A stretch of 64,000 bases of DNA from the IMG/VR virus record IMGVR_UViG_3300042556_002263. One strand, given 5' to 3'. The notes beneath the pieces were generated by a model, which did not search any database, was not told the DNA's origin, and saw only the letters and a program-made list of their open reading frames with translations. Every line of letters starts with the position of its first letter. The stretch's first letter is position 1. The DNA is from an uncultured virus (IMG/VR IMGVR_UViG_3300042556_002263). Lineage: Duplodnaviria > Heunggongvirae > Uroviricota > Caudoviricetes. Of this stretch, positions 1 to 64,000 are shown piece by piece. Made by a program: the position numbers and the translations under genes.

Positions 1-91
1 TAAGTAGTCATAAGTTCAGTATGGCTTGTAAGGAAGACGACCACAACCCCCTGACCGAGAGCAACCCACCGGTCAGAGGGAGTGGCGACCT

Positions 92-1603
92 TTAGCGTAC
101 TCGGTCTCCCCACGCCTCACGGAGCATCGCAGGGAGTGAACGCTCAACCGTTGCGCCTGCCTTCAGTTTCTCCAGCGTCTCAACAGCCTTGTTAGCGTCC
201 TCAACAACGATGACCTTCTTCTCCATGCAGTATGCAGTGCATTGGTTCGCAAGCAGTTCAGAGAATCCTTGGTTCGGTCCACACACGCCCCCGTCCGTCA
301 CCCAAATGACTGGAGCAGACGAGTGTTGGCGATGCTTCACGCCCCACTCAAGCGCAGGGAAGTCCACACCGTTGCCTGAACCCATGTCGGGGAAGTCGTG
401 GTCAGACACCATGCGACCCTTGTCGGCAAGCACCCATGCGTTCGGTGCGCCGTTGCAACCGTCCACATCGGAGTATGCGATGACGGTACACCCTGGACTT
501 GCATCAAGCATTTTGCGAACATCGTTGCGAGTGAGTGTCATAGAGCCTGAAGCGTCAATGACGACCACGCCACCCATGCCACGCCTCTTGTTGTCAAAGA
601 TGCGCTTCTGAGGGTCGCTCATGTATCGGTGCAGTCGGCGTGGAGAGCGACCAGTATTGGATGCACTGCGCTTCTTGCCGAGGTTGCCCTGAGTCAGAAC
701 CGTGAGTGGCAGACGAGAGACGACCAGTTCACCCCAATAGGGTGCGCTCGCCCTGCCCATTCCGTCAGGAGACACCTTGGTAATCTTGTTCAGGTATTCC
801 TTCTCGGAAAGTGGCTTGGGTGCGTTCTCGCCCCTGTTGTCGTGGGCGACAGTAATGGTGTCCTCGTCCTCAACAGCAACGGCACTGCCCTTCTTGCTGT
901 CCTTGCTGTCCTTGCTGTCCTCTTCCTGAACATTCTCGGGTGGCATACCAGCGAGCCTGTCCACCCATTCAGCCAGTTTCTCGGTGAAGCCGAAGCCGAC
1001 TGGAGCGAGACCACTCCTTCTGTCTGTTCCCGTGGAAGCGAGAAAGCCCGTTCGGTGAGCCTTCTCCATTTCCTTCACTGCTCGCTTGGAGATAGAGAGC
1101 AGAGCCTTGCCCCACATTCTGTTGTGTCGGCGCACACCGTTCAGGAACGGCTTGTTGGATGCAGTGCCAGCAGTGGCGACAGCCATGTGAACAGCACCCT
1201 TCCAGTCATTCGTGCAGGCATAGCGTTCACCGTCAGCAGTCTCAGTTCCGTCAGTGAGGTGAGTCTCCACATCAAAGCCAGCCTTCTGACAGAGAAAGTT
1301 CACTCGCAGTTCCTCGCACACGACCATAGCCTTGACGCTTGCGACCTTGCGAGCCTGCCACTGCTCCCACTCTCCAGCAGGAGAGACCTTGGCATGCATC
1401 ATTTCGTGCGCTCGGATAGCCCTTGCCTGAGGAGTGTCTGCCTTGGGTGCGAGCATCGTGCGCTCGGTGATAGAGGTTGCAGGGATGCCACGCCTTGCCT
1501 CGCAGTCGTGAACATCCCACGCACCGTTCTCGGTGTCCTCTCGGTGAATCCACTCAGGCTCAGCAGTGTGGAGACCAATGTCCTCGGTGTCGTAGATGCT
1601 CAT
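92..1603 (-). CDS. vWA-domain protein with N-terminal HExxH motif (MoxR/CobT-like partner)
   Basis: MIDAS motif IDASGSM and VTDG; AHEMMH; coupled to upstream AAA gene. Confidence 0.8.
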   Translation of the reverse strand: MSIYDTEDIGLHTAEPEWIHREDTENGAWDVHDCEARRGIPATSITERTMLAPKADTPQARAIRAHEMMHAKVSPAGEWEQWQARKVASVKAMVVCEELRVNFLCQKAGFDVETHLTDGTETADGERYACTNDWKGAVHMAVATAGTASNKPFLNGVRRHNRMWGKALLSISKRAVKEMEKAHRTGFLASTGTDRRSGLAPVGFGFTEKLAEWVDRLAGMPPENVQEEDSKDSKDSKKGSAVAVEDEDTITVAHDNRGENAPKPLSEKEYLNKITKVSPDGMGRASAPYWGELVVSRLPLTVLTQGNLGKKRSASNTGRSPRRLHRYMSDPQKRIFDNKRRGMGGVVVIDASGSMTLTRNDVRKMLDASPGCTVIAYSDVDGCNGAPNAWVLADKGRMVSDHDFPDMGSGNGVDFPALEWGVKHRQHSSAPVIWVTDGGVCGPNQGFSELLANQCTAYCMEKKVIVVEDANKAVETLEKLKAGATVERSLPAMLREAWGDRVR

Positions 1604-2355
1604 CAGCGAACACCGTCCACTCGGATAGCGTCCAGCACATCCTGAGAGCGTGAGCCGAAGATGACACGGCTTGCGTTCTCGTCACCCAACTGCTTACGCA
1701 ACTTGTCGTATGCCATGAAGGTTCGGAGCGAGATGCGCCTCTTGCCTGCGTCACACATACGCACTGCGTACTTGCGAAGGTCGGGAGACAACTTGGCGAG
1801 AGCAGTCGGATGAGGCTCGTTGATTCGGATGCGAACGGGGAAACGGTCAGCCAATGCAGTCGGCAGTTCTTCCATGTTCTCAATGTTCGTGGTCATCACG
1901 GCAGAGAACCCGTCCTTGGGTCGGTGGATGCGACCAGTCTCGGGATGCTCCCACGATGCAGACTCAGGTGAGTCAAGCATGGCGAGCAGGAGTGCGAACA
2001 CATCGCCCGATGCCTTGTCCACCTCATCCACGATGAGGCGACCACCACGGATGCCGTTGCCTTCCCATGCCTTGAGAGCCGACCCTGCGACCCATGAGAA
2101 CTTGCCGTTCCCGTCAGGCATGAACGCTCCAGTCACATCCATGCTCGTCATGTCCTCGGTGCAGACCAGTCGGTGTGCGCCTGCCTCGGTGTCTCCGAAG
2201 TGGAGACCTGCGTATGTCTTGCCCGTTCCAGCAGGACCGAAGAGGATGACTCGGTCAATGCCAGCGTTCAGGCAGTCCTGAACATCCTGCCAGCACTGAG
2301 GAAGGGGGGAAGGTGTCGGGCTTGCGCCCATGTCGGAGTTGGTAATGTTGCTCAT
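1603..2355 (-). CDS. MoxR/CobS-like AAA+ ATPase
   Basis: Walker A GPAGTGKT, Walker B LIVDEVD, sensor TTN, ALADRF; start moved to leaderless ATG 37 nt from promoter at 2392. Confidence 0.85.
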   Translation of the reverse strand: MSNITNSDMGASPTPSPLPQCWQDVQDCLNAGIDRVILFGPAGTGKTYAGLHFGDTEAGAHRLVCTEDMTSMDVTGAFMPDGNGKFSWVAGSALKAWEGNGIRGGRLIVDEVDKASGDVFALLLAMLDSPESASWEHPETGRIHRPKDGFSAVMTTNIENMEELPTALADRFPVRIRINEPHPTALAKLSPDLRKYAVRMCDAGKRRISLRTFMAYDKLRKQLGDENASRVIFGSRSQDVLDAIRVDGVR

Positions 2356-2398
2356 GTCATCAGTGTGGCTTGTAAGACTTGAGACCACAACCTGTCCG

Positions 2399-2767
2399 TC
2401 AAGATTTTTCTGACTTTCTGTCGGCATCGGCATCACGCACTTCCCATAGACCCTTCTTGACCTTACGGAAAGTCGGTGACTCTTGCAGGAACTTCAGGGT
2501 GGTGGGATAGGAGAAGCCTGATACCTCTACTATCTGCTCAGTAGTGAACTGCTCAAAGAGGTGGTCTTTCGCCCATTCCAATAGAGCGTCATACTTGTCG
2601 GCTCGCTTGGTGAGAGCAGAGGTGTTGGACTCCATAAGAAAGGCGAGAGTCTCGGGGGGAACAAGGCGCACAATACGCATAGGGACGCGACCCAACCATG
2701 CGGGGCGTCCGAACTCTTCTATTGCTTCGGCGACCATTTGTATCGCCTGCTCAACCGTCACTTCCAC
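2399..2767 (-). CDS. hypothetical protein, possible C-terminal winged HTH
   Basis: FTTEQIVEVSGFSYPTTLKFL...KKGLWEV; GTG start overlapping upstream gene. Confidence 0.5.
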   Translation of the reverse strand: MEVTVEQAIQMVAEAIEEFGRPAWLGRVPMRIVRLVPPETLAFLMESNTSALTKRADKYDALLEWAKDHLFEQFTTEQIVEVSGFSYPTTLKFLQESPTFRKVKKGLWEVRDADADRKSEKS

Positions 2768-2928
2768 GGGCGTTCCTCCATGCACGACACACACGCCCAA
2801 GAGCCTGGCTCAAAGTCGTATGGCTGTCGCCAAGTGTAGGTCGCCTCAGGGTCGTCCTGACCACACCATGTGCATTCCTTATCCACATCGGGGTCATCGT
2901 TCGTCTCTAGGTGTTGGTAGTTGCTCAT
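2758..2928 (-). CDS. small acidic CxxC protein
   Basis: leaderless ATG after promoter 2965; CTWC and CVSC. Confidence 0.65.
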   Translation of the reverse strand: MSNYQHLETNDDPDVDKECTWCGQDDPEATYTWRQPYDFEPGSWACVSCMEERPWK

Positions 2929-3092
2929 GCCTCCAGTGTGGCATTTATGAGTGGTAGTCACAACCTCATTCTAGAAAGATTTATCCGACTTCAGGGGGTG
3001 TGTCATAGTTTCGCCGGAGCCCCGTGTGTTATTCTGTATTTTCACAAAAGTTATTTGGACTTGTTCCAGATTCGCTAGGAAGGTTATTCCAT

Positions 3093-3320
3093 ATGAGAAA
3101 GAAGAACTATCGCAATCGCGGGGCTGAGCCAAAGCAGTATGTAGAGCCCGAAGTTGTAGAGGTTGAGGTCGTCGAGGACGTCCCAGTCGCAGAGAAAAAA
3201 TCCAAAAAATCTGCGAAGGCTGCCGCAGCAGCAGAGACCACAGAACCAGAAGTTGTACAAGAAGTTGTACAAGTTGAGGAACCATCAGAGTCAGAGGCTT
3301 CAGGCGACTCTGCTGAGTAA
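3093..3320 (+). CDS. low-complexity Glu/Lys/Ala-rich protein
   Basis: SD aggaagg, extended -10 TGtTATTCT near 3027; opposite orientation to neighbours. Confidence 0.55.
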   Translation: MRKKNYRNRGAEPKQYVEPEVVEVEVVEDVPVAEKKSKKSAKAAAAAETTEPEVVQEVVQVEEPSESEASGDSAE

Positions 3321-3374
3321 GTCAAAAATCTGACTTTCTTTAGGGGTGTGTCAGGGTTTCCGCCACCGTAAGGC

Positions 3375-3800
3375 TTAGAAAGGCTCAGGATTTTCGGCAC
3401 GCCATCTGAGGGCGTCCACCACATTTTCCCGAAATCCTTCCCATGCTTGGTCACCTTCGAGGATGTACTGGGCGAGCCACACAAGGTCTGCATCCGTGGC
3501 ATCGTTGATAGCCCACTCCAGCCAGCCCCGTGTTTCATCAGTGGCATCTTCAAGCATGACCTTGGCTTCGTTTCTCAAAGCAGTTGGTCCATAGGAGACC
3601 GAGGTAAGCCTTCCGTACACAATCCACTCCAGTGAGTCCTGTATTGAAATGCCCGACTGGCGTCCGACCTCTGCAATCTCTGAGTCAGACCCGTTGTCAA
3701 GGGCATGCTCTTCAGACTCAGTCAGTGAATCCTCAAAGACGATGTAGCAGTTGGAGAGGTCCAGGATAGTCCCGCTTGTTGCATCCACGATGATGGTCAT
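3375..3800 (-). CDS. acidic hypothetical protein
   Basis: 141-aa ORF, ATGA overlap with upstream gene. Confidence 0.65.
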   Translation of the reverse strand: MTIIVDATSGTILDLSNCYIVFEDSLTESEEHALDNGSDSEIAEVGRQSGISIQDSLEWIVYGRLTSVSYGPTALRNEAKVMLEDATDETRGWLEWAINDATDADLVWLAQYILEGDQAWEGFRENVVDALRWRAENPEPF

Positions 3801-3979
3801 GAGTGCGCCTTTCCATACTCACCGAGGTCTCCAGTTCGGTAGGTCGGCGAGAAGACGGGTCCGTAGCCGTGCTCGTCAAGCAGGTTGCTGACCATCTCTA
3901 GGCACTCGCCGTCTGTTGCGAGTTCTCCGTCGATACGCAGGATACGGATGATTTCCTGAATGATTTCTTCGGGTGTCAC
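3797..3979 (-). CDS. hypothetical protein
   Basis: GTGA-coupled to 3976..4158. Confidence 0.55.
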   Translation of the reverse strand: MTPEEIIQEIIRILRIDGELATDGECLEMVSNLLDEHGYGPVFSPTYRTGDLGEYGKAHS

Positions 3980-4158
3980 GAGATTTCCTCCACATCCCAT
4001 GGATGGGTATCCCAATCTGCCTGACCGTCAAGGTCAAGTTCTTTGAGTTGAGCGTCGTCGTAGGAGTGGTAGATATCCACAGCCTGCTCCTTCGTCTCAG
4101 CCTCAATCTCGTAATCGTGGTTGATGGATTCGGTGACCCGAACTAGAAACTTCTTCAT
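3976..4158 (-). CDS. small acidic hypothetical protein
   Basis: leaderless ATG after promoter 4195. Confidence 0.7.
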   Translation of the reverse strand: MKKFLVRVTESINHDYEIEAETKEQAVDIYHSYDDAQLKELDLDGQADWDTHPWDVEEIS

Positions 4159-4182
4159 ACCCTCAGTATGGCTTGTAAGACC

Positions 4183-4428
4183 TCAGAACACAACCTCTGC
4201 TGGGTCATCTACCAAGCGAATGTTTGTGCGCTGAACCCAACGGGAGCCAGTCCCGGCGAGAGGGGTAACGAGTAGGTCTAGATGTCCGTAGCGATACCGA
4301 GCAGAGGTGATGACCACGGGAAAGTCCAAGCCGTTTTCGGTGATGAAACCTCGGCAGTTCTTGTAAGCCTCGTAGTTCACTTTGCCTGAGTTGTCACGGG
4401 CAACGGGATAGTTATGTGCTGTTTTCAT
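4183..4428 (-). CDS. hypothetical protein
   Basis: leaderless ATG after promoter 4465. Confidence 0.7.
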   Translation of the reverse strand: MKTAHNYPVARDNSGKVNYEAYKNCRGFITENGLDFPVVITSARYRYGHLDLLVTPLAGTGSRWVQRTNIRLVDDPAEVVF

Positions 4429-4525
4429 GAGACCAGTTTGGCGTCTATCAGGGATAACAACAACCTCGACACACCCTTTTATTGAGTGACGACGGACACG
4501 GGTCGAAACCCGGGGCTGCGCCCTT

Positions 4526-4600
4526 GGGTGGGTCGGGGAGAAAGAAAGGAGAAACCCCGACCCACCCTTGGGGTCACCCGAGTTGGTTTCAGGTGACCCC
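4526..4600 (-). terminator. tandem GC-rich hairpins downstream of 4615..5034
   Basis: gggtgggtcgggg/ccccgacccaccc and ggggtcacc/ggtgacccc. Confidence 0.55.
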
Positions 4601-4614
4601 TCGCTGGGGGGCGA

Positions 4615-5034
4615 TTACTTGATGAGTCTTGCGACACCCTTGTAGGTGCTGGTGCTGACGAACTCCTCGTCAGACATGGTGAGGATTGCGATTGCGTTCT
4701 CCAACTCCTCAATCTCCTGCTTGACCTGCCACACGGGGGGAAGGTTGTTGTCCTCCTTGGGGAAGGCGAGATTGGCTGGCAGGGTCACCATGACCTGTGC
4801 CTCGTCTGTCTCGGAACGCCAATTTCGGTTGTTGGACACGGAGGTCACCTTTGCCTTGCCCGACTTGATGAGGTCAAGGATTTTGGCTTCCCACTCCTTG
4901 ACCGACTTCTTGTGGTCGGCTTCTGCCTTGTCGTGTGCCACCAACTGCTTCTGCCGTGAGGCGAGTGCTTCGGTGAGTGCGGTCATAAGTTTTACCGTCT
5001 TGACCTTGACGCTGATTGGCTTGTTGTTGCTCAT
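4615..5034 (-). CDS. hypothetical coiled-coil protein
   Basis: leaderless ATG after promoter 5071. Confidence 0.75.
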   Translation of the reverse strand: MSNNKPISVKVKTVKLMTALTEALASRQKQLVAHDKAEADHKKSVKEWEAKILDLIKSGKAKVTSVSNNRNWRSETDEAQVMVTLPANLAFPKEDNNLPPVWQVKQEIEELENAIAILTMSDEEFVSTSTYKGVARLIK

Positions 5035-5147
5035 GTCTCCATTGTGGCTTGTAAGGGAGTGGGCAACAACTCTTTCCCACAGATTTATCTAGAAAGTTTC
5101 TTGGCTCATAGGTTGTGAGGCATAACGCTAAACGCCATACTGATTAC

Positions 5148-5441
5148 ATGAGCAACACAATCACCAAGCGAGACACGGACTGCCTCGCTTACAGCAACAA
5201 CGAACACGCCTTCTTCATCATTGAGGGTGCGTACCTCGCTTCCAGTCCGAAGAACAGTTCTGCCGTTCAGTTCTGGTCATACGACATTGCCAACGGCACT
5301 CTCACCGTTCAGTACAAGTCGTCACCGACTTTCTACCGATACGAGAGCGTTCCGTTTCAGGTCATCTTTGACCTCATGCTGGCAGACAGCCTCGGTCAGT
5401 TCATCGCAAAGGTGGTGAAGCCGAACTATTCGGTGGCGTGA
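5148..5441 (+). CDS. KTSC-domain protein
   Basis: SSAVQFWSYD...LTVQYK...YRYESVP...LMLADSLGQFIAKVVKPNY; leaderless start. Confidence 0.75.
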   Translation: MSNTITKRDTDCLAYSNNEHAFFIIEGAYLASSPKNSSAVQFWSYDIANGTLTVQYKSSPTFYRYESVPFQVIFDLMLADSLGQFIAKVVKPNYSVA

Positions 5442-5478
5442 GGTTGTCGTTCCGACACTTACAAGCCATAATGAAGGC

Positions 5479-5913
5479 ATGAGCATGATTACCCAAGAGC
5501 AACTAATCGGGTGGGCGAGAGAGATAGACGCTCAACTCCCCATTCCAACCGAACCCGAGGACACCACGACACCGTTGGATTTCGGCAGGACAGGCATTGT
5601 CGTTATGTCCGACAACGCCCCACTCCTTATCGCAGTAGGCGATGACCCGTTCGCACTCTTGGAGAGCGATGAGGTGCGTGTGTTCGCCCGTGGATACGGT
5701 GCGTTCTTCATGGTCACTTACGGTGGCGTAATCCAACAGGACATGGAGACAGGAGATACGGAGGCGCACATCGCTCGCTGTATCATGGGCATGACCTACA
5801 ACGGAGTGAACACGGCTCTCATGCGCTTCTTGGACAACGACCACATTGAGGTGGACATGGAAGGCACGGGCGCAGGCTCGGCACACGAAGCCATGTTGGA
5901 GGTGTTCGCATGA
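5479..5913 (+). CDS. hypothetical protein (distant paralog of 8847..9251)
   Basis: leaderless start after promoter 5442. Confidence 0.7.
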   Translation: MSMITQEQLIGWAREIDAQLPIPTEPEDTTTPLDFGRTGIVVMSDNAPLLIAVGDDPFALLESDEVRVFARGYGAFFMVTYGGVIQQDMETGDTEAHIARCIMGMTYNGVNTALMRFLDNDHIEVDMEGTGAGSAHEAMLEVFA

Positions 5914-6482
5914 ACCCGTCAGAACTTCTCGCCCGTATCGCAGAAACAGCGAAAGAGACGAAGTTGGAACTGTGCCAAGAGCACGGGGGCCCCGCCGATG
6001 GTATGCCCATCTTGCTTGGTCTTGACCCCGTGGGAACACCGTTCATGCTTCCCGATGTGCTGGAAGGACACCCGACAGACAACTTGGCTGTCATTCTGAA
6101 CCTGCTTGCTCAGAAACTCAACGAGAAGAATGAGACGATGAAGTGGGAGTGGCTCGCCTACATTGTTGAGGGTTATCTAAACGACTCTCCGACTGTGGAA
6201 GAACTAGATGCCCATGAACGGGGAGACTACGAACGGGACTACAAGAACAACCCTGCTTCCACGGTCAAGGAAGGACTCATCATCACATTGTTCACATGGG
6301 AGGGCGAGTCAGCCTGTGCGACCATCGTGTACCACTACGGTGACGATGGTATGCCCGTGTGGGAGAACACGCTGGAACCCGATGAGGAACCACAAGGCTT
6401 GGTTCCCGACATCTTCCGTGATTTCCGTACCTTCTGTCATTACGAGGGCGACATGAACGCTGTCCTCGCAAGCCGAGAATAG
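5910..6482 (+). CDS. acidic hypothetical protein
   Basis: ATGA overlap; EGY...V.E motif resembles 48715..49344. Confidence 0.7.
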   Translation: MNPSELLARIAETAKETKLELCQEHGGPADGMPILLGLDPVGTPFMLPDVLEGHPTDNLAVILNLLAQKLNEKNETMKWEWLAYIVEGYLNDSPTVEELDAHERGDYERDYKNNPASTVKEGLIITLFTWEGESACATIVYHYGDDGMPVWENTLEPDEEPQGLVPDIFRDFRTFCHYEGDMNAVLASRE

Positions 6483-6494
6483 GTTTCCACCACC

Positions 6495-6647
6495 GTGAAG
6501 TCTAAAGAAAGAGCGATAAGGCACGTTTTCTACGGCTTAGTGCTGTCGTATGCCGTTCTCTTTCCGAACCTCCACCCGGGGCTCACGCTCCTGTGCGTGG
6601 CAGGGTCGGTGTACGCCTACACGGTTGCGTTCCGAAACCTACAATAA
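6495..6647 (+). CDS. possible 50-aa membrane protein
   Basis: GTG..TAA ORF with two hydrophobic stretches; below ORF-track cutoff; no clear SD. Confidence 0.35.
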   Translation: MKSKERAIRHVFYGLVLSYAVLFPNLHPGLTLLCVAGSVYAYTVAFRNLQ

Positions 6648-6697
6648 ATCTTTCCCGACAGGTTGTTGCCTCGCCCCTTAGAAGCCATAATGAAGTT

Positions 6698-6947
6698 GTG
6701 AGGGCAACACCCTCCGAAATACATAGCAACCACTTCGGTTGTATCTATCGTTTGGCAACGCTAAGGCTCTTCGGATTGATAAGGCTCTTCTGCGAAACTT
6801 TGTTCTCCTAGGGAACATCGTCACTCCAGCAACCCGTCCTCTTCTCCGCAATCCGTCCGCCTCTCGCCAGTAGATACAGCCAGCCGACGGGCAAGAGGTG
6901 GGAGGGTCGCTCCCTCGGCTGTGTGTTTCGTAGGGTGTTGCGCTCAC
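6698..6947 (+). ncRNA. structured ~250-nt RNA (sRNA or 5' leader)
   Basis: Begins exactly at +37 of promoter 6661; first ~30 nt pair with last ~30 nt; several internal stems. Confidence 0.7.
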
Positions 6948-6961
6948 AGGAAGGAAACGAA

Positions 6962-7189
6962 ATGGATACTCTGTACGACATTGAGTGTAAGCAGAAGTAC
7001 GAAGAGATGTTGGCATCGGAGCCCCGAGAACCTGGCTATTCGCCGTCTCAACTGTTCTCTGTCATGGTCGTCATGCGCTGTAGTCGTGAGAAGGCTAAGT
7101 CCCTCATTGACAAGTACGCAAGTGAACTTGACTGGTCAGAATGTACTTGGTGCGAAATGCGGGACTACTTCATTCTCTGTACCTCATAA
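6962..7189 (+). CDS. hypothetical protein
   Basis: SD aggaagga directly after structured RNA. Confidence 0.65.
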   Translation: MDTLYDIECKQKYEEMLASEPREPGYSPSQLFSVMVVMRCSREKAKSLIDKYASELDWSECTWCEMRDYFILCTS

Positions 7190-7246
7190 GCAAACTTTCT
7201 TGTTGCCGAGGTTGTGGTCTCACTCACTACAAGCCATAATGAAAAC

Positions 7247-7579
7247 ATGATGACGCAGATAGAAGCAGTAGAACAGAGCAACACCGACACACTCCCCGAA
7301 TACCGAGTGCTGTGTGACGGGTTGGAAATCCAAGACAAGAGCGCACAGATGACTGTGACCGTCAAGAAGTACCGAAAGATGTACGAGAGGGTCAAGGGCG
7401 ACACCTACGCCACATGGACAGTCATGGTGAACATCACAGATGACTGTGGCAAGCCGTTCCATTCGTGGGGCGTATTCATGCTCACGGCAAGGTCAAATGG
7501 GTGGAGCCTGTTCGGTGGGGACTACTTCCACACCGAGGAAGAGGCACTCACTCGCTATTACGAAAGGGGTGGTGAGTGA
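7247..7579 (+). CDS. hypothetical protein
   Basis: leaderless start after promoter 7210. Confidence 0.7.
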   Translation: MMTQIEAVEQSNTDTLPEYRVLCDGLEIQDKSAQMTVTVKKYRKMYERVKGDTYATWTVMVNITDDCGKPFHSWGVFMLTARSNGWSLFGGDYFHTEEEALTRYYERGGE

Positions 7580-7616
7580 GGTTGTTATTCCAACCCTTAC
7601 AAGCCATACTGAACAC

Positions 7617-8123
7617 ATGAACAAGATGAACAAGAAACTTCAAGAACTTCTAGACCTTGCCGTAATCAACGGCGTGACCGTGGACGAACTTCTCCGAGAG
7701 AAGGAACTGGGCGCAAAGGTGGACAAGCCGTTCACTCTCGCACTCAAGTTTGACCGACTCCAAGAGTTGGTGGACTTCGTGAACAAGAACATCGCAGGTT
7801 GCGTGTGGCGAGCAGACGGGCTTGACCCTGAGTTCGGGACTCGCGGAGGAGCGAACTGTTATGTCATTCGTGGCGAGACCTGTTCCAAAGCAGAGGAACT
7901 CCGAATCACCAATCCTGACGGTTCACTCGCTGTGGAAGGCAACAAGCCCGAACAGTTCCGTGAGTGTCCACGCTGTACGCACTTCATTCCCAATGACGAA
8001 ACGCCCGGGGCTTACCCCGGAGCCATCTCCCGAGTGGACAATGAGACAGAAATCTGTTCGTCGTGTGGCGTTGAGGAAGCACTTCTCCAGTATCAGGGAA
8101 TCTTGGAAGACTGGCGTAAGTAG
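7617..8123 (+). CDS. hypothetical protein with C-terminal CxxC...CxxC
   Basis: leaderless start; CPRC...YPGAISRVDNETEICSSCG. Confidence 0.7.
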   Translation: MNKMNKKLQELLDLAVINGVTVDELLREKELGAKVDKPFTLALKFDRLQELVDFVNKNIAGCVWRADGLDPEFGTRGGANCYVIRGETCSKAEELRITNPDGSLAVEGNKPEQFRECPRCTHFIPNDETPGAYPGAISRVDNETEICSSCGVEEALLQYQGILEDWRK

Positions 8124-8159
8124 GTTGTGACCTGTCGGCTTACAAGCCATAATGAAGGC

Positions 8160-8576
8160 ATGAGCAACACTTTCATCGCCTCAGGCGAAATCACCAACGA
8201 CTGCCAATGCCTTGTCTACAACGACGGCTCAGGCGACCAATCACTTGACCCCGACTACACCTGTTATGGGGACTGTTGGGAGTTTGCCGTTGAGGACTTC
8301 ACAATGCTGACAGAGGACTTCCGAAAGACCAACCTGTCGGGTTGGTGGAAGGTCACCGACTTGCGCCTGTGGAACGGCAACACCTCAGGTTACTTCCATG
8401 CCGACAATGTGGCAGGACTCATTGAGGGCATGACCGTCCGTTCAGGTTGGACAATGCGCTACGAAGTCTTTGCTGACCGCATTGAGTACTCGCTGTCTCA
8501 CCATGACGCACCCACGGGGAGCGCAACCACGCTGACCGTTGTCACCGAGGAAGAGGCTGAGAGGTTGGGGCTGTGA
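8160..8576 (+). CDS. hypothetical protein
   Basis: leaderless start after promoter 8123. Confidence 0.7.
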   Translation: MSNTFIASGEITNDCQCLVYNDGSGDQSLDPDYTCYGDCWEFAVEDFTMLTEDFRKTNLSGWWKVTDLRLWNGNTSGYFHADNVAGLIEGMTVRSGWTMRYEVFADRIEYSLSHHDAPTGSATTLTVVTEEEAERLGL

Positions 8577-8794
8577 ACGAAGAGTTCCGCACCGACTATG
8601 TCACCCGAGAGTTCGGAGGCTTGGTGGGCAAGACTGTCAAGGCAGTCCGCCCCCTCAGCCCCGCCGAGTGCGCTGAGTTCATGTGGCAGTACGACTCTCA
8701 AATGGCATGGCTCATTGAGTTCACGGACGGGACTCTCGCCGTGCCGTCGTGCGACCCCGAAGGCAACGGCAGGGGACACCTGATTATTCTCTGA
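8573..8794 (+). CDS. hypothetical protein
   Basis: GTGA overlap; DPEGNGRG motif. Confidence 0.65.
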   Translation: MNEEFRTDYVTREFGGLVGKTVKAVRPLSPAECAEFMWQYDSQMAWLIEFTDGTLAVPSCDPEGNGRGHLIIL

Positions 8795-8846
8795 TAAATC
8801 TGTGTGGCAGGTTGTCGTCTCTGCCCTTACACGCCATAATGATTAC

Positions 8847-9251
8847 ATGAACCACAAACACATCACCGAACAAATCATCACCGATACCCCAATGGAACTT
8901 CCACAGGCTGTCCTGTACGGAGTGAACCCACAGGGCGACACGGTGGAACTCGGTCGTTATCCCGACATTTACGACCTTCTCGCAAAGGACTACGACAACG
9001 AGAACCTTGTCGGTATCGCAATCCACACAACGGGTTGGGCGGCACCACTCAACGCAGACGGGGAAGTGGAAGGCGCACCTAGCGCACACCCCAATCGTGT
9101 CCGTGTTGCGCTTGTCGCCACAATCACCACTCACGGTTTCTGCTCGGCTATCGCCTTCGGTGACGGTCGTGAGACTGTCTTTGAGGAGAACGCCCCTTCG
9201 GGTGCGTTGTGGGAAGCCATGAACGACTGCTTGGAAAGGTTGGTGGGGTAA
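8847..9251 (+). CDS. hypothetical protein
   Basis: leaderless start after promoter 8810. Confidence 0.7.
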   Translation: MNHKHITEQIITDTPMELPQAVLYGVNPQGDTVELGRYPDIYDLLAKDYDNENLVGIAIHTTGWAAPLNADGEVEGAPSAHPNRVRVALVATITTHGFCSAIAFGDGRETVFEENAPSGALWEAMNDCLERLVG

Positions 9252-9290
9252 TCCCCCACTCGCCCAGCGCACTTCGGGGTAAGTCCCCCG

Positions 9291-9338
9291 TTGTGCGTGT
9301 CGGCAGTCCCGGCGTCCTGAGACACGCACAAGTTTTTT
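9291..9338 (+). terminator. intrinsic terminator
   Basis: ttgtgcgtgtc/gacacgcacaa followed by T-run. Confidence 0.6.
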
Positions 9339-9472
9339 GTCTCACAGGTTGTTACATAACTTCTTAGAAGCCACAATGTACGACCCTTTCCACAGATGTC
9401 TGTGGATAAGAAATCTCATTTTTTTTGCGAGGTGAGGTTGCCCCCTAAACGCTTACACGCCATAATGAAGGT

Positions 9473-9850
9473 ATGAAGAAAGCACTAATCATCAAGGCAG
9501 ACGGAACACTCCCTACCGTCATAGAAATCCCGTCACAGGTGGAGACCTATCAGGTCATCAAGGACACGGTTGCCAGCCCAAACGGGGATTGGTTTGACTG
9601 TGTGCGTGGAGAGTCGTTTCACGGCTATGTGAACGACACAGGTCTGATTGACGGACTCCCCATGAACCCGATTGCTTCCATCCTGTTCGGGCAGGTCTTG
9701 TGTGGAGATGTAATCCTGTTCGGGTCATACTCTCCCAAGGGCGAGTATGACGGTGACGAGTACGACATTCCCGAATGGGTAGTCGCAAATGTCCGTTCAG
9801 CGTTCATGCTGTGGAAGATGAACGCAGACGCTCAGGCGGTCTGGGTATGA
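9473..9850 (+). CDS. DUF3846-like protein
   Basis: YVNDTGLIDGLPMNPIAS...LCGDVILFG pattern; leaderless start. Confidence 0.6.
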   Translation: MKKALIIKADGTLPTVIEIPSQVETYQVIKDTVASPNGDWFDCVRGESFHGYVNDTGLIDGLPMNPIASILFGQVLCGDVILFGSYSPKGEYDGDEYDIPEWVVANVRSAFMLWKMNADAQAVWV

Positions 9851-10089
9851 CCCCTTTCCGCCACCGTCGCTTCATTAGAAAGAAGAAACTCCGTTACCCA
9901 GCAGCCCCGCAGCCCGATTGGAAGCGCATAGAGAAGGGCAGAGCAGATAGTGGCAAGTTCACGCCGAACGGGGCCACCGACAGGCAGGCTCGCCTGAACA
10001 TTCATCAGTATCCCCATGACCGTGCCGACTACGAAAAAAATCCGTTTCGGAATGTTGTGAACCCAACCCTTACAAGCCATAATGGACTT

Positions 10090-10257
10090 ATGAGGGAAGG
10101 AGGAATCACCGAGATGAGCAAGTCGCATCGTGTCGCAATGGCACAGGCACTTATCACCGAACTCGCCGAGGCGCACCAGCGTCACGGTGATACGGAAGGC
10201 ACTCGGCGGTTGCAGGCGATGGTCGCCCGTATGGTCGCCGAACTGCTGTACCGCTAA
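10090..10257 (+). CDS. hypothetical protein
   Basis: leaderless ATG at 10090 (alternative SD-led ATG at 10114). Confidence 0.55.
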   Translation: MREGGITEMSKSHRVAMAQALITELAEAHQRHGDTEGTRRLQAMVARMVAELLYR

Positions 10258-10537
10258 TCGGTAAAGTGCTACCGAGTCAGACTCGGCGCTCGGGGGAGCG
10301 TGGCAACAGAATCCCCCCAGCCCCCACGGAGGTTCCCGTGGGCGTTCACGGAGTATGGCTCCGAGGCGCAAGCCCCCCTTGCGTTAGCACTCTGAGTGCC
10401 GTGAACCCCTACGGGAGCAACTGTGGTGAGTGGCTCCGCGCGGGACTCAAGCCGTGGGTGGGTACTCCTTTATCTCCCTGCCCACGGCTTCCGCATCACA
10501 CTCCCACATGGGGCATAATGAGCCCCGAGGTACAACT

Positions 10538-10954
10538 ATGTCTGACACAATCACCACAATCTGCGACAACTGCGAGCGTGAGGTCAAGAGCGTTTACATG
10601 GGCGTGGACTTGCCCGATAACGGTCTTTACTTCTCGCCTAACAGCATGGGCTATTACGCAGGCTTCTTTGACAACTTCCCACCTGACGAAGAGGACAAGG
10701 ATGGGTATTCCATTTGCCACGAATGTGCCGTGAACTTCATGACTGCGTTGCCGGGGCTGGCGAAGCGTCTGCTCCCGTTCGGAGGGGGACACCCGATAAG
10801 CGGTCACTACCCTGACCCACCTTGCTGTCCGTGGGCGTGGACATGGGACGAGGAAGCCCCGTGTCCCGAGTGTGGAGCCGTCACGACCTGTCTCGCCAAT
10901 CACGACATGATGTGGGAAAGACAAAAATGTCGGTGCCTGAGGTTGTCAAACTAA
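10538..10954 (+). CDS. Cys-rich hypothetical protein
   Basis: SD gaggt; several CxxC. Confidence 0.65.
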   Translation: MSDTITTICDNCEREVKSVYMGVDLPDNGLYFSPNSMGYYAGFFDNFPPDEEDKDGYSICHECAVNFMTALPGLAKRLLPFGGGHPISGHYPDPPCCPWAWTWDEEAPCPECGAVTTCLANHDMMWERQKCRCLRLSN

Positions 10955-10977
10955 CCCTTACAAGCCACAATGGGTGT

Positions 10978-11247
10978 ATGACCAACTACGACGCATGGCT
11001 CGAGAAGCCGTACCAAGACCAATACGACGCAGAAGTGACACGCAACCTCATCTGCTCAGAGGACAAGGAAGAGGGCGACCCCTACTGCGACTACGAGGGC
11101 GAGGCTGATGCCTGCGTCACGGACGAGTCAAGCGGTAAGCGTTGGTGGTCGGTGACCTACGAGGGCGAGTGTCCGAAGTGCGGTGCCTCTTTCCGACAGA
11201 CGGAAGGCGACTACGACGACTCCCCCGAGGAGTACTGGTACGGATGA
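10978..11247 (+). CDS. acidic Zn-ribbon-like protein
   Basis: leaderless; CPKCG; N-terminus shared with 15222. Confidence 0.7.
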   Translation: MTNYDAWLEKPYQDQYDAEVTRNLICSEDKEEGDPYCDYEGEADACVTDESSGKRWWSVTYEGECPKCGASFRQTEGDYDDSPEEYWYG

Positions 11248-11510
11248 AAATCTACTGGGATGACGACCTAGTTCCAGGCGACTTCCTGGAACACCTGGAA
11301 GAGTCGGGCTACAACGAACCCGAGGACTGCGTTTGCGAATGTGGGGAAATCACCGAGGGCGTAGCCCCGTGGTTCCATCTGTCGGCGAACGGGCTGTGGA
11401 TTCACTACGAGTTCCCGTGCGGGGCTTGCGACGCACAGTCCACCGAGGCGATGGACATAACTGACATCTATGCCCGTTGGGGCGTGAGAAAGTTGGAGAA
11501 ATCTCTCTGA
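11244..11510 (+). CDS. acidic Cys-rich protein
   Basis: ATGA overlap; CVCECG, CGAC. Confidence 0.6.
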   Translation: MKIYWDDDLVPGDFLEHLEESGYNEPEDCVCECGEITEGVAPWFHLSANGLWIHYEFPCGACDAQSTEAMDITDIYARWGVRKLEKSL

Positions 11511-11551
11511 TGAAAGTTGTGAAGTCCACCCTTACAAGCCACAATGATGGT

Positions 11552-11800
11552 ATGACCACCACAACGAAGTACACAGATACCTTTCAGGGCTTGCTTGACT
11601 GCGAGTACTACTCCCTCGGCGCAACGGGCGCAGAAGCGTTGGCAGCGATGCTTGACGACTACAACGAGGGTCGCCTCACCGAGTTCCTCGCAGAGCAGGG
11701 CGTGACGGACGCAGAGTTCCTCGCAACCGTGAACCGCCTCGCCGTGAAGTGGGCGAGCGAGAACCTCCTCAACTTCCGAATCGGGGTGGACGGGCGATGA
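11552..11800 (+). CDS. hypothetical protein
   Basis: leaderless start after promoter 11515. Confidence 0.65.
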   Translation: MTTTTKYTDTFQGLLDCEYYSLGATGAEALAAMLDDYNEGRLTEFLAEQGVTDAEFLATVNRLAVKWASENLLNFRIGVDGR

Positions 11801-12015
11801 ACCAGCCAACCGAAAGCATCCTCGCAATCTTGCGAACCTACAAGGGGAAGCGAGTACGCCTTCACCACACAAGTGATGCGTTCACCCGCCTAGTCCCGGG
11901 CGACGAAGGCGTCGTCACTTTCGTTGATGACTGCGGGACTGTCCATGTCGCATGGGACAACGGTTCCACCCTCGGACTTATTTACAGAGAAGATAGTTAT
12001 GAGGTTGTGGCTTAG
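11797..12015 (+). CDS. DUF4314-like protein
   Basis: GKRVRL...D...PGDEGVV.FVDD.GTVHVAWDNGSTLGLI...D. Confidence 0.7.
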   Translation: MNQPTESILAILRTYKGKRVRLHHTSDAFTRLVPGDEGVVTFVDDCGTVHVAWDNGSTLGLIYREDSYEVVA

Positions 12016-12039
12016 TCCCTTAGAAGCCATAATGAACAT

Positions 12040-12498
12040 ATGGGATTAGACCAATACTTATCAGCAAAAACAGTCGTAGTGGGTGGAGACAGCCCACGAA
12101 GCGAGACCTACAACAAAATCCTCACAGCAGTCGGCTCACCGACAACCCGTGAGCGAGTTCTGCCAATGGCGACAGTCACCGTTCAGGTGGGCTACTGGCG
12201 CAAAGAGAACGCCATTCACAAGTGGTTCGTGGACAATGTTCAGGACGGCGAGGACAACTGTGCCGAATACTTTGTCGGCAGAGAGCAGTTGGAAGAACTG
12301 AAAGAACTGTGCGAGAAAGTTCTCGCAGACCACTCACTCGCAGGCGAGTTGCTTCCCACGCAAGAGGGCTTCTTCTTCGGCTCAACGGAGTTTGACGAGT
12401 GGTACTTCACGGGACTGCGTGACACGGTGGAAATCGTGAACCTTTGCTTCTCACCTGAGTACGAGAACTGGGAGTTCACATACCAGTCGTCTTGGTAG
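12040..12498 (+). CDS. conserved phage protein (MGLDxY / YWRKxNAIHxWF family)
   Basis: MGLDQYL, VGYWRKENAIHKWFV, GFFFGS, YQSSW. Confidence 0.7.
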   Translation: MGLDQYLSAKTVVVGGDSPRSETYNKILTAVGSPTTRERVLPMATVTVQVGYWRKENAIHKWFVDNVQDGEDNCAEYFVGREQLEELKELCEKVLADHSLAGELLPTQEGFFFGSTEFDEWYFTGLRDTVEIVNLCFSPEYENWEFTYQSSW

Positions 12499-12703
12499 GG
12501 GCTTTCCGCCACCGTGACCACATTAGATAACACTTCTCCTCGGTCGGGGAGTCCCGCCGGTGATAAATCCTTCCCTCATAGGCTTATCCACAGGCGGGGC
12601 TCTCTCAGGGGGTGTGTCAGGGTTGTTTATCCACAGGAAAGTTGTGGATAACTTTCTTCGGTGGAATGTTGTGAGTACGACCCTTACAAGCCACAATGGA
12701 GTT

Positions 12704-13009
12704 ATGAGCAACACAGCAACCCTCAAAAAGTCCCTCACGGGGAAGTTCACCTACATTGAGTACACCAACGGCGAGTGCGCCATTATCGGCGAGGACTACA
12801 TCATGTCGTTCCCTGAGAACAGCACGGCTATCGCAGAGTGGACATACCGACCTGCCGTACAGAACCTTGTGGTCGCCTACAAGAACAGCACCACCACCTA
12901 CATCTACGAGGGTGTCCCCATGAGCGTCATCTTCGCCATGCTCACAGCCGACAGCCTCGGTGCGTTTATCGCCCGTGAGGTCAAGCCGAACTACGGGGTG
13001 AAGGTCTAA
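12704..13009 (+). CDS. KTSC-domain protein (paralog of 5148)
   Basis: STAIAEWTY...YIYEGVP...ADSLGAFIAREVKPNY. Confidence 0.75.
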   Translation: MSNTATLKKSLTGKFTYIEYTNGECAIIGEDYIMSFPENSTAIAEWTYRPAVQNLVVAYKNSTTTYIYEGVPMSVIFAMLTADSLGAFIAREVKPNYGVKV

Positions 13010-13194
13010 TGGGCTTGTTCACGACCTACCTCGCCTACAAGGTGGGCAAGCGTGTCGGCAGAAGCGGGGCAGAGCCCGACGAGTTCTTCACGGGCGACCC
13101 GACCTGCCTACACTATGACGAGTGTGCCAACGAAGGTGGGTGTCTCAACCGTGCCTGTGAGTTCGGAGAAATCTCGGATGAAGGTTGTTGTTAG
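13009..13194 (+). CDS. small Cys-rich protein
   Basis: TAATG overlap with previous gene. Confidence 0.55.
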   Translation: MGLFTTYLAYKVGKRVGRSGAEPDEFFTGDPTCLHYDECANEGGCLNRACEFGEISDEGCC

Positions 13195-13219
13195 TCCCAC
13201 TAAAAGCCATAATGAATGT

Positions 13220-13336
13220 ATGAGCATCAACGACATTTACGAAAACTGGGACACCCCCGACACCTGCTATTGCCGAGACAACTACGAAGGCGAGTGCCGA
13301 GTGTGTGAAAAAGAGGAAGAGGAGGACGACGAGTGA
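13220..13336 (+). CDS. 38-aa acidic Cys protein
   Basis: leaderless start after promoter 13183. Confidence 0.6.
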   Translation: MSINDIYENWDTPDTCYCRDNYEGECRVCEKEEEEDDE

Positions 13337-13914
13337 CCAAGCGCAAGCGCAGGGTAGAGCAACTGTGCCTGCCCGAAGAACTACCCATGCTGGTTGAGTC
13401 GCTGGCTCAGGCGTGGATGCTGGGCGCAGCCCCGAAGGTCGTACAGAACGCCTGTGTCGCAGGCGCACGGTTCGCCGTTGAGTACCTTCGGCGTGTCGGC
13501 GTAGAGGCGTGGGCTACGCAGGTGGATGCTCTCGCCCTAGACGAGCAGTCGTACCAAGATGTTCTCGCCAAGCGAAATCCAACTGGCTGGTCGGTCGGGG
13601 CTCTCTCGCTGACCACCGTACCGAACACATGGAACGGTCATGTTGTTGTGGAGACGCAGGACTGGTTCATTGACCTGACGGCAGGGCAGATGAGCCGACC
13701 ACACAAAGAAATCACGATTCTCAACGGGCTGTGTGTCCCAACCGAAAAACTGCTTCACCATGAAAATGTTTGGCAAGGTGAGTGGTATGAAGTCCCGGTA
13801 TCCCAGGGTCACTACCTGTTCAGGGACGCCGTGGTTCAGAGAGACATCACCACAGCCCCCGACTGGCACGGTGGTCTAGACCTTCTAAAAGATGTTGTAA
13901 AACTTACCGACTGA
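13333..13914 (+). CDS. putative transglutaminase/papain-like Cys-His-Asp protein
   Basis: NACVAG...WNGHVVV...FIDLTAGQ triad spacing. Confidence 0.5.
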   Translation: MTKRKRRVEQLCLPEELPMLVESLAQAWMLGAAPKVVQNACVAGARFAVEYLRRVGVEAWATQVDALALDEQSYQDVLAKRNPTGWSVGALSLTTVPNTWNGHVVVETQDWFIDLTAGQMSRPHKEITILNGLCVPTEKLLHHENVWQGEWYEVPVSQGHYLFRDAVVQRDITTAPDWHGGLDLLKDVVKLTD

Positions 13915-13951
13915 GGTTGTGGTTGTGTTCACTACAAGCCATAATGGGTGT

Positions 13952-14182
13952 ATGAGCAACACCAACATCCAATGCGAATACTGTGGCGAAGTCCCCATTT
14001 CGGGAGACTGTCCCCACGGCTGTCACGAGCGTCTCCCGAAGGCGTGGCGCAACGGCAGATACATCTACTGCCTGAGCCACAGCACGGAGCAGGTCTTTGA
14101 GTACGAAATCATCTACAAGGGCGACCCTGCGCTGTCCTACGGTAAGCGCAAGTGCGACTGGTGTAAGAAGGTGCTGGCATGA
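13952..14182 (+). CDS. small Cys-rich protein
   Basis: leaderless; CEYC, CPHGC, CDWC. Confidence 0.65.
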   Translation: MSNTNIQCEYCGEVPISGDCPHGCHERLPKAWRNGRYIYCLSHSTEQVFEYEIIYKGDPALSYGKRKCDWCKKVLA

Positions 14183-14328
14183 GCAGGCGCAAGCACATTG
14201 CCCAAGACAAGTGGTGCGAAGCCGACAGGCAAGCGTTCGCTGACGGAAATCGTCTAAGGGCGACCACCATTCCTGACAAGCGCAAGAAAGCAAGCCGAGA
14301 AGCCTGCCGAGCATGGAGGCCCCGATGA
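14179..14328 (+). CDS. small basic protein
   Basis: ATGA overlaps at both ends; RATTIPDKRKKASREACR. Confidence 0.55.
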   Translation: MSRRKHIAQDKWCEADRQAFADGNRLRATTIPDKRKKASREACRAWRPR

Positions 14329-14484
14329 TAGGCACGCTTGCGTTTATCTGCTGGTTGTCTATTATCGCTTATGCCATACACAAAGGAGTCTGAGCATGAG
14401 CGAGTATCTAGGAATGTTTGCGGTTTGTAGCCTGCTGTTCTTTGCGGTTTCGTACATCATCAAGAACTGGTAGACTCGGGGCTC

Positions 14485-14673
14485 ATGGCACGATACATCT
14501 GCGAAATCTGTGATGCCGAAGTAGACCCCAAAGCATCTAATGTCTTACACCTTGTGACCGTTTGGGTAAAGGGCGGGTCTAACAGCATCAAGAAAACCGA
14601 AACACAGCATTATCGTTTCGTTCACGACTTCTGCCAACGCCCCGCGAATGAAGACCAACTTTCTTTGTTCTAA
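14485..14673 (+). CDS. small Zn-finger-like protein
   Basis: CEIC...HDFC. Confidence 0.6.
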   Translation: MARYICEICDAEVDPKASNVLHLVTVWVKGGSNSIKKTETQHYRFVHDFCQRPANEDQLSLF

Positions 14674-14730
14674 CCAAATAATGTTGTAAGACAGGTTGTT
14701 GTTCTAACCACTAAACGCCATAATGAGTGT

Positions 14731-15048
14731 ATGGATAACTACAACATCACCCTCAATAAGAATGAGTTGCGTGTTGGTGGTCGGAAGGTGGCAACCGTGT
14801 CAAACTTCCCTGCCTTGCGTGACGCATTGTTCTCAAACCTGACACGACACGAAGCCGTGTACCTCGCTGTTTCACTTCTCGGTGAAGCCCGAACTGCCGA
14901 AATCGCCAAACTGCTTGGCGAGGACAAGGCAAACACTACGAAGCGTTTGGAAGCACTCGTAGATGACGGCAGGCTGACAATCGTGGAAACGGCAAACCGA
15001 AAGCCGGGACCGGGTCGCCCCTCTCGTGTGTGGGCGATAGCCGACTAA
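14731..15048 (+). CDS. winged-HTH DNA-binding protein
   Basis: ARTAEIAKLLGEDKANTTKRLEALVDDG...GRPSRVW; leaderless. Confidence 0.75.
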   Translation: MDNYNITLNKNELRVGGRKVATVSNFPALRDALFSNLTRHEAVYLAVSLLGEARTAEIAKLLGEDKANTTKRLEALVDDGRLTIVETANRKPGPGRPSRVWAIAD

Positions 15049-15221
15049 GGCTTTCCGCCACCGTAAGGGCATTAGAAACACACAACCTTCGGGGGCGAAG
15101 CCCCGCGCAGAGTTTGTTAGTTCGCAACGATTGTTGTTTAGCATCAGTTGTGGATAAACCTGTGGATAACTTTATGGTGGTCAAGGTTGTTGTTTCTACC
15201 ATTACAAGCCATAATGGGTGT

Positions 15222-15416
15222 ATGACCGATTACGACTCATGGCTGGAACAGCCCTACCAAGACCAATACGCATGGGACGACCTGTGCGAACAGTACGAAG
15301 GTACTGACCAACACAAGGAAGACCTTGCCGAGTGGCTTGCGGAGAATCCCGACATGAAGGCAGAGGACTTCTGGGACTACTGCGAGGACTTCGTGAGAAG
15401 GTGGGCAGACCGATGA
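15222..15416 (+). CDS. small acidic protein
   Basis: leaderless after promoter 15185. Confidence 0.65.
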   Translation: MTDYDSWLEQPYQDQYAWDDLCEQYEGTDQHKEDLAEWLAENPDMKAEDFWDYCEDFVRRWADR

Positions 15417-15643
15417 ACCAAGACGACTTTGACCAAGACCCCGAGGAGAGCCCCGAGTTCGTTCCCGTAGAGGAGAGCGAGGATGAGGAGTTTGACCCGT
15501 TCAGCGACCCGAACTACCATGCCCCCAACAGGTGTAGCGACCCTAACTGTTGGGAGTGTGATGACGACGATGACGGGGCTGGCTCGGAGAAGTTCCCAGG
15601 CGAGGACATTTGGTGGAAGACCAACGACAAGTGGAACAAATAA
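15413..15643 (+). CDS. very acidic small protein
   Basis: ATGA overlap; D/E-rich. Confidence 0.6.
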   Translation: MNQDDFDQDPEESPEFVPVEESEDEEFDPFSDPNYHAPNRCSDPNCWECDDDDDGAGSEKFPGEDIWWKTNDKWNK

Positions 15644-15691
15644 TCTTCATGGAATGTTGTGATTCTGACTCTTACAAGCCATAATAGAAGT

Positions 15692-15859
15692 ATGAGTGCT
15701 ATGAAACGAATCACCGAAATACTGGACGACATGTTCCGTCCGATGTGTCCCAAGTGCGGGTACATCCCCAAGAACAAGCCCGAGGGCTACTGCTTCTACT
15801 GCGAAATGGCAGGAGACTGGTGCCAGTGCGATGTGTCTGACATGTGTAAGTGCGACTGA
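15692..15859 (+). CDS. small Cys-rich protein
   Basis: leaderless; multiple CxxC. Confidence 0.6.
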   Translation: MSAMKRITEILDDMFRPMCPKCGYIPKNKPEGYCFYCEMAGDWCQCDVSDMCKCD

Positions 15860-16041
15860 TGCCGAACAGGTGGTCACACAGGTGTTCGGGGTGCGGCGCA
15901 GCCCCGATAAACGGTTTCTGCCCGTACGGGTGCGAGGAGTTTCTCTGCGGAGACTGCGCCCAAGACGAAGCCTATGCCGAAGAACTGCGGGGCTACCCGC
16001 TGGCGCAACTACCCCCGTGCGACCGATGTGGAAATAAATAG
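15859..16041 (+). CDS. small Cys-rich protein
   Basis: TGATG overlap; four Cys pairs. Confidence 0.55.
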   Translation: MPNRWSHRCSGCGAAPINGFCPYGCEEFLCGDCAQDEAYAEELRGYPLAQLPPCDRCGNK

Positions 16042-16095
16042 GTAAATCTTTCTCAACAGGTTGTGGTCATAACTACTAAATGCCACAATGAAGAT

Positions 16096-16236
16096 ATGAA
16101 CGAAGAAACCTTCCCCATCATCAAGTGCGTCACCGAAGAGTGCGAGAACATGACCGACATGGTCGTCTGCGAGGACTGCGTGGACAGAATGCTCCCTGCC
16201 TACGAGCGACACCTAGAGAGGCAACAGGGGCTGTAA
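16096..16236 (+). CDS. 46-aa Cys-containing protein
   Basis: leaderless ATG at +37 of promoter 16059. Confidence 0.6.
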   Translation: MNEETFPIIKCVTEECENMTDMVVCEDCVDRMLPAYERHLERQQGL

Positions 16237-16385
16237 GCCCCCTAGTCGCCGTTGTGCTACATTCTCACCAAGCGAGGTGAGACTATGAGCAATGGCAGAA
16301 TAAAGGGCAAGAAGTACGGCGGTCTGTTTGACTGGAGGCGTAAGCCGACCACACGGACTGGTGCGAAGAAGCGGAAGAGCAAGTA

Positions 16386-16712
16386 ATGCCCGTTGGTTGG
16401 GGCGGCAGCCCCGGTGCAGAAGAAATGACTGGCGACTTAGCGCAATACACCAAGTACTTTGCTCTCCATGACCTTGACTTTGACATCATGTACAGGTCGG
16501 GGCTGTGGAGTGTGACGGTTTGGGGAAAACGAGAAATCCCACCCGTGAAGGTGAGAAATGTGAAAGTAATGGACGACACAGATGGTGGATTTCATTGGGA
16601 ATACTCCACACTCACTCATTTGCGAGACTTTGTTGCGACGAGCGAGTCCCGCGCGACGCTTGACGAGGCTTTACAGCAGGCGTATCAAGCCGTGAAGGTG
16701 GCTAGGGTCTAG
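16386..16712 (+). CDS. hypothetical protein
   Basis: ORF coupled to a small basic ORF 16285..16386; start uncertain. Confidence 0.5.
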   Translation: MPVGWGGSPGAEEMTGDLAQYTKYFALHDLDFDIMYRSGLWSVTVWGKREIPPVKVRNVKVMDDTDGGFHWEYSTLTHLRDFVATSESRATLDEALQQAYQAVKVARV

Positions 16713-16879
16713 CCCTTCCGCTGAACCCAGCCGTCGCCCTCAGGCTCCCAGCCAGCGTCCTTGAGGAGTCCAACGATGACCTGCATCGCAATCCACTCCC
16801 CCTTGTCCAGTATCGCCTTTGCTTCGGCGAGGTACTTGACTTCGGTGGGGTGCTCTTCTATGTACTGATTGCTGTTCAT
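16709..16879 (-). CDS. hypothetical protein
   Basis: leaderless after minus-strand promoter 16916. Confidence 0.65.
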   Translation of the reverse strand: MNSNQYIEEHPTEVKYLAEAKAILDKGEWIAMQVIVGLLKDAGWEPEGDGWVQRKG

Positions 16880-16942
16880 ATGACCATTATGGCGTCTAAG
16901 CAACCGAACCACAACCTCTAATTTATTTGTATTGTACAACAA

Positions 16943-16958
16943 TGTTTCACGAGAAACA
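16943..16958. promoter_or_regulatory. parS-like palindrome
   Basis: TGTTTCACGAGAAACA vs consensus TGTTTCACGTGAAACA (1 mismatch), extended by aa/tt. Confidence 0.6.
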
Positions 16959-17005
16959 TTGGTCGGCAGGTTGTGGTCAGACCCACTACAAGCCATAATG
17001 AAGGT

Positions 17006-17278
17006 ATGAAAGCAACCAAGCCCAACCCCCAAGACCTCCTCCTCATCGCCTTCAAGGCTGCTGAACTGGAGGTTCTCCTGAAGCGACTCGGCACCATGCC
17101 CTCTTACTTCAACCCGAACCCAGCCGACCTGCCCGACCTGCCGTGGTCGACCACGACCCTCGCCAACCTTGTGAACGACCTCGCCTCGGTCACGAGGTTG
17201 ATTGACGACGAGATGGAGCAGGAAGAGTGGGGCATCACCGACGACATGGTCGACGAAATCTGCGAGGTTCTCGGATGA
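17006..17278 (+). CDS. hypothetical protein
   Basis: leaderless after promoter 16969. Confidence 0.65.
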   Translation: MKATKPNPQDLLLIAFKAAELEVLLKRLGTMPSYFNPNPADLPDLPWSTTTLANLVNDLASVTRLIDDEMEQEEWGITDDMVDEICEVLG

Positions 17279-17319
17279 CGCAGGTTGCGAAGCCGACCCT
17301 TACAAGCCATAATGGTGAT

Positions 17320-17589
17320 ATGAACAACAACGACACCATCGACCTCGGCATGTACACAGATGGGGGCAACAACCTCCTCGCTGAAGCCCTCATGGACGCC
17401 CTGCGTGTCCCCGCCCACGAGTTCCCCCGTGACGGACACGAGGACTGGTTCACGGCGTGGGTGAAAGCCCATCCTGTTCACAGCGGGGCCCTCGTACGGC
17501 ACACCGAGTGGACAGATACCGATGTGATGGACAGGGTGGTGTGGGCGCTGTCTGACCCCGAGCGTGGCATGAGGTGGCTCACCTCCTGA
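17320..17589 (+). CDS. hypothetical protein
   Basis: leaderless after promoter 17283. Confidence 0.65.
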   Translation: MNNNDTIDLGMYTDGGNNLLAEALMDALRVPAHEFPRDGHEDWFTAWVKAHPVHSGALVRHTEWTDTDVMDRVVWALSDPERGMRWLTS

Positions 17590-17781
17590 GGGCTTTCCGC
17601 CACCGTGACTCCATTAGAAAAGCGCATTTGTTCCCCGGAGGGGCCCCGCGTGTCTATTTAGCGAACTGAGGGCGCGGGGCGTCCGAAAGGGGGTGTGTCA
17701 TGGTTTCCTGTGGACAAATCTGTGGATAACTTTCCCTGCCTTCGGGTTGTGGTGATACCCACTACAAGCCATACTGGCGGC

Positions 17782-17964
17782 ATGACCAAACACACCAACC
17801 CCACCCCCATCGGCACCTCCCTTCCGCTCGCCCGCAAGGTGAAGCGCCGTCCCCTCACGCCCGTCACCCACGAGGGCGACCACCCTGGTGCCTTCGGGCT
17901 GACCTACGAGGAGTTGCACGGGCTCGTGCGCTGGGCGCAGGCGATGAGGGGGGAGGTCGTGTGA
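17782..17964 (+). CDS. hypothetical protein
   Basis: leaderless after promoter 17745. Confidence 0.6.
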   Translation: MTKHTNPTPIGTSLPLARKVKRRPLTPVTHEGDHPGAFGLTYEELHGLVRWAQAMRGEVV

Positions 17965-18029
17965 ACCCATCGCCCAAAATGTTTGAGAACGAGGTTGTTG
18001 TTTTGACCCTTACACGCCATAATGGTGAT

Positions 18030-18092
18030 ATGAACATTTTCATAGCCGTTTACGCAATAGCCTCAGTCACCATGATTTTGTGGGCAAGGTAG
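18030..18092 (+). CDS. 20-aa hydrophobic peptide
   Basis: MNIFIAVYAIASVTMILWAR; ATG at +37 of promoter 17993. Confidence 0.55.
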   Translation: MNIFIAVYAIASVTMILWAR

Positions 18093-18335
18093 TTGCAAGA
18101 AGCCCACACTTGGGATAAAGTCCCGTTTACCTCACAACCCCCACTTTGAGGCGCAAGTGCCCCCACCCAGTTCGAACATCAGGGTGGGGGTTCTTGTCGT
18201 ATTATGGGTACATGGCAGAAGACAAAGACGGGGCTAAGCCCAAAGAAGAAAAACAGAAAAAGGCGAAGCCAAGATTTCTACAAAGAAAGCCTCGCAGGTG
18301 TTGCGGTAAGCCTTCATAAACCGTACACTGACCTA

Positions 18336-18641
18336 ATGGTAGGAAAAGACGCAGAAAACTTTGACCCCAAAGAAGTCATGGGCAAAGAAGAAGAACTCCA
18401 CGACTTCTACATTGAGACCTTTGATGATTGGCTCAAGTACGGCTATGTGAAAGGCTGGTGCGGAGCCCCGGTTTGCTACACACACGACGGACTGCCGACC
18501 ACAGAAGCAGAAGATGCCGAGTTTGAGGAAGGCGACCCATGCATCCAAATCGTTCGCCTTTATTGGGACGAAGACGAAAAGCGGGGCGTTGAGGAGAACC
18601 ACTCACCTTCACAATGGCGAGCGAGTAATCGTGGTCTCTAA
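18336..18641 (+). CDS. acidic hypothetical protein
   Basis: leaderless after degenerate promoter 18299; PVCYTHDGLP. Confidence 0.6.
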   Translation: MVGKDAENFDPKEVMGKEEELHDFYIETFDDWLKYGYVKGWCGAPVCYTHDGLPTTEAEDAEFEEGDPCIQIVRLYWDEDEKRGVEENHSPSQWRASNRGL

Positions 18642-18678
18642 GGTTGTGAAACCATCGCTTACAAGCCATAATGAAGTT

Positions 18679-18786
18679 ATGAGCAGATGGACTGAACAAG
18701 AAATAGAAGCCTTCCTTGACTACGAAGAAAGCAGAGCAAACGCTTACCTGTGTGAAACAGAGGACGACGAAGAGGAGACCGAATGA
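18679..18786 (+). CDS. 35-aa acidic peptide
   Basis: leaderless after promoter 18642. Confidence 0.55.
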   Translation: MSRWTEQEIEAFLDYEESRANAYLCETEDDEEETE

Positions 18787-18904
18787 TTACAGTAATCGGG
18801 CTCACAACCTACATCACCCTGTTGCTGTTTGGCATGAGTGGAGCAACCCTCGCCAAGCCGAAAGAAGTTCAGCAGCCCCGCGACTACAAGCATTGGGGGG
18901 AAGG

Positions 18905-19141
18905 GTGAACTACTACGGATTTCGTCTTGTTGTTCAACAGGAATGGGCAGAGACCAAGAACCTCAGGCTCGGACAGGTGTACTTCAACATCCTTCACGAA
19001 CTACGACCCGACCTCGCAAACCGTTTACGGGGCTCTCTACACGACCCGTTCTACAGGGAAGAAATACCCCTAGAAGCAGAGCAGTTGGTTGAACGAGAGT
19101 GGGACGACACCACCGAGTTCGCTGAACCTCGCTACCTGTGA
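18905..19141 (+). CDS. hypothetical phage protein
   Basis: GTGA overlap; LRLGQVYFNIL...RPDLA...DPFY. Confidence 0.6.
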   Translation: MNYYGFRLVVQQEWAETKNLRLGQVYFNILHELRPDLANRLRGSLHDPFYREEIPLEAEQLVEREWDDTTEFAEPRYL

Positions 19142-19379
19142 CCGACAACCCGTAGTTCCTGACCGGACGAAGCCCCGTGCTTTCCTACAATGTCTTGGAA
19201 CTTTACGGAGGTCAAGTCATGTTGGTAGGTCTAATAGCATTTATGGCAGTCGGAATAGCAGGCGCAGTTCCATTCGCTCTTGTATCCCTGATGGTTGAGC
19301 GGACGGGGCTCGAGGTTGCCGAGGACAGAGTTTACGACCGCAGGTTGTGATTCGGCTCCTTACACGCCATAATGGAAGT

Positions 19380-19520
19380 AGCAACAAAGTAACTGCGTCC
19401 AACAGGCAGAAAGCGTAAGCCCTGTTCGCCCCAGCGAAAGAAGTTGTAGGGACAAACCCCATTGGGACAATAGGCGACTGTTGAGAGCACCCGATGGGGT
19501 TTTTCTCTGCCCTTTTTTCT
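19380..19520 (+). ncRNA. candidate ~130-140-nt sRNA
   Basis: promoter 19343 has no start codon at +37; nested stems then terminator hairpin and T-run. Confidence 0.55.
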
Positions 19521-19765
19521 TCCGCCCGTCGGCCCCGCCGTCGTTCTTCGCTTCGTAAACTTTTACGCCATTGCTTTCCGCCACCGTAATACCATTAGGA
19601 AACACAAAGAGTCCGCCACGCGGGACTCGCAAATAATCAGATTTCTGATAATCAGATTTCTGAGTTCTTGTCCCCAGACTTGTGGACAAACCTGTGGAAA
19701 AATCTGTGGATAACTTTCTTGGTCAGAATGTTGTGTTCCGTACCACTAAATGCCATAATGAAGGT

Positions 19766-19885
19766 ATGAAAGCAATCAAAACCGCAATCCGCAAGACAAT
19801 CCGCCGAGCACTCGGTCAGACCCCGAAGCCCATGCCAGAGCATTGGTGGAAGGCTTGGGAGGAGTACCAAACCTACGAGCAGTAG
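19766..19885 (+). CDS. 39-aa protein
   Basis: leaderless after promoter 19729. Confidence 0.6.
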   Translation: MKAIKTAIRKTIRRALGQTPKPMPEHWWKAWEEYQTYEQ

Positions 19886-19937
19886 GAGGTGCGAGGGAGG
19901 CACACTCCGCACCACAGCCCCGTGATAGCGTCGTGGC

Positions 19938-20342
19938 GTGGGATACGAACCGAAGTACGACTTTCAGGCAGACCTCGCTTACGGGGAGAGTGGCGAAGAA
20001 AACGCCAAGGAGTTCTTCGGGGCTGTCGGAACGGGCAAAGTTGAGGTCAAGTCCGATAGATACAGAAACGGCAAGATGGTCGTTGAGACCAACCAAAAGC
20101 CAGCAGGCAAGGATTGGCAACTATCAGGCATAAATGTGACCGAAGCCGAGTGGTGGGCTTATCGGTTAGCCCCGGACTCGTTCTTCTTGGTCAGCGTCGC
20201 ACGGCTCAAGCGGTACTTGCGAGCCAACGCAGGGTCGCTCACAAAAATAAATCTTGCCCAAGATGGTGATAATCCAGCCCGGGGCTTCCTGCTGAGTGCA
20301 GACCAGGTTCGCTGGATGATGACTAGCGCAGAGTACGACTAG
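19938..20342 (+). CDS. PD-(D/E)xK-nuclease-like protein
   Basis: DLAYGESGE...VEVKSD...VVE...SGINVTEAEWW; extended -10 TGaTAGCGT 6 nt before GTG. Confidence 0.55.
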   Translation: MGYEPKYDFQADLAYGESGEENAKEFFGAVGTGKVEVKSDRYRNGKMVVETNQKPAGKDWQLSGINVTEAEWWAYRLAPDSFFLVSVARLKRYLRANAGSLTKINLAQDGDNPARGFLLSADQVRWMMTSAEYD

Positions 20343-20417
20343 GCTGTGGATAAATCTGTGGATAAGTTTTGTGTACATGAGGTTGTAGTTTCTACCTTTA
20401 CACGCCATAATGTTTCT

Positions 20418-20684
20418 ATGAGCAATGCCAAGACATTCACCTACGAGGAAGTCATCGCACTTCTGAACACCTACTCACCCAAGACGCAGGCTGTGCGCCT
20501 CCACATGGAGACCGTTCTCCAAGCGACTACGGGTGAGGTCGCCCGAGCACTCGGCTGGGACAGGAGCAACACGGGTCGCCGACTGGAAGCACTTGCCGAG
20601 GACGGTGTGCTGGAAATCGTGGACGACTGCCACCATGACGGGAGGCAGGGTCGCCCGAGCCGACTGTGGAGGCTGGTCGGGTGA
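20418..20684 (+). CDS. winged-HTH protein (paralog of 14731)
   Basis: ATTGEVARALGWDRSNTGRRLEALAEDG...GRPSRLW. Confidence 0.75.
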   Translation: MSNAKTFTYEEVIALLNTYSPKTQAVRLHMETVLQATTGEVARALGWDRSNTGRRLEALAEDGVLEIVDDCHHDGRQGRPSRLWRLVG

Positions 20685-22606
20685 GCGTCCTGCGCTTGGA
20701 GGACGACCATCTAGTCCTTGACTTCCCCTACGACCCCGAGCAGGTCGCAGGGGTCAAGCGCATACACGGGGCTAAGTGGGACAAGATTGCTCGTGTTTGG
20801 CGAGCCCCCATGTCGAGCGTTGAGGAAGTACGGGCGTTTGCGACAGCCAACAAGTTCACCATTGAGCCCGAAGTCCTTATCTTCACACTCCCCTCTCGCA
20901 AGAACTCGGAGCGGGGCGTCCGATGCGACGGGAAGTGGCTGAGTATGGCGTTTGGCTACGACAGAGTGATGATTCAGTCAGTCAAGCAAATCCCAGGAGT
21001 CACATGGGACAGGAAGACGATGGCATGGCGAGCCCCGCTCACCAGCATCTCCGAGGTAATCAAGTGGGCAGACACCTTCAAGCAGGAAGTATCAGATGAC
21101 ATACGAGAGATGCACACGAACATCAACACATCACTTTCCGAACTCAAAGATGCTTCCCGAATGGTTGATGCGGAAGTTGAGGTCGCGGGGCTACAGGGGG
21201 AACTGCTCCCTTATCAGAGAGCGGGAGTTGCGTACGCTGCGAGAGCGAGACGGACTTTCATCGCTGACGAAATGGGGCTTGGCAAAACGCTACAAGCGAT
21301 AGCGACATTGGAGTATGTGAATAACTCGTATCCAGCCGTCGTCGTGTGCCCCGCAACTCTGGTTCTGAACTGGCAAGCCGAGTACAAGAGGTGGCTTCCA
21401 CATCGGACTGTCAAGGTCGTCACCGACAGGAAAGAGTTTCCTTCGGACTACGATGTTGTAGTTGTTGGTTATTCTAACATCAAACATTGGGAAAAGCAAC
21501 TTCTGAACCATAAATCTTATGTTTTTGATGAAAGCCATTACTGCAAGTCGCCCCAAGCACAACGCACCAAGAGTGCTGTGAAGATGGCGAAGTCAGCCCC
21601 GAAATCCGGAACAGTTCTGTGTCTGACGGGTACGCCAGTTACGAACCGACCAGCAGAGTATGCAAGCCAACTCGCAATACTCGGAAACCTAGATAAGTTC
21701 GGAGGAGAGTGGGGCTTCTACCGAAGATACTGCGGGGCTTTCAAGGACAAGTGGGGGCAGTGGCATCTTGATGGTCATAGCAACTTGGATGAACTAAACG
21801 ACAGACTTCGCTCAACCTGCTACATCAGGCGTACAAAAGAGCAAGTACTTTCCGAACTCCCACCCGTCATTCACGACCCAGTTCTCGTCGACGGGGCTGC
21901 GGCCGCCATGAAGGAATACAGAAAAGCCGAAACAGACATTGTGGAGTACCTCGTTGAGAGGGCAAAGCAGATTGCGTCAGAACTTGGACTCAGTCCAAAA
22001 TCTGCGGCAGTAATTGCAAAAATAAAAGCCGAGTCCAACCAGCATCTCGTTCGCCTCTCTGTCCTGCGCCGTCTAGCGGCTAAAGCAAAAATGCCCGTTA
22101 TCAAGGAGTGGGTGGAGTCCCGCGTGGCGGAGGGTCGCAAGGTCGTCATCGCTGCCCACCACAGAGATGTTGTGGACGAACTCGCCCTCGCATTCGGGAA
22201 CCTGCGTATTCAGGGTGGCATGGACATCAACGATGTGGAAGAACAGAAGCGCAAGTTCATGACCATGTCTTGTGAAGAAGCCCCAGTCATTGTCCTCTCA
22301 ATCCAGGCTGCGAAAACGGGGCATAACCTCCAGGTCGCACAAGATGTTCTGTTCGTGGAACTTCCGTGGACACCCGCTGATGTAGACCAGACCTACAGTC
22401 GCTGTCATAGGCTGGGGCAGAAGTCTTCCGTCACCGCAACTTATTTGTTATGTGATGGAACCATTGACGAGGAGATTTATTCCCTTATTGAGCGTAAGCG
22501 TGGTGTTGTGAACCAAGCCGTGGACGGCGGTCCCGCCGATGAGGCTGAGGGGGTTGGGCAGTTGGTTCTGAGTCTCTTGGGTGTGGGGTCAGAAACCTTT
22601 GAGTGA
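20681..22606 (+). CDS. SNF2/SMARCAL1-like helicase with two N-terminal HARP-like repeats
   Basis: LLPYQ, IADEMGLGKT, DESH, LTGTP, GHNLQ, SRCHRLGQ; repeated F.YD....VK.I.G..WD.....WRAP. Confidence 0.85.
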   Translation: MSVLRLEDDHLVLDFPYDPEQVAGVKRIHGAKWDKIARVWRAPMSSVEEVRAFATANKFTIEPEVLIFTLPSRKNSERGVRCDGKWLSMAFGYDRVMIQSVKQIPGVTWDRKTMAWRAPLTSISEVIKWADTFKQEVSDDIREMHTNINTSLSELKDASRMVDAEVEVAGLQGELLPYQRAGVAYAARARRTFIADEMGLGKTLQAIATLEYVNNSYPAVVVCPATLVLNWQAEYKRWLPHRTVKVVTDRKEFPSDYDVVVVGYSNIKHWEKQLLNHKSYVFDESHYCKSPQAQRTKSAVKMAKSAPKSGTVLCLTGTPVTNRPAEYASQLAILGNLDKFGGEWGFYRRYCGAFKDKWGQWHLDGHSNLDELNDRLRSTCYIRRTKEQVLSELPPVIHDPVLVDGAAAAMKEYRKAETDIVEYLVERAKQIASELGLSPKSAAVIAKIKAESNQHLVRLSVLRRLAAKAKMPVIKEWVESRVAEGRKVVIAAHHRDVVDELALAFGNLRIQGGMDINDVEEQKRKFMTMSCEEAPVIVLSIQAAKTGHNLQVAQDVLFVELPWTPADVDQTYSRCHRLGQKSSVTATYLLCDGTIDEEIYSLIERKRGVVNQAVDGGPADEAEGVGQLVLSLLGVGSETFE

Positions 22607-22643
22607 GGTTGCATTCGTACGCCTTACACGCCATACTGTAAGC

Positions 22644-22790
22644 ATGGGCAAGAAGCACGACATCATACGGCAGGCTCTCAACCACAAGGGCGTGTGCGTC
22701 ACCAGCGGAATACCTGAACACATCATTGAACTTCTTGGTTTGCATGGATACAAAATCAAGAAGCGCAAGAAGGTCAAGCCGTGGAAGTAA
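22644..22790 (+). CDS. small basic protein
   Basis: leaderless after promoter 22607. Confidence 0.6.
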   Translation: MGKKHDIIRQALNHKGVCVTSGIPEHIIELLGLHGYKIKKRKKVKPWK

Positions 22791-23069
22791 GCATCTCCGT
22801 TGACCCGTGGTTGGTCATCATCATCGTTGCGTCTTTTATCGCCCTTCGTGTGTGGCACCCGATTACTTCGTACGCGGGGCGTCGGAAAAAGAAATCCTGA
22901 CAGGGCTTTCCGCCACCGTAATAGTTATTTGTGTTTTGGTGGTCTTCCCGGTTGCCCCGTTTTTTCAGTTTTTTGGGTTGCTGTGTTGGCTCTCGGAATG
23001 AACTAATCCTGTGTTGTGACTCTCGTCACACAGGTTGTGGTTATGACTACTAAAAGCCATAATGGGTGT

Positions 23070-23246
23070 ATGAACATCTTCCAAGAAGCACTAATCGCCG
23101 TATGGTTTCTCACCAAACTCGGCTTCGTCACCCTCGCCGTTATCGGCGCAAAGGTCGTATGGGACAAGTACGGACACCACGCACCGAAACTCCTTGACCT
23201 GACCCGCAAAGAGGACGAGGACGAGGATTGGCTGACCCGCCTATGA
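23070..23246 (+). CDS. small membrane protein
   Basis: leaderless; N-terminal hydrophobic helix, acidic tail. Confidence 0.6.
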   Translation: MNIFQEALIAVWFLTKLGFVTLAVIGAKVVWDKYGHHAPKLLDLTRKEDEDEDWLTRL

Positions 23247-23327
23247 CCAGCCCACTACCGCCGAGGTTGCGGCCCCGCCGATGGGGTGCTATGCTTCGGA
23301 TAAATCTATTCGGAAGGATTAGACGAC

Positions 23328-24353
23328 ATGGCACACGCACTAGAAATGGACGGAGCAGGCAGAGCCAAGATGGCTTACGCCGATAGGGAAATCCCGTGGC
23401 ACAGGCTGGGGAAGCCGATGGCGGGGCTCCAGACGGCAGAGGCGATGCTAGAAGCCGCCCAAGCCGACTTTGATGTAGCACTTACAAAGGTTATTGCGGT
23501 AGACGATGACCTCAACCCCCTTAGAAACCCCGACGGCAGCCCCGTGTACATCTCGGACAGCCGAGCAACAGTTCGGTTAAATCCAGATGGAACCATAGAT
23601 GGTCTGTCAACAGTTGGGACTCGTTTTGTCGTACAGCAGAACAAGGACTGTCTTGACCGTGCGCTTGACATTGTCGGGGCATCCAAGGGCGACGCAATCG
23701 TGGATACCTGTGGTGTTCTCAACGAGGGTCGTGAGTTCTTCGCCTGTCTTGACCTCGGAGCATTGTTCATTGACCCACATGGTGTGAATGACAAGGTTCA
23801 GCGTTATCTGCTTGTTCGCAACGGACATGACGGAAAGACGCCGATTACTTATGCAAACACATCTATTCGTGCCGTTTGTAAGAACACGGTTATGTCGGGA
23901 CTGCGCGCGGCGAACGCCGTATTCACAGCCCGTCATACACGCAACGCAGATAACGCAATTGAGCAGGCGAGTGAAGTTCTTGCGATGTCAGGAATGTGGG
24001 CAACATCATTTGTTTCTATGGCTGAGACAATGCTTCGCATCCCAGTCCCGGCTGGTTCTTCTCAGTTGGACAAGATTGTCAATCAAGTGTTCCCACACAA
24101 AAAAGACGAAACAGAGCGACAGAAGAAAAACATTGAGGACATTCATCTCCTTGTTCGTGGTCTGTATGTGAACGACAAAAACGCAGGCGGATACGGGTTC
24201 AATGGTTGGGCTGCTTACAACGCAGTCGGCGAGTATCTAGACCATTATCGGGACGCCAAGCCAGAAGAGCGAGCAATCGCATCAATGGATTACAACTCGT
24301 GGGTCACCCGCAAAAAGGTTGAGGCACAATCACTTATTCTTTCGCTGGCTTGA
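23328..24353 (+). CDS. DUF932 (TIGR03299-like phage/plasmid) protein
   Basis: PWHRLG, VQQN, YLLVRNGHDG, IRAVCKNT, RHT, WAAYNAVGEYLDH. Confidence 0.85.
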   Translation: MAHALEMDGAGRAKMAYADREIPWHRLGKPMAGLQTAEAMLEAAQADFDVALTKVIAVDDDLNPLRNPDGSPVYISDSRATVRLNPDGTIDGLSTVGTRFVVQQNKDCLDRALDIVGASKGDAIVDTCGVLNEGREFFACLDLGALFIDPHGVNDKVQRYLLVRNGHDGKTPITYANTSIRAVCKNTVMSGLRAANAVFTARHTRNADNAIEQASEVLAMSGMWATSFVSMAETMLRIPVPAGSSQLDKIVNQVFPHKKDETERQKKNIEDIHLLVRGLYVNDKNAGGYGFNGWAAYNAVGEYLDHYRDAKPEERAIASMDYNSWVTRKKVEAQSLILSLA

Positions 24354-24398
24354 CACACCCTGATGTCACAATGGTGTTAGTGATACATTGGGGGTCAC

Positions 24399-24812
24399 AT
24401 GGATGAGAATGACGACCAACAAGAACCCTCGGAGATAATGGCTGAGTTTCTTACTCAGTTCATGGCTTCGGGAACTGCCGATTTATTGTACAGAAAGACC
24501 TATTGCGACATTGTTGCTGGAAAGGTCTACAACGAGTTCGGGTATGACGGTCTAGCCGAATTGATGATGGCGATGGACAAAAAGGCTGACTGGATTTCGG
24601 ACATTCTGATTGAAGCCCCGGACTTGGACAACATCGCATTCAAGACATACGGAACATTTGACGACAAACTCGCACAGAAGGCTAGACAAACAGAGGCTCT
24701 CCGTGAGTTCAACGAGAAACTGTGGAGACTCCGCAGAAAATACGCAAAGTTGATTGTCGCCGAGATTATGGAATGGGACAACCTGCCAGAAGATGACACT
24801 CCGCAACTTTAG
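24399..24812 (+). CDS. hypothetical protein
   Basis: 137-aa ORF with SD. Confidence 0.65.
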   Translation: MDENDDQQEPSEIMAEFLTQFMASGTADLLYRKTYCDIVAGKVYNEFGYDGLAELMMAMDKKADWISDILIEAPDLDNIAFKTYGTFDDKLAQKARQTEALREFNEKLWRLRRKYAKLIVAEIMEWDNLPEDDTPQL

Positions 24813-25089
24813 AGAACGGGCTGGCGAAGTCAAGCCGTTCAACGGGACCGACGCAGAACGGGCAGAAAACAGGCTTTCACACGCATGGGTACAGGTTCCT
24901 AACCCGATGAAGGCAATGCCATTGCCGAAGAGTTGGGTTGAGCAACTCAGCAAAGAAGAGGCTTACGAACTAGCAAAGCCCAAACTAGAGACATGGGGGA
25001 AATGCTCGGTGTGTGGGTGCTGGTTCAACGAGGAAGAGGCTTCTTGGAAGTGTGGTGAAGCGCCCCGCTTCACAGAGTCAAAGTTCTAA
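24793..25089 (+). CDS. hypothetical protein
   Basis: overlaps previous gene; CSVCGC. Confidence 0.5.
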   Translation: MTLRNFRERAGEVKPFNGTDAERAENRLSHAWVQVPNPMKAMPLPKSWVEQLSKEEAYELAKPKLETWGKCSVCGCWFNEEEASWKCGEAPRFTESKF

Positions 25090-25090
25090 G

Positions 25091-25172
25091 TGGGCTTGGA
25101 GGGAATCGAACCCTCACTCCAAAAGGAACAGGAACCTAAATCCTGCGCGTCTGCCTGTTTCGCCACAAGCCC
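25091..25172 (-). tRNA. tRNA-Leu(TAG)
   Basis: cloverleaf, long variable arm, GGTTCGATTCC T-arm. Confidence 0.9.
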
Positions 25173-25173
25173 T

Positions 25174-25249
25174 TGGTGGGTTGCCTGGGACTCGAACCCA
25201 GAACCTGCGGATTAAAAGTCCGTTACTCTGCCAATTGAGTTAGCAACCC
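25174..25249 (-). tRNA. tRNA-Lys(TTT)
   Basis: cloverleaf with encoded CCA. Confidence 0.93.
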
Positions 25250-25259
25250 GTATGCGGGA

Positions 25260-25445
25260 CTAACGTTTCAATCCGTGATAAGACTCAATCTCTTCGTATG
25301 AATCTCCGAGCAGAAACTTCGTTCTATCCCCACAGCGAGGACAGCGAGGTTCACGACCGTCCATCAGGTGCGAACGGTGTGCGCTACACGAGCAAAGCAG
25401 TATGACTTCTTGCCCGTACTGGTATTTCAGTTCTTGCCTGTTCAC
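25260..25445 (-). CDS. small Zn-ribbon protein
   Basis: after promoter 25483; CSC, CPRC. Confidence 0.55.
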   Translation of the reverse strand: MNRQELKYQYGQEVILLCSCSAHRSHLMDGREPRCPRCGDRTKFLLGDSYEEIESYHGLKR

Positions 25446-25477
25446 TACCATCATTATGGCATGTAAGGGGGCAAACG

Positions 25478-26227
25478 TCAACTCGGAACAACAGAAGTTG
25501 GTGGAGATTTTACTGGTATTGGCGGAACGCCCTCGGTGGAGTAGCCCCGCTTCTTGAGCCATCTCAGGTGCCAACGGCGCGTCTCCTTGTCGTACTTCCC
25601 GTTGACAGGGAGTAGCAACCATGTTTGGAGGTCTCTAACTATTCTATTCTTTTCGCCGAATGCGAACTTCGCATGGGGGACAAGCGATGGCTCCTCTGCG
25701 TGGTAGTAACGGGGCTTGGCCATCCGGTACTTTCCTGTGGCTTTTGACTTGTAGCAACCCCACCCGCCGAGACCTACTGCTGGCTGAAAATATGGTTTGT
25801 TATTTAGTTTGTCGTCGAGTGTTCTGTAGGACTTTGTTTGGTAACCCTCAACAGCAATTCTATTAGCAACTATTATTTGCTCTTCACGGGTTGCCCCGCT
25901 CGGATGCTTGGCGAACTCTCTACCCCCGAAGCGGTTCCATGTTCCGACATAGATACCCAAGCCTCCAGCCCACTTACCTCTGTCCTTCCAGTTCTGTGCT
26001 GTTTCACACTGAGCAAGTTTGTCCCAAAAAGCCTTTGGTGGACGGGATTTTTTGTGGATAACGATGGTGGACCTGATTTGCTCAGCCCTGCTCACCACCC
26101 CTGCTGTACTTACATGCTGCGGGGCTTCCGTTGTTGGCGGTGGCTCCTCAGCAATTCCCTCTGCATGTGCTACAGCGGGTGCGAGTAAAAGCATGGAAAT
26201 GGCAAAAGCCAGGGTTTGTTTCTTCAT
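25478..26227 (-). CDS. secreted Rpf-like transglycosylase with possible C-terminal peptidoglycan-binding domain
   Basis: signal peptide; WDKLAQCE...NW...GGLG...TW..FGG...ATREEQI.VA. Confidence 0.8.
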   Translation of the reverse strand: MKKQTLAFAISMLLLAPAVAHAEGIAEEPPPTTEAPQHVSTAGVVSRAEQIRSTIVIHKKSRPPKAFWDKLAQCETAQNWKDRGKWAGGLGIYVGTWNRFGGREFAKHPSGATREEQIIVANRIAVEGYQTKSYRTLDDKLNNKPYFQPAVGLGGWGCYKSKATGKYRMAKPRYYHAEEPSLVPHAKFAFGEKNRIVRDLQTWLLLPVNGKYDKETRRWHLRWLKKRGYSTEGVPPIPVKSPPTSVVPS

Positions 26228-26399
26228 GGGTCTCCAATGTCCGAGGGATAGGTCAACAAGCAAATAACACGCGCTTGCCTATTTCGTCAGCGGATAACTG
26301 AACTAATACCAGTTTACCTGCTTGGGCGGTGGTTGTCTACACCTGAAAACCCTTACCCAGCAAGGGTTTGCCGGGGCTACCCGCTGTAGCCCTTATGTA

Positions 26400-26675
26400 T
26401 CAAGGGTTTGCGGACGCCTCTTCAGCCAACTTTTTTTTGATGTATTCCTCAGGGTCTTGGAGCGAGAAAGTAGCGGTAAAACTCGCCCCGTCTTCAGACG
26501 GCCCCGCCTGAAAGCCCATGGAATCAAGCATGTGGTTGGCTACCTCCTCGAAATCCTCAAGATAGGCTTCTTCTTCTTCGGGGGTCATTGTGTCAAACTC
26601 AACATTTGCCATTTCAAGCAACATTCGTGACATATGTTTGATTGTGTTGAGGCGTACCTGAAACTCGTCTTGCAT
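26400..26675 (-). CDS. acidic hypothetical protein
   Basis: leaderless after promoter 26712. Confidence 0.7.
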   Translation of the reverse strand: MQDEFQVRLNTIKHMSRMLLEMANVEFDTMTPEEEEAYLEDFEEVANHMLDSMGFQAGPSEDGASFTATFSLQDPEEYIKKKLAEEASANP

Positions 26676-26745
26676 AGTTGCAGTATGGCATGTAATGGGC
26701 TAGGATGCAACTTGTCGGAATCACAAAGTAGATACGGAGACAGCA

Positions 26746-27171
26746 ATGGCAATCACGCCGACAACAATCGTGGGAAATCTCACAGCAGACCCACAACTCA
26801 AGTTCACCGCTGGTGGAAAGGCACAACTGACTTTCTCGCTCGCAGTGAATGACAACTACACCAACCAAGATGGCGACAAGGTCGAAAAGACTGCGTACTT
26901 CAATGTTGTTGCATGGGGTTACACCGCAGAGAACGCTGCGAACATTCTTGAAAAGGGAATGGGCGTAATCGTGGTCGGGACTCTCGACCAGCGTTCATGG
27001 GACGACAAGGAAACTGGTCAGAAGCGTTCAACCGTCGAAATCAAAGCGATGGAGATTGGCGCTCGTGTCGGTTCACTTGAGTCAGTCACCCGTCGTAAGT
27101 CCAATCAGGGCGATTCGTCCAGCAAGCCAGCACCGAAGCGTGTAACGGTTCCAGCAGACGAACCTTTCTAA
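26746..27171 (+). CDS. ssb: single-stranded DNA-binding protein
   Basis: IVGNLTADP, KG..VIVVG.L.QRSW, C-terminal DEPF. Confidence 0.95.
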   Translation: MAITPTTIVGNLTADPQLKFTAGGKAQLTFSLAVNDNYTNQDGDKVEKTAYFNVVAWGYTAENAANILEKGMGVIVVGTLDQRSWDDKETGQKRSTVEIKAMEIGARVGSLESVTRRKSNQGDSSSKPAPKRVTVPADEPF

Positions 27172-27199
27172 ATCGTTAAACCGCATTAGCGGAACATCT

Positions 27200-27240
27200 G
27201 CGAACCCCGTCCAGTACCCCCTGCTGGATGGGGTTTTCGC
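27200..27240 (+). terminator. hairpin terminator after ssb
   Basis: aaccccgtccagt/gctggatggggtt. Confidence 0.55.
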
Positions 27241-27252
27241 TATTATGCGTTT

Positions 27253-27672
27253 GTGACGACAGAACATCGCAAAGCCCCGCGTCGCGAAGTAGTTGAGATA
27301 CGAAGAGTCGGCGGTTGGGGAAAAGTTAAATACCATCATGTGCTTTCGTGCGGTCACATGGAGACACGACCGAGAGCATCTACATCGCCAAAACTTGCAT
27401 GCGTTGAATGTCTACGCACGGAGACACGAGTATCCGAAATGAAAGCGATACCACCTCCTGTCAGATTGCCAGTTGCGTCAGACGATGAAATGGCAACAGC
27501 AGAAACAGAGTTCTCTTTGATGCGTGCAACCATTGCTACGAGATTTGGTGTACCAACTGAGTCTGTTGATTTGGTAACAACGGATGACACTGGTATTCTT
27601 CGTGTTCGTTATGCGACAGTGTTCCTCACTGAAAAAGATGTGAATCGCATAACAAACAACAGGGAGGCATAG
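27253..27672 (+). CDS. hypothetical protein
   Basis: TATTAT-N6-GTG leaderless start; LSCGH, CVEC. Confidence 0.65.
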   Translation: MTTEHRKAPRREVVEIRRVGGWGKVKYHHVLSCGHMETRPRASTSPKLACVECLRTETRVSEMKAIPPPVRLPVASDDEMATAETEFSLMRATIATRFGVPTESVDLVTTDDTGILRVRYATVFLTEKDVNRITNNREA

Positions 27673-28025
27673 TGGGTCAAGGTGTGTTTGCTCCGGAAGA
27701 CGGGGCCTGTAAGGGTTATCCGACCGAATGGTGGTTTCCACTTCAAAAAACAGGCAAGCGTGATGAACTGATTCGTCTTCGTGAATCAACGCAAAAAGCA
27801 AAAACGATTTGTATTGGTTGTTCACACAAGCAAGAATGTCTTGAGTATTCACTACAGTGGGAACCGTGGGGTATTTGGGGTGGACTTGACGAACAAGAGC
27901 GTGCTCGCCTTCGCTGGGAGCGCAAAGTGAATCTTGGTAGAGAGGGCAGAATCGTCTTCAAGGGAGTCGGCTTGCGGGACGCAAACGGCGGAGAGTTTTT
28001 GTTGGAGAGGGCTGCAAAGCAGTGA
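27672..28025 (+). CDS. whiB: WhiB-family Fe-S transcription factor
   Basis: GAC...WFP...AKTICIGC....ECL...GIWGG.DEQER. Confidence 0.9.
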   Translation: MGQGVFAPEDGACKGYPTEWWFPLQKTGKRDELIRLRESTQKAKTICIGCSHKQECLEYSLQWEPWGIWGGLDEQERARLRWERKVNLGREGRIVFKGVGLRDANGGEFLLERAAKQ

Positions 28026-29722
28026 CACTTCAACACACAGATGATTTTCTCTCTCGTCTAAAAGGTGTTAGAGAAACAGCAAATGGATGGGAAGCACGAT
28101 GCCCGTGTCGCAATGATGACGACAATCCATCGTTATCAATATCTGAAGACGAATCAACTGGCAATATTCTTGTTACATGTCATCGGGGCTCACCGTGTTC
28201 AACAAAGCAGATATGCGAATCTGCTGGTGTGACAATGGCTTCTTTGTTCCCTCCGCAAAAGAGAACGAAAGAAAAACTTGACTTAGTAAAGACATACAAC
28301 TACAATGATGTTGATGGAACTTTATTGTTCCAAAAGTTGCGATATGTAGACGGCGCTGGAAAGAAAACATTCAGACAACGCAAACCAGATGGTCGTGGTG
28401 GTTGGGAATACTCGTTAGGTGATACGCCAAAAGTTTTGTACAACCTGCCCGCCGTTGTAAAAGCAGTAGCAGACGGATACCCAATCTGGGTCGTTGAGGG
28501 AGAGAAAGATGCTGACACGCTTATTGAACTCGGCATTATCGCGACCACGATGCCAGGCGGGGCTGGCAAGTGGCTCGACATACACACCGCTGTGCTTGCT
28601 GGTGCAGAAGTAGAAATCATCGCAGACAATGATGAACCAGGAATAGCGCATGCAAAGTTGGTGTTTGAAGAACTAACAAAGGCTGGATGTAGCGCAAACA
28701 TATGGGCTACACCAAAGGGCAAAGATGTAAGCGAATACCTTGCTGTCGGTGGAAGCCTTGATGACTTCGTTGCTCTCGAATATGCGCCAAAGAACGAACC
28801 CGAGGCCCCGCCTCAGGCCGATGTCTTCTCCGACGCAAAGTCGAAGTTGGAGGCTCTCCTCATCAGGAGCGACCTCACCCCACAGCAGATTCTTGTCAGA
28901 GCGCAAGACATTGCTTTACTGGCAGCGAGGGATAAGCCGACCGACTTCGGACGACTGGTTGATTGGGCTTCGTTTGTAAACGAGGGTGGAGACGATTCGT
29001 ATGACTGGGTCATAGATGAACTCATTGAGCGTGGCGAGCGAGTAATCGTTGTGGCGGCTGAGGGTGTCGGTAAAACAATGTTGGCACGGCAGGTAGCCAT
29101 TCTCTCTGGTTGTGGGATACATCCGTTCACCTATCAAAAGATGAAACAAATCAGGACATTGACGGTTGACCTTGAAAACCCAGAGCGAATCATCAGGAGA
29201 ACATCTACCGCAATCATGAAGACTGCCCTCGCTCGTGGATACACGAATAACCCGTCTGCTCAACTGCTGGTCAAACCATCGGGGCTGGACCTGCTCAAAC
29301 CCGAGGACAGAATGGTGTTGGAGAGGGCTATTGAGGACGCAAAGCCAGAGTTGCTTGTGATGGGTCCGCTGTACAAGGCGTTCATTGACCCAGGTGGTCG
29401 TACATCAGAAGCAGTCGCAGTAGAAGTCGCTCGTTATCTTGACTACATCAGAGATGTGTACAAATGCGCCCTGTGGTTGGAACACCACGCACCACTCGGT
29501 GAAAGCATGACAAATCGCCAACTTCGCCCGTTTGGCTCCGCCGTGTGGTCCCGCTGGCCAGAGTTCGGCATCTCGCTCACACCAGACCTCACAGGAGGGC
29601 TTCATGTTTACGATGTACGACATTTCAGAGGTGCTCGTGACGAACGCCCATTTCCTACTAAAATGAGGAGAGGAAAACTCTTCCCGTTTGAAGTGTTGGA
29701 ATACGCCAAGGTGAACAAATGA
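28022..29722 (+). CDS. primase-helicase (Zn finger + TOPRIM + RecA-like AAA_25)
   Basis: CPC..D..PSL, VVEGEKDAD, ADND, AAEGVGKT, VDLEN. Confidence 0.85.
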   Translation: MTLQHTDDFLSRLKGVRETANGWEARCPCRNDDDNPSLSISEDESTGNILVTCHRGSPCSTKQICESAGVTMASLFPPQKRTKEKLDLVKTYNYNDVDGTLLFQKLRYVDGAGKKTFRQRKPDGRGGWEYSLGDTPKVLYNLPAVVKAVADGYPIWVVEGEKDADTLIELGIIATTMPGGAGKWLDIHTAVLAGAEVEIIADNDEPGIAHAKLVFEELTKAGCSANIWATPKGKDVSEYLAVGGSLDDFVALEYAPKNEPEAPPQADVFSDAKSKLEALLIRSDLTPQQILVRAQDIALLAARDKPTDFGRLVDWASFVNEGGDDSYDWVIDELIERGERVIVVAAEGVGKTMLARQVAILSGCGIHPFTYQKMKQIRTLTVDLENPERIIRRTSTAIMKTALARGYTNNPSAQLLVKPSGLDLLKPEDRMVLERAIEDAKPELLVMGPLYKAFIDPGGRTSEAVAVEVARYLDYIRDVYKCALWLEHHAPLGESMTNRQLRPFGSAVWSRWPEFGISLTPDLTGGLHVYDVRHFRGARDERPFPTKMRRGKLFPFEVLEYAKVNK

Positions 29723-30360
29723 GCAAACAAAATAAAGTCATGACCAGAGAGTTTCTGGCAGAACGGGACCTCCGTGTCTTCAAGATGCGTCAGGCTGGCG
29801 TTTCCGCTCAGGAGATAGCAAGAAGATTTGACATGTCAACCAGCGCAGTTAATATGGCTGTGCGCCGACAGTTGGAGAAGATGAACAAGGAGGCATTGCT
29901 CGCCTACCCAGAGGTTCTCCGCATGGAACTAGAGCGTTTGGATAACTTACAAGCAGCCATTTGGCCTCTGACTCAGCATCGCAAGGTCAAGATGGATGAC
30001 GGTACAGAAGTAGCCGTCGAGCCAGACATGAAGGCTGTACAACAGGTTTTGTCAATCATAGACAGAAGAGCAAAACTTCTCGGCATGGAACAGTCCTCGT
30101 CCAACAACATCAATGTCAACATGGACATCAGAAACACCGAAACAACAATAAACGCAACTCTTGCCGGTGCTGCCGCCAGCCCCGCTGCCGTCAACGCCTT
30201 CGACCCAGAAACAGAGGCACGGAAACTGCTGGAAATCATGGGAGCATCTGGCGTGCTGCCATCTGCTACTGTTACTGGAATATTGGCACAAGCAACAAGA
30301 AATGAAGAAGTCTTGATAGACTCAGACATTGTGGATGCGGAGATTATCGATGAGCGATAA
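29719..30360 (+). CDS. HTH protein, possible terminase small subunit
   Basis: R.AG.S.QEIA...ELERLD.L...IIDRRAKLLG. Confidence 0.5.
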   Translation: MSKQNKVMTREFLAERDLRVFKMRQAGVSAQEIARRFDMSTSAVNMAVRRQLEKMNKEALLAYPEVLRMELERLDNLQAAIWPLTQHRKVKMDDGTEVAVEPDMKAVQQVLSIIDRRAKLLGMEQSSSNNINVNMDIRNTETTINATLAGAAASPAAVNAFDPETEARKLLEIMGASGVLPSATVTGILAQATRNEEVLIDSDIVDAEIIDER

Positions 30361-30655
30361 CAAGAACATAGAGGCTGCGTTAGAGAACGAGATTGCGCAG
30401 GGTCTACACATCTCCACGGAGTTGTCACCAGAGTCGGGTCCAGCGGACAAGACAGTTCTTATCCGTTTGACTGAGTACGACAGGGAGAGATGGAAGCAGG
30501 CTTCTGAGAAGATTGGCAAGACAATGTCTCAAATGATTCGTGAAGCAGTCAATGATTTTGTAACAGAAACAATCGACTGCACCCATCCAGTCAACATGCG
30601 TCGTTACTACCCGTGGTCGGAGTTCTGCCTGAAATGCGAGACGAGACTGAGGTAA
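30350..30655 (+). CDS. ribbon-helix-helix protein
   Basis: KTVLIRLT...W..AS...GKTMSQMIREAV. Confidence 0.6.
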   Translation: MSDNKNIEAALENEIAQGLHISTELSPESGPADKTVLIRLTEYDRERWKQASEKIGKTMSQMIREAVNDFVTETIDCTHPVNMRRYYPWSEFCLKCETRLR

Positions 30656-30822
30656 CGGGGCCCCTGCGTAAGGTGCCCCTCGCTGTCGCCGCGTATAGGT
30701 ATGCGGCTTGCAAGAAATGCCCGCACATGCGCAAGTGGGGCAAGAAATGTAAGTTGTGCGGCTGTTTTCTGCTTACAAAAGTTGAGTACGAAATGGAGTC
30801 TTGCCCTCTCGGAAAGTGGTAA
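30613..30822 (+). CDS. small Cys-rich protein (DUF6171-like)
   Basis: CKKC...CKLCGCF...K...CPLGKW; start uncertain. Confidence 0.55.
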   Translation: MVGVLPEMRDETEVTGPLRKVPLAVAAYRYAACKKCPHMRKWGKKCKLCGCFLLTKVEYEMESCPLGKW

Positions 30823-30834
30823 TATGAACCTTCT

Positions 30835-31023
30835 TTGATGGAGGTGAGTATGACCATTCTCTTTTTTGTTTTATCTATTGCGCTTGCTTGCCAGTGGGTC
30901 GCTATTGCAAGGCTCCATAGGAGAGTTGATTACATTCGTGCCGAACTGGACAGACAGGCGGGGGCAATACGGGGTATGAAGTTGATTTTTCAGATGATGT
31001 CTAAGAAGGCAAGAAAAAAGTAG
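30835..31023 (+). CDS. small membrane protein
   Basis: hydrophobic N-terminus; SD ggaggt before ATG 30850. Confidence 0.5.
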   Translation: MMEVSMTILFFVLSIALACQWVAIARLHRRVDYIRAELDRQAGAIRGMKLIFQMMSKKARKK

Positions 31024-31031
31024 AAATCTAA

Positions 31032-31922
31032 CTACTTGTTGCGGGCGTTGCGACCCGCTCTCTCAGCAGCCTCTGTGTTTCCAACGAACTGATTACCCGC
31101 GCGACTTCCCTTGATTTTCTTTCTATTCGTCGCTGCCCTCTGCGCAGGTGTAAGACGACGCCAAGCACTAGCAGGAAGATACCTACGAGTGCCACCTTCT
31201 CGTATCGCTGGTTTGCCATCTGATGTTGTCCATTTCTCCCGTGTCCACTTCTTCAACGAACGCTGAGTCTTTCGTGGCTTACCCTTGTAGCCACCCCCAG
31301 CCTTTCTGTATTCAAGAGCAAGCAACTGCGCTTTTCTGGCTGACCACTGCCCCGGCTTTCCGCCCTTGCTCCCAGCCATTATGCGATTCTTTATGTTCTC
31401 CCTGAGTTTCGGCTTTGTGTACGAGCCTTCCTTGAACTCAACCGTGGGGGCATTGGACAGGAAATCTTTGGTTGACAGTTCAACCCAGTCAAGCGACTTG
31501 CCCTTCACCGTGCGTGTTTGTATGCGCGCCTCTTTGAACAACTCGTCAAGATGGTTTTCGTCCCTGACTTTGCCTACGCGAACATCCTTGTAGCCAAACC
31601 TATTTATGAACTTTGACGGGGTGTAATACTTTTCTTTGAGCCACTCATTCCAGTAGTCTTCCGACTCCTTGCTGGATGAATGTGCTGTGTAGACACCGTT
31701 TTCGTCATTGGTTGGCGTTACATACACGAACAGCACCGAGGCTGTTTCGGGAAGCGGTGGACCAGATGTAACCAAGAAGTAGTAGGTCGTCTCGTTCTGC
31801 GCTTCTTTCTCTGCTTCCAGAATCATGTCCGACAACTCTTGGCGTAGTTCTGGGTCCGTTGTCATAGATAGTTGGTTGTACAGGTTGTACAGAAGTACTT
31901 TGTTCTTGTCGTCAGAAATCAA
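31032..31922 (-). CDS. phage protein with C-terminal DUF5872-like domain
   Basis: YTKP.LRE.IK....GSKGGKPGQWSARKAQ...Y...GGGY. Confidence 0.7.
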   Translation of the reverse strand: MISDDKNKVLLYNLYNQLSMTTDPELRQELSDMILEAEKEAQNETTYYFLVTSGPPLPETASVLFVYVTPTNDENGVYTAHSSSKESEDYWNEWLKEKYYTPSKFINRFGYKDVRVGKVRDENHLDELFKEARIQTRTVKGKSLDWVELSTKDFLSNAPTVEFKEGSYTKPKLRENIKNRIMAGSKGGKPGQWSARKAQLLALEYRKAGGGYKGKPRKTQRSLKKWTREKWTTSDGKPAIREGGTRRYLPASAWRRLTPAQRAATNRKKIKGSRAGNQFVGNTEAAERAGRNARNK

Positions 31923-34900
31923 AACGATACTCCCCTTCTTGACGCTGCCATTGCTTTAAGTCTTTCAACAGGTATGCCGAGGAACTTAGAAAGCATCTCA
32001 TAGTGGGCATCTACAAGCCCACGCTGTGCCCTGCCCTTAGGGTAAAAGATTTCTCTCATTGCCTCAGCAATGTACTCTAGTCTATTTGAAGCGGCGTAGT
32101 TGCTAATCATTTTTGCTATTTCTTTTTCGCTACTCGTTAGTTCAACGCCCCTACCCGACTTGACTCCAGCCACAAAGTCTTCCTGTAGTGCTTTTCTAGC
32201 ACTTTCATTCATCTCTACAGCCATTGCGTGGATTGTATGAGCAAGTTCATGGACGATAACTTCCTCAGCGCTTAGATTACCCATTCCGTACTTGTTCATT
32301 CCTGTCGCTATGTGTTCTGGGAATGCGAGTACACCCATGCCAGTATGGTATTGACCCTGTGTTCCAAACCAATTCTCAGTCATACTCAGGAGTGGTGATT
32401 CAGTCCCGCCATTACTTATGTTCCATCTTGTAACAAACATTGGTGGAATGTCAAACTCGGAAAGAATTCTTGCGAATTCAGGATTTGAGTCAAGAAGTTT
32501 TCCGAGCCTGTCAGCAAGAAGTTTTTGCTTTTCCCAGTCCACCTCCATCATCTCCAGTTTCTTCATAGTCTTCTTCACGCCCTTACCCTTTGAGTATGGG
32601 GAATTCTCAAGAAGCGACCTCACCTGCTCAGGGCTTGTTGGGATAGCACGCCTTACGAACTCGCCAGTACTACTTGGCGCAGGGCGGGGCTTGTCTGTAG
32701 CACCATAAATCTTGACCAACTTTCTTGACTTGCCACGCGCTGAAGCAAATCCCTGCGGTGCTGATGCGGAGGCGAATCCACCCCTTTGAGGGGCGTCATC
32801 ACGACCACCTATTGCTAACCACAATATTTCAGTAATCTCGTCGTCTGACATCTCTGCGAGTTCGGTCCACCTAGAAAGAACTGATTCAACACCTTCGTCA
32901 ATTTCTCTGTAAAGATACGCAGAATCAGATGATGTCCAGGAACCTTCACCTACTTCGGATAGCAGTCCAGTCGAGTGACCTATGACCTTTTGTGATTCAT
33001 CACGTATTCTTCTGTGTTTCTCAGCAATGTCAAGTCTGTAGTCTTTCATCGCCTCTTGAACTAGTTGGCGTATTTGGTTCTTGCTCAAGTTTCCAAAAGA
33101 CTGTAGGTCCATACTTCTAGCAAACAAAAATCTGTTGGTTATCATGTCTGCAACAGATTGATTGCTCTCTGGGTGCAGTGCATCTCCGTGGTCTATCGGG
33201 ACTATTGCTATTGAGCCATCTGGCTGAGCAGCCAAGAGATAGTTGCCAGAGTTCCTATCTCTATTGTCCATAACTGCATCAATAAGACCTTGGCGAAGTG
33301 CGGATATTGGGCTTATGTCTTCGCGGGCTATGTTGTTGTTCTTCAGGTTGTCGCCGTCTCCAATTATGCGACTATGTCTATTTTGTGCCAACTCTGTAAC
33401 AAAAGCGATTCCTGGTCTTTGTTCTGGAGCCCGTCCATCTTCCGCACCAGCACCAAGGCTGCTTCTCCTTACTATTCTTATTGGCATTGGTGCAAAGCCA
33501 AGTTCTTCGTTGATTGTGTTGGCAATAGCCTCTCTCACCGCCCCCTGAACAGAATCTTCGGCGCTGTGCTTGACTATTGGGATGACTTCATCGCTTTTGC
33601 TCCAATTGACAGATGCTTCAAATTTGAGTCCTAGATACCCACCAGTCTTTGTGTCCCGCAAACGAATCATTCCATGAACACCGCCACCAGCGGCTAGGAA
33701 CTCAAACCTGCCTCCTGCCTTAGCGAGTCTCCATCCACTTTCTCTCTCGCCAGGAATTTGGGAGGCATTGCGCAGTATTGACTCAATCAAGAACTCATCT
33801 GGAACTTCCGAAAGATTACCGCCGAACTCAACATAATCCATTGCTGATTCGAGCGAATCGAGTTTTACCGTCTGACCAGTTCTTGGGTGTACAACCTCAT
33901 TGCCAACTTTCACCCTCTTTTGTGTTGTTCCAGAAGCATCGGCATGTGCCACCTCTGTATTTGGCATTTCTTTTCTGAGTTCTATTCCGTGTGTTGTTGT
34001 TTTCCACTCTTGTGTACTGGAAGCAAAACCACGGTGACGAGCATCTGCGTTGACTATCCTAACTAAATCATTATTTGTTGCGTTATTTAGCGTGTCTCTG
34101 TTGCTTGATGCGAACCCGCGCGGACGGGGCTCAAGCGGCGAACCGTCTTTGCCAAATGCTGGCGTCTTGTCGATGTCCCTCTCAAGGATGTCTACTACGT
34201 CCCAGATATCGCCTTTGTAGTTGATTGCTAGGTTCATCAACTCTATTAGACTATCGCCACGCTCTCCATCAAGACCAAGCGCTCTGTTGGTCGCCTCTGG
34301 GCGCGCTTGTGAAAGCCTATCGACTACATAGTTTCTTAGTATGTGTCTTGCTACTTGCTGAATTTCGCCTTCTGTAAGAAGTTGTTTCACTTCACTATGC
34401 TTTAACAACGAGAGAACTGCAAGACCATTGGCAAACTCTCCGTGTCTATCAAAGCCCCTACCAATTGCTATGTGCCCTATTGCTTCGTGTAGAAGTTCAA
34501 ATGTATCTGTGGCTCCACCATATGCCTGTGAGCCATCAATGAGAGAACCTACATACAAAGCAGCCCAAGAAGAATCACCTTCAAGTATTCTGAGTTCGTC
34601 ATCAAGGTCAATATCATCTGCTACAAGGGTTCCACGAAGACGGCTTGGAGTGTCTTGTCTCTTGGTCTTTCCGATAATTGAGTCAATTCTTTCTGAAGCC
34701 CATTGTGTGAACTTCTTCATGCCAGAATCTCTATCCGACATAGGGCCAGAGCCGCGTCTTGCCATCGGGTCATTGCCTTCTCGCAGTTTGGCAATAACAG
34801 CCTCAACCGTTTCGTCACCAGGAACTTCTATTACTGACCAGTCTCTTCTGTCTTCTAGGAGACCAAAGAACGCTGGGTGTGGGTCAGCCATAATCATTGG

Positions 34901-37900
34901 GATATCGTCTGCGCTAATGACTATGCGCATGGAGTCAAGAAGACGGGACTTGTGTTCGTCTACTCCCTCTGCGAACTTGTATCGCTTCAAGCGACCACCA
35001 GATATTGCCTCCAACGAACGGGTAAATGTTTCTTTAGCGACTCTTGCGGCTTTACCAGTGAGACCCATCTCCCGTACGACAGCATCGCCAGTATCTTCGT
35101 TTTTTTCCGGGAGGTTCATTTCTGTAAGTCGCCTTGACTGTCGAACCACATCTCTGGTTGCAATCTTTACACGCTCGTCGCTTGATGCGCTAGCAAATCC
35201 TTTACTCGCTCCAGAATGTGTATTGCCATCATCAAGAAGAGCAATAAATTCTTTCATGTCTTCGTCGGAAGAACTACCGTGTAGGGCGTCATAGATTGAT
35301 TCAGACCTGTCCCACCAATATGTACCTTCAGGGAATTCTGGAGACTCTTCTTCTCTGTCTCTTGAGAATCTGTCTTCAATTCTATTTTGTTCTAGTGAGT
35401 AAAACCATTTTCCCTTTAGGGCGAGAATATCCGATTCTGAAATATTATTTTCTTCTGCCCATCTATCGATAAGCGAAAACATCGCAAGCATGTTTGCCCA
35501 CTCGCCGTGTCTATCAAATCCACGACCAGTACCCATGTGACCCCAAAGGTCATGGGCGTGAAGAAAATCGTCTTCTCCGAATACATTTCGTATGCTTGGG
35601 TCAGACAGGTCGTTTAACCCATGAAGATACTGACCAATCCACAAAAAACCATTTGGAACATTGCTCTTTTGTCCAACATTTGTTTGATTCTGTTCTGCTA
35701 TTTTGTCATACAGCCTCATCGCCCATTCGCTGAATTCAACTTCTCTCTGAATAATTCGCTCTTGTGTTGCGATTCGTCTATCACGTTCTGCCTGGTCGCC
35801 CCGCTCCCGTGGCAGGAGAATTTTTGCGCCCATGCGTTCTAGTTGCGCTTTTATTTTTTGCAACGTTTCTTCTCTTGGAGCCCTTACGGCACTCCAATTG
35901 CGCTTATCTGGGAATTCATCTACAAGCAGCGGGTGTGGTTCTGCAAAAATGTAAGGTATTCCATCTTCTCCAACTGCTATGCGAATGGAGTTAAGCAGTC
36001 TTTCTTTTTGAGATTCTAAAGATGGGTTAACTGGACTTTCCAGCACATCTTTACCAGATGGCAACAGTTCTTCTAGTATTTGTCTTTCTTCTTCAGACAA
36101 CTCTAGTTCATTTGCTATTTCTTCGCTTGTTTTACCTTGTGGGTTTACTGCGTCAGAGCGTGAAGCGAAGCCAATGCGACGCTCTATTGACTTGACTGTT
36201 TCTGCTTGCTTTGGGTCTTTTATGAGACTTGATAGGTCACGGCTACGAGTTGCCGAAACAAAACCCCTACGCATAGATGGGTTTCTTTCCTCTGTCTTAA
36301 AAACACCGGTGGGCTTACCGTGTTGTCTGTCTATGTGTCTAAGAATCGAGTTCTCATCCATTGACCCAAGCCTGTATTCCATTGCGTGAACACCGTCATT
36401 GTTGCGGAAAGGGTCAAGCCTTACATCTGTACCCTCTGTACCAGCCCTGTTATTGAATACTTCATACATCCCGTGACCATTCTCGGAATGTAGACCGCCC
36501 CTGTGTACTCCGAGGTCTGCTGCGACGGTTGTAACAAAGTCGTCAAATCCAGGATAGTCAACATTGTTGGGCGTTCCCTTAACACTCATGGTGCCAAACT
36601 CATCCTGTAAAATACTGCTTGTTATCTTCTTTCTGTCTTCATCAGCCTCTACTCTTCGTACAACAGTAGAGCCTTTTCTTAGTTTCAGTTTCTGACCTGG
36701 CTTTGGTGTGAAGTATGTATCAACTCCGAGAAGGTTGCCGAGAGATTCAGTGCCGTTGTCGTCAAGAACATCTGTCAACGGAACCATAATCAGATAGCCA
36801 CCGCCAGTTTGTTGCCAACCCCAATGCTCCTCTACGGAATGGTTGAGTGTGAAGTGGATTGTTTCTCTGTCTACATCTATGTACTCGCTAGGGGCCCCGA
36901 GTACAAGATTGCCGTCTTCGTCATACTCTGGTTCAAACTCTGTCCATCTAACAAGAACCAGGTCTTTTGCGGTAGGCGTGTATGAGCGAGCCTCTTCGTC
37001 AGAGACATACGCACTCTCTTCGCCATTTTTTCTCTTTCTGGCGTAGAGAATGGAATGAGCCATAACACGAAGTCTGTCTTTAAACCCTTCATCAGAGCGA
37101 ATTTCTTCGGCAATGCTCTTCGCCTTTTCTATCTCCGCCTGTCTCTCTCTGTCTGCTATCTCCCTACCAGCAGCGGCGTATCTATCGAACTCTTTCCTGG
37201 CTTCTTCATCACCCATTGTGGCGGCATACAGAAGTGCTGATATCTCTGTTGAGTTGGTTTGTTTGTAGTCGTCCGTGAGTTGACCATCGCTAGTACCCGA
37301 ACCAATGTGCGCATAGAACCAGTCAAGGGCAACCTTGTCCCCCTCTGGTGTTCCTCTTTCTAGCCCAGTAATGTCATACGGGTTAAGTGGGACATTGCGA
37401 GCGTCACCAATGTCCATACCATGTCTGTCCTGTACACCGAATACAACCTTTTCACCGTTAATGTCGTAAATAACCACCCCGAGAACACTTCTTGAGGTTT
37501 GGTCCTTACCCCACTCCTCTGAGCCAGGGTTATGGCGAATGGTGGTCGGATTAAAGCGACCTACTATTTCTTCTCTCACATTCCCGGAAGAAGAGGCAAA
37601 CCCACGACCTCTTGGTCTAACAATTCCTTGCTCCACCCGTATTGTTTCTAAGTCTTCATCATTTAGACCGTTGAGCATCGCTCTGCGTAGTCTCTTGCCC
37701 AACTTCTGGTAGTGGTATACATCTCCATCCGTGGCATCACGAACCGACGGGTCCCGTCGGATACGGTCGCTGACAATATCCATCAGGATGTTCATGATGT
37801 CCATTGCGTCCGTATGGGTTATCTCCCCGTTGTTGAGTCGCTCTATTGTCTGGTCAATCCATTCGCCGTCAAGAACATCACGGGTTCTACCCGTCATCAT

Positions 37901-40900
37901 TCTGTCCTCTATGTACTCTCTGTTTTCTTGTAGCGTTCGTATTGCAGATTTGGCAACCCGTCGCTCTGGTCTGATAATTCTGTTAAATCCCATCTCCCTA
38001 GACGAAGAAGCAAAGCCGGGTAGGTTCACTTTGTCCATGGACGATATTGGCATGGAGTCAAGCACGGAAGCCTCGTTAAGCATTCTCTTTCTTGCCTCTG
38101 GCGAAAGATTCATTGTTGGCTCGGGGACATCACCAAACATTGTGTACATGAGTGATTCCGTACGATTGTTTATCTCTCTCGTTAGTTTGTCGTGCGCTGG
38201 GTCGGATAACTCAAGGAGCCTTCTTTCGTTGTGTAGTTTCTCTATTTCACGCATGCTTCTGTCAATAAGAACCATCTCTTTGACGGCACCCATTGACTCA
38301 GATGGGTCTATGTTTATAAACTCGCCCTTGTCCACATCAAATACATCGGTGTGTTCTACTTCTATGTACGGTATTCCGTTTCTTTCGGTTTTGGATACGA
38401 CCTTGAAGCGACCACCCGTGATGCTTTCTATCGGCATATCTCGCCGTTCTCCGTCAAGAAGAACGCTGTCAAGAAGGTTGCTGTCGAATACCCGTGCGCC
38501 CATCGCAAGTTTTACTATCGCAGACTTTTCACCACTGAAACTTCTTACATTTGGAACCTCTTCTGGCAATAGCGCTACTGGTGAGAATGATGTAAGTGGC
38601 ATGTGTATTGTGTCGCCAAGTTCTGCTGAGAGTATTTCATTCTTTTCACCCAGTTGCGACATGGTGTGGTACATCGGCACAGACGAGAATGTTTCGGAAT
38701 CCCTGATTTCATCCATCATTCTCTTTGCTCTTGTCGCAGACGAACGGAGTTCGGAAAGCGTGTTGCTGTCTAGTTCTGAAACGGCCCCGCCGTTCAGTAG
38801 TCTTCCTATTCCCGTGTTTCCAACGAGAAATGACGGTACTTCTGATGGTTGTTGTAGACCCATCATCATTCCAGATATGTGCTGAATGTCGTAGTGTGAT
38901 TCAGAAGCCCATTCTGTGTAGGCGTTGGAAATCTCTGGCATGAACCTATCGCCAGGTATCTTGAACTTGTAGTCCCCAAGAGCAAAGTTTGTATGACCTT
39001 CGGTGCCCCTCCGTACAGTCACCCGTCGTGCTTGTTTCTCTATTGGCTGCTTTATTGATGCGACATTGCCGAGAGCGTTTGACGAACGCTTGGGAACAGT
39101 GTCTCTTGCTCTTTCCACCCGTGAAGCCCGTGATGCGGAAGCAAAACCAGGACTCTCGCTTGGCGTTTCCCATGGCTTGACCATTCCACTTGTGTCATAT
39201 GGGTCTTTGTGTTCGCCAAGTATGTACAGATACGCAGCAGTCATTTCTGGAGTTATGTATTCATCCCTGTAATCAGGGTCTGGCTGGGACATAAGCGCAC
39301 CAAGTTCTGCCCATGTTTCTTGTGGGTTTTTCTGCGCGTATTGACCAGCGAGACCAGCAAAAGGGAGTCTTGGGTCACCGAATATCTGTGGGTAGTCCTC
39401 TGCTAGACCACGCCACACATCTTCCATCTCTACTGGGTCCCAACCGTATCCCCAGAAAAATGCTGATTGGTGTTCAGGCTTTGATGGGTCCATGTTGTTT
39501 AGGAGCATCGCTTGGATAACGTACCCAGCACCCATCTGGGGGTTGTTCATTATTCTGTCACGACCACGATTTAGCACATCTAGTTCATAGTCACCCAAGC
39601 GGTCGATTATGTCTGTTGGGTCTATCCCAAGTTGTTGAGCAGTAAGAACGGCAGTCTTGGCAAAGTTTTCGAACTGCCGTTGTGGCTGGGGGATTACTGA
39701 GAGAGACCCATTGCTTAGGCTTTCCTTGGCAAAAGCCATTCTTTCTAGCGCATCATCTATCGGTAGGTTGGGGTAAAGATAGGCGGCTCGTGAGTATCTG
39801 TCTCCAGATAAAGCCTCCAAATCTCTTCTATTGAGACCAGCAACTCGTGCGACCCTGTCACGCATTCTTGGGGCGCTACTCAAACTTGACTTTATTCCAA
39901 ACAGTGACGACCAGAACTGATGATGGTATTCGTGTACGAGCGTTCCCTCCAGTGAGGTGGAGAAGTTGGAAATGTAGTCCCTTCCGAGCATGTCTGATTC
40001 TGGATACGCAGTAACGCCACCGGGTTTTGGTCTACCCATACTAACCCTGCGTGTTCTGCCGAACTTAGGCATTTGTTTGTCTGGACGGAATAAACCACGC
40101 CACTCTCTGTGGTGGACATTGATTACTGTAAATAAACCGTGGACATTAAATCCAAGAACACCCTGTGAATCAACGATTGCGTCAAATAGCAAATCCATAG
40201 TCTGTTCATCAGTATTAAATACGGCTTGACCAGAAGCAGGGTCAACATCAGACCTCTGTATTGGGTATGTCATCGGGTTGCGTCTAGTGCCGACTGTTGG
40301 AATAGGGATTGTTTGATTATTTCTGCGAGCGTCTCTGTATTTTTGTACTGCGTCTGGGTCTGTTGGGATAATCGGTGACGAACCAAACCTGCGAACCGTC
40401 CATAGGAACTGCGGCGACTCATTTAGTGTCTTTTCTAGCCAGTCTTCCATTCGTGCTACTCCTTCGGGGGAGAAGTCAAAAAGGTCGCTGTCTATCATTG
40501 TTTCTACAAGTTCTTTTACTGCTGCGAGAACATGTGGGTCTGGGTTCGTGTTACCCATGAGCATGTGTTGTAGCGAAAGGTTTACCAAGTCCTCTCTGCT
40601 TCGTGGAACCAACGCTTGCGCTATTTCTCGTGGTGTTGCGTCTTTTAGCCAGTCCACACCCTTGAGTGGTGAGTCGTCCTCGCCCGAGAACGCCTTAGCC
40701 ATGTCTCTTGTTCCGTTTTCATCCCGTGAAATAGATAGCGAGGCAAATCCTCTCGCCCGTGGAGCGTTTTGTGATGTATCAACTTCTATTTCTAGAACAT
40801 CTAGATTGTCGCTACTGCCAGTAAGGAACTGTATGTCTGCTTTTAGTGTCGGGCTTACCCGTGCTTTTCTGTCTGGGTCATTGCTAACCAACGCTGAGTA

Positions 40901-43048
40901 GCCTTCGGCAAACATCTCTACTGGTGCTGTCTGCCCGTATTCACTAAGAACATGGGGAGGTCCACTTTCCCAGTCAAGTTCTTCGCCCTTCTTTATCGCC
41001 CGTTCCAGTTCGGCAGACTGTCTCCACCGTCTATCGGCTCTATCTGGTTTGTAGGTCGGGTTTTCCTTACGCCATTTTTCGTGCCTGCGCTTGTACACAT
41101 AGCCCTTTATTCCCTTCGGATTTACTTCATCCCAATTCATGCGCCAATACCACCCAGCGAGGTATCTAGCCTCCCTGTTTGGATGCGCCATCTGCGATAG
41201 GTAGTTGATGAAGTGTCCGTATTCGTGCGTGAATGTGCTGTGTGGTGTCCACTTATCGCCAGTCTCTAAATACCACTCTGTTCCCGGCAGACCCTTGCCA
41301 CGCTCGCCTTCGCTAATTCCGTCTACGTCAGCAAGCAGGTTTCTATTTATCATTGTGAACATAGAACCTGTTGAGCCATTAAAGTAGCCACCCATAGACA
41401 AGTCGTCCCTGTTGCTAACCAATATCGGTGGCATTCCAAATGTTTTCACATGTTCAAAGAAATCAGGGTATTCACGGAACGCTTTTGCCAGTGACGCTCT
41501 TGCTTTCTCTACCATTTCTGGCGAGAAGTCAAATACCTCATCAGGAGAAACATCACCTTTGTGTTTTTTCGCTCTTCTCTGCGCGCGCTTCCAGTTAGTA
41601 CCCTTCCCCTTGCCAATGTAGTGAAGCGCTCTCTTCAGGTCTAGTTGTGTGCGTTCTTTCGCATTCATGCCATCCATTTCTTTTTCTACATGGTCAGCAC
41701 CCATGAGGTCAATGAGCCATTGCGACCAATCTTCTAGCGCACCAAGTGCTTCTTCTGACGAACCAGGAACTGACGCTTCTGCCAACTGCTCTGGTGTCAT
41801 GTCCGTCATGTCGTCACTTGCTGGGAGTGTGCGTGAAGCAGAGAAGAACCCCTTTTGTGGTGTTTTTCTACCCGTAAGGGTTTCCATCAATATGCGAGTT
41901 TCTGGATTGAGTGATTTTTTGTCTTCTGTATGGACATACTGCGTGAACAGTTCAGCAATCAATTCCGATGGCTTACTTATTGCATATGCGGATGGAGGGA
42001 TTATTTCAACATTTGAGTCTGCCCTGCGTGTTCCCGTTTTGTCGTCCCATGGCATGTATTTGCGTTCTCTTGGGTCAGCAATCTTCATTGCGATTCTCGA
42101 CAATGATGTCCGAATCTTTCCCCTGTTAGCGTTGTCGTTCAGTTGACCCCATGTTGCGTGATACATAAGAAACATTTCTTCACGAACATCAGGATTAGGG
42201 TGATTCAGTATTGCCTGATAATGAAGATAATGACCATACTCATGAATAAAAGTATTTGGAAGAGCCTCTTTTAAATCGTCCTGAAGAAAGAAATCTGGTA
42301 TGTCATCTGCCCCTTCAGGAGTAAGAGTATCTACTACATCTGTTCCAAATTTCTTTAGTACAGTATCTTTTATAGCACCAAATGAAGTACTCCAAGATGG
42401 TTTCAATTTCATATCTAGTTTCACTTCATCTTGTGAAAGCGATATGAGTACATGCTTATATGAAGTTCCAGCAACTCCTGGCATTGGTTTAACTACTGTT
42501 GCTGGTATTCCAAAACGGTCAATAAACTCTCTCATTTCTGGATTGTTATTTAGCATTCGCACCATCATGGAGCGTGCTTTAGCAATGGTTTCCGCATCAA
42601 AGTCGCTTGTGTTGAGTTTCATCTCATAGAGCAAGTCATTGATATTGTCGAATCCATTGGGTAACCCGTGGACGCCTACATGCGCTGTTATGTAGGCAAT
42701 GAGGTCTGATGGGTTATCAGGTATCGCTACCTCTGCTATCTCCTCATTGGTCTTGCCTACTGTCCAACCACTAAACGAATCGCCCCATTTACCCGTGGCA
42801 CTTGCGAAACCTCTTGACAATGCTGAGACATTGGATAGCGCTGCTGGTCGCTCAAAGGGTGTGTTGTCCTGTACTAGACCGTCACCATCACCGTCGTATG
42901 CGTTAGGGTCAAACACTGCTGTCCCTCTTGCGAGTGAACCAAGGTTAGAGCCTAGTGCTTTCGTATCTATTGACTCAGACGATTGCGACCTACGGCGTCG
43001 CTTAGCACGAGCCGTATCGTCAAGGTTGATGTCATAAGAGAAGGGCAT
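31919..43048 (-). CDS. ~3700-aa polyvalent protein (multiple zincin HExxH, ART-like and kinase-like modules)
   Basis: 11-kb open frame; probable leaderless ATG (TACAAT-N6-ATG) at 43048; 13 GFxS linkers. Confidence 0.85.
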   Translation of the reverse strand: MPFSYDINLDDTARAKRRRRSQSSESIDTKALGSNLGSLARGTAVFDPNAYDGDGDGLVQDNTPFERPAALSNVSALSRGFASATGKWGDSFSGWTVGKTNEEIAEVAIPDNPSDLIAYITAHVGVHGLPNGFDNINDLLYEMKLNTSDFDAETIAKARSMMVRMLNNNPEMREFIDRFGIPATVVKPMPGVAGTSYKHVLISLSQDEVKLDMKLKPSWSTSFGAIKDTVLKKFGTDVVDTLTPEGADDIPDFFLQDDLKEALPNTFIHEYGHYLHYQAILNHPNPDVREEMFLMYHATWGQLNDNANRGKIRTSLSRIAMKIADPRERKYMPWDDKTGTRRADSNVEIIPPSAYAISKPSELIAELFTQYVHTEDKKSLNPETRILMETLTGRKTPQKGFFSASRTLPASDDMTDMTPEQLAEASVPGSSEEALGALEDWSQWLIDLMGADHVEKEMDGMNAKERTQLDLKRALHYIGKGKGTNWKRAQRRAKKHKGDVSPDEVFDFSPEMVEKARASLAKAFREYPDFFEHVKTFGMPPILVSNRDDLSMGGYFNGSTGSMFTMINRNLLADVDGISEGERGKGLPGTEWYLETGDKWTPHSTFTHEYGHFINYLSQMAHPNREARYLAGWYWRMNWDEVNPKGIKGYVYKRRHEKWRKENPTYKPDRADRRWRQSAELERAIKKGEELDWESGPPHVLSEYGQTAPVEMFAEGYSALVSNDPDRKARVSPTLKADIQFLTGSSDNLDVLEIEVDTSQNAPRARGFASLSISRDENGTRDMAKAFSGEDDSPLKGVDWLKDATPREIAQALVPRSREDLVNLSLQHMLMGNTNPDPHVLAAVKELVETMIDSDLFDFSPEGVARMEDWLEKTLNESPQFLWTVRRFGSSPIIPTDPDAVQKYRDARRNNQTIPIPTVGTRRNPMTYPIQRSDVDPASGQAVFNTDEQTMDLLFDAIVDSQGVLGFNVHGLFTVINVHHREWRGLFRPDKQMPKFGRTRRVSMGRPKPGGVTAYPESDMLGRDYISNFSTSLEGTLVHEYHHQFWSSLFGIKSSLSSAPRMRDRVARVAGLNRRDLEALSGDRYSRAAYLYPNLPIDDALERMAFAKESLSNGSLSVIPQPQRQFENFAKTAVLTAQQLGIDPTDIIDRLGDYELDVLNRGRDRIMNNPQMGAGYVIQAMLLNNMDPSKPEHQSAFFWGYGWDPVEMEDVWRGLAEDYPQIFGDPRLPFAGLAGQYAQKNPQETWAELGALMSQPDPDYRDEYITPEMTAAYLYILGEHKDPYDTSGMVKPWETPSESPGFASASRASRVERARDTVPKRSSNALGNVASIKQPIEKQARRVTVRRGTEGHTNFALGDYKFKIPGDRFMPEISNAYTEWASESHYDIQHISGMMMGLQQPSEVPSFLVGNTGIGRLLNGGAVSELDSNTLSELRSSATRAKRMMDEIRDSETFSSVPMYHTMSQLGEKNEILSAELGDTIHMPLTSFSPVALLPEEVPNVRSFSGEKSAIVKLAMGARVFDSNLLDSVLLDGERRDMPIESITGGRFKVVSKTERNGIPYIEVEHTDVFDVDKGEFINIDPSESMGAVKEMVLIDRSMREIEKLHNERRLLELSDPAHDKLTREINNRTESLMYTMFGDVPEPTMNLSPEARKRMLNEASVLDSMPISSMDKVNLPGFASSSREMGFNRIIRPERRVAKSAIRTLQENREYIEDRMMTGRTRDVLDGEWIDQTIERLNNGEITHTDAMDIMNILMDIVSDRIRRDPSVRDATDGDVYHYQKLGKRLRRAMLNGLNDEDLETIRVEQGIVRPRGRGFASSSGNVREEIVGRFNPTTIRHNPGSEEWGKDQTSRSVLGVVIYDINGEKVVFGVQDRHGMDIGDARNVPLNPYDITGLERGTPEGDKVALDWFYAHIGSGTSDGQLTDDYKQTNSTEISALLYAATMGDEEARKEFDRYAAAGREIADRERQAEIEKAKSIAEEIRSDEGFKDRLRVMAHSILYARKRKNGEESAYVSDEEARSYTPTAKDLVLVRWTEFEPEYDEDGNLVLGAPSEYIDVDRETIHFTLNHSVEEHWGWQQTGGGYLIMVPLTDVLDDNGTESLGNLLGVDTYFTPKPGQKLKLRKGSTVVRRVEADEDRKKITSSILQDEFGTMSVKGTPNNVDYPGFDDFVTTVAADLGVHRGGLHSENGHGMYEVFNNRAGTEGTDVRLDPFRNNDGVHAMEYRLGSMDENSILRHIDRQHGKPTGVFKTEERNPSMRRGFVSATRSRDLSSLIKDPKQAETVKSIERRIGFASRSDAVNPQGKTSEEIANELELSEEERQILEELLPSGKDVLESPVNPSLESQKERLLNSIRIAVGEDGIPYIFAEPHPLLVDEFPDKRNWSAVRAPREETLQKIKAQLERMGAKILLPRERGDQAERDRRIATQERIIQREVEFSEWAMRLYDKIAEQNQTNVGQKSNVPNGFLWIGQYLHGLNDLSDPSIRNVFGEDDFLHAHDLWGHMGTGRGFDRHGEWANMLAMFSLIDRWAEENNISESDILALKGKWFYSLEQNRIEDRFSRDREEESPEFPEGTYWWDRSESIYDALHGSSSDEDMKEFIALLDDGNTHSGASKGFASASSDERVKIATRDVVRQSRRLTEMNLPEKNEDTGDAVVREMGLTGKAARVAKETFTRSLEAISGGRLKRYKFAEGVDEHKSRLLDSMRIVISADDIPMIMADPHPAFFGLLEDRRDWSVIEVPGDETVEAVIAKLREGNDPMARRGSGPMSDRDSGMKKFTQWASERIDSIIGKTKRQDTPSRLRGTLVADDIDLDDELRILEGDSSWAALYVGSLIDGSQAYGGATDTFELLHEAIGHIAIGRGFDRHGEFANGLAVLSLLKHSEVKQLLTEGEIQQVARHILRNYVVDRLSQARPEATNRALGLDGERGDSLIELMNLAINYKGDIWDVVDILERDIDKTPAFGKDGSPLEPRPRGFASSNRDTLNNATNNDLVRIVNADARHRGFASSTQEWKTTTHGIELRKEMPNTEVAHADASGTTQKRVKVGNEVVHPRTGQTVKLDSLESAMDYVEFGGNLSEVPDEFLIESILRNASQIPGERESGWRLAKAGGRFEFLAAGGGVHGMIRLRDTKTGGYLGLKFEASVNWSKSDEVIPIVKHSAEDSVQGAVREAIANTINEELGFAPMPIRIVRRSSLGAGAEDGRAPEQRPGIAFVTELAQNRHSRIIGDGDNLKNNNIAREDISPISALRQGLIDAVMDNRDRNSGNYLLAAQPDGSIAIVPIDHGDALHPESNQSVADMITNRFLFARSMDLQSFGNLSKNQIRQLVQEAMKDYRLDIAEKHRRIRDESQKVIGHSTGLLSEVGEGSWTSSDSAYLYREIDEGVESVLSRWTELAEMSDDEITEILWLAIGGRDDAPQRGGFASASAPQGFASARGKSRKLVKIYGATDKPRPAPSSTGEFVRRAIPTSPEQVRSLLENSPYSKGKGVKKTMKKLEMMEVDWEKQKLLADRLGKLLDSNPEFARILSEFDIPPMFVTRWNISNGGTESPLLSMTENWFGTQGQYHTGMGVLAFPEHIATGMNKYGMGNLSAEEVIVHELAHTIHAMAVEMNESARKALQEDFVAGVKSGRGVELTSSEKEIAKMISNYAASNRLEYIAEAMREIFYPKGRAQRGLVDAHYEMLSKFLGIPVERLKAMAASRRGVSF

Positions 43049-43319
43049 GGTTTCATTGTAGAACACACCGTCAATGTGTGCGTGAAGCGAATGACATTTC
43101 GTGTGTGCGTGTGCGTATGTGTGTGCGTACTCATTCGCATGTCAAGCATTGCGTGACTGCGTGTGTCATGGCGTGTCGTAGCGTGTGTCGTGGCGTGTTC
43201 GTGACACACTTCGTGCTTGCGTCGTGAGGTGTGTAGCCTAACACATTACTGTACCTATTACCATACCCAATGCCGTACCCATCAACCCATAGCCGTTAGG
43301 TATTGTTAGGACGACCTAA

Positions 43320-43349
43320 CGAACAGGCGTTCGTACGAACAGGCGTTCG
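43320..43349. promoter_or_regulatory. two tandem LexA (SOS) boxes
   Basis: CGAACAGGCGTTCG at 43320-43333 and 43336-43349 = CGAAC-N4-GTTCG. Confidence 0.7.
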
Positions 43350-43359
43350 GGTGAGGGGG

Positions 43360-43380
43360 TTGTCCACAGGGTGTGGATAA
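43360..43380. promoter_or_regulatory. inverted DnaA-box pair
   Basis: TTGTCCACA-N3-TGTGGATAA. Confidence 0.6.
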
Positions 43381-43499
43381 CCACTTAGCGTGGTCGCTTC
43401 TAGTGCCGTAGTCGCCAGCCCCGAAAACTTTTTGGAGAGCGCATCGGCGCGTGGGGGGCAGCGCGGCACAATTTGAGGTTCCCCACACTCTGGAAAGAT

Positions 43500-44018
43500 T
43501 TATCCAACCTCAGGTCTGTTCAGGCTCTTCAAGCGGTGTCTCGGCAACAGCCTCGTGTTGTCAGGGTCATATGTCGACGGCAGGGCGAGTTCCCAGGCTT
43601 CGTCGTATTCCATCCATCCCCAGATATTGACTTCCCTGAACTCTGGCGGCTCAGCGTATGCGGCGAACAGAACTAGTCCCTTTCCCAGTTGATGACGGCG
43701 TACGGCTACGGTGTCTTTTGTCCTGACCCTCCGTACTTCTATATTCGTCCCTACATCTGGCACATCCCTGTATTTGGCGTGTTCTGACTTGTGCCATACA
43801 TGGCCGGACCAATAGCGATTTGTCGCCTTCGCCACCGCCAATTCGCAGATTGCTGAGGCGACTTGGGCAGTTCGGTCGTCTTCCATTAACTCTTTTTTGT
43901 AGTGGGGAGCGTCGTTTTTGCCCCAGTTGGCTGCGAATCGGGCTATTCCGACATTACAGGCATGGACATATTCCCAGGGTTCTAGAACTACAAGCATGTA
44001 GGGAACTATACCCCCCAA
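43500..44018 (-). CDS. hypothetical protein, nuclease-like fold possible
   Basis: CELAVAK...PDVG..IEVR; start uncertain. Confidence 0.55.
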   Translation of the reverse strand: MGGIVPYMLVVLEPWEYVHACNVGIARFAANWGKNDAPHYKKELMEDDRTAQVASAICELAVAKATNRYWSGHVWHKSEHAKYRDVPDVGTNIEVRRVRTKDTVAVRRHQLGKGLVLFAAYAEPPEFREVNIWGWMEYDEAWELALPSTYDPDNTRLLPRHRLKSLNRPEVG

Positions 44019-44074
44019 AAATAAATATCACGTGTGTTGTTGCAGATAGATTTATCCAACTGTATGCTGTAATC

Positions 44075-44587
44075 ATGAGTATTAGAACATTCGTAGTAGC
44101 AGATACGCATTGGGGGCATGAGAGCGTGTGCCAGTTTTCGACCAAGCACGGCGACAAGTTGCGTCCGTGGGACAGCGCCGATGAGATGGACGAGATGATG
44201 GTTCAGTTGTGGAATGAGACCGTCCGCCCCAAAGACAAGGTGATTCACCTCGGAGATGTGGCGATGCGCAAGCAACATGTAAGTACCATGTCCAGACTGA
44301 ACGGTAAGAAGGTTCTAGTTAAGGGCAACCACGATTGTTTTGACTTGGCTACATACACCCCCCACTTCTACGACATAATGGGCTGCTTGTCTCTGGATAG
44401 ATTTATCCTTACACACATTCCAGTCACCGACCATCAGAAGTACCGCTACAGAGGGAATATCCATGGTCATCTGCACTCCGAGTCTCTTCCTGACCCCTGG
44501 TATCAGTGCGTCAGCGTTGAGCAAATAGGCTTCAAGCCGATTCTTCTTGAAGAAGTTAAGGCTCGATACGACACTATTGCAAATTAG
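44075..44587 (+). CDS. calcineurin-like metallophosphoesterase
   Basis: DTHWGH, HLGD, GNHD, THIP, HGHLH; TATGCT-N6-ATG. Confidence 0.9.
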   Translation: MSIRTFVVADTHWGHESVCQFSTKHGDKLRPWDSADEMDEMMVQLWNETVRPKDKVIHLGDVAMRKQHVSTMSRLNGKKVLVKGNHDCFDLATYTPHFYDIMGCLSLDRFILTHIPVTDHQKYRYRGNIHGHLHSESLPDPWYQCVSVEQIGFKPILLEEVKARYDTIAN

Positions 44588-44628
44588 GGGCTATAGTGCA
44601 CTGCAAATCACACACAAATAAGGGAAAA

Positions 44629-45021
44629 ATGAAAAAGATAATTGCGATAGCAATCACTTGCGTAACACTTGCCTCCTGCGGAACGAAGACAATTGTTGTT
44701 GAGAAAGCGCCAGACACAACCCCTGCGCCGGTTCAGCCAGAGCAGAAGAGTTCTTTTGACAGGGAAGAGAACTTCCTCAACGGTCTGACATACGACCACC
44801 CGACAGAGGTTTCCAAACTTGGTAAGACTGGAACTGTTGAACTTGGTCGTCTCACATGTGGCTCCATCGACGAAGGCTCAACGATTAACGATTTTGTTGA
44901 CATGGCTAACAGGAGTGGCGTTTCTGCCGAATTCATCGGTTCGCTTATCCGTGAAGCAGTGGAAAATTTCTGCCCTGAAAACCAGTGGTTTATTGACTCT
45001 GCCCTGAATGCAAATCTCTGA
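44629..45021 (+). CDS. lipoprotein (DUF732-like)
   Basis: lipobox LASC; G...C...D.G...A...FCP. Confidence 0.65.
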   Translation: MKKIIAIAITCVTLASCGTKTIVVEKAPDTTPAPVQPEQKSSFDREENFLNGLTYDHPTEVSKLGKTGTVELGRLTCGSIDEGSTINDFVDMANRSGVSAEFIGSLIREAVENFCPENQWFIDSALNANL

Positions 45022-45193
45022 TGGACAAGGCGACATTCAAGTTTTGGACCGAAAGGTCTAGTCAGTTAGAAAAAGACCGCAACAAGTGGCGCGACATTGC
45101 TCGCCGTTTAGCGAACCCTGTTCATGATGACTACTGTGAATATGCTGCCCCCTGTACCTACTGCCAAGCGATGAAAGAAGTTGACAAGCACAG

Positions 45194-45385
45194 ATGAACA
45201 CAGATGATATCTATCAAAAGTATTTGATGTCTGAAGGTGGCAGGCAGTATTTGTTGGCCAAGGTGGAAGACCTTGAAAAAGAGATATCAGAGTTGAAGGC
45301 AAAGATTCACGAACTGATGCATCAGGTTCATCAGGCACAAGGACAAAGCGAGTACTGGCAGAACCTTCATGCGAGGCAGTCTTGA
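45194..45385 (+). CDS. small coiled-coil protein
   Basis: heptad pattern. Confidence 0.5.
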   Translation: MNTDDIYQKYLMSEGGRQYLLAKVEDLEKEISELKAKIHELMHQVHQAQGQSEYWQNLHARQS

Positions 45386-45513
45386 TTACCCTGCTTTCTG
45401 ACCTATCTTTTCTTTTTAAGTTGTGGGTCTACGGAACGCTTGCTTTCTACTATGCGATGAAATATATTGGTTATTGGGAACCTCGGGATTAATTTAACCA
45501 AAAGGAAGACATC

Positions 45514-46203
45514 GTGGAGTACGCGGATTTGCTAAATTATGGCTTCGTCCGACTTGATGGTCACATGGCGGACGACACTTCTGTCGTAAATGCGGCGAGG
45601 GTCAGTTTTGCAAAGAACGACCTTGATAAAGTTGAACTCACAGATGCTGATAAGGGTCTTATCAACTTTCTAATGCGTGAGCGACATGGAACACCATTTG
45701 AGCATAATGCTTTTAGATTTCATGTTAAGTGCCCGGTTTTTGTGGCTAGGGAATGGTTCCGGCACAGAATTGGCTCTTTTAACGAGTTTTCTGCGCGCTA
45801 CTCAGAGGCTCCAAATCAGTTTTACCTGCCCGATTTGAGCATGGTGAGGACGCAGAAGGGTAAGCCGGGTGCTTATGTATTTGAGCAGGCAGACATGGAG
45901 GTTTCTATGAATGCGCTAGAACACATGAGGAAGGCTTATGAGGACGCATACACCGCCTATGCATCAATGATTAGGGACGGAGTTGCAAAAGAACTAGCCA
46001 GAACTGTTTTGCCAGTTGGAATGTATACCCAGTTCTACTGGACCGTAAATGCCCGTTCAATCATGAACTTCTGCTCACTGCGAAGCGCATCAACAGCACA
46101 GTTTGAAATCAGGGAGTATTCTTTCGCTATCGAAAAAATATTTGCCGACATCATGCCCATCACTTTTAATTCATGGATAGATAACGGCAGAGTTGCACCA
46201 TAA
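45514..46203 (+). CDS. thyX: flavin-dependent thymidylate synthase
   Basis: AARVS, HGTPFEH, REWFRHR..SFNEFSARY, AQFEIR. Confidence 0.95.
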   Translation: MEYADLLNYGFVRLDGHMADDTSVVNAARVSFAKNDLDKVELTDADKGLINFLMRERHGTPFEHNAFRFHVKCPVFVAREWFRHRIGSFNEFSARYSEAPNQFYLPDLSMVRTQKGKPGAYVFEQADMEVSMNALEHMRKAYEDAYTAYASMIRDGVAKELARTVLPVGMYTQFYWTVNARSIMNFCSLRSASTAQFEIREYSFAIEKIFADIMPITFNSWIDNGRVAP

Positions 46204-46208
46204 AACAA

Positions 46209-46282
46209 CCGAATGTGGCGCAGTTTGGTAGCGCACCTGGTTTGGGACCAGGGGGTCGCAGGTTCAAATCCTGCCATTCGGA
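46209..46282 (+). tRNA. tRNA-Pro(TGG)
   Basis: cloverleaf. Confidence 0.9.
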
Positions 46283-46424
46283 CAAAGAATAGTGTCTAGT
46301 TGACGAGGCTCTATTCTCAGGAAAATAACAGGGCTACGCTCTGCTGAAACTTTTCAGCCTCCACCGAACGTCGTTGTCAACCGTTTCGGTGGATAGGCAG
46401 AGGGCTCTGTTATTTTCTGAATAT

Positions 46425-46498
46425 CCGAACGTAACTCAGTTGGCTAGAGTGTCTCCTTTACACGGAGAGAGTCGGGGGTTCGAGTCCCTCCGTTCGGA
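46425..46498 (+). tRNA. tRNA-Val(TAC)
   Basis: cloverleaf. Confidence 0.9.
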
Positions 46499-46500
46499 CT

Positions 46501-46788
46501 ATGAAAAAACTTTTTCAAAACATCATCAATGCAGTCAGGACTATGAGTTCTGGTTCTTATTGGAATGCGCCTAACTCGGTAGAGGCATGGGGGTTTGCAA
46601 CAAAGATTGCAATCATATTCCCAGGTCTATTATTCGGTAAACAGTTCTGGTGGTTGTACATTTTTGCCATAATTTCCAGCCTCGCCCTAATATGGTCTTC
46701 TACCAAAAAGACATTGCCAACCATTATTCTGTTCAATGTTGCGTGGGTCGTTCTAGCCAGCACAGCAATAATTAAACACTTTGTTTAG
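46501..46788 (+). CDS. membrane protein
   Basis: three hydrophobic segments. Confidence 0.65.
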   Translation: MKKLFQNIINAVRTMSSGSYWNAPNSVEAWGFATKIAIIFPGLLFGKQFWWLYIFAIISSLALIWSSTKKTLPTIILFNVAWVVLASTAIIKHFV

Positions 46789-46793
46789 TTTTC

Positions 46794-46868
46794 GCCCGAG
46801 TGGCTCAGTGGTAGAGCAACCGCCTTGTAAGCGGTAGGTCGTGGGTTCAATCCCCACCTCGGGCTCCA
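46794..46868 (+). tRNA. tRNA-Thr(TGT)
   Basis: cloverleaf with CCA. Confidence 0.93.
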
Positions 46869-46905
46869 AAGATGTAATATCTTCACCACCGTGTGAAGGT
46901 AGCAA

Positions 46906-46992
46906 GGAGAGATGGCAGAGTGGCCGAATGCGCCTGTCTTGAAAACAGGAGTTGGTGTGAGCCAACCGGGGGTTCAAATCCCTCTCTCTCCG
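46906..46992 (+). tRNA. tRNA-Ser(TGA)
   Basis: cloverleaf, long variable arm. Confidence 0.9.
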
Positions 46993-46997
46993 CTCAA

Positions 46998-47070
46998 GGG
47001 TGTATAGCCCAAAGGCAGAGGCAGGGGACTTAAAATCCCTTCAGTGTGGGTTCGAGTCCCACTACACCCA
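46998..47070 (+). tRNA. tRNA-Leu(TAA), short variable arm
   Basis: cloverleaf, loop cttaaaa. Confidence 0.88.
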
Positions 47071-47071
47071 C

Positions 47072-47146
47072 TGGGGAATGGTGTAATTGGCAACACGGCA
47101 GGTTTTGGTCCTGTAGTTCGGGGTTCGAGTCCTCGCTCCCCAACCA
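47072..47146 (+). tRNA. tRNA-Gln(TTG)
   Basis: cloverleaf with CCA. Confidence 0.92.
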
Positions 47147-47162
47147 TATAAGAAAGGCAACA

Positions 47163-47366
47163 ATGTCAAAATACGACTTCGGTTCAACAGGAATACAAAT
47201 CAAGGGTGGCGATTCATATCATGTCGTGAAAGTGTATGAAAAAGACGAATGGCTATTGCTCAGAAAGAGAGATAACTCATATTTCCAAGCAGCAGTTTTT
47301 TCATCACCCGATGAAGCGCGTTCTTTTGTTAATGCTTGCGATTTAACGCTAGAAAAACTACAGTAG
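47163..47366 (+). CDS. hypothetical protein
   Basis: SD gaaagg, MSKYDFG. Confidence 0.55.
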   Translation: MSKYDFGSTGIQIKGGDSYHVVKVYEKDEWLLLRKRDNSYFQAAVFSSPDEARSFVNACDLTLEKLQ

Positions 47367-47373
47367 CGACACT

Positions 47374-47446
<73 letters not shown>

Positions 47447-47450
47447 CAGA

Positions 47451-47738
47451 TTAGGAAATCATTTCAATACCCTTGGGTAGAACGCGCATACTGCGGGCAA
47501 CACCTTGGGTTACTTGAATCAATTTGTCTTTTTCCATACGGCTTAGAACTTTATGCATGGTTGACGATGATGACAATCCAGCAATCGGCATTATGTCTCT
47601 AACGCTAGGCGCATAACCTTTGCTATCAGAAAACTCGATAATGAAGGACAGGATTGTTAGGCGTCTCTCTGCCTCAATTCGTTTTTCCATATCTGCCCTA
47701 GTTTCATCCTGCTGCAGTCTGTATTTTTTTTGTTTCAT
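47451..47738 (-). CDS. LexA-type DNA-binding domain only (no peptidase domain)
   Basis: IL.FI......GYAPSVRDI....GLSSSST.H..L..ME....I.......RS.RVL. Confidence 0.8.
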   Translation of the reverse strand: MKQKKYRLQQDETRADMEKRIEAERRLTILSFIIEFSDSKGYAPSVRDIMPIAGLSSSSTMHKVLSRMEKDKLIQVTQGVARSMRVLPKGIEMIS

Positions 47739-48069
47739 TTTTGGCCTTTCTCTTGTTTTTCTGGCGAACTAATTTTTGCTGGTAGCGCAACTGGCTGACA
47801 ATTTCTGCCATGTATACAGCGATGTGGTACTCGGGTCCCCAGATGTATGAGGGGTGTAAACCAACTTTTTGGGCGAGTTTTTCTGCTTCGTGGAGCATTA
47901 GTCCATCATGTAACCATCTGGAAAATTGAGCCCTGTCAACACCGATGGCTCTAGCAGTATCGCTAATCGTGTTTTCTGGGTCATACATCTTCATTACTGT
48001 ATGTGCCGAAAGAAGGGGCACAGGCAGAAGGTCAGCGTTAACGGAGAGGATGTCCTCTTCTTCGTTCAT
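47704..48069 (-). CDS. HTH protein
   Basis: ISDTARAIGVDRAQFSRW...GLHPSYIW. Confidence 0.65.
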   Translation of the reverse strand: MNEEEDILSVNADLLPVPLLSAHTVMKMYDPENTISDTARAIGVDRAQFSRWLHDGLMLHEAEKLAQKVGLHPSYIWGPEYHIAVYMAEIVSQLRYQQKLVRQKNKRKAKNETKKIQTAAG

Positions 48070-48281
48070 ATGGACTGCAACTCGATTCCGTACAACTTGC
48101 GGAATTGCGCCTTGATTGCTTTGATTGCTTTTGGCGTTCCATGGGTCATGTAGACCCTTTCCCCAACTTCTTTGGGAGGGTACATTTTGTAAACGCCCTT
48201 CTTAGTGCGTTCAACCTTGAAGCCAATAGCCTCAATCTCTCTTAGGAAAGCATTGAACTCTTTGATGCCGTGATTTCTCAC
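48066..48281 (-). CDS. HicA-like small protein
   Basis: E..GFKVERTKKG.YK.YPP...THGTP. Confidence 0.45.
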   Translation of the reverse strand: MRNHGIKEFNAFLREIEAIGFKVERTKKGVYKMYPPKEVGERVYMTHGTPKAIKAIKAQFRKLYGIELQSI

Positions 48282-48370
48282 CGTGCTGCTCCTTTCGCAG
48301 TGCGGTTAGAAATGTATCTACGGCTTAATCGGGAAACAACCCCGAGGCGAACAAATTTTCGCCCAAGACC

Positions 48371-48643
48371 CTACTTTTTCAGGAAACCGAGGAACTTCTT
48401 GAAAAATGTGGCTTTTTGCTCAGAAATCTTCTCAATAATCTCTGGAGAAATTTCGATTTCTACGATGTCCTCAATCTTGACGACATTCTCCTCAACCTTC
48501 ACTTTGGCTGGTCTTCCTGGCTTTTTTGCCGGAACCTTTTTTGCCGCAGCCTTCTTTGCTGGCGCTTTCTTAGCCGCTGACTTAGTCGCAGCACTTTTTT
48601 TTGCTGGCGTCTTCTTCTTTGGCTGTGCTTTTTTCTGGGTCAT
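48371..48643 (-). CDS. histone-H1-like Lys/Ala-rich protein
   Basis: PAKK/AAKK repeats. Confidence 0.65.
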   Translation of the reverse strand: MTQKKAQPKKKTPAKKSAATKSAAKKAPAKKAAAKKVPAKKPGRPAKVKVEENVVKIEDIVEIEISPEIIEKISEQKATFFKKFLGFLKK

Positions 48644-48714
48644 TTTTCTGTCCTGTGTTGTGATAATTTCAGGTGTACCTTAAAACTATATCACCTATGG
48701 TCTATTGTGTCTGC

Positions 48715-49344
48715 ATGGACGGTCACTACCCAGACGAATTTGCAAAAATCGCATTAGCATTGACATCGGCTCAACTAGCAAAGCAAATGTTTGTTGAAGA
48801 ATCAGGCGTCGGTGAGGATTTGGCATTTAATTTTATCGGCTGGAAAGATGGTCGACTTTTGACAATCACCCAAATGGGCAAGAAGTTCATGAAAGAACCA
48901 CCCGTGGATAGATTGCAAAGATGTGCCTCGATGTTGAGAATGATTCGCGGATTCTGGAATGTCGACAGCATAACGATGGTTGCAGAGGGGTATTGCTCCC
49001 CAGACATAGAGAAGACTCGTGGTCTTGATTTAGCAAAAGCATTCCTTGACGAAAAAAATGAAGTAAGTGAGTGTGTAACAGTTACCCACGCTGAACAGGA
49101 CGATGAGGGTGGAGCGGAAATAACTTTAGTTTCCACTTCATATAAATATCGCCTCAATAGGAGGGCGGTTTTTGAGCCAATAACTGTTTACCCTAACGGT
49201 GCCGTAAACGTCCTTAGAGACAAGAGTTATCCAGCGCTCCTTTACAAAACAGTGAGCGAAGATTATGTGGTAGAAGAAATGGAAGAGGAAGATGCGGCAG
49301 AGGCAATCAATAATCTCGGCTTTCATCTTCAGGTTTTCTACTAG
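48715..49344 (+). CDS. hypothetical protein
   Basis: TATTGT-N6-ATG leaderless start. Confidence 0.65.
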   Translation: MDGHYPDEFAKIALALTSAQLAKQMFVEESGVGEDLAFNFIGWKDGRLLTITQMGKKFMKEPPVDRLQRCASMLRMIRGFWNVDSITMVAEGYCSPDIEKTRGLDLAKAFLDEKNEVSECVTVTHAEQDDEGGAEITLVSTSYKYRLNRRAVFEPITVYPNGAVNVLRDKSYPALLYKTVSEDYVVEEMEEEDAAEAINNLGFHLQVFY

Positions 49345-49418
49345 TCCCCCGTCAGGGAATTGAACCCTGCTGCGGGTGTTTATAAGACACCTTGCGTCAA
49401 CCAGACGCACCACGGGGG
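49345..49418 (-). tRNA. tRNA-Ile(TAT)
   Basis: acceptor cccccgt/acggggg, anticodon arm ggtgt-cttataa-acacc, GGGTTCAATTCCC. Confidence 0.8.
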
Positions 49419-49436
49419 GTATGGTATTATTTGTGA

Positions 49437-49745
49437 ATGTTCACGGGTCGCCCTGAAAAAGAAACACTGCCGGGGAATATAACAGTTCTCCATGCCACCC
49501 GTCAACCTTGTCCTGTTTGTGGTCATCCAACCGGCGACTGTGTCGGAGAAACGCCTCCACCGAAAAAAATTGTTGGCCTTGATGTTGGTGTCATGGAATC
49601 TTTGAAAGACAGCCAAACAATTCTTGTAGAAGAAGATATTTATGATGAAATTCAAATTACTCCCTTTACAAAAGCAAAAATTATTCTTCACCACAAAGGC
49701 TCTTACGTCACACTAGAGCAAGCAAAAAATTTGGGTATTGCTTAG
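49437..49745 (+). CDS. hypothetical protein
   Basis: CPVCGHPTGDC. Confidence 0.6.
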   Translation: MFTGRPEKETLPGNITVLHATRQPCPVCGHPTGDCVGETPPPKKIVGLDVGVMESLKDSQTILVEEDIYDEIQITPFTKAKIILHHKGSYVTLEQAKNLGIA

Positions 49746-49809
49746 ACTGGTTTTACCCGCGCTGCGGCGCTATGATTGTCTATCTCGGAACTTTGAAGCG
49801 GGGTAAATT

Positions 49810-51855
49810 GTGTCTTCTTTTCTTTCATTTAGGCTTACTGAAGATTTTGTTGCTGGATATAGAGATAAAAAATCGCCGTTTGGATACGTTGATGCTGGCG
49901 GAAACTCTGTCGGGGAAATAACTTTCCTACGCACTTATTCACGCCTTAAAGAAGACGGAACAAAAGAAACATGGGTTGATGTATGCGAGCGCGTTATCAA
50001 CGGAATGTATTCATTGCAGAAAGACCACTGCAAGACAAACCGTCTTCCGTGGAACGACGCAAAGGCTCAGGCCAGTGCAAAAGAGGCATTTGACCGTCTC
50101 TTTAACCTCAAGTGGACACCGCCTGGTCGTGGACTTTGGGTAATGGGAACTCCGCTAGTGAATGTTCAAAAGAACTCTGCGGCACTCCAGAACTGCGCTT
50201 TTGTGTCCACTTCTGAGATGAACAAAAACAATCCAGCGAAGCCGTTTGCGTTTCTCATGGAAGCGTCAATGCTTGGTGTCGGAGTTGGATTTGACAATAG
50301 AGGTGCCGAAAAGGAATTCACCATCTACGAGCCAACAAAACCAGTTGTTGTTGAAGTAATCGAAGACAGCCGAGAGGGTTGGGTTTCTTCTGTCGCAACA
50401 CTGATTAATTCCTATTTGAAGCCAGACCAGAATCCTGTTGAGTTTGATTATTCACAGATTCGCCCTGCCGGTAGCCCAATCAAGACATTCGGTGGAACGG
50501 CTGCAGGTCATGCACCTCTTGAACGCTTGCACAAGCACATCAAGAAAATGTTTACTGGTAGGTCTGGTCAGCAACTAACAAAAGTTGACATTGCAGACAT
50601 TGGAAACATGATTGGTGTATGCGTTGTTTCTGGAAATGTTCGTCGCTCTGCTGAGTTGCTTATCGGTAGCATCAACGACGAAGAGTTTTTGAATCTTAAG
50701 AACCCATCTGTTTTTCCCGACAGAAACTCATACAACTCAGAAAATCCAGGTTGGGGATGGATGTCCAACAACTCTGTAGAGACTTCTGTTGGTGCCGACC
50801 TATCCAACATCGTTGAGGGAATAGCCCTCAATGGCGAGCCTGGTGTTATCTGGCTTGACATGTCACGCAAGTATGGTCGTTTGGTTGACCCAGCAAACAA
50901 CAAAGACTGGCGTGTCGCTGGGTACAACCCATGCGCAGAACAGTCTCTTGAGTCATACGAGTGCTGCACACTTGTTGAGACATACCTGAACCGCCACGAG
51001 TCTCTTGATGACTACAAACGCACTCTGAAGTTCGCATATCTATACGCAAAGACGGTAACACTCCTCCCAACCCACTGGGAAGAGACGAATGCAATCATGC
51101 AGAGGAATAGACGCATTGGAACATCAATGTCTGGTGTTGCAAACTTTGCTGACAATGTAGGAATGCCTGTTTTGCGCGAGTGGATGGACGCTGGGTACAA
51201 CACCGTTAAGAACTACGATGTTTCATATTCTGAATGGCTTGGAATTCGTGAGTCAATCAAGATGACAACAGTTAAACCATCTGGAACTGTTTCCATTCTT
51301 GCTGGCGAGTCCCCTGGTGTTCACTGGACGCCAGGTGGTGAGTACTTCAATCGCGCTATTCGTTTCTCAAACGAAGACCCAATGCTCCCTTTGTTCAAGA
51401 TGGCCAACTACAGGGTTGAAAAGGCATCAGAATCACCAGAAACAACCTCCGTCGTTTTCTTCCCAATCAAGTCTTCTGCCAAGCGTTCTGAAAAAGATGT
51501 AACCATCTTTGAAAAGATGTCACTTGCCGCTGTTGCGCAGAGGTACTGGTCTGATAATTCGGTGTCGGTTACAATATCTTTTGATGCAGAAAAAGAAAAA
51601 GACCAAATTGCAACCGTGCTTCATATGTATGACGGTCAACTTAAGACTGTTTCGTTTTTACCACAGGGTAATGAGACTTATCCACAGATGCCGTACACTC
51701 AGATAACACGGGAAGAGTACGAAGAGGCTGCAAAATCCCTATTTCCCATTGACTTTTCTGGGGTTTATGCGGGAATGGCTGCAGATGCAATCGGAGAGTC
51801 TTACTGCACAACGGATGCTTGTGAGATAAAATTTGTCAAAGACAATCAGGGATAA
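49810..51855 (+). CDS. nrdJ: class II (B12-dependent) ribonucleotide reductase
   Basis: RTYSR, PPGRGLW, LQNC, GNVRRSA, NPCAEQ, TVKPSGT, C-terminal CTTDAC. Confidence 0.93.
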   Translation: MSSFLSFRLTEDFVAGYRDKKSPFGYVDAGGNSVGEITFLRTYSRLKEDGTKETWVDVCERVINGMYSLQKDHCKTNRLPWNDAKAQASAKEAFDRLFNLKWTPPGRGLWVMGTPLVNVQKNSAALQNCAFVSTSEMNKNNPAKPFAFLMEASMLGVGVGFDNRGAEKEFTIYEPTKPVVVEVIEDSREGWVSSVATLINSYLKPDQNPVEFDYSQIRPAGSPIKTFGGTAAGHAPLERLHKHIKKMFTGRSGQQLTKVDIADIGNMIGVCVVSGNVRRSAELLIGSINDEEFLNLKNPSVFPDRNSYNSENPGWGWMSNNSVETSVGADLSNIVEGIALNGEPGVIWLDMSRKYGRLVDPANNKDWRVAGYNPCAEQSLESYECCTLVETYLNRHESLDDYKRTLKFAYLYAKTVTLLPTHWEETNAIMQRNRRIGTSMSGVANFADNVGMPVLREWMDAGYNTVKNYDVSYSEWLGIRESIKMTTVKPSGTVSILAGESPGVHWTPGGEYFNRAIRFSNEDPMLPLFKMANYRVEKASESPETTSVVFFPIKSSAKRSEKDVTIFEKMSLAAVAQRYWSDNSVSVTISFDAEKEKDQIATVLHMYDGQLKTVSFLPQGNETYPQMPYTQITREEYEEAAKSLFPIDFSGVYAGMAADAIGESYCTTDACEIKFVKDNQG

Positions 51856-51931
51856 TTACAAACCAAAGCACACCCCTGGTGTATCATTTACCCAGAAGGC
51901 GCAAACAGCGCACTAGAGCACAGGAGACAAC

Positions 51932-52318
51932 ATGTCAGCAATTATTTCACCAGAGACAATCACATTGACCATTCCCGGCACACTCGCTACATCTAGCATT
52001 GTTACCATGGCAATGCCATTCAAGGGCATCATCACTGGCGCTTATGTTGCCGTGACAACCGCTCCAGTCGGCTCAGCCCTCACTGCAGACCTCAAGGTTG
52101 GTGCAGATGTCGCTGCCGCCTTCTCAATCGCTGCTGCTGGCACCTCGGACGAGGGCACGCTGACCGCTGCTAACTGCGACTTCGCAAAGGGCGACCTTGT
52201 TAGCCTCGATGTTTCAGCAGTTGGTTCAAGCACCGCTGGCGCAAACATGACAGTTTCTTTCACGGTAGCCGCATCGCACGATGCAGGCGCTCCGCTCGAC
52301 TGGGACGGCACGCTCTAA
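51932..52318 (+). CDS. small beta-rich virion (decoration-like) protein
   Basis: Ala/Thr/Gly/Val-rich; strong SD aggag. Confidence 0.5.
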   Translation: MSAIISPETITLTIPGTLATSSIVTMAMPFKGIITGAYVAVTTAPVGSALTADLKVGADVAAAFSIAAAGTSDEGTLTAANCDFAKGDLVSLDVSAVGSSTAGANMTVSFTVAASHDAGAPLDWDGTL

Positions 52319-52340
52319 TTCCACACGCCTTCAGTAGTTA

Positions 52341-52368
52341 ACCCCGCTCCTGACGAGGGGCGGGGTTT
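52341..52368. terminator. bidirectional terminator
   Basis: accccgctcc/ggggcggggt between convergent genes. Confidence 0.6.
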
Positions 52369-52386
52369 CTGCTGTAACTAGACAGT

Positions 52387-52839
52387 TTATTTTTCTGTCT
52401 TTTCCTTAGTTGTAGGTCCACCGACAACCCATGCATCGCATGTTCTTTCAGAGTGGCACTTGAAGTCAAACGCTTCACAATACCCAATTTTTCCAGCATC
52501 AATTACATCCCATGCTGAACCGGATTCATTTCCTAGACCACCCTCTATGCAGTTGAGCATCTTTGGTGTTCTCATGAAAAGAATACAGTTACCGCACAGT
52601 TGTTTTTTTGCTTCAGTTTCAGAAACATCCCATCTATTGCCCTTCTTTTTCCAAAACTCATTGTTTGGTTGGCGCGGGTTTAATGGTCCATACGCTGCGT
52701 CGTCGATTGCTTTCTGCCTATTTTTGATATTTACTTTTATATCTTGAGTAGCAGGTGGGCAGCCCTTCTCTGCTTTGATTTCAATTCCCTCAAAACGAAA
52801 ACCTTTTATTTCGCCAGAGTAGTTAGACCATGTACTCAT
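52387..52839 (-). CDS. conserved phage Cys-rich protein
   Basis: CPPATQD...YGPLNP...CGNC...GYC..FDFKC...RTCDAW. Confidence 0.65.
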   Translation of the reverse strand: MSTWSNYSGEIKGFRFEGIEIKAEKGCPPATQDIKVNIKNRQKAIDDAAYGPLNPRQPNNEFWKKKGNRWDVSETEAKKQLCGNCILFMRTPKMLNCIEGGLGNESGSAWDVIDAGKIGYCEAFDFKCHSERTCDAWVVGGPTTKEKTEK

Positions 52840-53531
52840 TTCTTTTTTTTCTTGGCGTTCTGATATCGCTCAAGCATTCTTCTGCCTTTGGCAGCCAATT
52901 TCGCTGCGTCAGAAGCATCCTGTGGAACCGGCTCGCCCCATGCGGCAGCAGATAGTGCGAGTCTTGTTGGCCTTCCTTTTTCGTCCTTCATAGGTCCTGA
53001 TGGGTTGGAGAAGAATCTTGTCAAAAAAGAACCCTTGCGTCTCATTTTTTCTGGCGTATCGGCAGCGCCCCTTACTCCAGGCTTCAGGTTTGCACCCTCT
53101 GTTCTCTTGAAGTGCTTTCTTCCAGCAGCAGTCAAACCGCCCTTGGGGTCTCTAAGTTTTGCAGACTTGGTGAGCCATTCATTTCTTGAATGAAGTCTTG
53201 TTACCTGGTCATTTATTGTCTTTTTCTGCCACTGCTCGCCATAGTAGGAAACGGCAAGCCATTTAACTTGAGCGATACTTCCCGCTGGAGTTGCGTCTTC
53301 AAAGTGTCTCTTAATCCATGACTCTCTTAGTTCTAAAACTTCTACTTGTTCTGGTGTCTCGGCAACACCACCGTTTTCATAGATTGATGTAAGAACTTCA
53401 TGCACATAGTCACCCTTTGTGCCACCGCCAAGAGCCCACAGTTCCGGGTATTCTTCTTTCAGTTGTTGTGCGTATGTGGGGTCAAACAAATCCCACTGGC
53501 TCTCTGAAAATGAAAATATTGAATCAGTCAT
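52836..53531 (-). CDS. phage protein with C-terminal DUF6321-like domain
   Basis: DPKGGLTAAGR......GANLKP...RRKGSF..R. Confidence 0.65.
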   Translation of the reverse strand: MTDSIFSFSESQWDLFDPTYAQQLKEEYPELWALGGGTKGDYVHEVLTSIYENGGVAETPEQVEVLELRESWIKRHFEDATPAGSIAQVKWLAVSYYGEQWQKKTINDQVTRLHSRNEWLTKSAKLRDPKGGLTAAGRKHFKRTEGANLKPGVRGAADTPEKMRRKGSFLTRFFSNPSGPMKDEKGRPTRLALSAAAWGEPVPQDASDAAKLAAKGRRMLERYQNAKKKKK

Positions 53532-53775
53532 TGCTCTTCCCCATGTATGAGTTCATTTCGTTTTTTGTTCTCATCCCCTGAGGCGTATTGGGGTCTAGTT
53601 CTGGTTTATCGATTCCAAAAACTGCCTTATACGCATCTCTGACTGGTGCTTCTGTTTGAAGTGTTGCGGCAAGAACCTTGAAGTCTTCTATTTTGTTGAA
53701 CACATCCGCCATTTTCTTTTTTAGCGCTTTGATGTTTTCGGATTCAGAATTATTTTCGTCGTCAACATGGAGCAT
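53524..53775 (-). CDS. hypothetical protein
   Basis: coupled ORF. Confidence 0.55.
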   Translation of the reverse strand: MLHVDDENNSESENIKALKKKMADVFNKIEDFKVLAATLQTEAPVRDAYKAVFGIDKPELDPNTPQGMRTKNEMNSYMGKSND

Positions 53776-53966
53776 TAGATATCACGCTCCTTCTTTTTTT
53801 CGGCGCGAATCCATGGGTTGTTTGGGTTTGCCCCAGGATTGCTTGTCTTGTTTCTCTCAAGGAAATTTTCATATTCCTCTTCTGAGAATCCCTGTTTTAA
53901 CTCCTCTTCGAAGAACCTTCTCATCTTGAGTTTGTCCTTCATGGTTTCTCTACTCGGTGTCGTCAT
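53775..53966 (-). CDS. hypothetical protein
   Basis: coupled ORF. Confidence 0.5.
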   Translation of the reverse strand: MTTPSRETMKDKLKMRRFFEEELKQGFSEEEYENFLERNKTSNPGANPNNPWIRAEKKKERDI

Positions 53967-54111
53967 AGTCGTCTTTGTCTGTCTTTCTTTTCTTGGGAGG
54001 CAACTTTATTCCGTTGTCCAATGCCCAGTCCTCGTAGTCGTCGGGTACGCCCTGTGAGTCTCTAGCGTATCTTAGATACTCTTCTATGTTGTCTCGTTCT
54101 TTTCTTGACAT
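53950..54111 (-). CDS. 53-aa charged protein
   Basis: MSRKERDNIEEYLRY...; fills gap after capsid terminator. Confidence 0.45.
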   Translation of the reverse strand: MSRKERDNIEEYLRYARDSQGVPDDYEDWALDNGIKLPPKKRKTDKDDYDDTE

Positions 54112-54150
54112 ATATTCACTCTGTTAAATGCACTGAGTTTTTACCATAAT

Positions 54151-54197
54151 AACAGAGAACCCCCCCACCGGAATTAACCAGCGAGGGGGTCCCTGTT
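54151..54197 (-). terminator. terminator after capsid gene
   Basis: aacagagaacccc/gggggtccctgtt. Confidence 0.55.
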
Positions 54198-54211
54198 AGT
54201 AGTTGTTTTTA

Positions 54212-55549
54212 TCAGTCAGGTGCGCCGTCGAAAGTCACCTTAACGAATGACTCTGGACGCTTGACTGCGAGAGCGAGACGCTGCTCGGCGAGGATGACGA
54301 TTGCGTTGCGGACGAAGAAGTCAGCATGCTGTTCCGAGATTCGGATGTTCGCCTGCTCGCGGTCGTACAGTTGAGCACCTGTACCGAATGCGCCGACAAG
54401 TGCGACACCCTCGGTCATTGCTGGTGACTCTACGACTGGCAGACGCCAAACCTTTGGCTCGCCACCGAGAGCGACAGACACAGCGACCAGGTACTGGCCG
54501 TTTGAGTCCTTGGTCAGTTCGATGTCTTCCCAGTCGTTAGGGTGGAGAACCACGCCTGACGGCTCGTAGTAGGCAAGGAACGACAGTGTCGCTGCACGAC
54601 GGATTGCGTCAGCCTTTGTGTCGGCTACAGGAAGGGTTGCACCGTCTGACCAGTCATAGGTCTGGATGCCGCTTGTCTGCAGAACGCCGGTCAGGTTCTC
54701 ACCGTTGCCGTCGCCATGAAGAATCTGAGCGTCCTCCTGAAGACGGAGACCGTACATCAACTCGTTGTCGATGATTGAACGCAGTTGTGGCTCGTCGGCA
54801 AGAACGTTGCGGTGAGCAGCCTCCCAGTGAGCAATGGTGCGAACTGGAGCCTGATGACCCTCGAACACCATTGAAGACTGTGGCTTAGCAGCGAAGTTCG
54901 TGTTACCGGCGTTTCTTTCAGCCACAGTAGCAGCGTTGTTTGTGCCACCACCGACTGAGGTGAAGCCGAGCATACGGAAGTACTCGATGACCGCAGCAGT
55001 TGTGGTGCGGCTTGGGAAGAGGTCGCGAACTCTCTTGACTCTCTGCGGAGGCATCACCATTGGGTCACGCTGTACTGAACCGAAGTCAGCAGCAGCACCG
55101 CGAGCAAGTGTGCCCGAAGGAGTTGTGGTGTAGATGTCCTTGAAACGGAGGTCTGAAGTGAGCGAAGCGCCAATCTGGAAAGGCGAAGGCATGTTTGCGC
55201 CGTTGCGTCCACCGTTAAGAGCCTTGAACTCTGGTGAAGCGAGGAACAAATCGCCGATGCTCTTGTTGCCGATGCCCTTAACCGAGTAACCAGCAGCAGC
55301 GGCAGCAGCAACTGACTCTGCAGGAGCCTGTGAGCCCCAGTTCTCTACGGTGGTCATTGCCTCAAGGCCCTCGATGAGTCCCTTGATTTCCTTGATGTCG
55401 GCCATGTTCTTGTCGAACGCGGTCTTTTGTGAAGCAGAAACGACAACTGTGCCGTCTTCTACGCGGAATGAGTCTGCAATCGCCTTGTTATCGGCCATCT
55501 TGGTCCGAAGGGCTGACTGCAATTCTGAAAGTCTTGCTTGGTCTGACAT
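54212..55549 (-). CDS. major capsid protein, HK97 fold
   Basis: VRTIAHW...LAD.PQLRSIIDNEL.YGL...EDAQIL.GDG.G.NL.G; LHP.DW; F.RN...ILAEQRLAL.V.RP; SD aggag. Confidence 0.95.
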   Translation of the reverse strand: MSDQARLSELQSALRTKMADNKAIADSFRVEDGTVVVSASQKTAFDKNMADIKEIKGLIEGLEAMTTVENWGSQAPAESVAAAAAAGYSVKGIGNKSIGDLFLASPEFKALNGGRNGANMPSPFQIGASLTSDLRFKDIYTTTPSGTLARGAAADFGSVQRDPMVMPPQRVKRVRDLFPSRTTTAAVIEYFRMLGFTSVGGGTNNAATVAERNAGNTNFAAKPQSSMVFEGHQAPVRTIAHWEAAHRNVLADEPQLRSIIDNELMYGLRLQEDAQILHGDGNGENLTGVLQTSGIQTYDWSDGATLPVADTKADAIRRAATLSFLAYYEPSGVVLHPNDWEDIELTKDSNGQYLVAVSVALGGEPKVWRLPVVESPAMTEGVALVGAFGTGAQLYDREQANIRISEQHADFFVRNAIVILAEQRLALAVKRPESFVKVTFDGAPD

Positions 55550-55667
55550 TTTTTTCTCCTGGTTGAAGTTGATTTGTGTTGAACTATTTGGATGGCCCAG
55601 GTAAGCACCAAGCCCTGTAATTGAAAATAATAACGCTATTTATTGTTACGCAGTGCAAGTATTGTGA

Positions 55668-55916
55668 TTATTCGGAATGTTTTTTATCTCTAGAAATAAA
55701 AGGCTTGAAGAGGTCTGAAGTCACCGTGCTTGAATCGACGTCAATTAAATCAAATAAATCTTCAAAAATGCCGTCAATCGTAGGCTTAATTTCCTCAAGT
55801 GCGTCTGCCCGCTCGTCTTGGCCAGTTGCCCTCAAAACAGCAATGAATCGTTCGATTTCATCTATTTTCATTTTCTGAAGTTCAGAAGGAGTTGCTTTCG
55901 AATTAAACGATGTCAT
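55668..55916 (-). CDS. small acidic protein
   Basis: ATGA overlap with 1108-aa gene. Confidence 0.55.
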   Translation of the reverse strand: MTSFNSKATPSELQKMKIDEIERFIAVLRATGQDERADALEEIKPTIDGIFEDLFDLIDVDSSTVTSDLFKPFISRDKKHSE

Positions 55917-58900
55917 TTCTTCCTCATTGTCTTTATTTCCAAACCTGGTGTTCCCTGTCTTTCTGGATAGGATAGACCAAGCAAGGCTATCCATCTTCCC
56001 CTCGGTATGGACGGGAATAGTTTTTCCAATAAATCAACAGTTGATTTATCTATTGTCGAAATATTATTGTTTGCCCTTGTTCTTTCGGAGGGTTTTGACG
56101 TAATAGTTCTGCCAACCTCCGCTATCAATTCATGCACTCCATATCTGGCATATTCAGAATATCTCTTGGCAACATCATCAAATATTCCGCCTCTGTCTCG
56201 AATTATGTCAGTAATCATGCTGTCTTTTCTGCCAAATAACATTTCGTCTATTAGGGCATCTAATGAAAGCGTAATTTGAAGCATGTTGTTTTGAAGTACG
56301 TCTTCTACCATTTCAAGCGCTTTTGCTTTAATCTGCGGTTCCGTAAGTCCTGTATATTGCTTTTTTACTTCGCGTATTGCGTCTTCCAAGAATCTTGCTT
56401 CTATATATTTTGGTAAATCTACGCCTGCAAAAATTTTTCTTACCACTGCTCCTGGGTCACTTGCTAATTGCTCAAGACCTTTTATGTATGTATCAAATCT
56501 TGCATCAAAAGTTTGAGGGTCTACCGCCATCATTACCGAATCTAGATAATGAAACCATTCATGTCTCAATGTTTCTTGAACAAAATCAAACTTTTTGTCG
56601 TCAAAACTTGAGCCAATGGCCTCATGTTTGCCCTTTTTTATGTGCTCTCTGCCGATAACAATAAGTGCTGCAAATGGAGTATGGTATGCAGATGCATTGC
56701 CCATTGGACCACCCTCTGGCCTGCCATCCCCATTAATCATCATTGGCAAACCAAACTCCTCAACCAGGCTTCTGAATGCAGGATTATCAGTAAGTTCGTC
56801 TTCGAGAACTTTTCTAAGTTTTTCTTGCTCACGAGGGTCATATCCAATATTGGAAAGTATTGTTTTAAGTTTCCAATTTCTATTGCCTGAATCTGAAATT
56901 ATTGAATACCTTAATGCTGGTATTGAGTCAAAAAGTCTGTCGTAAAACTCGTCTTCCGTTTCGTTGCTTCCCCTTATTGGGACAAACTGTTCAACAACTT
57001 CCCTAATTCCCTTCGGTGTATCAAGTCTTCCGCGAAGAGACAGTCTTTCTATGCTTATTGGAGATGGTGGACCAGCAACCGCACCCATTGCCTCCTCTCT
57101 TTTGTAGACCCCACCATCTGCAATCATCTGAAGTTTCTTTGACAGATATACGTCAGTATTTTTAGGTGAACCGTCTTTATGTTTTGTAATTCTGTTGTTC
57201 AGCCTTTGTATAAAACGCTGAATTCTTGCCTCTATCTTTCTGTCTATGCCTGGCAGTGTGGATATAGACGTCTGAGCCCCAGTTCCCGGTTGTGTCCCAA
57301 ATGGACTTGACCCACCAACTCTCCCCTGCTGGCTTCCTGGTTTATTTTTAGGAGGCGTGTATCTAGAGCCTTTTTTCTTTTTAGAAGAAGAAGCAAACCC
57401 CATAAACTCATCTGATTCTTTGAGTGCTTCTTGCGCTTCATCTGAAAGAACTGATTTATCGCCAGGCTTTGGCTCTAGCGGATTACCGTTCATAAACTCA
57501 TCAAGTTTTTTTTGGTCAAAAACTTCTAGTTTTCCATCTTTGAAGGATGCCAATAGTCTCGGTGGTTTTCCCGGCTCTACCTCGTTATCCCATATATAAA
57601 ATTCGTCCACTTCACCATTAGCAACAGCAGAAGAAACCATTCTTGGAATAGAGCGAGCAAAATGGTCTGTTTGGTCAGGTATTTTTCTGCCTTGGTCTTT
57701 TTCTCTTTGTCGCAATCTGCGTGATGCCTCCGCCTGCGAAACATGAACCCAATGCGCAACAACTCTGTCGCCATTCCGTCGTGCTTGTGCAATTAATGCT
57801 CTCTGTCTTGTTGAGCCAGCACCAGTTGCAACTACGTCAGAACCATCTTTTCTTGCATCATCAATTGTATGCTGTGCTGCCCTAAGTGATTCATCATGGA
57901 CCATTGGCGCACCAGCGCCATCGCTATATCCGGGTAAGCCCATTTTTATAAAATCTGGGTCAACATGGGCGGCTTCATCTCTTGCTGGAACAAGACCTTT
58001 TGGAACAAGATGGTCGTCTAGGACCGTTGTTTTGCCACCTCCAGTTGTTCCACCAATCAAATATGTTGTTCTCTGTTTTTTGCCTTTATTTTTTGGCTTA
58101 ACAAGACCGCGAATTAGTTGACCCATTTTCTTTCCACCGAGGTTTCTGAATGGGTTTGTCGGCGATGCGTCTGGGTTTTCCAAACCTTCTATGCCAAAGT
58201 CTTCGCTCTTTATTGGCTTTGAAGTTGAAGCAAAACCTCTCGTGCTTCTGCTTCTCACGGAGAAGTTTTCAATTGGTTCACCAAATAATTGTTGTCTGCG
58301 GGAAGATGATGTTTTATCAAACCACGAAGCAACAGCATCTATTGAAGATTGAGAAATTGGTTTTTGTTCTGACTGGGCCGGGAGTTTTGGTTTTGGAATA
58401 TTTGGTCTTTCAAATGCTGAACCATCTTGCAATAGGCCGTCTCCGTCTCCGTCCTCAGCATTCGGGTCAAATCTTTGTGTGATTGTTCTTGCTGCGAATC
58501 TAGACACTCCAGAGATTTTTGGACCAATAGCCTTGCCCATTATTTCCTCGACAAGACTCTTTTTTCTTTTTTTCAACTCTTGCGATAAAACAGTCCTGAT
58601 TACCTTCTGGGTATTCTTTTCTTGATTTAAGCGACCAAGCGATGTCATGCCGGTTAGGTTGTTGTAATCCGTCATGTTTGTACATGGCATCCAGACTATT
58701 TTTCCAGACTTAGACATTCTTCTACTGACGCCTATGCAGCCAAGTTGTCTTGCTCTTCTACGCGCAGATTCTATGTCTGTAAATACATCGGTGTCATTGT
58801 CTCTCGGAGAGTACTGCTCTGACTTTTCTTCAAGAGATTTTGTTGCAAAACCGCCAGGAACATTTGGTGGATTTGGATTTCCGTGAAATATCCCCGGTAT

Positions 58901-59239
58901 ACGACCGCCGCTTACTATTCCAACCGGATTTCCGGGCTTGCCATTCCATGATGTTAGCCCTACGCCTGGCGTGCTGTTTATTCCGCCAACGCCTCTTTCG
59001 CGTAGGTTTTCCCAGCGTCTTTTTTTTCTTTTGCCCTTCTTTTTTCTTCTAGAAGAGCGTTTTTCCATCTCAAGTATTGTTGTTCTTGACTTAACAGACA
59101 TGGGTTCAGTGAGCGACATGTACTGTTTTATTGAGGAACAGGGAATCCATTCACCTCTTGTGTTTTGATGCGCGCCAGAGCAACCAATCTGGGCAGCCCG
59201 TCTTATTGCAAGCAGTTTTGAAACGAAACCATTTTCCAC
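55913..59239 (-). CDS. 1108-aa modular protein: 2x DUF3721-like, DGDGDG tag, zeta-toxin-like P-loop kinase, zincin
   Basis: RRA.Q.GC.G...W.PC twice; GGTTGGGKTT..HVDPD.IK; LRHEWFH..SEYA..E..AE. Confidence 0.8.
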   Translation of the reverse strand: MENGFVSKLLAIRRAAQIGCSGAHQNTRGEWIPCSSIKQYMSLTEPMSVKSRTTILEMEKRSSRRKKKGKRKKRRWENLRERGVGGINSTPGVGLTSWNGKPGNPVGIVSGGRIPGIFHGNPNPPNVPGGFATKSLEEKSEQYSPRDNDTDVFTDIESARRRARQLGCIGVSRRMSKSGKIVWMPCTNMTDYNNLTGMTSLGRLNQEKNTQKVIRTVLSQELKKRKKSLVEEIMGKAIGPKISGVSRFAARTITQRFDPNAEDGDGDGLLQDGSAFERPNIPKPKLPAQSEQKPISQSSIDAVASWFDKTSSSRRQQLFGEPIENFSVRSRSTRGFASTSKPIKSEDFGIEGLENPDASPTNPFRNLGGKKMGQLIRGLVKPKNKGKKQRTTYLIGGTTGGGKTTVLDDHLVPKGLVPARDEAAHVDPDFIKMGLPGYSDGAGAPMVHDESLRAAQHTIDDARKDGSDVVATGAGSTRQRALIAQARRNGDRVVAHWVHVSQAEASRRLRQREKDQGRKIPDQTDHFARSIPRMVSSAVANGEVDEFYIWDNEVEPGKPPRLLASFKDGKLEVFDQKKLDEFMNGNPLEPKPGDKSVLSDEAQEALKESDEFMGFASSSKKKKGSRYTPPKNKPGSQQGRVGGSSPFGTQPGTGAQTSISTLPGIDRKIEARIQRFIQRLNNRITKHKDGSPKNTDVYLSKKLQMIADGGVYKREEAMGAVAGPPSPISIERLSLRGRLDTPKGIREVVEQFVPIRGSNETEDEFYDRLFDSIPALRYSIISDSGNRNWKLKTILSNIGYDPREQEKLRKVLEDELTDNPAFRSLVEEFGLPMMINGDGRPEGGPMGNASAYHTPFAALIVIGREHIKKGKHEAIGSSFDDKKFDFVQETLRHEWFHYLDSVMMAVDPQTFDARFDTYIKGLEQLASDPGAVVRKIFAGVDLPKYIEARFLEDAIREVKKQYTGLTEPQIKAKALEMVEDVLQNNMLQITLSLDALIDEMLFGRKDSMITDIIRDRGGIFDDVAKRYSEYARYGVHELIAEVGRTITSKPSERTRANNNISTIDKSTVDLLEKLFPSIPRGRWIALLGLSYPERQGTPGLEIKTMRKK

Positions 59240-59244
59240 ATTAA

Positions 59245-59574
59245 TCAGAACAAACCTGTTGGTAAGTCCCCGTCATCCATTGGGTCAACATTCTCTCGAC
59301 CCTCCATCTTGAGAACTGCTTTTTGCGCCTCTTCTGGTTTATCGGCATACCTCTTTTGATACAAACGGGCTTCCTCTAGGTCGTCTGCCCATTTTGCTTC
59401 GAGAGTGGAGTACATTCTCTCCATGCCACCCTCTTCTCCAGAAGCAGAAAGTATTCTCTCTGTCTCCTTTTGAACATCCTGCTTGTACTCTTTTCTCTTT
59501 TTAAGAGATGTAGTAAAAGGAGGCCAATCAAGAATAAGTGAGTATTCTTTATGCTTTGACATGAACTCTTCCAC
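59245..59574 (-). CDS. hypothetical protein
   Basis: ORF between two large modular genes. Confidence 0.6.
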   Translation of the reverse strand: MEEFMSKHKEYSLILDWPPFTTSLKKRKEYKQDVQKETERILSASGEEGGMERMYSTLEAKWADDLEEARLYQKRYADKPEEAQKAVLKMEGRENVDPMDDGDLPTGLF

Positions 59575-59576
59575 TT

Positions 59577-62500
59577 TTAACTCGCTCTCTGGATGTCGTA
59601 AATTTCTTTCATTCTACCTCGCTTCATTGGTCCGTCAACAATGGCTAAAGCGCCTCTGTTGAACCACACAATCGGCGAATTTCCCTCATGGTCAACACCG
59701 TCGTATCCGTAAATCATGGCGGCATAGTGCTCATCTTTTGACGCAAGTGATTCCATGTATTTTAGTGCATCCCATAGTTCCTGTCTCATTTCTGGAGGTG
59801 CAGTCTCCATATATTTAAACATGTTTGACAGGAGTTGACCTGCTTCAGTTTGCCAAATTGGGTCGCCATCTGCAAACGCTTTAAGAATTTCAGCCTTTAA
59901 TTCTTTTACCAAGTCTTGCGGGTCAAGGTCTTTTGCCCCCTGTGTTCCACCGCCAATTCCGGAGAGGGCTTTATGTACTTCACTCCAAATTTTTCTATGT
60001 TCGGCCTGAAGTTTTGCTGCCTCAGTGATTGTTAAAACCCTTGTATCTGGGGAAATAAGAGCAAGCGTTCCCTGTTCATAAGCGAGATAACCATCCCAGT
60101 TCGTACCAGGTCTTGCCCAGTATTCACCAGGACCGTATACAGCACCGCCTTCACCAGTGATAAATCTTTCTGGGTCTTCAATGTAGTCCTTAATCCAACC
60201 TATTGCTCCGGCCTCGTTGTTGGCAGGCGGTGGGGGTGTTCCGTGACCACGCTGTATTACCTTCCATCCTTGACCAGCAAGGAATTCAGCATCTTCTTCT
60301 GTTATTGGTGTAGCAAGGGCATTATATCCCTGGGCGGTCCATACATTACCTAGTTCCTTACCAGCATTTTGTCCCTTTTGTTCTTGAAGCAGTTCAAGTG
60401 CTCGCGGGTCATCTTTTCCTCTAAATAGAATTGCAAGTTTTTGAATGCCCTTTTCATCAACTTTAGGAACTCCGCCTTTTCCATTTCCAAAAATTGTTGG
60501 GTTGGATGACTTTGTCGATTCAATTTCTTTCATGACATCATCAGCGCTCGGACCACCCTTGAGTTTGCGCTTAAGTCTTCTGCCGGTTCTTGCAAGCGCT
60601 CTTCTTGCTCTTTCTTTTGCCCCCGGTGCACCTGGTCTGTCTTCGCCAAGACCGCGTACTATGCCGCGCCTTTGTCTGCGTAGTTCTCTCTTGGCTTTTG
60701 CCGCCTCGGCGTTTTCGAAAATCCTGTCGGCAAACTTTTTTAATTTTCCGCTCTTTCCTTTTCCGACAACGGCCCTCTTGCCTTCTTTGTACTGTTCATA
60801 TTCAGTAAAGAATGAAGAAGGCGCTTTCCAGTCAATTTTGGGGCGAGTTTTACCTTCAAATGGGTCTTTTGTGCCCTTCAATATACTGCCCGCCGCATTT
60901 CTGCCAAGTCCCTGATTTCGTGACCTGGCGGTCAGGTGCTCCATTAGTTCCCAGTTATCTGTTTCAAACATTGAGTCAAAAACCTTAAGGTCCTGCAGGT
61001 CATCTAGTAGAGTCCTTTTTTCACTCTCTAGTTTTTTGACTTTATTTTCTAGTGATTTTAGCGTTTTGGGGTTTGTTGGTGTTGGTGAACTTTGCGCCGC
61101 CTGAAGAGCATTGTTTGCAGCAACTAGGTCAGAATCAATGTCTTCGATAATTGCTTCAACTGCAAGTTCGAAACTTCTTAACGCTTCTCCGGAAATCCTA
61201 GAATCTTCAGACCATGGTTTGCTGTCTGCGTCTGTTTTGGAGCCAACTTTTCCGGTCTTTGCCAAGAAAGAACCCCACCATGTGCCACTACCGTACTCAT
61301 CGCCAAGTTCTCTTTTGATTGTTTTCTGAATCTGTTCATATCTATCTTTTAGATTTTCAACAACTGTTGCTTTCTGTGCATCATCAAGACCGTTAAATAT
61401 CTGACCGTCAGTATCTTTAACTTTGTCAACTCCTGGTCGTTTTCTGGCCGTTGCTTTACCACGCGAAGCAAAACCCTGAACCTGTCTTTCTGTTCTTGCA
61501 GTAGAAACTCTTCTTGATACACCGCGACCCTGCTCCGCAACTGGAGTTGAACGGCTAGCAATCGGTTTGACGTTTTCTAATCTGGGTTTTCCACCGGGAG
61601 TGCGCGCTCTGCTCGGAGCATCTTTTGGTGCCTGTAACGGTTTCCCGCCAGCAACCCTCGTGGGGCTAGTTCTTCCACTGGCGCTAGAAAATCCTTGCCA
61701 CGCTCTTGTGGCGGCTCTTGCGTCTACCGCGCCACCTGTTGCCCTGTCGTTAACTCCGGGAACTGCTGGTCTTTGGTACGGAGTTCCCTCTTGCACTATG
61801 CCGTCACCATCACCGTCCCAAGCCTTGGGGTCAAATCTTGCCATTGCGGCACGACCCGCTCTTCTTGCGAGTCTTGTTCCTCCACTAAGTCTCTCGCCGA
61901 GGGCTTTGAACTCAATATTTTCACCGAGACTCTTTGTCTCTAGTGAATCAATTATTCCGGTTTTAGTTCTTATGTTTTGGGAATTTATAAGAGCAGATTT
62001 TATTTTCATTCCAAGTCTTCTTTCCGAAGACCTTCCAACATTTGAGTCAAATCTTTGTCTTAGGGATTTGCTTTGTGGGGTGCTTGGGTTTGCGTTGTAC
62101 ATCCATTTTTGGAAGTTAAATGCATAATTATTGACTTTTGCCTCATGCGCAATGCTTCCCTCTTTAATGCTTTGTCTCATGTACAGGCACTTGTAAGAAA
62201 TAGCAGGAGAATACTGATATCCAGTAAAGTAGTTAATTGGAGTATCGATTACGGCTGGAACAATAGAGGCTGTCTTTATTCTTATAGAACCGGCATGTCT
62301 ATAGGATTTTGAAGCAACAAAATTTGAAACAGAAACATCACCATATCCAAATGTAAGTATTAGAGACTTGAGTTCTGTATCGGATGTATTTTTGTATGGA
62401 CCTTGAATTATTCCGGCAGGTATTTGCGATTCCTCTAGACTCTTTACCTCTACCTTATTTGCCCAGTTAGCCCACTCTTTGCCCTGACCCTCATATCCAT

Positions 62501-62585
62501 AGTATTTAATGCCATAATCGTCTTTTACAGCGATGGCGAACTTTTCATTGCGTAGTGCATCAAAGAGTGTAGATACTTGCTTCAT
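59577..62585 (-). CDS. 1002-aa modular protein with DGDGDG tag and C-terminal ART-like domain
   Basis: IQRGH...G.VYGPGEYWA...GYDGV. Confidence 0.7.
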   Translation of the reverse strand: MKQVSTLFDALRNEKFAIAVKDDYGIKYYGYEGQGKEWANWANKVEVKSLEESQIPAGIIQGPYKNTSDTELKSLILTFGYGDVSVSNFVASKSYRHAGSIRIKTASIVPAVIDTPINYFTGYQYSPAISYKCLYMRQSIKEGSIAHEAKVNNYAFNFQKWMYNANPSTPQSKSLRQRFDSNVGRSSERRLGMKIKSALINSQNIRTKTGIIDSLETKSLGENIEFKALGERLSGGTRLARRAGRAAMARFDPKAWDGDGDGIVQEGTPYQRPAVPGVNDRATGGAVDARAATRAWQGFSSASGRTSPTRVAGGKPLQAPKDAPSRARTPGGKPRLENVKPIASRSTPVAEQGRGVSRRVSTARTERQVQGFASRGKATARKRPGVDKVKDTDGQIFNGLDDAQKATVVENLKDRYEQIQKTIKRELGDEYGSGTWWGSFLAKTGKVGSKTDADSKPWSEDSRISGEALRSFELAVEAIIEDIDSDLVAANNALQAAQSSPTPTNPKTLKSLENKVKKLESEKRTLLDDLQDLKVFDSMFETDNWELMEHLTARSRNQGLGRNAAGSILKGTKDPFEGKTRPKIDWKAPSSFFTEYEQYKEGKRAVVGKGKSGKLKKFADRIFENAEAAKAKRELRRQRRGIVRGLGEDRPGAPGAKERARRALARTGRRLKRKLKGGPSADDVMKEIESTKSSNPTIFGNGKGGVPKVDEKGIQKLAILFRGKDDPRALELLQEQKGQNAGKELGNVWTAQGYNALATPITEEDAEFLAGQGWKVIQRGHGTPPPPANNEAGAIGWIKDYIEDPERFITGEGGAVYGPGEYWARPGTNWDGYLAYEQGTLALISPDTRVLTITEAAKLQAEHRKIWSEVHKALSGIGGGTQGAKDLDPQDLVKELKAEILKAFADGDPIWQTEAGQLLSNMFKYMETAPPEMRQELWDALKYMESLASKDEHYAAMIYGYDGVDHEGNSPIVWFNRGALAIVDGPMKRGRMKEIYDIQRAS

Positions 62586-64000
62586 TTCAGCGCTCCAAAT
62601 ATTTCGAGCAGGGTGTTTTTGCTATTTTCATAGACACTGATTCTCGTTTCAATAATCTGTCCGACGATTTCAAGGTGTGCTTTTTCAGCGCCAGAAAGTT
62701 TTCCGTCGTTATACATCCTTGATTTCAACTGCGTAAAGTTAAATTTCCTTGCTCTTAATAATAAAGCGTCTATTTCTCTTCTGAAAGCAAGTTGTTGCTG
62801 TTTCTTTAGTTGTTGAAAGTATGACAAGTACTTGTCATTTCCAGGAGATTTCATAAAATCATTGATTGTCATCCTGGTGCGTTCACGAATTTTAATTTTG
62901 TCCAGGTCGGTGAGGGCAGATGTGTAGTTGTTTGTAACAACAGGTTTAGTTATCTCGCCATTTGACACGGGGACAATGGAACCTGGGTCCCTGACTCTTT
63001 GGTCCGTAATCCAGTCAGATACAAGCATTTTTGCTACGTCCTCAGGCTCATAGTCTGTGAACTTTTTTCTTCTGTCCACTTCATAGCCACGAATTATGCT
63101 GCCCGGGTCCTCAACCATGTATTTCCTATTGCTTCCAGTCCCCACAAAGAAAACGTCTGGGGATTCAAGGCCGAGAAACTGTTGGAAATCTGAGGCAACT
63201 CTTTGCCCAATGTGTTCATTTTCCCCAGACGGCGAGTGAAGTATGTACTTGGGCCCGTTTGGCACTGAAACAATGCTCCTCTTAGCGTCAAGTTTTTCAA
63301 CCTTAAATGCATTGCTTCTAGATATTGCTTGACCAAGTATTCCAGGGTCTATGTCGCTAAGTTTCCCACCTTCTGAAATAAGCGCTACCGCCCTATCGAG
63401 GTCAGTTATTTGTTTGCCGATTTGTGATTCACTATCAGTTTCACGAGAAGATTCTGCAATAGGCTTTGCTTTCTTTCCTTTTCCAAACAATTCATCAGCC
63501 CATCTCGGAATTGTTCTACCGTTTTTGGAAACAGATTCATTTGGGTTCTTTATGTTTACAAAATTTTCTGAGTAGCCAATACCGTCACCCGTTTGGTTCA
63601 CTACTTCTTTTAAGCGTGCAGTTGGGTCATTGCTGATATCTATTTTTGCAGCAGAGTTAACTGTTCTTCCGAGTTTTCTTCTTTCACCAACAGTGAGCGG
63701 CCTCTTCTTTTCTAGACTTATCTGTGAGCCGCCAGGCATAACATATGTGAGTTTTGTTATTCCGGTGTTGGATAAAAGACCCAGTTCCTGTCCACCCATT
63801 TGGTCGGCACTTTGTACAGAAAGAAGATATGTAGCGCCCTCCATGTCTCTGTTGTCCGGGATTGCTCTTAATACCTGTGCTGATACAACTGGCTCTAAAA
63901 CAAAACCATCCCTGCGAACCATTCTGGCGACAGGTTTGTCAACCCTTCCTATTTCGGATACTAGATTTCTTGCTGCCGCAACTACAGCACCGCGATTTTC
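62582..64000 (-). CDS. large protein (5'-truncated) with degenerate HipA/PI4K-like C-terminus
   Basis: frame open to window edge; LGL.SP...DWITDQRVRDPGSI. Confidence 0.65.
   Translation of the reverse strand, partial: ENRGAVVAAARNLVSEIGRVDKPVARMVRRDGFVLEPVVSAQVLRAIPDNRDMEGATYLLSVQSADQMGGQELGLLSNTGITKLTYVMPGGSQISLEKKRPLTVGERRKLGRTVNSAAKIDISNDPTARLKEVVNQTGDGIGYSENFVNIKNPNESVSKNGRTIPRWADELFGKGKKAKPIAESSRETDSESQIGKQITDLDRAVALISEGGKLSDIDPGILGQAISRSNAFKVEKLDAKRSIVSVPNGPKYILHSPSGENEHIGQRVASDFQQFLGLESPDVFFVGTGSNRKYMVEDPGSIIRGYEVDRRKKFTDYEPEDVAKMLVSDWITDQRVRDPGSIVPVSNGEITKPVVTNNYTSALTDLDKIKIRERTRMTINDFMKSPGNDKYLSYFQQLKKQQQLAFRREIDALLLRARKFNFTQLKSRMYNDGKLSGAEKAHLEIVGQIIETRISVYENSKNTLLEIFGALK

Follow-up and report, generated by a model that had tools for sequence, protein, structure and literature searches.

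Several described systems come close to the RNA reported here in one respect or another. The packaging RNA of phage phi29 (pRNA; Rfam Phage_pRNA) forms rings via loop-loop pairing, and its intermolecular complementarity is kept across relatives. Proteins are sequestered by small RNAs such as CsrB/RsmZ, 6S, Ms1, and the adenovirus VA RNAs, and the 6C sRNA of actinobacteria has C-rich loops. In T7 early mRNA, the sites of RNase III processing are plain hairpins some 50-60 nt long, and rRNA has processing stalks. In type III toxin-antitoxin systems, the RNA is made of tandem repeats of ~34-45 nt, located directly upstream of the toxin endoribonuclease gene. GOLLD, ROOL, and OLE measure 500 nt or more. 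PMC12286853 describes these three as large ornate RNAs, often borne by phages or prophages, that form RNA-only homo-oligomers, and PMC516450 describes the dimer-linkage elements of retroviruses (gamma- and alpharetroviruses, Maedi-Visna virus) as palindromic stem-loops and GACG tetraloops.

On the + strand of the window, by which we mean the whole 64,000-nt stretch analysed (from an uncultured tailed virus, IMG/VR record IMGVR_UViG_3300042556_002263), lies a gene for an elaborately folded non-coding RNA of ~250 nt (Table 1). The + strand of 6698-6947 folded at −114.8 kcal/mol, compared with −76.3 ± 4.6 kcal/mol for 200 dinucleotide shuffles, none of which equalled it (z −8.42), and the − strand gave a z of −3.79. 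Covariance model R1 matched at 6692-6955 of the + strand with 170.7 bits, its sole match within the 64 kb. The fold is multi-branched (P1 to P5 and H3); P1, P2, and P3 lead into a long interior that holds m1, m2, H3, m3, and m4, and P4 and P5 follow. P1 consists of 28 pairs in runs of 5, 10, and 13 bp with two 1x1 mismatches between the runs, and is the strongest true inverted repeat of the window, divergent promoter pairs excepted. A highly structured + strand RNA of ~250 nt had been proposed in an initial annotation of the window. Every string named there is present where it was placed, including the two copies of UAAGGCUCU (6762-6770 and 6780-6788), and both the fold and the strong covariation described below bear the proposal out.

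Table 1. Features of the RNA gene and its surroundings in the window.
Feature	Positions	Strand	Sequence and remarks
Cassette promoter	6663..6691	+	−35 TTGTTG (6663-6668), 17-nt spacer, −10 CATAAT (6686-6691)
Folded RNA gene	6698..6947	+	~250 nt; one helix locks both ends; predicted ends
P1, 5' strand	6698..6727	+	Pairs with 6918-6947
Alternative 5'-terminal hairpin	6700..6714	+	GAGGG-CAACA-CCCUC; 6700-6704 with 6710-6714; competes with distal P1
P2, 5' strand	6730..6736	+	CCACUUC; pairs with GAGGUGG 6895-6901
P3, 5' strand	6737..6748	+	GGUUGUAUCUA(U); pairs with 6870-6881
Motif m1	6762..6770	+	UAAGGCUCU; invariant
Motif m2	6778..6788	+	GAUAAGGCUCU; invariant, partly by construction of search patterns
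Hairpin H3	6801..6817	+	UGUUCUC-CUA-GGGAACA; apical palindrome CCUAGG at 6807-6812
Motif m3	6833..6844	+	CCCGUCCUCUUC; CCGYCCUC type, pyrimidine-rich; in all 36 full-length sequences tabulated
Motif m4	6851..6863	+	AUCCGUCCGCCUC; second CCGYCC motif
P3, 3' strand	6870..6881	+	(G)UAGAUACAGCC; pairs with 6737-6748; helix-level support
P4 hairpin	6883..6892	+	GCC-GACG-GGC; GACG tetraloop 6886-6889; stem covaries
P2, 3' strand	6895..6901	+	GAGGUGG; covariation and fold
P5 hairpin	6902..6916	+	GAGGG-UCGCU-CCCUC; covariation
P1, 3' strand	6918..6947	+	Pairs with 6698-6727; both-side changes and inverted repeat
SD-like sequence	6948..6958	+	AGGAAGGAAAC; 1 nt past P1 end
Next gene	6962..7189	+	ATG 6962, stop 7187-7189; encodes 75 aa; matched no known family; region 6948..7189

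When the whole window was compared with Rfam 15 (4227 models) at the gathering threshold, only nine tRNA matches were returned, from tRNA genes at 25.1 and 46.2-47.4 kb that do not adjoin the RNA. A permissive search (E up to 10) of 6600-7000 gave mir-2970 as the best match, at 17.6 bits (threshold 72), followed by Corio-PBP at 14.3 bits (threshold 63.5); the initial annotation had likewise recognised no family. Pattern searches identified members in 25 of 33 viral-contig matches and 47 of 113 metagenome matches, amounting to 40 distinct sequences. In cellular genomes, none of the 31 pattern matches was a member, all of them being chance or coding tandem repeats, and distant-mode blastn with the window region and two other members found no match, at the sensitivity of blastn, among 50,697 isolated phage records. 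One contig is an identical copy and adds no independent evidence. The family comprises two architectural types, with 25 window-type members and 13 sequences of the second type, and there are single-unit versions in L319 and L327 (mutually identical) and in L329. Two divergent copies occurred in 7 of the 18 viral contigs of the first scan; a later scan added a second copy to an eighth viral contig and a third copy to another, and two metagenome contigs also carry two copies. By capsid protein, the nearest isolated relatives of the phage are actinobacteriophages. Literature searches with the motif strings retrieved only primers and unrelated items, and topic searches yielded no description of the family. 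As far as these sequence searches reach, the family is confined to uncultured lake-water phages and is uncatalogued. The catalogue published in PMC10690425, which comprises 10,006 RNA candidates without names drawn from IMG/VR, may list it. No known family or mechanism fits this RNA.

Within the 25 window-type members, 27 of the 36 pairs changed on both sides (compensatory changes), and 94.3% of 900 cells could pair, compared with 75.6 ± 0.9% in shuffles (none of 500 as high) and 38-46% in slid controls; homolog covariation was a check that the initial annotation had itself suggested. The second type had compensatory changes at 28 of 56 pairs. Both-side changes were found in the 25 relatives at 15 of 19 pairs of helices 1 and 2 (P1), and further at 5 of 6 pairs of helices 3 and 4 (P2; 99-100% of cells pair), at 4 of 5 pairs of helix 7 (P5; 97.6% of cells pair), and at all three stem pairs of P4 (GC/CG/UA). 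For P3, cognate strands from 20 distinct sequences paired with a mean of −12.3 kcal/mol, versus −7.3 kcal/mol for non-cognate strands. The closing stem, the GGUUGUAUCUA/UAGAUACAGCC stem, the UGUUCUC/GGGAACA stem (H3), which is supported by evolution, and the GGGAG/CUCCC stem (P5) had all been drawn in the initial annotation and are retained here. Two other elements of that drawing were abandoned. The AGCCGA/UCGGCU stem clashes with the covarying helices P4 and P1, and the pseudoknot between CCCGUC-CUCUU and GACGGG-AAGAGG, as drawn, clashes with P4 and P2; it is unsupported because its GACG forms the loop of the covarying P4 hairpin and its GAGG is part of helix P2, which covaries too. The alternative 5' hairpin (GAGGG/CCCUC), which had also been noticed, is likewise supported by evolution. 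A local hairpin can form at every one of the 19 distinct window-type 5' ends, with means of −7.1 kcal/mol and z −3.1, and in nine of them its cap is a UNCG or GNRA tetraloop. Judged from the aligned members, the stems covary, and the motifs and loops stay fixed.

The invariant motifs are beyond the reach of the covariation test. Motif m1 is exact in all members. For m2, invariance was in part built into the search patterns, which included this motif, and the same holds for m1 in most scans; a scan via m2 plus CCGYCCUC, which did not require m1, nevertheless found m1 in 24 of 24 two-motif members. The first search pattern did not include m3. A scan with an m3-m4-GACG pattern gave three members in 119 among the matches listed. 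Both RNAalifold and the single-sequence fold paired the GGC of m1 and m2 with G-Y-C of m3 and m4, pairs that are unproven since they are invariant. Fixed-register covariation around the UAAGGC cores detected only invariant GA/UC pairs; stems flanking UAAGGC (H1 and H2) exist in many members, with shifting registers. Three explanations for the motifs were considered and set aside. Mimicry of GAUAAGG, the anticodon-loop sequence of tRNA-Ile, was rejected, as the flanks yield no anticodon stem and conservation is lacking at the U33 position. For mimicry of the 16S 3' end, or an anti-SD role, only four contiguous pairs with the 16S tail are possible, and a Rho trap formed by the C-rich stretch would leave the strict conservation of AUCCGYCC without explanation.

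Two loops of the RNA are self-complementary. Every one of the 26 distinct m2-m3 regions has a hexamer palindrome, whereas shuffles show one in 10.1 regions on average and in 19 at most. Seven apical hexamers were distinguished (CCCGGG, UCUAGA, CCUAGG, GCUAGC, CUGCAG, ACUAGU, and CCGCGG), the choice of the apical palindrome among the hexamers being our own reading. Their central four bases vary (CUAG, CCGG, CGCG, or UGCA), and on this comparison the variation is a coupled change at positions that are unable to pair within one tetraloop. The second loop is GACG in all 13 second-type members and in all but one of the 25 window-type members (37 of 38), and its closing pair covaries. Both elements of retroviral dimer linkage named in PMC516450 have a counterpart in this one RNA, namely a self-complementary apical hexamer (26/26) and a GACG tetraloop hairpin (37/38), and the palindrome changes between lineages yet stays palindromic. 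The retroviral elements, however, belong to the leader of a viral genome, whereas the counterparts here are in a small phage RNA with no packaging or nucleocapsid context, whose dimerisation is a prediction from its sequence. The likeness is best taken as a functional analogy reached by convergence, not as membership. On the strength of the conserved self-complementary loops, the RNA probably self-associates. Several members, however, carry the palindrome in a loop of 3-4 nt at the tip of a long stem, where the geometry would be tight for kissing. The palindrome could instead mark the site of a dimeric protein, and GACG could pair intramolecularly with CGUC of the CCGUCC motifs, a pairing that 34 of the 36 sequences tabulated would allow.

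Early promoter cassettes form an array in which the RNA fills a single slot, beginning at the point where the other cassettes start a leaderless protein gene. The promoter motif AGCCATAATGA (with one mismatch or less) has 23 matches in the window, against 0.75 expected, and alignment of 20 + strand sites gave GGTTGT..N17..CATAAT. In 18 of these 20 sites, an ATG follows exactly 6 nt past the −10 hexamer, and 6698, the predicted first base of the RNA, has the identical offset from its −10. A start at a cassette promoter, as initially annotated, agrees with this arrangement. The sister promoters at 5444 and 8125 pass a sigma-70 scan; the promoter at 6663-6691, with 3 of 6 matches in its −35 hexamer, is absent from the list of that scan. 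No promoter of its own was visible for 6962-7189, so in this phage the gene is probably transcribed together with the RNA; having no terminator and abutting the ribosome-binding site of the next gene, the RNA is here also a 5' leader. The neighbouring genes gave no match to an RNA-binding protein family. As a hint of expression, RNA-library contigs from two studies, X15 (6742-6905) and X17 (6733-6897), are 100% identical to the window and lie inside the RNA; they are short, with a depth of about 3, DNA carry-over is possible, and two further contigs, X16 and X19, covered only neighbouring genes. Gaps in this coverage carry no weight either way.

Comparison with the described systems showed partial likeness in each case. 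With the phi29 pRNA, this RNA shares phage origin, expression from a promoter, a stable fold, the lack of a conserved coding frame, and retained loop complementarity, which here is the self-complementarity of the H3 apex and only by inference intermolecular. The phi29 pRNA, however, uses two distinct complementary loops and is encoded at the genome end beside packaging genes, whereas here each loop is self-complementary, the neighbours are small early genes of takeover type, Rfam gives no match, and the capsid protein links the phage to tailed actinophages rather than to phi29-like phages; the missing match, the self-complementary loops, and the early-gene neighbours led us to reject membership of the pRNA type. 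Like GOLLD, ROOL, and OLE, it is an orphan, highly structured, covarying, phage-associated RNA with candidate kissing contacts; unlike them, it is ~250 nt in size, matches none of their models, and is not beside the tRNA genes of the window. As in protein-sequestering RNAs, a short invariant motif is repeated on a variable scaffold, several paralogues may share a genome, and expression is early and probably abundant. The motifs here are UAAGGC and CCGYCCUC rather than GGA, and there is no 6S-like rod whose large central bubble mimics an open promoter; a 6S or Ms1 decoy (RF00013, RF02566) was rejected, given the multi-branched fold and the absence of a match at E up to 10. The RNase III sites of T7 mRNA and the processing stalks of rRNA resemble P1 in being a long, near-perfect helix formed from both ends of a unit in a polycistronic early transcript, here directly ahead of a gene start. 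In contrast to the T7 sites, the helix here encloses a conserved 190-nt domain, and its cleavage is proposed by analogy. A type III antitoxin RNA was rejected because the motifs are nested (m1, m2, H3, m3, m4), not tandem, and no downstream gene is conserved.

We then weighed other explanations of the locus. That it is a DNA-level element (an origin, iterons, or palindromes for protein binding) or a small leaderless protein gene is largely refuted, and we regard it as extremely improbable. Its direct repeats (two copies each of TAAGGCTCT and CCGTCC), long inverted repeat, and hexamer palindrome would suit an origin too, and a GTG stands at the predicted transcript start, where other cassettes carry a leaderless ATG. 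Against this, it is only on the + strand that G-U pairs maintain the helices (89 G-U versus 20 A-C cells), model R1 scores the 25 window-type members at 143-224 bits on the + strand and detects only 2 of 25 on the reverse strand (20 and 13 bits), the hairpin stems contain G-U wobbles, and the 5' hairpin has UNCG or GNRA caps, which are of consequence in RNA alone. The GTG ORF (6698-6811), whose conservation would have spoken against an RNA in the initial annotation, was rejected as a gene since its start codon and frame are not conserved; a 5' start codon is absent from 13 of 25 relatives, the remaining ORFs have 9-65 aa in differing frames, and in the near-identical L079 the ORF stops after 17 aa. 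Another reading is that of a leader or processing module acting in cis, with the closing helix as an RNase III-type site or switch for 6962-7189 and the interior as a regulatory aptamer. In the window and in L079, a single nucleotide separates the end of the stem from the ribosome-binding site of the next gene with no promoter between, and the conserved 5' hairpin, by competing with distal P1, makes two conformations possible. The initial annotation had the closing stem end at the SD of the next gene, which is true of these two phages only; in most relatives, a promoter or a terminator-like hairpin follows the RNA. Most window-type relatives have a new −10 (TATAAT) behind it, second-type members end in strong hairpins, a U8 run follows the RNA in L101, and in the syntenic L009 an extra promoter and gene separate the RNA from the homologue of 6962-7189. 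Moreover, the downstream gene is not conserved, no protein family is common to all flanks (the largest cluster was of spurious − strand ORFs over the RNA itself), and a genome may hold two or three copies. Membership among cis-regulatory leaders or riboswitches was rejected on account of the inconstant downstream gene and the promoters or hairpins behind most members, and the module as a whole seems rather unlikely; of the decoy, ribozyme, and switch initially suggested, a cis switch is the least likely.

A role in base pairing, in which the CCGYCCUC(C/U)UC motifs would be seeds for purine-rich, SD-like mRNA regions and shift translation to the leaderless early genes, we consider improbable to a similar degree. 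In its favour, the motifs are conserved, the stretch that holds them has few G residues and is mostly unpaired in the folds, the motifs invite comparison with the C-rich loops of 6C sRNA, and with 18 of 20 cassettes leaderless, a block of SD-led translation could favour the phage. Within the 64-kb window, however, there are no complementary sites for UAAGGCUC and two for CCGYCCUC, judged to be about chance; AUCCGYCC is conserved more strictly than an anti-SD-like seed requires, and the Rfam 6C model gave no match. More doubtful still, and in our view very unlikely, is a ribozyme or ligand-binding RNA, with the four invariant strands as a catalytic or small-molecule pocket and the stems as scaffold. 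Ribozymes and aptamers typically combine, as this family does, invariant strands at the junctions with outer helices that covary freely, and the duplicated motif pair, with single-unit versions in L319/L327 and L329, recalls tandem aptamers. Yet none of the ribozyme or riboswitch models of Rfam gave a match, even with E allowed up to 10, there is neither an expression platform nor a conserved regulated gene, and no cleavage site is suggested by the sequence.

The explanation we propose is a folded non-coding phage RNA that acts in trans, is stable, kisses copies of itself, and has an invariant core that serves as a factor-binding platform; we put its chances at about even. The RNA would act as RNA and not via the neighbouring gene, because neighbours differ between phages, most relatives have a promoter of the RNA's own before it and a promoter or terminator-like hairpin behind it, and copies are often multiple. 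The paired ends and the conserved 5' hairpin would confer stability, and may mark the RNA for excision by RNase III from the early transcript. Two or more copies would kiss through the H3 palindrome and the GACG tetraloop, much as retroviral dimer linkages do. The working core would consist of the four invariant strands, most likely as a two-fold binding platform on which a factor of the host or the phage is captured early in infection. A more far-reaching version, which we hold tentatively and think doubtful, is a phage particle made of RNA only that self-assembles through the H3 apex and GACG, the two devices by which retroviruses, independently, link their genomes, the dimer or ring being a multivalent UAAGGC/CCGYCCUC trap in the takeover of freshwater actinobacteria.

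Structured RNAs of this size with such covariation are rare, and the known examples proved functionally unexpected. This family is restricted to phages of abundant lake bacteria, where it lies amid early host-takeover genes; these phages use the slot of a leaderless-gene cassette to express an RNA, the invariant core of which is unlike any catalogued RNA. If its loops mediate assembly, the RNA would be a small, tractable addition to the newly recognised RNA-only complexes and a striking convergence with retroviral genome dimerisation.

The plus-strand RNA at 6698-6947 of the window folds with a predicted energy of −114.8 kcal/mol (z −8.42), which was equalled by none of 200 shuffled sequences; the minus strand of the same stretch gave a z-score of −3.79. 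No other genuine inverted repeat in the window is as strong as its closing helix (I3). Another inverted repeat, I4 (10317-10351/10399-10433; 35-nt arms, 74% complementary, 47 nt apart), may be a further structured element or a terminator. The GC-rich 25-nt repeat I7 (4514-4579; 80%, 16-nt spacer), which is located inside minus-strand ORFs or at their 3′ end, upstream of the start of the plus-strand gene array, could be a terminator.

An identical copy of the RNA was present on one IMG/VR fragment. The syntenic relative L009, whose adjoining 190-aa protein is 56% identical, carries a homologous RNA in which the closing stem CACCCUCCG/CGUAGGGUG is changed to CCUCUUGCG/CGCAAGAGG, with obvious compensatory changes. 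Relatives were sought by way of UAAGGCUCU-N(3-14)-GAUAAGGCUCU, the duplicated motif. This pattern matched 33 stretches in viral contigs, with 25 members on 18 contigs, and 113 in metagenome contigs; the family HMM scored 47 of the latter at 29-180 bits. The 31 stretches from cellular genomes included no member (HMM ≤21 bits, covariance model ≤19 bits), and the top four were coding or tandem repeats when inspected by eye. After duplicates were dropped, 40 distinct family sequences remained. The family comprises the window-like type (25 rows in the covariance-model alignment), a second type with a different closing helix and a single inner helix (13 sequences), and single-unit minis recovered by another pattern (the identical L319 and L327, and L329), in each of which UAAGGCUCU, a palindromic hairpin and AUCCGUCCUC occur once. 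Two divergent copies occur on 7 of the 18 viral contigs and two copies on 2 metagenome contigs; a scan with another pattern gave an eighth viral contig a second copy and another contig a third. L329 is the third copy on a contig already holding two full-size ones, and the window has one copy.

RNAalifold predicted 36 pairs from 22 window-type sequences, with compensatory changes in 27, and the covariance model was built from this alignment. On the plus strand it gave each of the 25 window-type members 143-224 bits; on the reverse strand it matched only two (20 and 13 bits). When the 25 sequences were aligned to the model, standard pairs filled 94.3% of 900 cells, a figure biased in favour of structure by the fitting, and both sides changed in 27 of the 36 pairs. 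Column shuffling left 75.6 ± 0.9% of cells paired (0 of 500 shuffles reached the observed value), and sliding partners by 1-3 columns left 38-46%. The slid controls and the independent RNAalifold result on the MAFFT alignment argue for a real covariation signal. Because G-U cells exceed A-C cells (89 versus 20), pairing is selected on the plus-strand RNA. Since the alignment splits helix P3, it was tested at helix level: cognate strands paired at a mean of −12.3 kcal/mol versus −7.3 for non-cognate strands (20 distinct sequences). Of the 56 pairs predicted for second-type RNAs, 28 had compensatory changes.

The initial annotation had raised the alternative that a short GTG-initiated ORF was the conserved element. 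Comparison of ORFs across the 25 window-type rows ruled this out: in 13, none of the start codons ATG, GTG and TTG lies 2 nt or less from the aligned 5′ end, and the ORFs of the other 12 run to 9, 9, 9, 17, 18, 19, 19, 19, 32, 32, 37 and 65 aa. In the near-identical relative L079 the ORF ends after 17 aa versus 37 in the window, and the same conserved bases are read in different frames in the window and L009. With start codon, length and frame all varying among relatives, the stretch was rejected as a protein gene.

The RNA lies in a plus-strand array of small genes (window ~5.4-23 kb), each of which has a copy of a repeated promoter in front of it. With ≤1 mismatch allowed, the window has 23 matches to the motif AGCCATAATGA, against 0.75 expected. 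When the 20 plus-strand sites were aligned, 18 (5444-23080) showed GGTTGT, 17 nt, CATAAT and an ATG exactly 6 nt past the −10 hexamer. Textbook spacing puts the transcript start at that ATG, so these 18 cassette genes would be leaderless. Nearly the whole early array thus looks leaderless, which is consistent with an actinobacterial host; leaderless mRNAs are common in Actinobacteria, in agreement with the capsid relatives of the phage. Site 34886 lacks a −35 hexamer and is probably a chance match. The RNA has its promoter at site 6683: at the offset where sister cassettes carry the ATG lies the G (6698) of GUGAGGG, with which the closing stem begins. The proposal that the RNA starts exactly at a cassette transcription start therefore has all the support that sequence alone can offer. 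The inverted repeats 5028-5070/5443-5485 and 16869-16917/17282-17330 are oppositely facing promoter copies, marking short minus-strand units inside or beside the array.

A local 5′ hairpin, suggested earlier as an alternative fold, can form in all 19 distinct window-type 5′ ends (mean −7.1 kcal/mol, mean z −3.1). Nine are capped by UNCG (UUCG ×4, UACG, UCCG) or GNRA (GCAA ×2, GGCA) loops, which by our own arithmetic are expected in ~5% of random tetraloops. The long-range duplex that competes with this hairpin has by far the greater stability (−8 to −26 kcal/mol), and its distal pairs (helix 1) covary, so the hairpin is read as a co-transcriptional or alternative state. It would shield the 5′ end and, in a host translating leaderless mRNAs, would conceal the GUG or AUG at the terminus.

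Features of the RNA in window coordinates (P, helices; H3, hairpin; m, invariant motifs)
Feature	Position	Paired with	Strand	Remark
P1	6698-6727	6918-6947	+	
Two unpaired A	between P1 and P2		+	
P2	6730-6736	6895-6901	+	
P3	6737-6748	6870-6881	+	
m1	6762-6770		+	UAAGGCUCU; interior
m2	6778-6788		+	GAUAAGGCUCU; interior
Small sub-domain	6790-6792	6827-6829	+	closed by CUG/CAG
H3	6801-6817		+	hairpin, apex CCUAGG
m3	6833-6844		+	CCCGUCCUCUUC
m4	6851-6863		+	AUCCGUCCGCCUC
P4	6883-6892		+	GCC-GACG-GGC
P5	6902-6916		+	

Three of the stems drawn in the initial annotation match P3, H3 and P5; AGCCGA/UCGGCU overlaps P4 and P1 and is unsupported, and the pseudoknot, which would need bases of the P4 stem-loop and of the P2 strand, is unsupported as drawn. 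The sub-domain is closed in relatives by CUUG/CAAG, GUCG/CGAC or AGUG/CACU. Both RNAalifold and the single-sequence fold pair m1/m2 with m4/m3, giving AGA-UAA-GGC over G-Y-C-C-UCU twice, one copy nested in the other. The U/C variation in G-Y-C-C faces G and is compatible with this pairing; the pairs are otherwise invariant, leaving it an unproven candidate.

While the stems vary freely, two UAAGGCUCU motifs, two CCGYCCUC motifs and the GACG loop of P4 are invariant. All 24 two-motif members recovered by a pattern not requiring m1 carry it exactly, and both CCGYCCUC motifs are present in 36 of 36 tabulated sequences. The P4 loop is GACG in 24 of 25 window-type and 13 of 13 second-type RNAs, with closing pairs switching among C-G, U-A and G-C. 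The H3 apex varies in sequence (7 apical forms), with a hexamer palindrome in all 26 distinct regions; after shuffling, 10.1 of the 26 had one on average and 19 at most. Its central tetranucleotide alternates among CUAG, CCGG, CGCG and UGCA, changes being coupled at loop positions 1/4 and 2/3, where intra-tetraloop pairing is impossible; in several members the palindrome sits within an 8-14-nt loop. The simplest reading of these patterns is that H3 would pair between two RNA copies. In MoMuLV, GACG forms a kissing complex of two base pairs. The elements listed for retroviral dimer linkages in PMC516450 are palindromic stem-loops and GACG tetraloops, exactly those found in this RNA. Alternatively, GACG could pair intramolecularly with CGUC of m3 or m4; such pairing is not universal, since relatives L052 and L112 have CGCC in both motifs.

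Gene 6962-7189 (75 aa; product without a family match) follows the RNA in the window with neither promoter nor terminator in between, so the RNA there is also the leader of that gene. Judged from the relatives, this arrangement is the exception. A TATAAT −10 comes directly after P1 in most of the window-type ones, and L009 has an additional promoter and gene after the RNA. Strong GC-rich hairpins end second-type members, and a U8 run ends the relative L101. No protein family was common to all flanks compared. These downstream promoters and hairpins, the lack of a common flanking family and the paralogues favour a self-standing RNA. In many relatives (including L010, L013, L019 and L139) the 3′ strand of P1 extends into the −35/−10 region of the next cassette promoter (..CUGAGGAAUGUAUAAUGA), so that RNA structure and promoter share sequence. 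Short RNA-library contigs from two studies (6742-6905 and 6733-6897; 100% identical) fall wholly inside the RNA; they are a weak hint of expression, since DNA carry-over is possible and the contigs show no ends.

The window is a phage genome segment encoding a head protein, primase/helicase, ribonucleotide reductase, thymidylate synthase, nine tRNAs and a 3715-aa ORF. Major head proteins of Brevibacterium and Gordonia phages share 45-49% identity with that of the window, and DNA runs containing the RNA stretch came from lake-water or freshwater metagenomes. The long ORF (31919-43066, minus strand) has only a weak, sub-threshold Peptidase_M90 match near its C-terminus. The tRNA genes form two clusters (46209-47446, plus; 25091-25249, minus), neither adjoining the RNA. 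G+C content is ~0.50-0.58 in the early/replication half (1-30000) versus ~0.42-0.51 in the structural half (30000-64000). Early genes at 5115-5441 and 9473-9850 encode a KTSC domain (41.8 bits) and DUF3846 (31.3 bits), respectively; the remaining neighbour genes tested had no family match.

Rfam gave no match to the RNA at gathering scores or at E up to 10. Three family members had no blastn match among 50,697 isolated phage records, and literature searches on the motif strings and topic found no description of the family. The family may be among the 10,006 candidate RNAs that PMC10690425 catalogues from IMG/VR. That 6698-6947 represents a genuine, uncatalogued phage RNA family is strongly supported. 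The best-supported proposal for its mechanism is a trans-acting, self-joining early RNA: a stable transcript acting in trans, whose copies would join through the palindromic apex of H3 and the GACG loop, and which would present the duplicated invariant core to a putative partner.

Follow-up and report, generated by a model that had tools for sequence, protein, structure and literature searches.

Candidate head-targeted cargo polyproteins with recurring GFAS joints in an uncultured actinobacterial-type phage

The giant gene, its leader and the GFAS motif

We analyzed a 64,000-nucleotide stretch of an uncultured virus (IMG/VR IMGVR_UViG_3300042556_002263), hereafter the window. Its source is an uncultured actinobacterial-type phage: the window encodes WhiB, and the nearest cultured relatives infect Actinobacteria. 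The minus strand carries a giant polyprotein gene (31919..43066) of 3715 codons, counted from a GTG at 43066. Translation probably begins at the ATG at 43048, which yields a protein of 3709 amino acids identical to record P0005; residue numbers given here for the giant protein count from the GTG, not the ATG. The gene lies amid nucleotide-metabolism genes, 11 kb away from the head cluster. Promoter-like and terminator-like sites occur within it at chance level only and thus give no hint of separate transcription units inside the gene. The protein collection holds 34 giant homologs. Among 50,697 phage records, there was no match to the gene by megablast, nor by tblastn to the first 2999 residues of the protein or to its leader region, for which the low-complexity filter of BLAST may mask DGDGDG.

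The commonest tetrapeptide in the giant protein is GFAS. It occurs 11 times, against 0.058 occurrences expected from residue composition, and the next most frequent tetrapeptides (RGFA and FASA, 5 each) overlap it. Together with one GFFS and one GFVS, the 3709-residue protein contains 13 GF[A-Z]S sites, all of which were recovered where a first-pass annotation of this DNA had placed them. GFAS is also the top tetrapeptide in 28/34 giant homologs. The same annotation held that the codons differ among copies, and this is borne out: several codons are used for each of Gly, Phe, Ala and Ser, and the 18-nt contexts of the 13 sites are all distinct. Thus, the recurrence of GFAS is not that of a DNA repeat. 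We refer to these sites as joints.

Ahead of the first joint stands a leader with the consensus FDPxAxDGDGDGxxQDxTPFERP. Its core, FDPNAYDGDGDGLVQDNTPFERP (aa 52-74; 42845..42913, minus strand), ends 11 residues before joint 1 and falls within a match to phrog_7924 (aa 50-75). Leader and joints recur together in two cargo proteins of the head cluster, both on the minus strand, whose leader stretches are 49–53% identical to that of the giant protein. The first, of 1108 residues (55913..59239), comprises two DUF3721 repeats, the leader (nt 58403-58504), a GFAS joint at aa 335 (58226-58237), a Zeta-toxin-like kinase, a second GFAS joint at aa 614 (57389-57400) and a zincin-type tail (HEWFH). The second, of 1002 residues (59577..62585), has an N-terminal domain followed by the leader (nt 61764-61841), joints at aa 298 (GFSS; 61683-61694) and aa 371 (GFAS; 61464-61475), and a C-terminal part of unknown function. 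That the motif returns in these two proteins had been observed before, and we confirm it, with two joints in each and one of the four being GFSS. The putative polyprotein cargo of the window thus described totals more than 5,800 residues. We propose the leader as a candidate head-targeting peptide.

Within the window and the relatives' portal proteins examined, only cargo proteins carry the motif. G[FL]AS is absent from the capsid, helicase, primase and RNR proteins of the window and from the portal proteins of three related contigs (G002-G004). Among the other window frames of at least 60 residues (stop-to-stop), it appears twice, both times as GLAS: in a 71-residue frame that lies within the capsid gene but in a different reading frame, and in a 171-residue plus-strand frame opposite a 503-residue gene at 92-1603. 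The head module is marked by an HK97-fold major capsid protein (54212..55549, minus strand; phrog_10 E 3.5e-63, PF05065). The N-terminal region of this protein has no conserved G-phi-x-S; where the window has LFLAS, relatives have LFLNS or LFLDS. The maturation boundary of the capsid protein was rejected as the place of a joint-like site, none being conserved in the N-terminal alignment.

Modules between the joints

Pfam searches with the whole giant protein and with 10 separate modules gave sub-threshold matches only, and no polyvalent-type MPTase or polyvalent-protein model matched the giant protein. Four of its modules nonetheless show HExxH with a downstream Glu. All modules lie on the minus strand. 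Modules 1 (HEYGH, aa 90-405; 41852..42799), 2 (HEYGH, aa 410-772; 40751..41839) and 3 (HEYHH, aa 777-1306; 39149..40738) are zincin-type and mutually related by BLASTP (E 1e-13 for modules 1 versus 2, then 2e-4 and 9e-6). Modules 1 and 2 share 24% identity, and module 1 has no Pfam match above the cut-off. The C-terminal module 13 (HELAH, aa 3443-3715; 31922..32740) shows no similarity to modules 1 and 2 that BLASTP can detect and gives the sole Pfam match of the four, to Peptidase_M90 (E 2.4e-4, below the cut-off). The first-pass annotation had described four related zincins; the relationship holds for modules 1 to 3, but the C-terminal module gives no more than the weak Peptidase_M90 match.

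Module 4 (aa 1311-1683; 38018..39136) is possibly an ADP-ribosyltransferase (ART). Its best Foldseek rows are ARTs (E 0.1-0.5, with a TM on the target of 0.27-0.35). They comprise ART toxin-immunity pairs and the Vis toxin, and the top row has E 0.1 and probability 0.75. The label of ART-like module that it had been given therefore agrees with the best fold rows, but these are weak and there is no Pfam match. Module 5 (aa 1688-1821; 37604..38005) is a small module, helical in AlphaFold2 model A (described below), with no family match. Module 6 (aa 1826-2267; 36266..37591) is alpha/beta and well folded in the same model (pLDDT mostly 80-92), and neither Pfam, Foldseek nor VIA-align returned a family or fold match for it. 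VIA-align on model A gave helical-hairpin matches only (Z 8 or less), which are uninformative for modules 4 to 6.

Module 8 (aa 2303-2622; 35201..36160) is helical, bears the pattern H-D-x-x-G-H...GRGFDRHGE and matches phrog_3170 (E 4e-9). Module 9 (aa 2627-2983; 34118..35188) is its paralog, as had been recognized from the shared H(D/E)xxGH..GRGFDRHGE pattern alone (BLASTP E 8e-26). A search of 1.84 billion representatives returned 50 relatives of module 8, of which 35 are at least 1000 residues long and only 7 are at most 1.5 times the length of the module. In the ESM Atlas, the best score for module 8 was 0.82, to ankyrin-like rows, under the trustworthy level.

Module 11 (aa 3017-3429; 32780..34018) has an atypical protein/lipid-kinase fold of the CotH/PI4K/HipA/CtkA type over the whole module, as judged from its structural model. 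VIA-align matched it to CotH kinase (Z 14.1, rmsd 4.1, 262 aligned), PI4KII-alpha (Z 12.8, rmsd 4.6, 257 aligned), HipA (Z 11.4) and CtkA (Z 11.3), and Foldseek to CtkA (E 1.8e-4); the proposal of a HipA/PI4K-like kinase, made earlier from sequence, agrees with this fold. The aligned range falls within aa 2991-3431, which is essentially from joint 11 to joint 12. Against PF00454, the module scores 19.1 bits at a cut-off of 27.1 (E 1.3e-3), and this family is precomputed on 7/34 homologs.

The giant protein thus joins functionally unrelated domains in one phage polypeptide, within the range of 2 to 15 by which polyvalent proteins are recognized. Shorter proteins were searched for modules that stand alone; this gave 3 matches, a result that says little since only 8000 candidates were scored. 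Two of the matches are fragments with 100% identity from contigs of 1.8-3.3 kb; the other is a 2004-residue protein on a 6.5-kb contig.

Joints in linkers, in homologs and across lineages

The joints lie in regions modelled as unstructured. Two AlphaFold2 models, A (1021 residues) and B (1161 residues), together cover 10 distinct joints (4 to 13), and all 10 are in coil segments with pLDDT<50 between folded modules. Residues with pLDDT<50 make up 243/1021 and 176/1161 of the two models. Six of the 10 modelled joints are interior to a model; the other four are near ends, where low pLDDT is expected anyway. The expectation that GFAS would fall in linkers rather than in folded domains is thus supported at 10/10 modelled sites. 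Autoproteolytic domain motifs of the SEA and Nup98 type were rejected as an identity for the joints, given their modelled position in disordered linkers.

Homologs with as little as 38% identity keep the joints in place, and the GFFS and GFVS of the window are GFAS in relatives. Conservation of the motif in homologs, which had been set as a check on its significance, is borne out among 25 aligned homologs of the giant protein, to which the counts below refer. All joints are on the minus strand. Joint 1 (GFAS, aa 86; 42800..42811) is GFAS in 10/25 and GLAS in 10/25, and joint 2 (GFFS, aa 406; 41840..41851) is GFAS in 14, GFFS in 5, SFAS in 3 and GFSS in 2. Joint 3 (GFAS, aa 773; 40739..40750) is GFAS in 24/25 and GLAS in 1/25. 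Joint 4 (GFAS, aa 1307; 39137..39148) lies in a pLDDT<50 segment close to the end of model A. Joint 5 (GFAS, aa 1684; 38006..38017), within pLDDT<50 segment 358-406 of that model, is GFAS in 20 homologs, GFTS in 3 and GFIS in 2. Joint 6 (GFAS, aa 1822; 37592..37603), within segment 511-538, is GFAS in 25/25 with variable flanks.

Positional conservation is poor for two joints, at aa 2268 and 2623. The former, joint 7 (GFVS; 36254..36265; segment 976-988 of model A), is the least conserved of all, with variable x-F-x-S in homologs and GFAS in relative L004. Joint 8 (GFAS, aa 2299; 36161..36172), preceded by a 27-residue spacer peptide, is GFAS in 19/25 and has pLDDT<50 in both models, close to their ends. 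The latter, joint 9 (GFAS; 35189..35200; segment 329-369 of model B), is GFAS in 10/25; 11 others have (K/N)L(V/T/G)D and, where these were read through, RLGF(A/S)S about 35 residues downstream. Joints 10 (GFAS, aa 2984; 34106..34117; GFAS in 20/25) and 11 (GFAS, aa 3013; 34019..34030; FAS invariant in 25/25) both fall within pLDDT<50 segment 694-731 of model B. Joints 12 and 13, at aa 3430 and 3439, form the stretch GFASASAPQGFAS (32741..32779), where model B ends in a pLDDT<50 tail, their motifs occupying nucleotides 32779-32768 and 32752-32741, respectively. They are kept only in those 4-5/25 homologs that retain the C-terminal module.

In relatives, modules are inserted, or a neighboring gene is fused, exactly at joints. 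Joint 11 is a cassette insertion point: there, records P0024-P0028 have an additional module (about 280-350 residues) flanked on either side by x-FAS. Fusion is seen for a 296-residue gene (31032..31922, minus strand; phrog_17747, phrog_14910 and weak DUF5872) that overlaps the stop of the giant gene by 4 nt. Its product is 78% identical to aa 3455-3695 of P0009, the last module of that polyprotein, which stands behind an SGFAS joint. The joints thus act like gene boundaries. Conservation of joint flanks did not differ significantly from that of random positions (0.545 vs 0.596; 13% of permutations as low), and an enrichment of indels near joints was likewise not significant (8% of permutations as high).

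Each phage lineage has its own variant of the motif, which changes together in all of its cargo proteins. Counting frames of at least 400 residues, the window has 14 GFAS and 0 GLAS. Contig G003 has 25 GLAS, spread over 5 proteins, and 0 GFAS; G004 has 8 GFSS and 6 GFAS; G005 and G006 have 15 and 13 GMRS, respectively; and another contig has 8 GLRS. Orthologous joints switch from F to L between relatives, as at a joint of the 1002-residue protein that is GFAS in G002 and GLAS in both G003 and G004. Module 8 further leads to 28 giants of at least 1000 residues, of which 23 have a top tetrapeptide present at least 4 times: GLAS, GLSS, GFSS, GLRS, GMRS, SMRS, SSRS, STRS, GSKS, LSSG and, in one, GANL.

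A candidate protease, its rivals and known systems

Related contigs encode a prohead protease that shares the leader and the joints. Peptidase_S78 was found above the cut-off in 5/5 related contigs, each time inside an open frame of 1739-2295 residues. In all three frames read through, G002 included, the frame directly follows the portal gene (phrog_2662 E 1e-71) and has the S78 domain at its start (aa 6-183; phrog_80 E 8e-29). A helical region follows the protease, and then the joints. The first joint is again preceded by an FDPxAxDGDGDG leader, and the joints are those of the lineage: 4 GFAS and 1 GLAS in G002, 9 GLAS in G003, 6 G[FL]SS and 1 GFAS in G004, and 6 G[ML]RS in G005. WGH(N/S)W and EWSIGY are conserved in 5/5 relatives and in Cantare gp13; we take the His of WGHNW and the Ser of EWSIGY to be the catalytic residues. 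Pfam searches on the larger frames of the 64-kb window found no prohead-type protease gene, and the nearest record, the 31-kb fragment G001, is without S78, so the case for this enzyme comes from relatives. A phmmer search of the S78 domain against PDB sequences gave no match, and complex prediction for the G002 domain with its own leader and first joint scored 0.00 in two runs without controls, which is evidence neither way. By title or abstract, the papers listed in literature searches gave no S78 specificity for such a site, nothing relevant on GFAS with phage, and, for capsid maturation protease, mass spectrometry and actinophage, nothing on this clade.

The best explanation for the giant protein is a polyvalent cargo polyprotein, in which a dozen or so modules that fold separately come after a leader, and each module is bounded by a short disordered linker that contains G-(F/L/M)-(A/S/R)-S (GFAS in this phage). 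Our main reading, to which we give a probability of roughly 0.55, is that such proteins are cargo polyproteins destined for the head and that the S78 protease cuts them. The first-pass annotation had taken GFAS for a protease site in a polyprotein that is probably packaged in the head and injected, an interpretation that is partly supported. The leader would bring the chain into the procapsid, along with the 1108- and 1002-residue proteins that have the same leader and joints. The HK97-type (Peptidase_S78) prohead protease of the phage would then cut at the joints, probably immediately N-terminal to their invariant last Ser, and the freed modules would remain in the head and enter the host along with the DNA. 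That the joints are proteolytic sites is a prediction we consider likely. The S78 protease is the candidate for the cutting enzyme, with odds at or slightly above even, and the predicted packaging and delivery of the cargo is about an even bet. Several observations weigh against the main reading: the N-terminal region of the capsid protein, which is the classical substrate of an HK97-type protease, has no conserved copy of the motif; joint flanks and indels show no significant signal; two joints vary in place; the giant gene lies at a distance from the head cluster; and the closest isolated phages with this protease show no recurring motif.

Cutting could instead be done by the polyprotein's own zincin (MPTase-like) modules, in cis or in trans, before packaging or after injection. 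The cargo of the window has five HExxH modules, one of them in the 1108-residue protein and the other four in the giant protein, and MPTase is the commonest hub domain of polyvalent proteins, for which autoproteolytic release was proposed by Iyer et al. (PMC5512222). A capsid protein free of the motif is also simpler to account for if something other than the prohead protease reads the joints. The distribution of zincins, however, fits this poorly: no zincin module was recognized in the 1002-residue protein, which has leader and joints, other lineages pair 9-13 LSSG joints with one HExxH per chain, and P0053 has 6 GSKS joints without any HExxH. The zincin copies are moreover strongly diverged (24% for modules 1 versus 2), yet there is one motif per phage, and the same joints occur in the protease-bearing polyprotein. 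We therefore regard cutting by the zincins as unlikely, though a zincin may act in trans.

Less probable again is that the motif is not cut at all and serves as a linker element of one giant chain, for instance a docking peptide (for scaffold, capsid interior or chaperone) or a modification site. The virion RNA polymerase of N4, a giant, zincin-bearing polyvalent protein, is packaged without being processed (Iyer et al., PMC5512222), and binding by one phage-encoded partner would equally co-vary by lineage. Against this, the motif occupies each boundary between modules, as well as places at which relatives show a gene boundary or a cassette insertion, a placement that fits separation into pieces better than docking, and in four different proteins it also lies between leader and cargo.

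Concerted change of the motif bears on a host enzyme. Prp cuts an F/A bond in the L27 leader of Firmicutes, and F-A-S resembles that site (...QFF|ASKK), but a Prp-like host protease is very improbable: GFAS, GLAS and GFSS differ among phages with capsid proteins 84–86% identical, and GMRS and GLRS appear in the next clade, which argues against a fixed host enzyme, as this would hold the motif constant; WhiB and the cultured relatives also point to Actinobacteria, from which Prp is not known.

We return to the reading of head-targeted polyproteins cut by the S78 protease, which has parallels in known systems. T4 gp21-family proteases (T4, phiKZ and SPN3US) cut after Glu; in T4, internal proteins and Alt bear a capsid-targeting sequence. 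The joints hold no Glu, unlike gp21-type sites, and T4 is therefore an analogy rather than a case of membership; the gp21 family cuts most substrates once or a few times, whereas here there are an S78 protease, 13 sites and a dozen modules. The likeness lies in an N-terminal targeting peptide, a short protease site and delivered cargo, all of which are predicted in the present case and described for T4, phiKZ and SPN3US (PMC5694885, PMC7411985). In SPN3US, the prohead protease is reported to cleave eight head proteins, and the head holds a mass of ejection proteins (PMC7411985). In herpesviruses, protease-scaffold fusions cleave themselves between Ala and a following Ser or Thr (YLQA-T, VQA-S; PMC4498786). 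The assemblin-scaffold precursor pUL26, as described there, also has its protease N-terminal in a longer assembly precursor, as in the relatives' polyprotein, but it has two sites and no effector cargo, whereas the relatives' polyprotein has 5-9 joints and a protease of another family, matching Pfam S78.

Polyvalent proteins are the closest comparison in content. As described by Iyer, Burroughs, Anand, de Souza and Aravind in 2017 (PMC5512222), they combine many unrelated domains per chain, with the zincin-like MPTase in up to five copies. The giant protein likewise has many unrelated enzyme or effector domains with several zincin modules interspersed, and processing into units and delivery with the DNA were proposed in that paper too. 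Its text, however, names no cleavage motif, contains the word 'linker' 0 times and favors the zincin as the enzyme (PMC5512222). Unlike the polyvalent proteins as described there, the cargo proteins here have a lineage-specific four-residue joint at every boundary, shared with an S78-bearing protein.

The closest cultured relatives, Gordonia phage DalanDe and Brevibacterium phage Cantare (capsid protein 47–49% identity, S78 domain 38–44%), show no recurring motif in their head proteins. In DalanDe gene 27 (1633 residues), the protease is also fused to a long extra region, but the S78 domain is near residues 1122-1296 and not at the start, there is no leader, and no tetrapeptide recurs more than 3 times. 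Cantare gp13 is a capsid maturation protease of 417 residues.

A broader reading, which we hold tentatively and at somewhat less than even odds, is that in a large clade of actinobacterial-type phages, uncultured and with contigs of up to 132 kb, the head cargo is mostly encoded as polyproteins that follow a private 'cleavage code'. This code would consist of a calcium-loop-like leader for procapsid entry and G-phi-x-S joints read by a polyprotein-borne prohead protease. It would drift by lineage (GFAS, GLAS, GFSS, GMRS, GLRS, perhaps LSSG and GSKS), and its joints would be recombination-tolerant seams for swapping effector cassettes and whole genes.

Polyvalent proteins have been known since 2017, but their disassembly stayed conjecture without a defined site. 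We offer a candidate cut site and a candidate head-targeting leader, with the capsid protease as the candidate enzyme in place of the zincin proposed in print. The concerted change of the motif in sister phages could serve to study the co-evolution of a protease and its site. If the joints are real, they would split thousands of unannotated residues of metagenomic giant proteins into functional units and point out the proteins that a phage injects into its host. If the broader reading is true, a polyprotein expression strategy of the kind used by RNA viruses would operate inside tailed DNA phages.

Joint motifs in a giant phage polyprotein

The window covers part of the genome of a tailed phage, and one of its open reading frames (31919-43066, minus strand; 3715 codons from a GTG) encodes a giant protein whose modules are separated by a recurring four-residue motif, the joint. 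Counting residues from the GTG, GF.S occurs at 86, 406 (GFFS), 773, 1307, 1684, 1822, 2268 (GFVS), 2299, 2623, 2984, 3013, 3430, and 3439, and these sites match all 13 places listed in the first-pass annotation. GFAS is the most frequent tetrapeptide of the protein, with 11 copies where residue composition predicts 0.058. The copies all differ in nucleotide context, as had been claimed for their codons, so what repeats is the peptide and not the DNA. The preceding residue is mostly R, K, P, or G, and the following residue is S or A at 11 of the 13 sites. Within 10 residues on each side, S (1.9x), R (1.7x), and A and T (both 1.4x) are enriched, and L, F, M, and I are depleted.

The motif was also said to recur in the 1108- and 1002-aa proteins, and it does: at 335 and 614 (both GFAS) in the 1108-aa head-cluster protein (55913-59239, minus), and at 298 (GFSS) and 371 (GFAS) in the 1002-aa head-cluster protein (59577-62585, minus). 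The window's remaining frames of at least 60 aa hold two occurrences of G[FL]AS, one in a 71-aa frame lying out of frame within the capsid gene and one in a 171-aa plus-strand frame opposite a 503-aa gene at 92-1603. The recurrence of the motif is confirmed; its earlier interpretation, as putative cleaved head cargo, is partly supported.

An identical collection record of the giant protein (P0005) begins at the ATG at 43048, giving 3709 aa, and several homolog records (P0008, P0010, and P0013) retain the frame upstream of that ATG (VFYNE..MPFSYD). A TACAAT box stops 7 nt short of the ATG (43049-43075, minus), which suggests that a -10 element is conserved here and perhaps that the transcript is near-leaderless. 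Farther upstream, at about 43100-43125, lies a CA-rich tract, acacacatacgcacacgcacacac.

The HK97-fold major capsid protein (54212-55549, minus; phrog_10, E 3.5e-63; PF05065) has its nearest cultured relatives in Brevibacterium phage Cantare and Gordonia phages (47-49% identity), and an actinobacterial host is therefore likely. A WhiB-like regulator (27672-28025, plus; phrog_472, E 1.6e-17) supports this assignment. The window also encodes a LexA-type DNA-binding domain protein (47451-47738, minus; PF01726, E 7.5e-11), a primase, a helicase, SSB, ThyX, and ribonucleotide reductase. Two separate KTSC-domain genes (PF13619) sit in the early/unknown-function region, at 5115-5441 (plus; E 9e-11) and 12560-13009 (plus; E 3e-11).

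Joints, predicted linkers, and modules

All modeled joints fall in predicted linkers. We modeled residues 1290-2310 (A; mean pLDDT 66.3) and 2290-3450 (B; mean pLDDT 72.7), each with a 23-row alignment. Sites 1307, 1684, 1822, 2268, and 2299 lie in model A coil segments 1-29, 358-406, 511-538, 976-988, and 1008-1021, respectively, and sites 2299, 2623, 2984, 3013, 3430, and 3439 in model B segments 1-15, 329-369, 694-731, and 1134-1161. Thus, all 10 distinct sites are in coil with pLDDT below 50, which makes up just 24% (A) and 15% (B) of the models. Four of them are near the end of a modeled stretch, where low confidence is expected, so the argument depends mainly on the six interior sites. 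Between the sites, the folded parts are confidently predicted (e.g., residues 1826-2267, pLDDT mostly 80-92).

The modules between joints agree in part with those first described. Modules 8 (residues 2303-2622) and 9 (2627-2983), which share the H(D/E)xxGH..GRGFDRHGE pattern, are indeed paralogs, and helical. Modules 5 and 6 matched no Pfam family. The HipA/PI4K-like kinase, module 11 (3017-3429), is borne out at the fold level, with an atypical kinase fold (CotH, Z 14.1; PI4KII-alpha, Z 12.8; HipA, Z 11.4; CtkA, E 1.8e-4) matched in model B inside residues 2991-3431, essentially from joint 11 to joint 12. Of the four zincins proposed, modules 1-3 are related HExxH zincins, and module 13 is a diverged one with a weak M90 match; the ART-like module 4 has ADP-ribosyltransferase fold matches, but weak ones. 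At the N-terminus of the 1108-aa protein are two DUF3721 repeats (PF12518, E 2.2e-12), both of which contain a Cys pair; a kinase of the Zeta-toxin/AAA_33 type (PF06414, E 1.4e-12) and one more zincin-type tail follow.

Joints are conserved and, judged from homologous sequences, behave like boundaries between genes. The giant gene is present at 62-88% identity in three IMG/VR contigs, which retain all joints covered there and have GFAS where the window has GFFS and GFVS. The protein collection holds 34 giant homologs (2518-3999 aa), with GFAS the commonest tetrapeptide in 28. The expected conservation is seen among 25 aligned homologs, GFAS being present in 25 at site 1822, 24 at 773, 20 each at 1684 and 2984, and 19 at 2299, where the flanks are poorly conserved. 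Site 2268 is variable, and 11 homologs have no GFAS in place at 2623; in those read through, RLGF(A/S)S stands some 35 residues farther downstream. Five of the 25 have, at site 3013, an extra module of ~280-350 residues with x-FAS flanking both sides. A 296-aa gene (31032-31922) overlaps the polyprotein stop codon, and its product shares 78% identity with the module that ends homolog P0009; there, this module comes after an SGFAS joint and takes the place of the C-terminal zincin. Neither flank conservation near sites (0.545 vs. 0.596 on average at random; 13% of permutations gave a value as low) nor inserted alignment columns near sites (501 of 1334; 8% of permutations as high) differed significantly.

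Lineage-specific joints and a candidate reader

The joint drifts between lineages. A search from the 1002-aa protein returned 51 related IMG/VR loci, whose capsid proteins share 68-86% identity with that of the window. Counting G-phi-x-S (the joint written generally) per contig in ORFs of at least 400 aa, we found 14 GFAS and no GLAS in the window; 25 GLAS and no GFAS, over five proteins, in G003 (132 kb); 8 GFSS, 6 GFAS, and 4 GLAS in G004; 15 and 13 GMRS in G005 and G006; and 8 GLRS in another contig. In the 1002-aa protein, the orthologous joint is ...RQV(Q/E)GFASR for the window and G002, and ...RQV(D/N)GLASR for G003 and G004. When module 8 was run in a full HMMER scan against 1.84 billion representatives, only 50 relatives emerged, 35 of them at least 1000 aa long. 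Among 28 new relatives of that length, 23 have a top tetrapeptide present at least four times: GLAS, GLSS, GFSS, GLRS, GMRS, SMRS, SSRS, STRS, GSKS, LSSG, or, in one, GANL. Within a lineage, the short signal thus shifts together across all cargo proteins, which points to one co-evolving, phage-encoded reader. Distant module-8 giants (P0034, P0035, P0054, P0055, P0061, and P0065) carry 9-13 copies of (R)LSSG in place of G-phi-x-S. We found one HExxH and no DGDGDG leader in P0034 and P0035, and such giants may use a different targeting signal.

The likely candidate reader is an S78 (HK97-type prohead) protease, known here from relatives only. A Pfam scan of the larger ORFs in the 64-kb window found no prohead protease, and Peptidase_S78 scored above cut-off in five of five related contigs, each time within a 1739-2295-aa open frame. 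In G002, the closest long relative, the order is divergent terminase; portal (679 aa; phrog_2662, E 1e-71); protease polyprotein (1938 aa; phrog_80, E 8e-29 over residues 6-183); proteins of 433, 1875, 146, 206, and 667 aa; homologs of the 1002- and 1108-aa proteins; and capsid protein. The window's homolog of the 667-aa protein, which in G002 belongs to the head cluster, lies at 62582-64000 (minus, open at the window end). This homolog has no leader, joint, or family match and may therefore be a structural protein instead of cargo. After its capsid gene, G002 has an aspartyl/asparaginyl beta-hydroxylase gene (L005 18990-19559, plus; PF05118, E 3.8e-17), a family without a match among the window ORFs scanned.

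The protease polyproteins comprise, in order, the protease, a helical region, FDP(N/K)AWDGDGDG(I/V)VQEGTPFxRP, and then lineage-type joints: 4 GFAS and 1 GLAS in G002, 9 GLAS in G003, 6 G[FL]SS and 1 GFAS in G004, and 6 G[ML]RS in G005. The same leader (FDPxAxDGDGDG) precedes the first joint by 11 residues in the giant protein and also precedes it in the 1108- and 1002-aa proteins (phrog_7924 matches; 49-53% identity). It looks like a putative EF-hand-type loop. Internal proteins of T4 bear a capsid-targeting sequence, and by analogy we take the leader to be a putative head-targeting peptide.

Among the S78 domains compared (L062, L063, L064, L052, and L044), the residue four positions before the conserved Ser motif differs by lineage, reading FFGQEQEWSIGY in GFAS, GLAS, and GFSS lineages and FFGEEQEWSIGY in the two Arg-joint lineages, GMRS and GLRS. 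This Q-to-E change may be a specificity determinant, but with two clades, confounded with phylogeny, it is no more than a lead. Across Ser-ending variants (which excludes LSSG and GANL), the final Ser is the sole invariant residue, and the cut would therefore be placed immediately N-terminal of it.

The obvious alternative is that the polyprotein's own zincin modules read the joints, in cis or in trans. Zincins are proposed as the processing enzyme in the account of PMC5512222, and alignment with relatives revealed no conserved joint in the N-terminal region of the capsid protein, leaving room for an enzyme other than the prohead protease. Either the capsid is uncut, or the protease takes other sites there, or another enzyme reads the joints. 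However, joints also occur in proteins without a recognized zincin, chains exist with 9-13 sites and one HExxH or with six sites and none, and zincin copies have diverged far more than the joints. A zincin acting in trans may still be the reader.

Relation to known systems

The giant protein is a polyvalent protein in the sense outlined by Iyer et al. 2017 (PMC5512222), and by analogy may resemble the head cargo that proteases process in T4 and in the phiKZ/SPN3US group. The relatives' protease polyprotein shares the layout outlined for herpesvirus pUL26 (protease, assembly region, and short sites with a small residue before Ser), whose precursor sites are given as YLQA-T and VQA-S (PMC4498786). 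The closest isolated phages have an S78 protease, and no recurring motif was found in them. Gordonia phage DalanDe gene 27 (L067 10635-15536), whose annotation reads "capsid maturation protease", encodes a fusion of 1633 aa with S78 near residues 1122-1296, long acidic low-complexity stretches, and no recurring tetrapeptide; it extends the protease differently from the joint-bearing polyproteins.

The literature searched (GFAS in phages, prohead protease consensus, and actinophage capsid maturation) yielded no description of a G-phi-A-S joint motif. What is new here is a defined joint with lineage-specific drift and a shared leader, an S78 protease that is itself part of a polyprotein carrying joints, and a scale of 13 joints in one chain.
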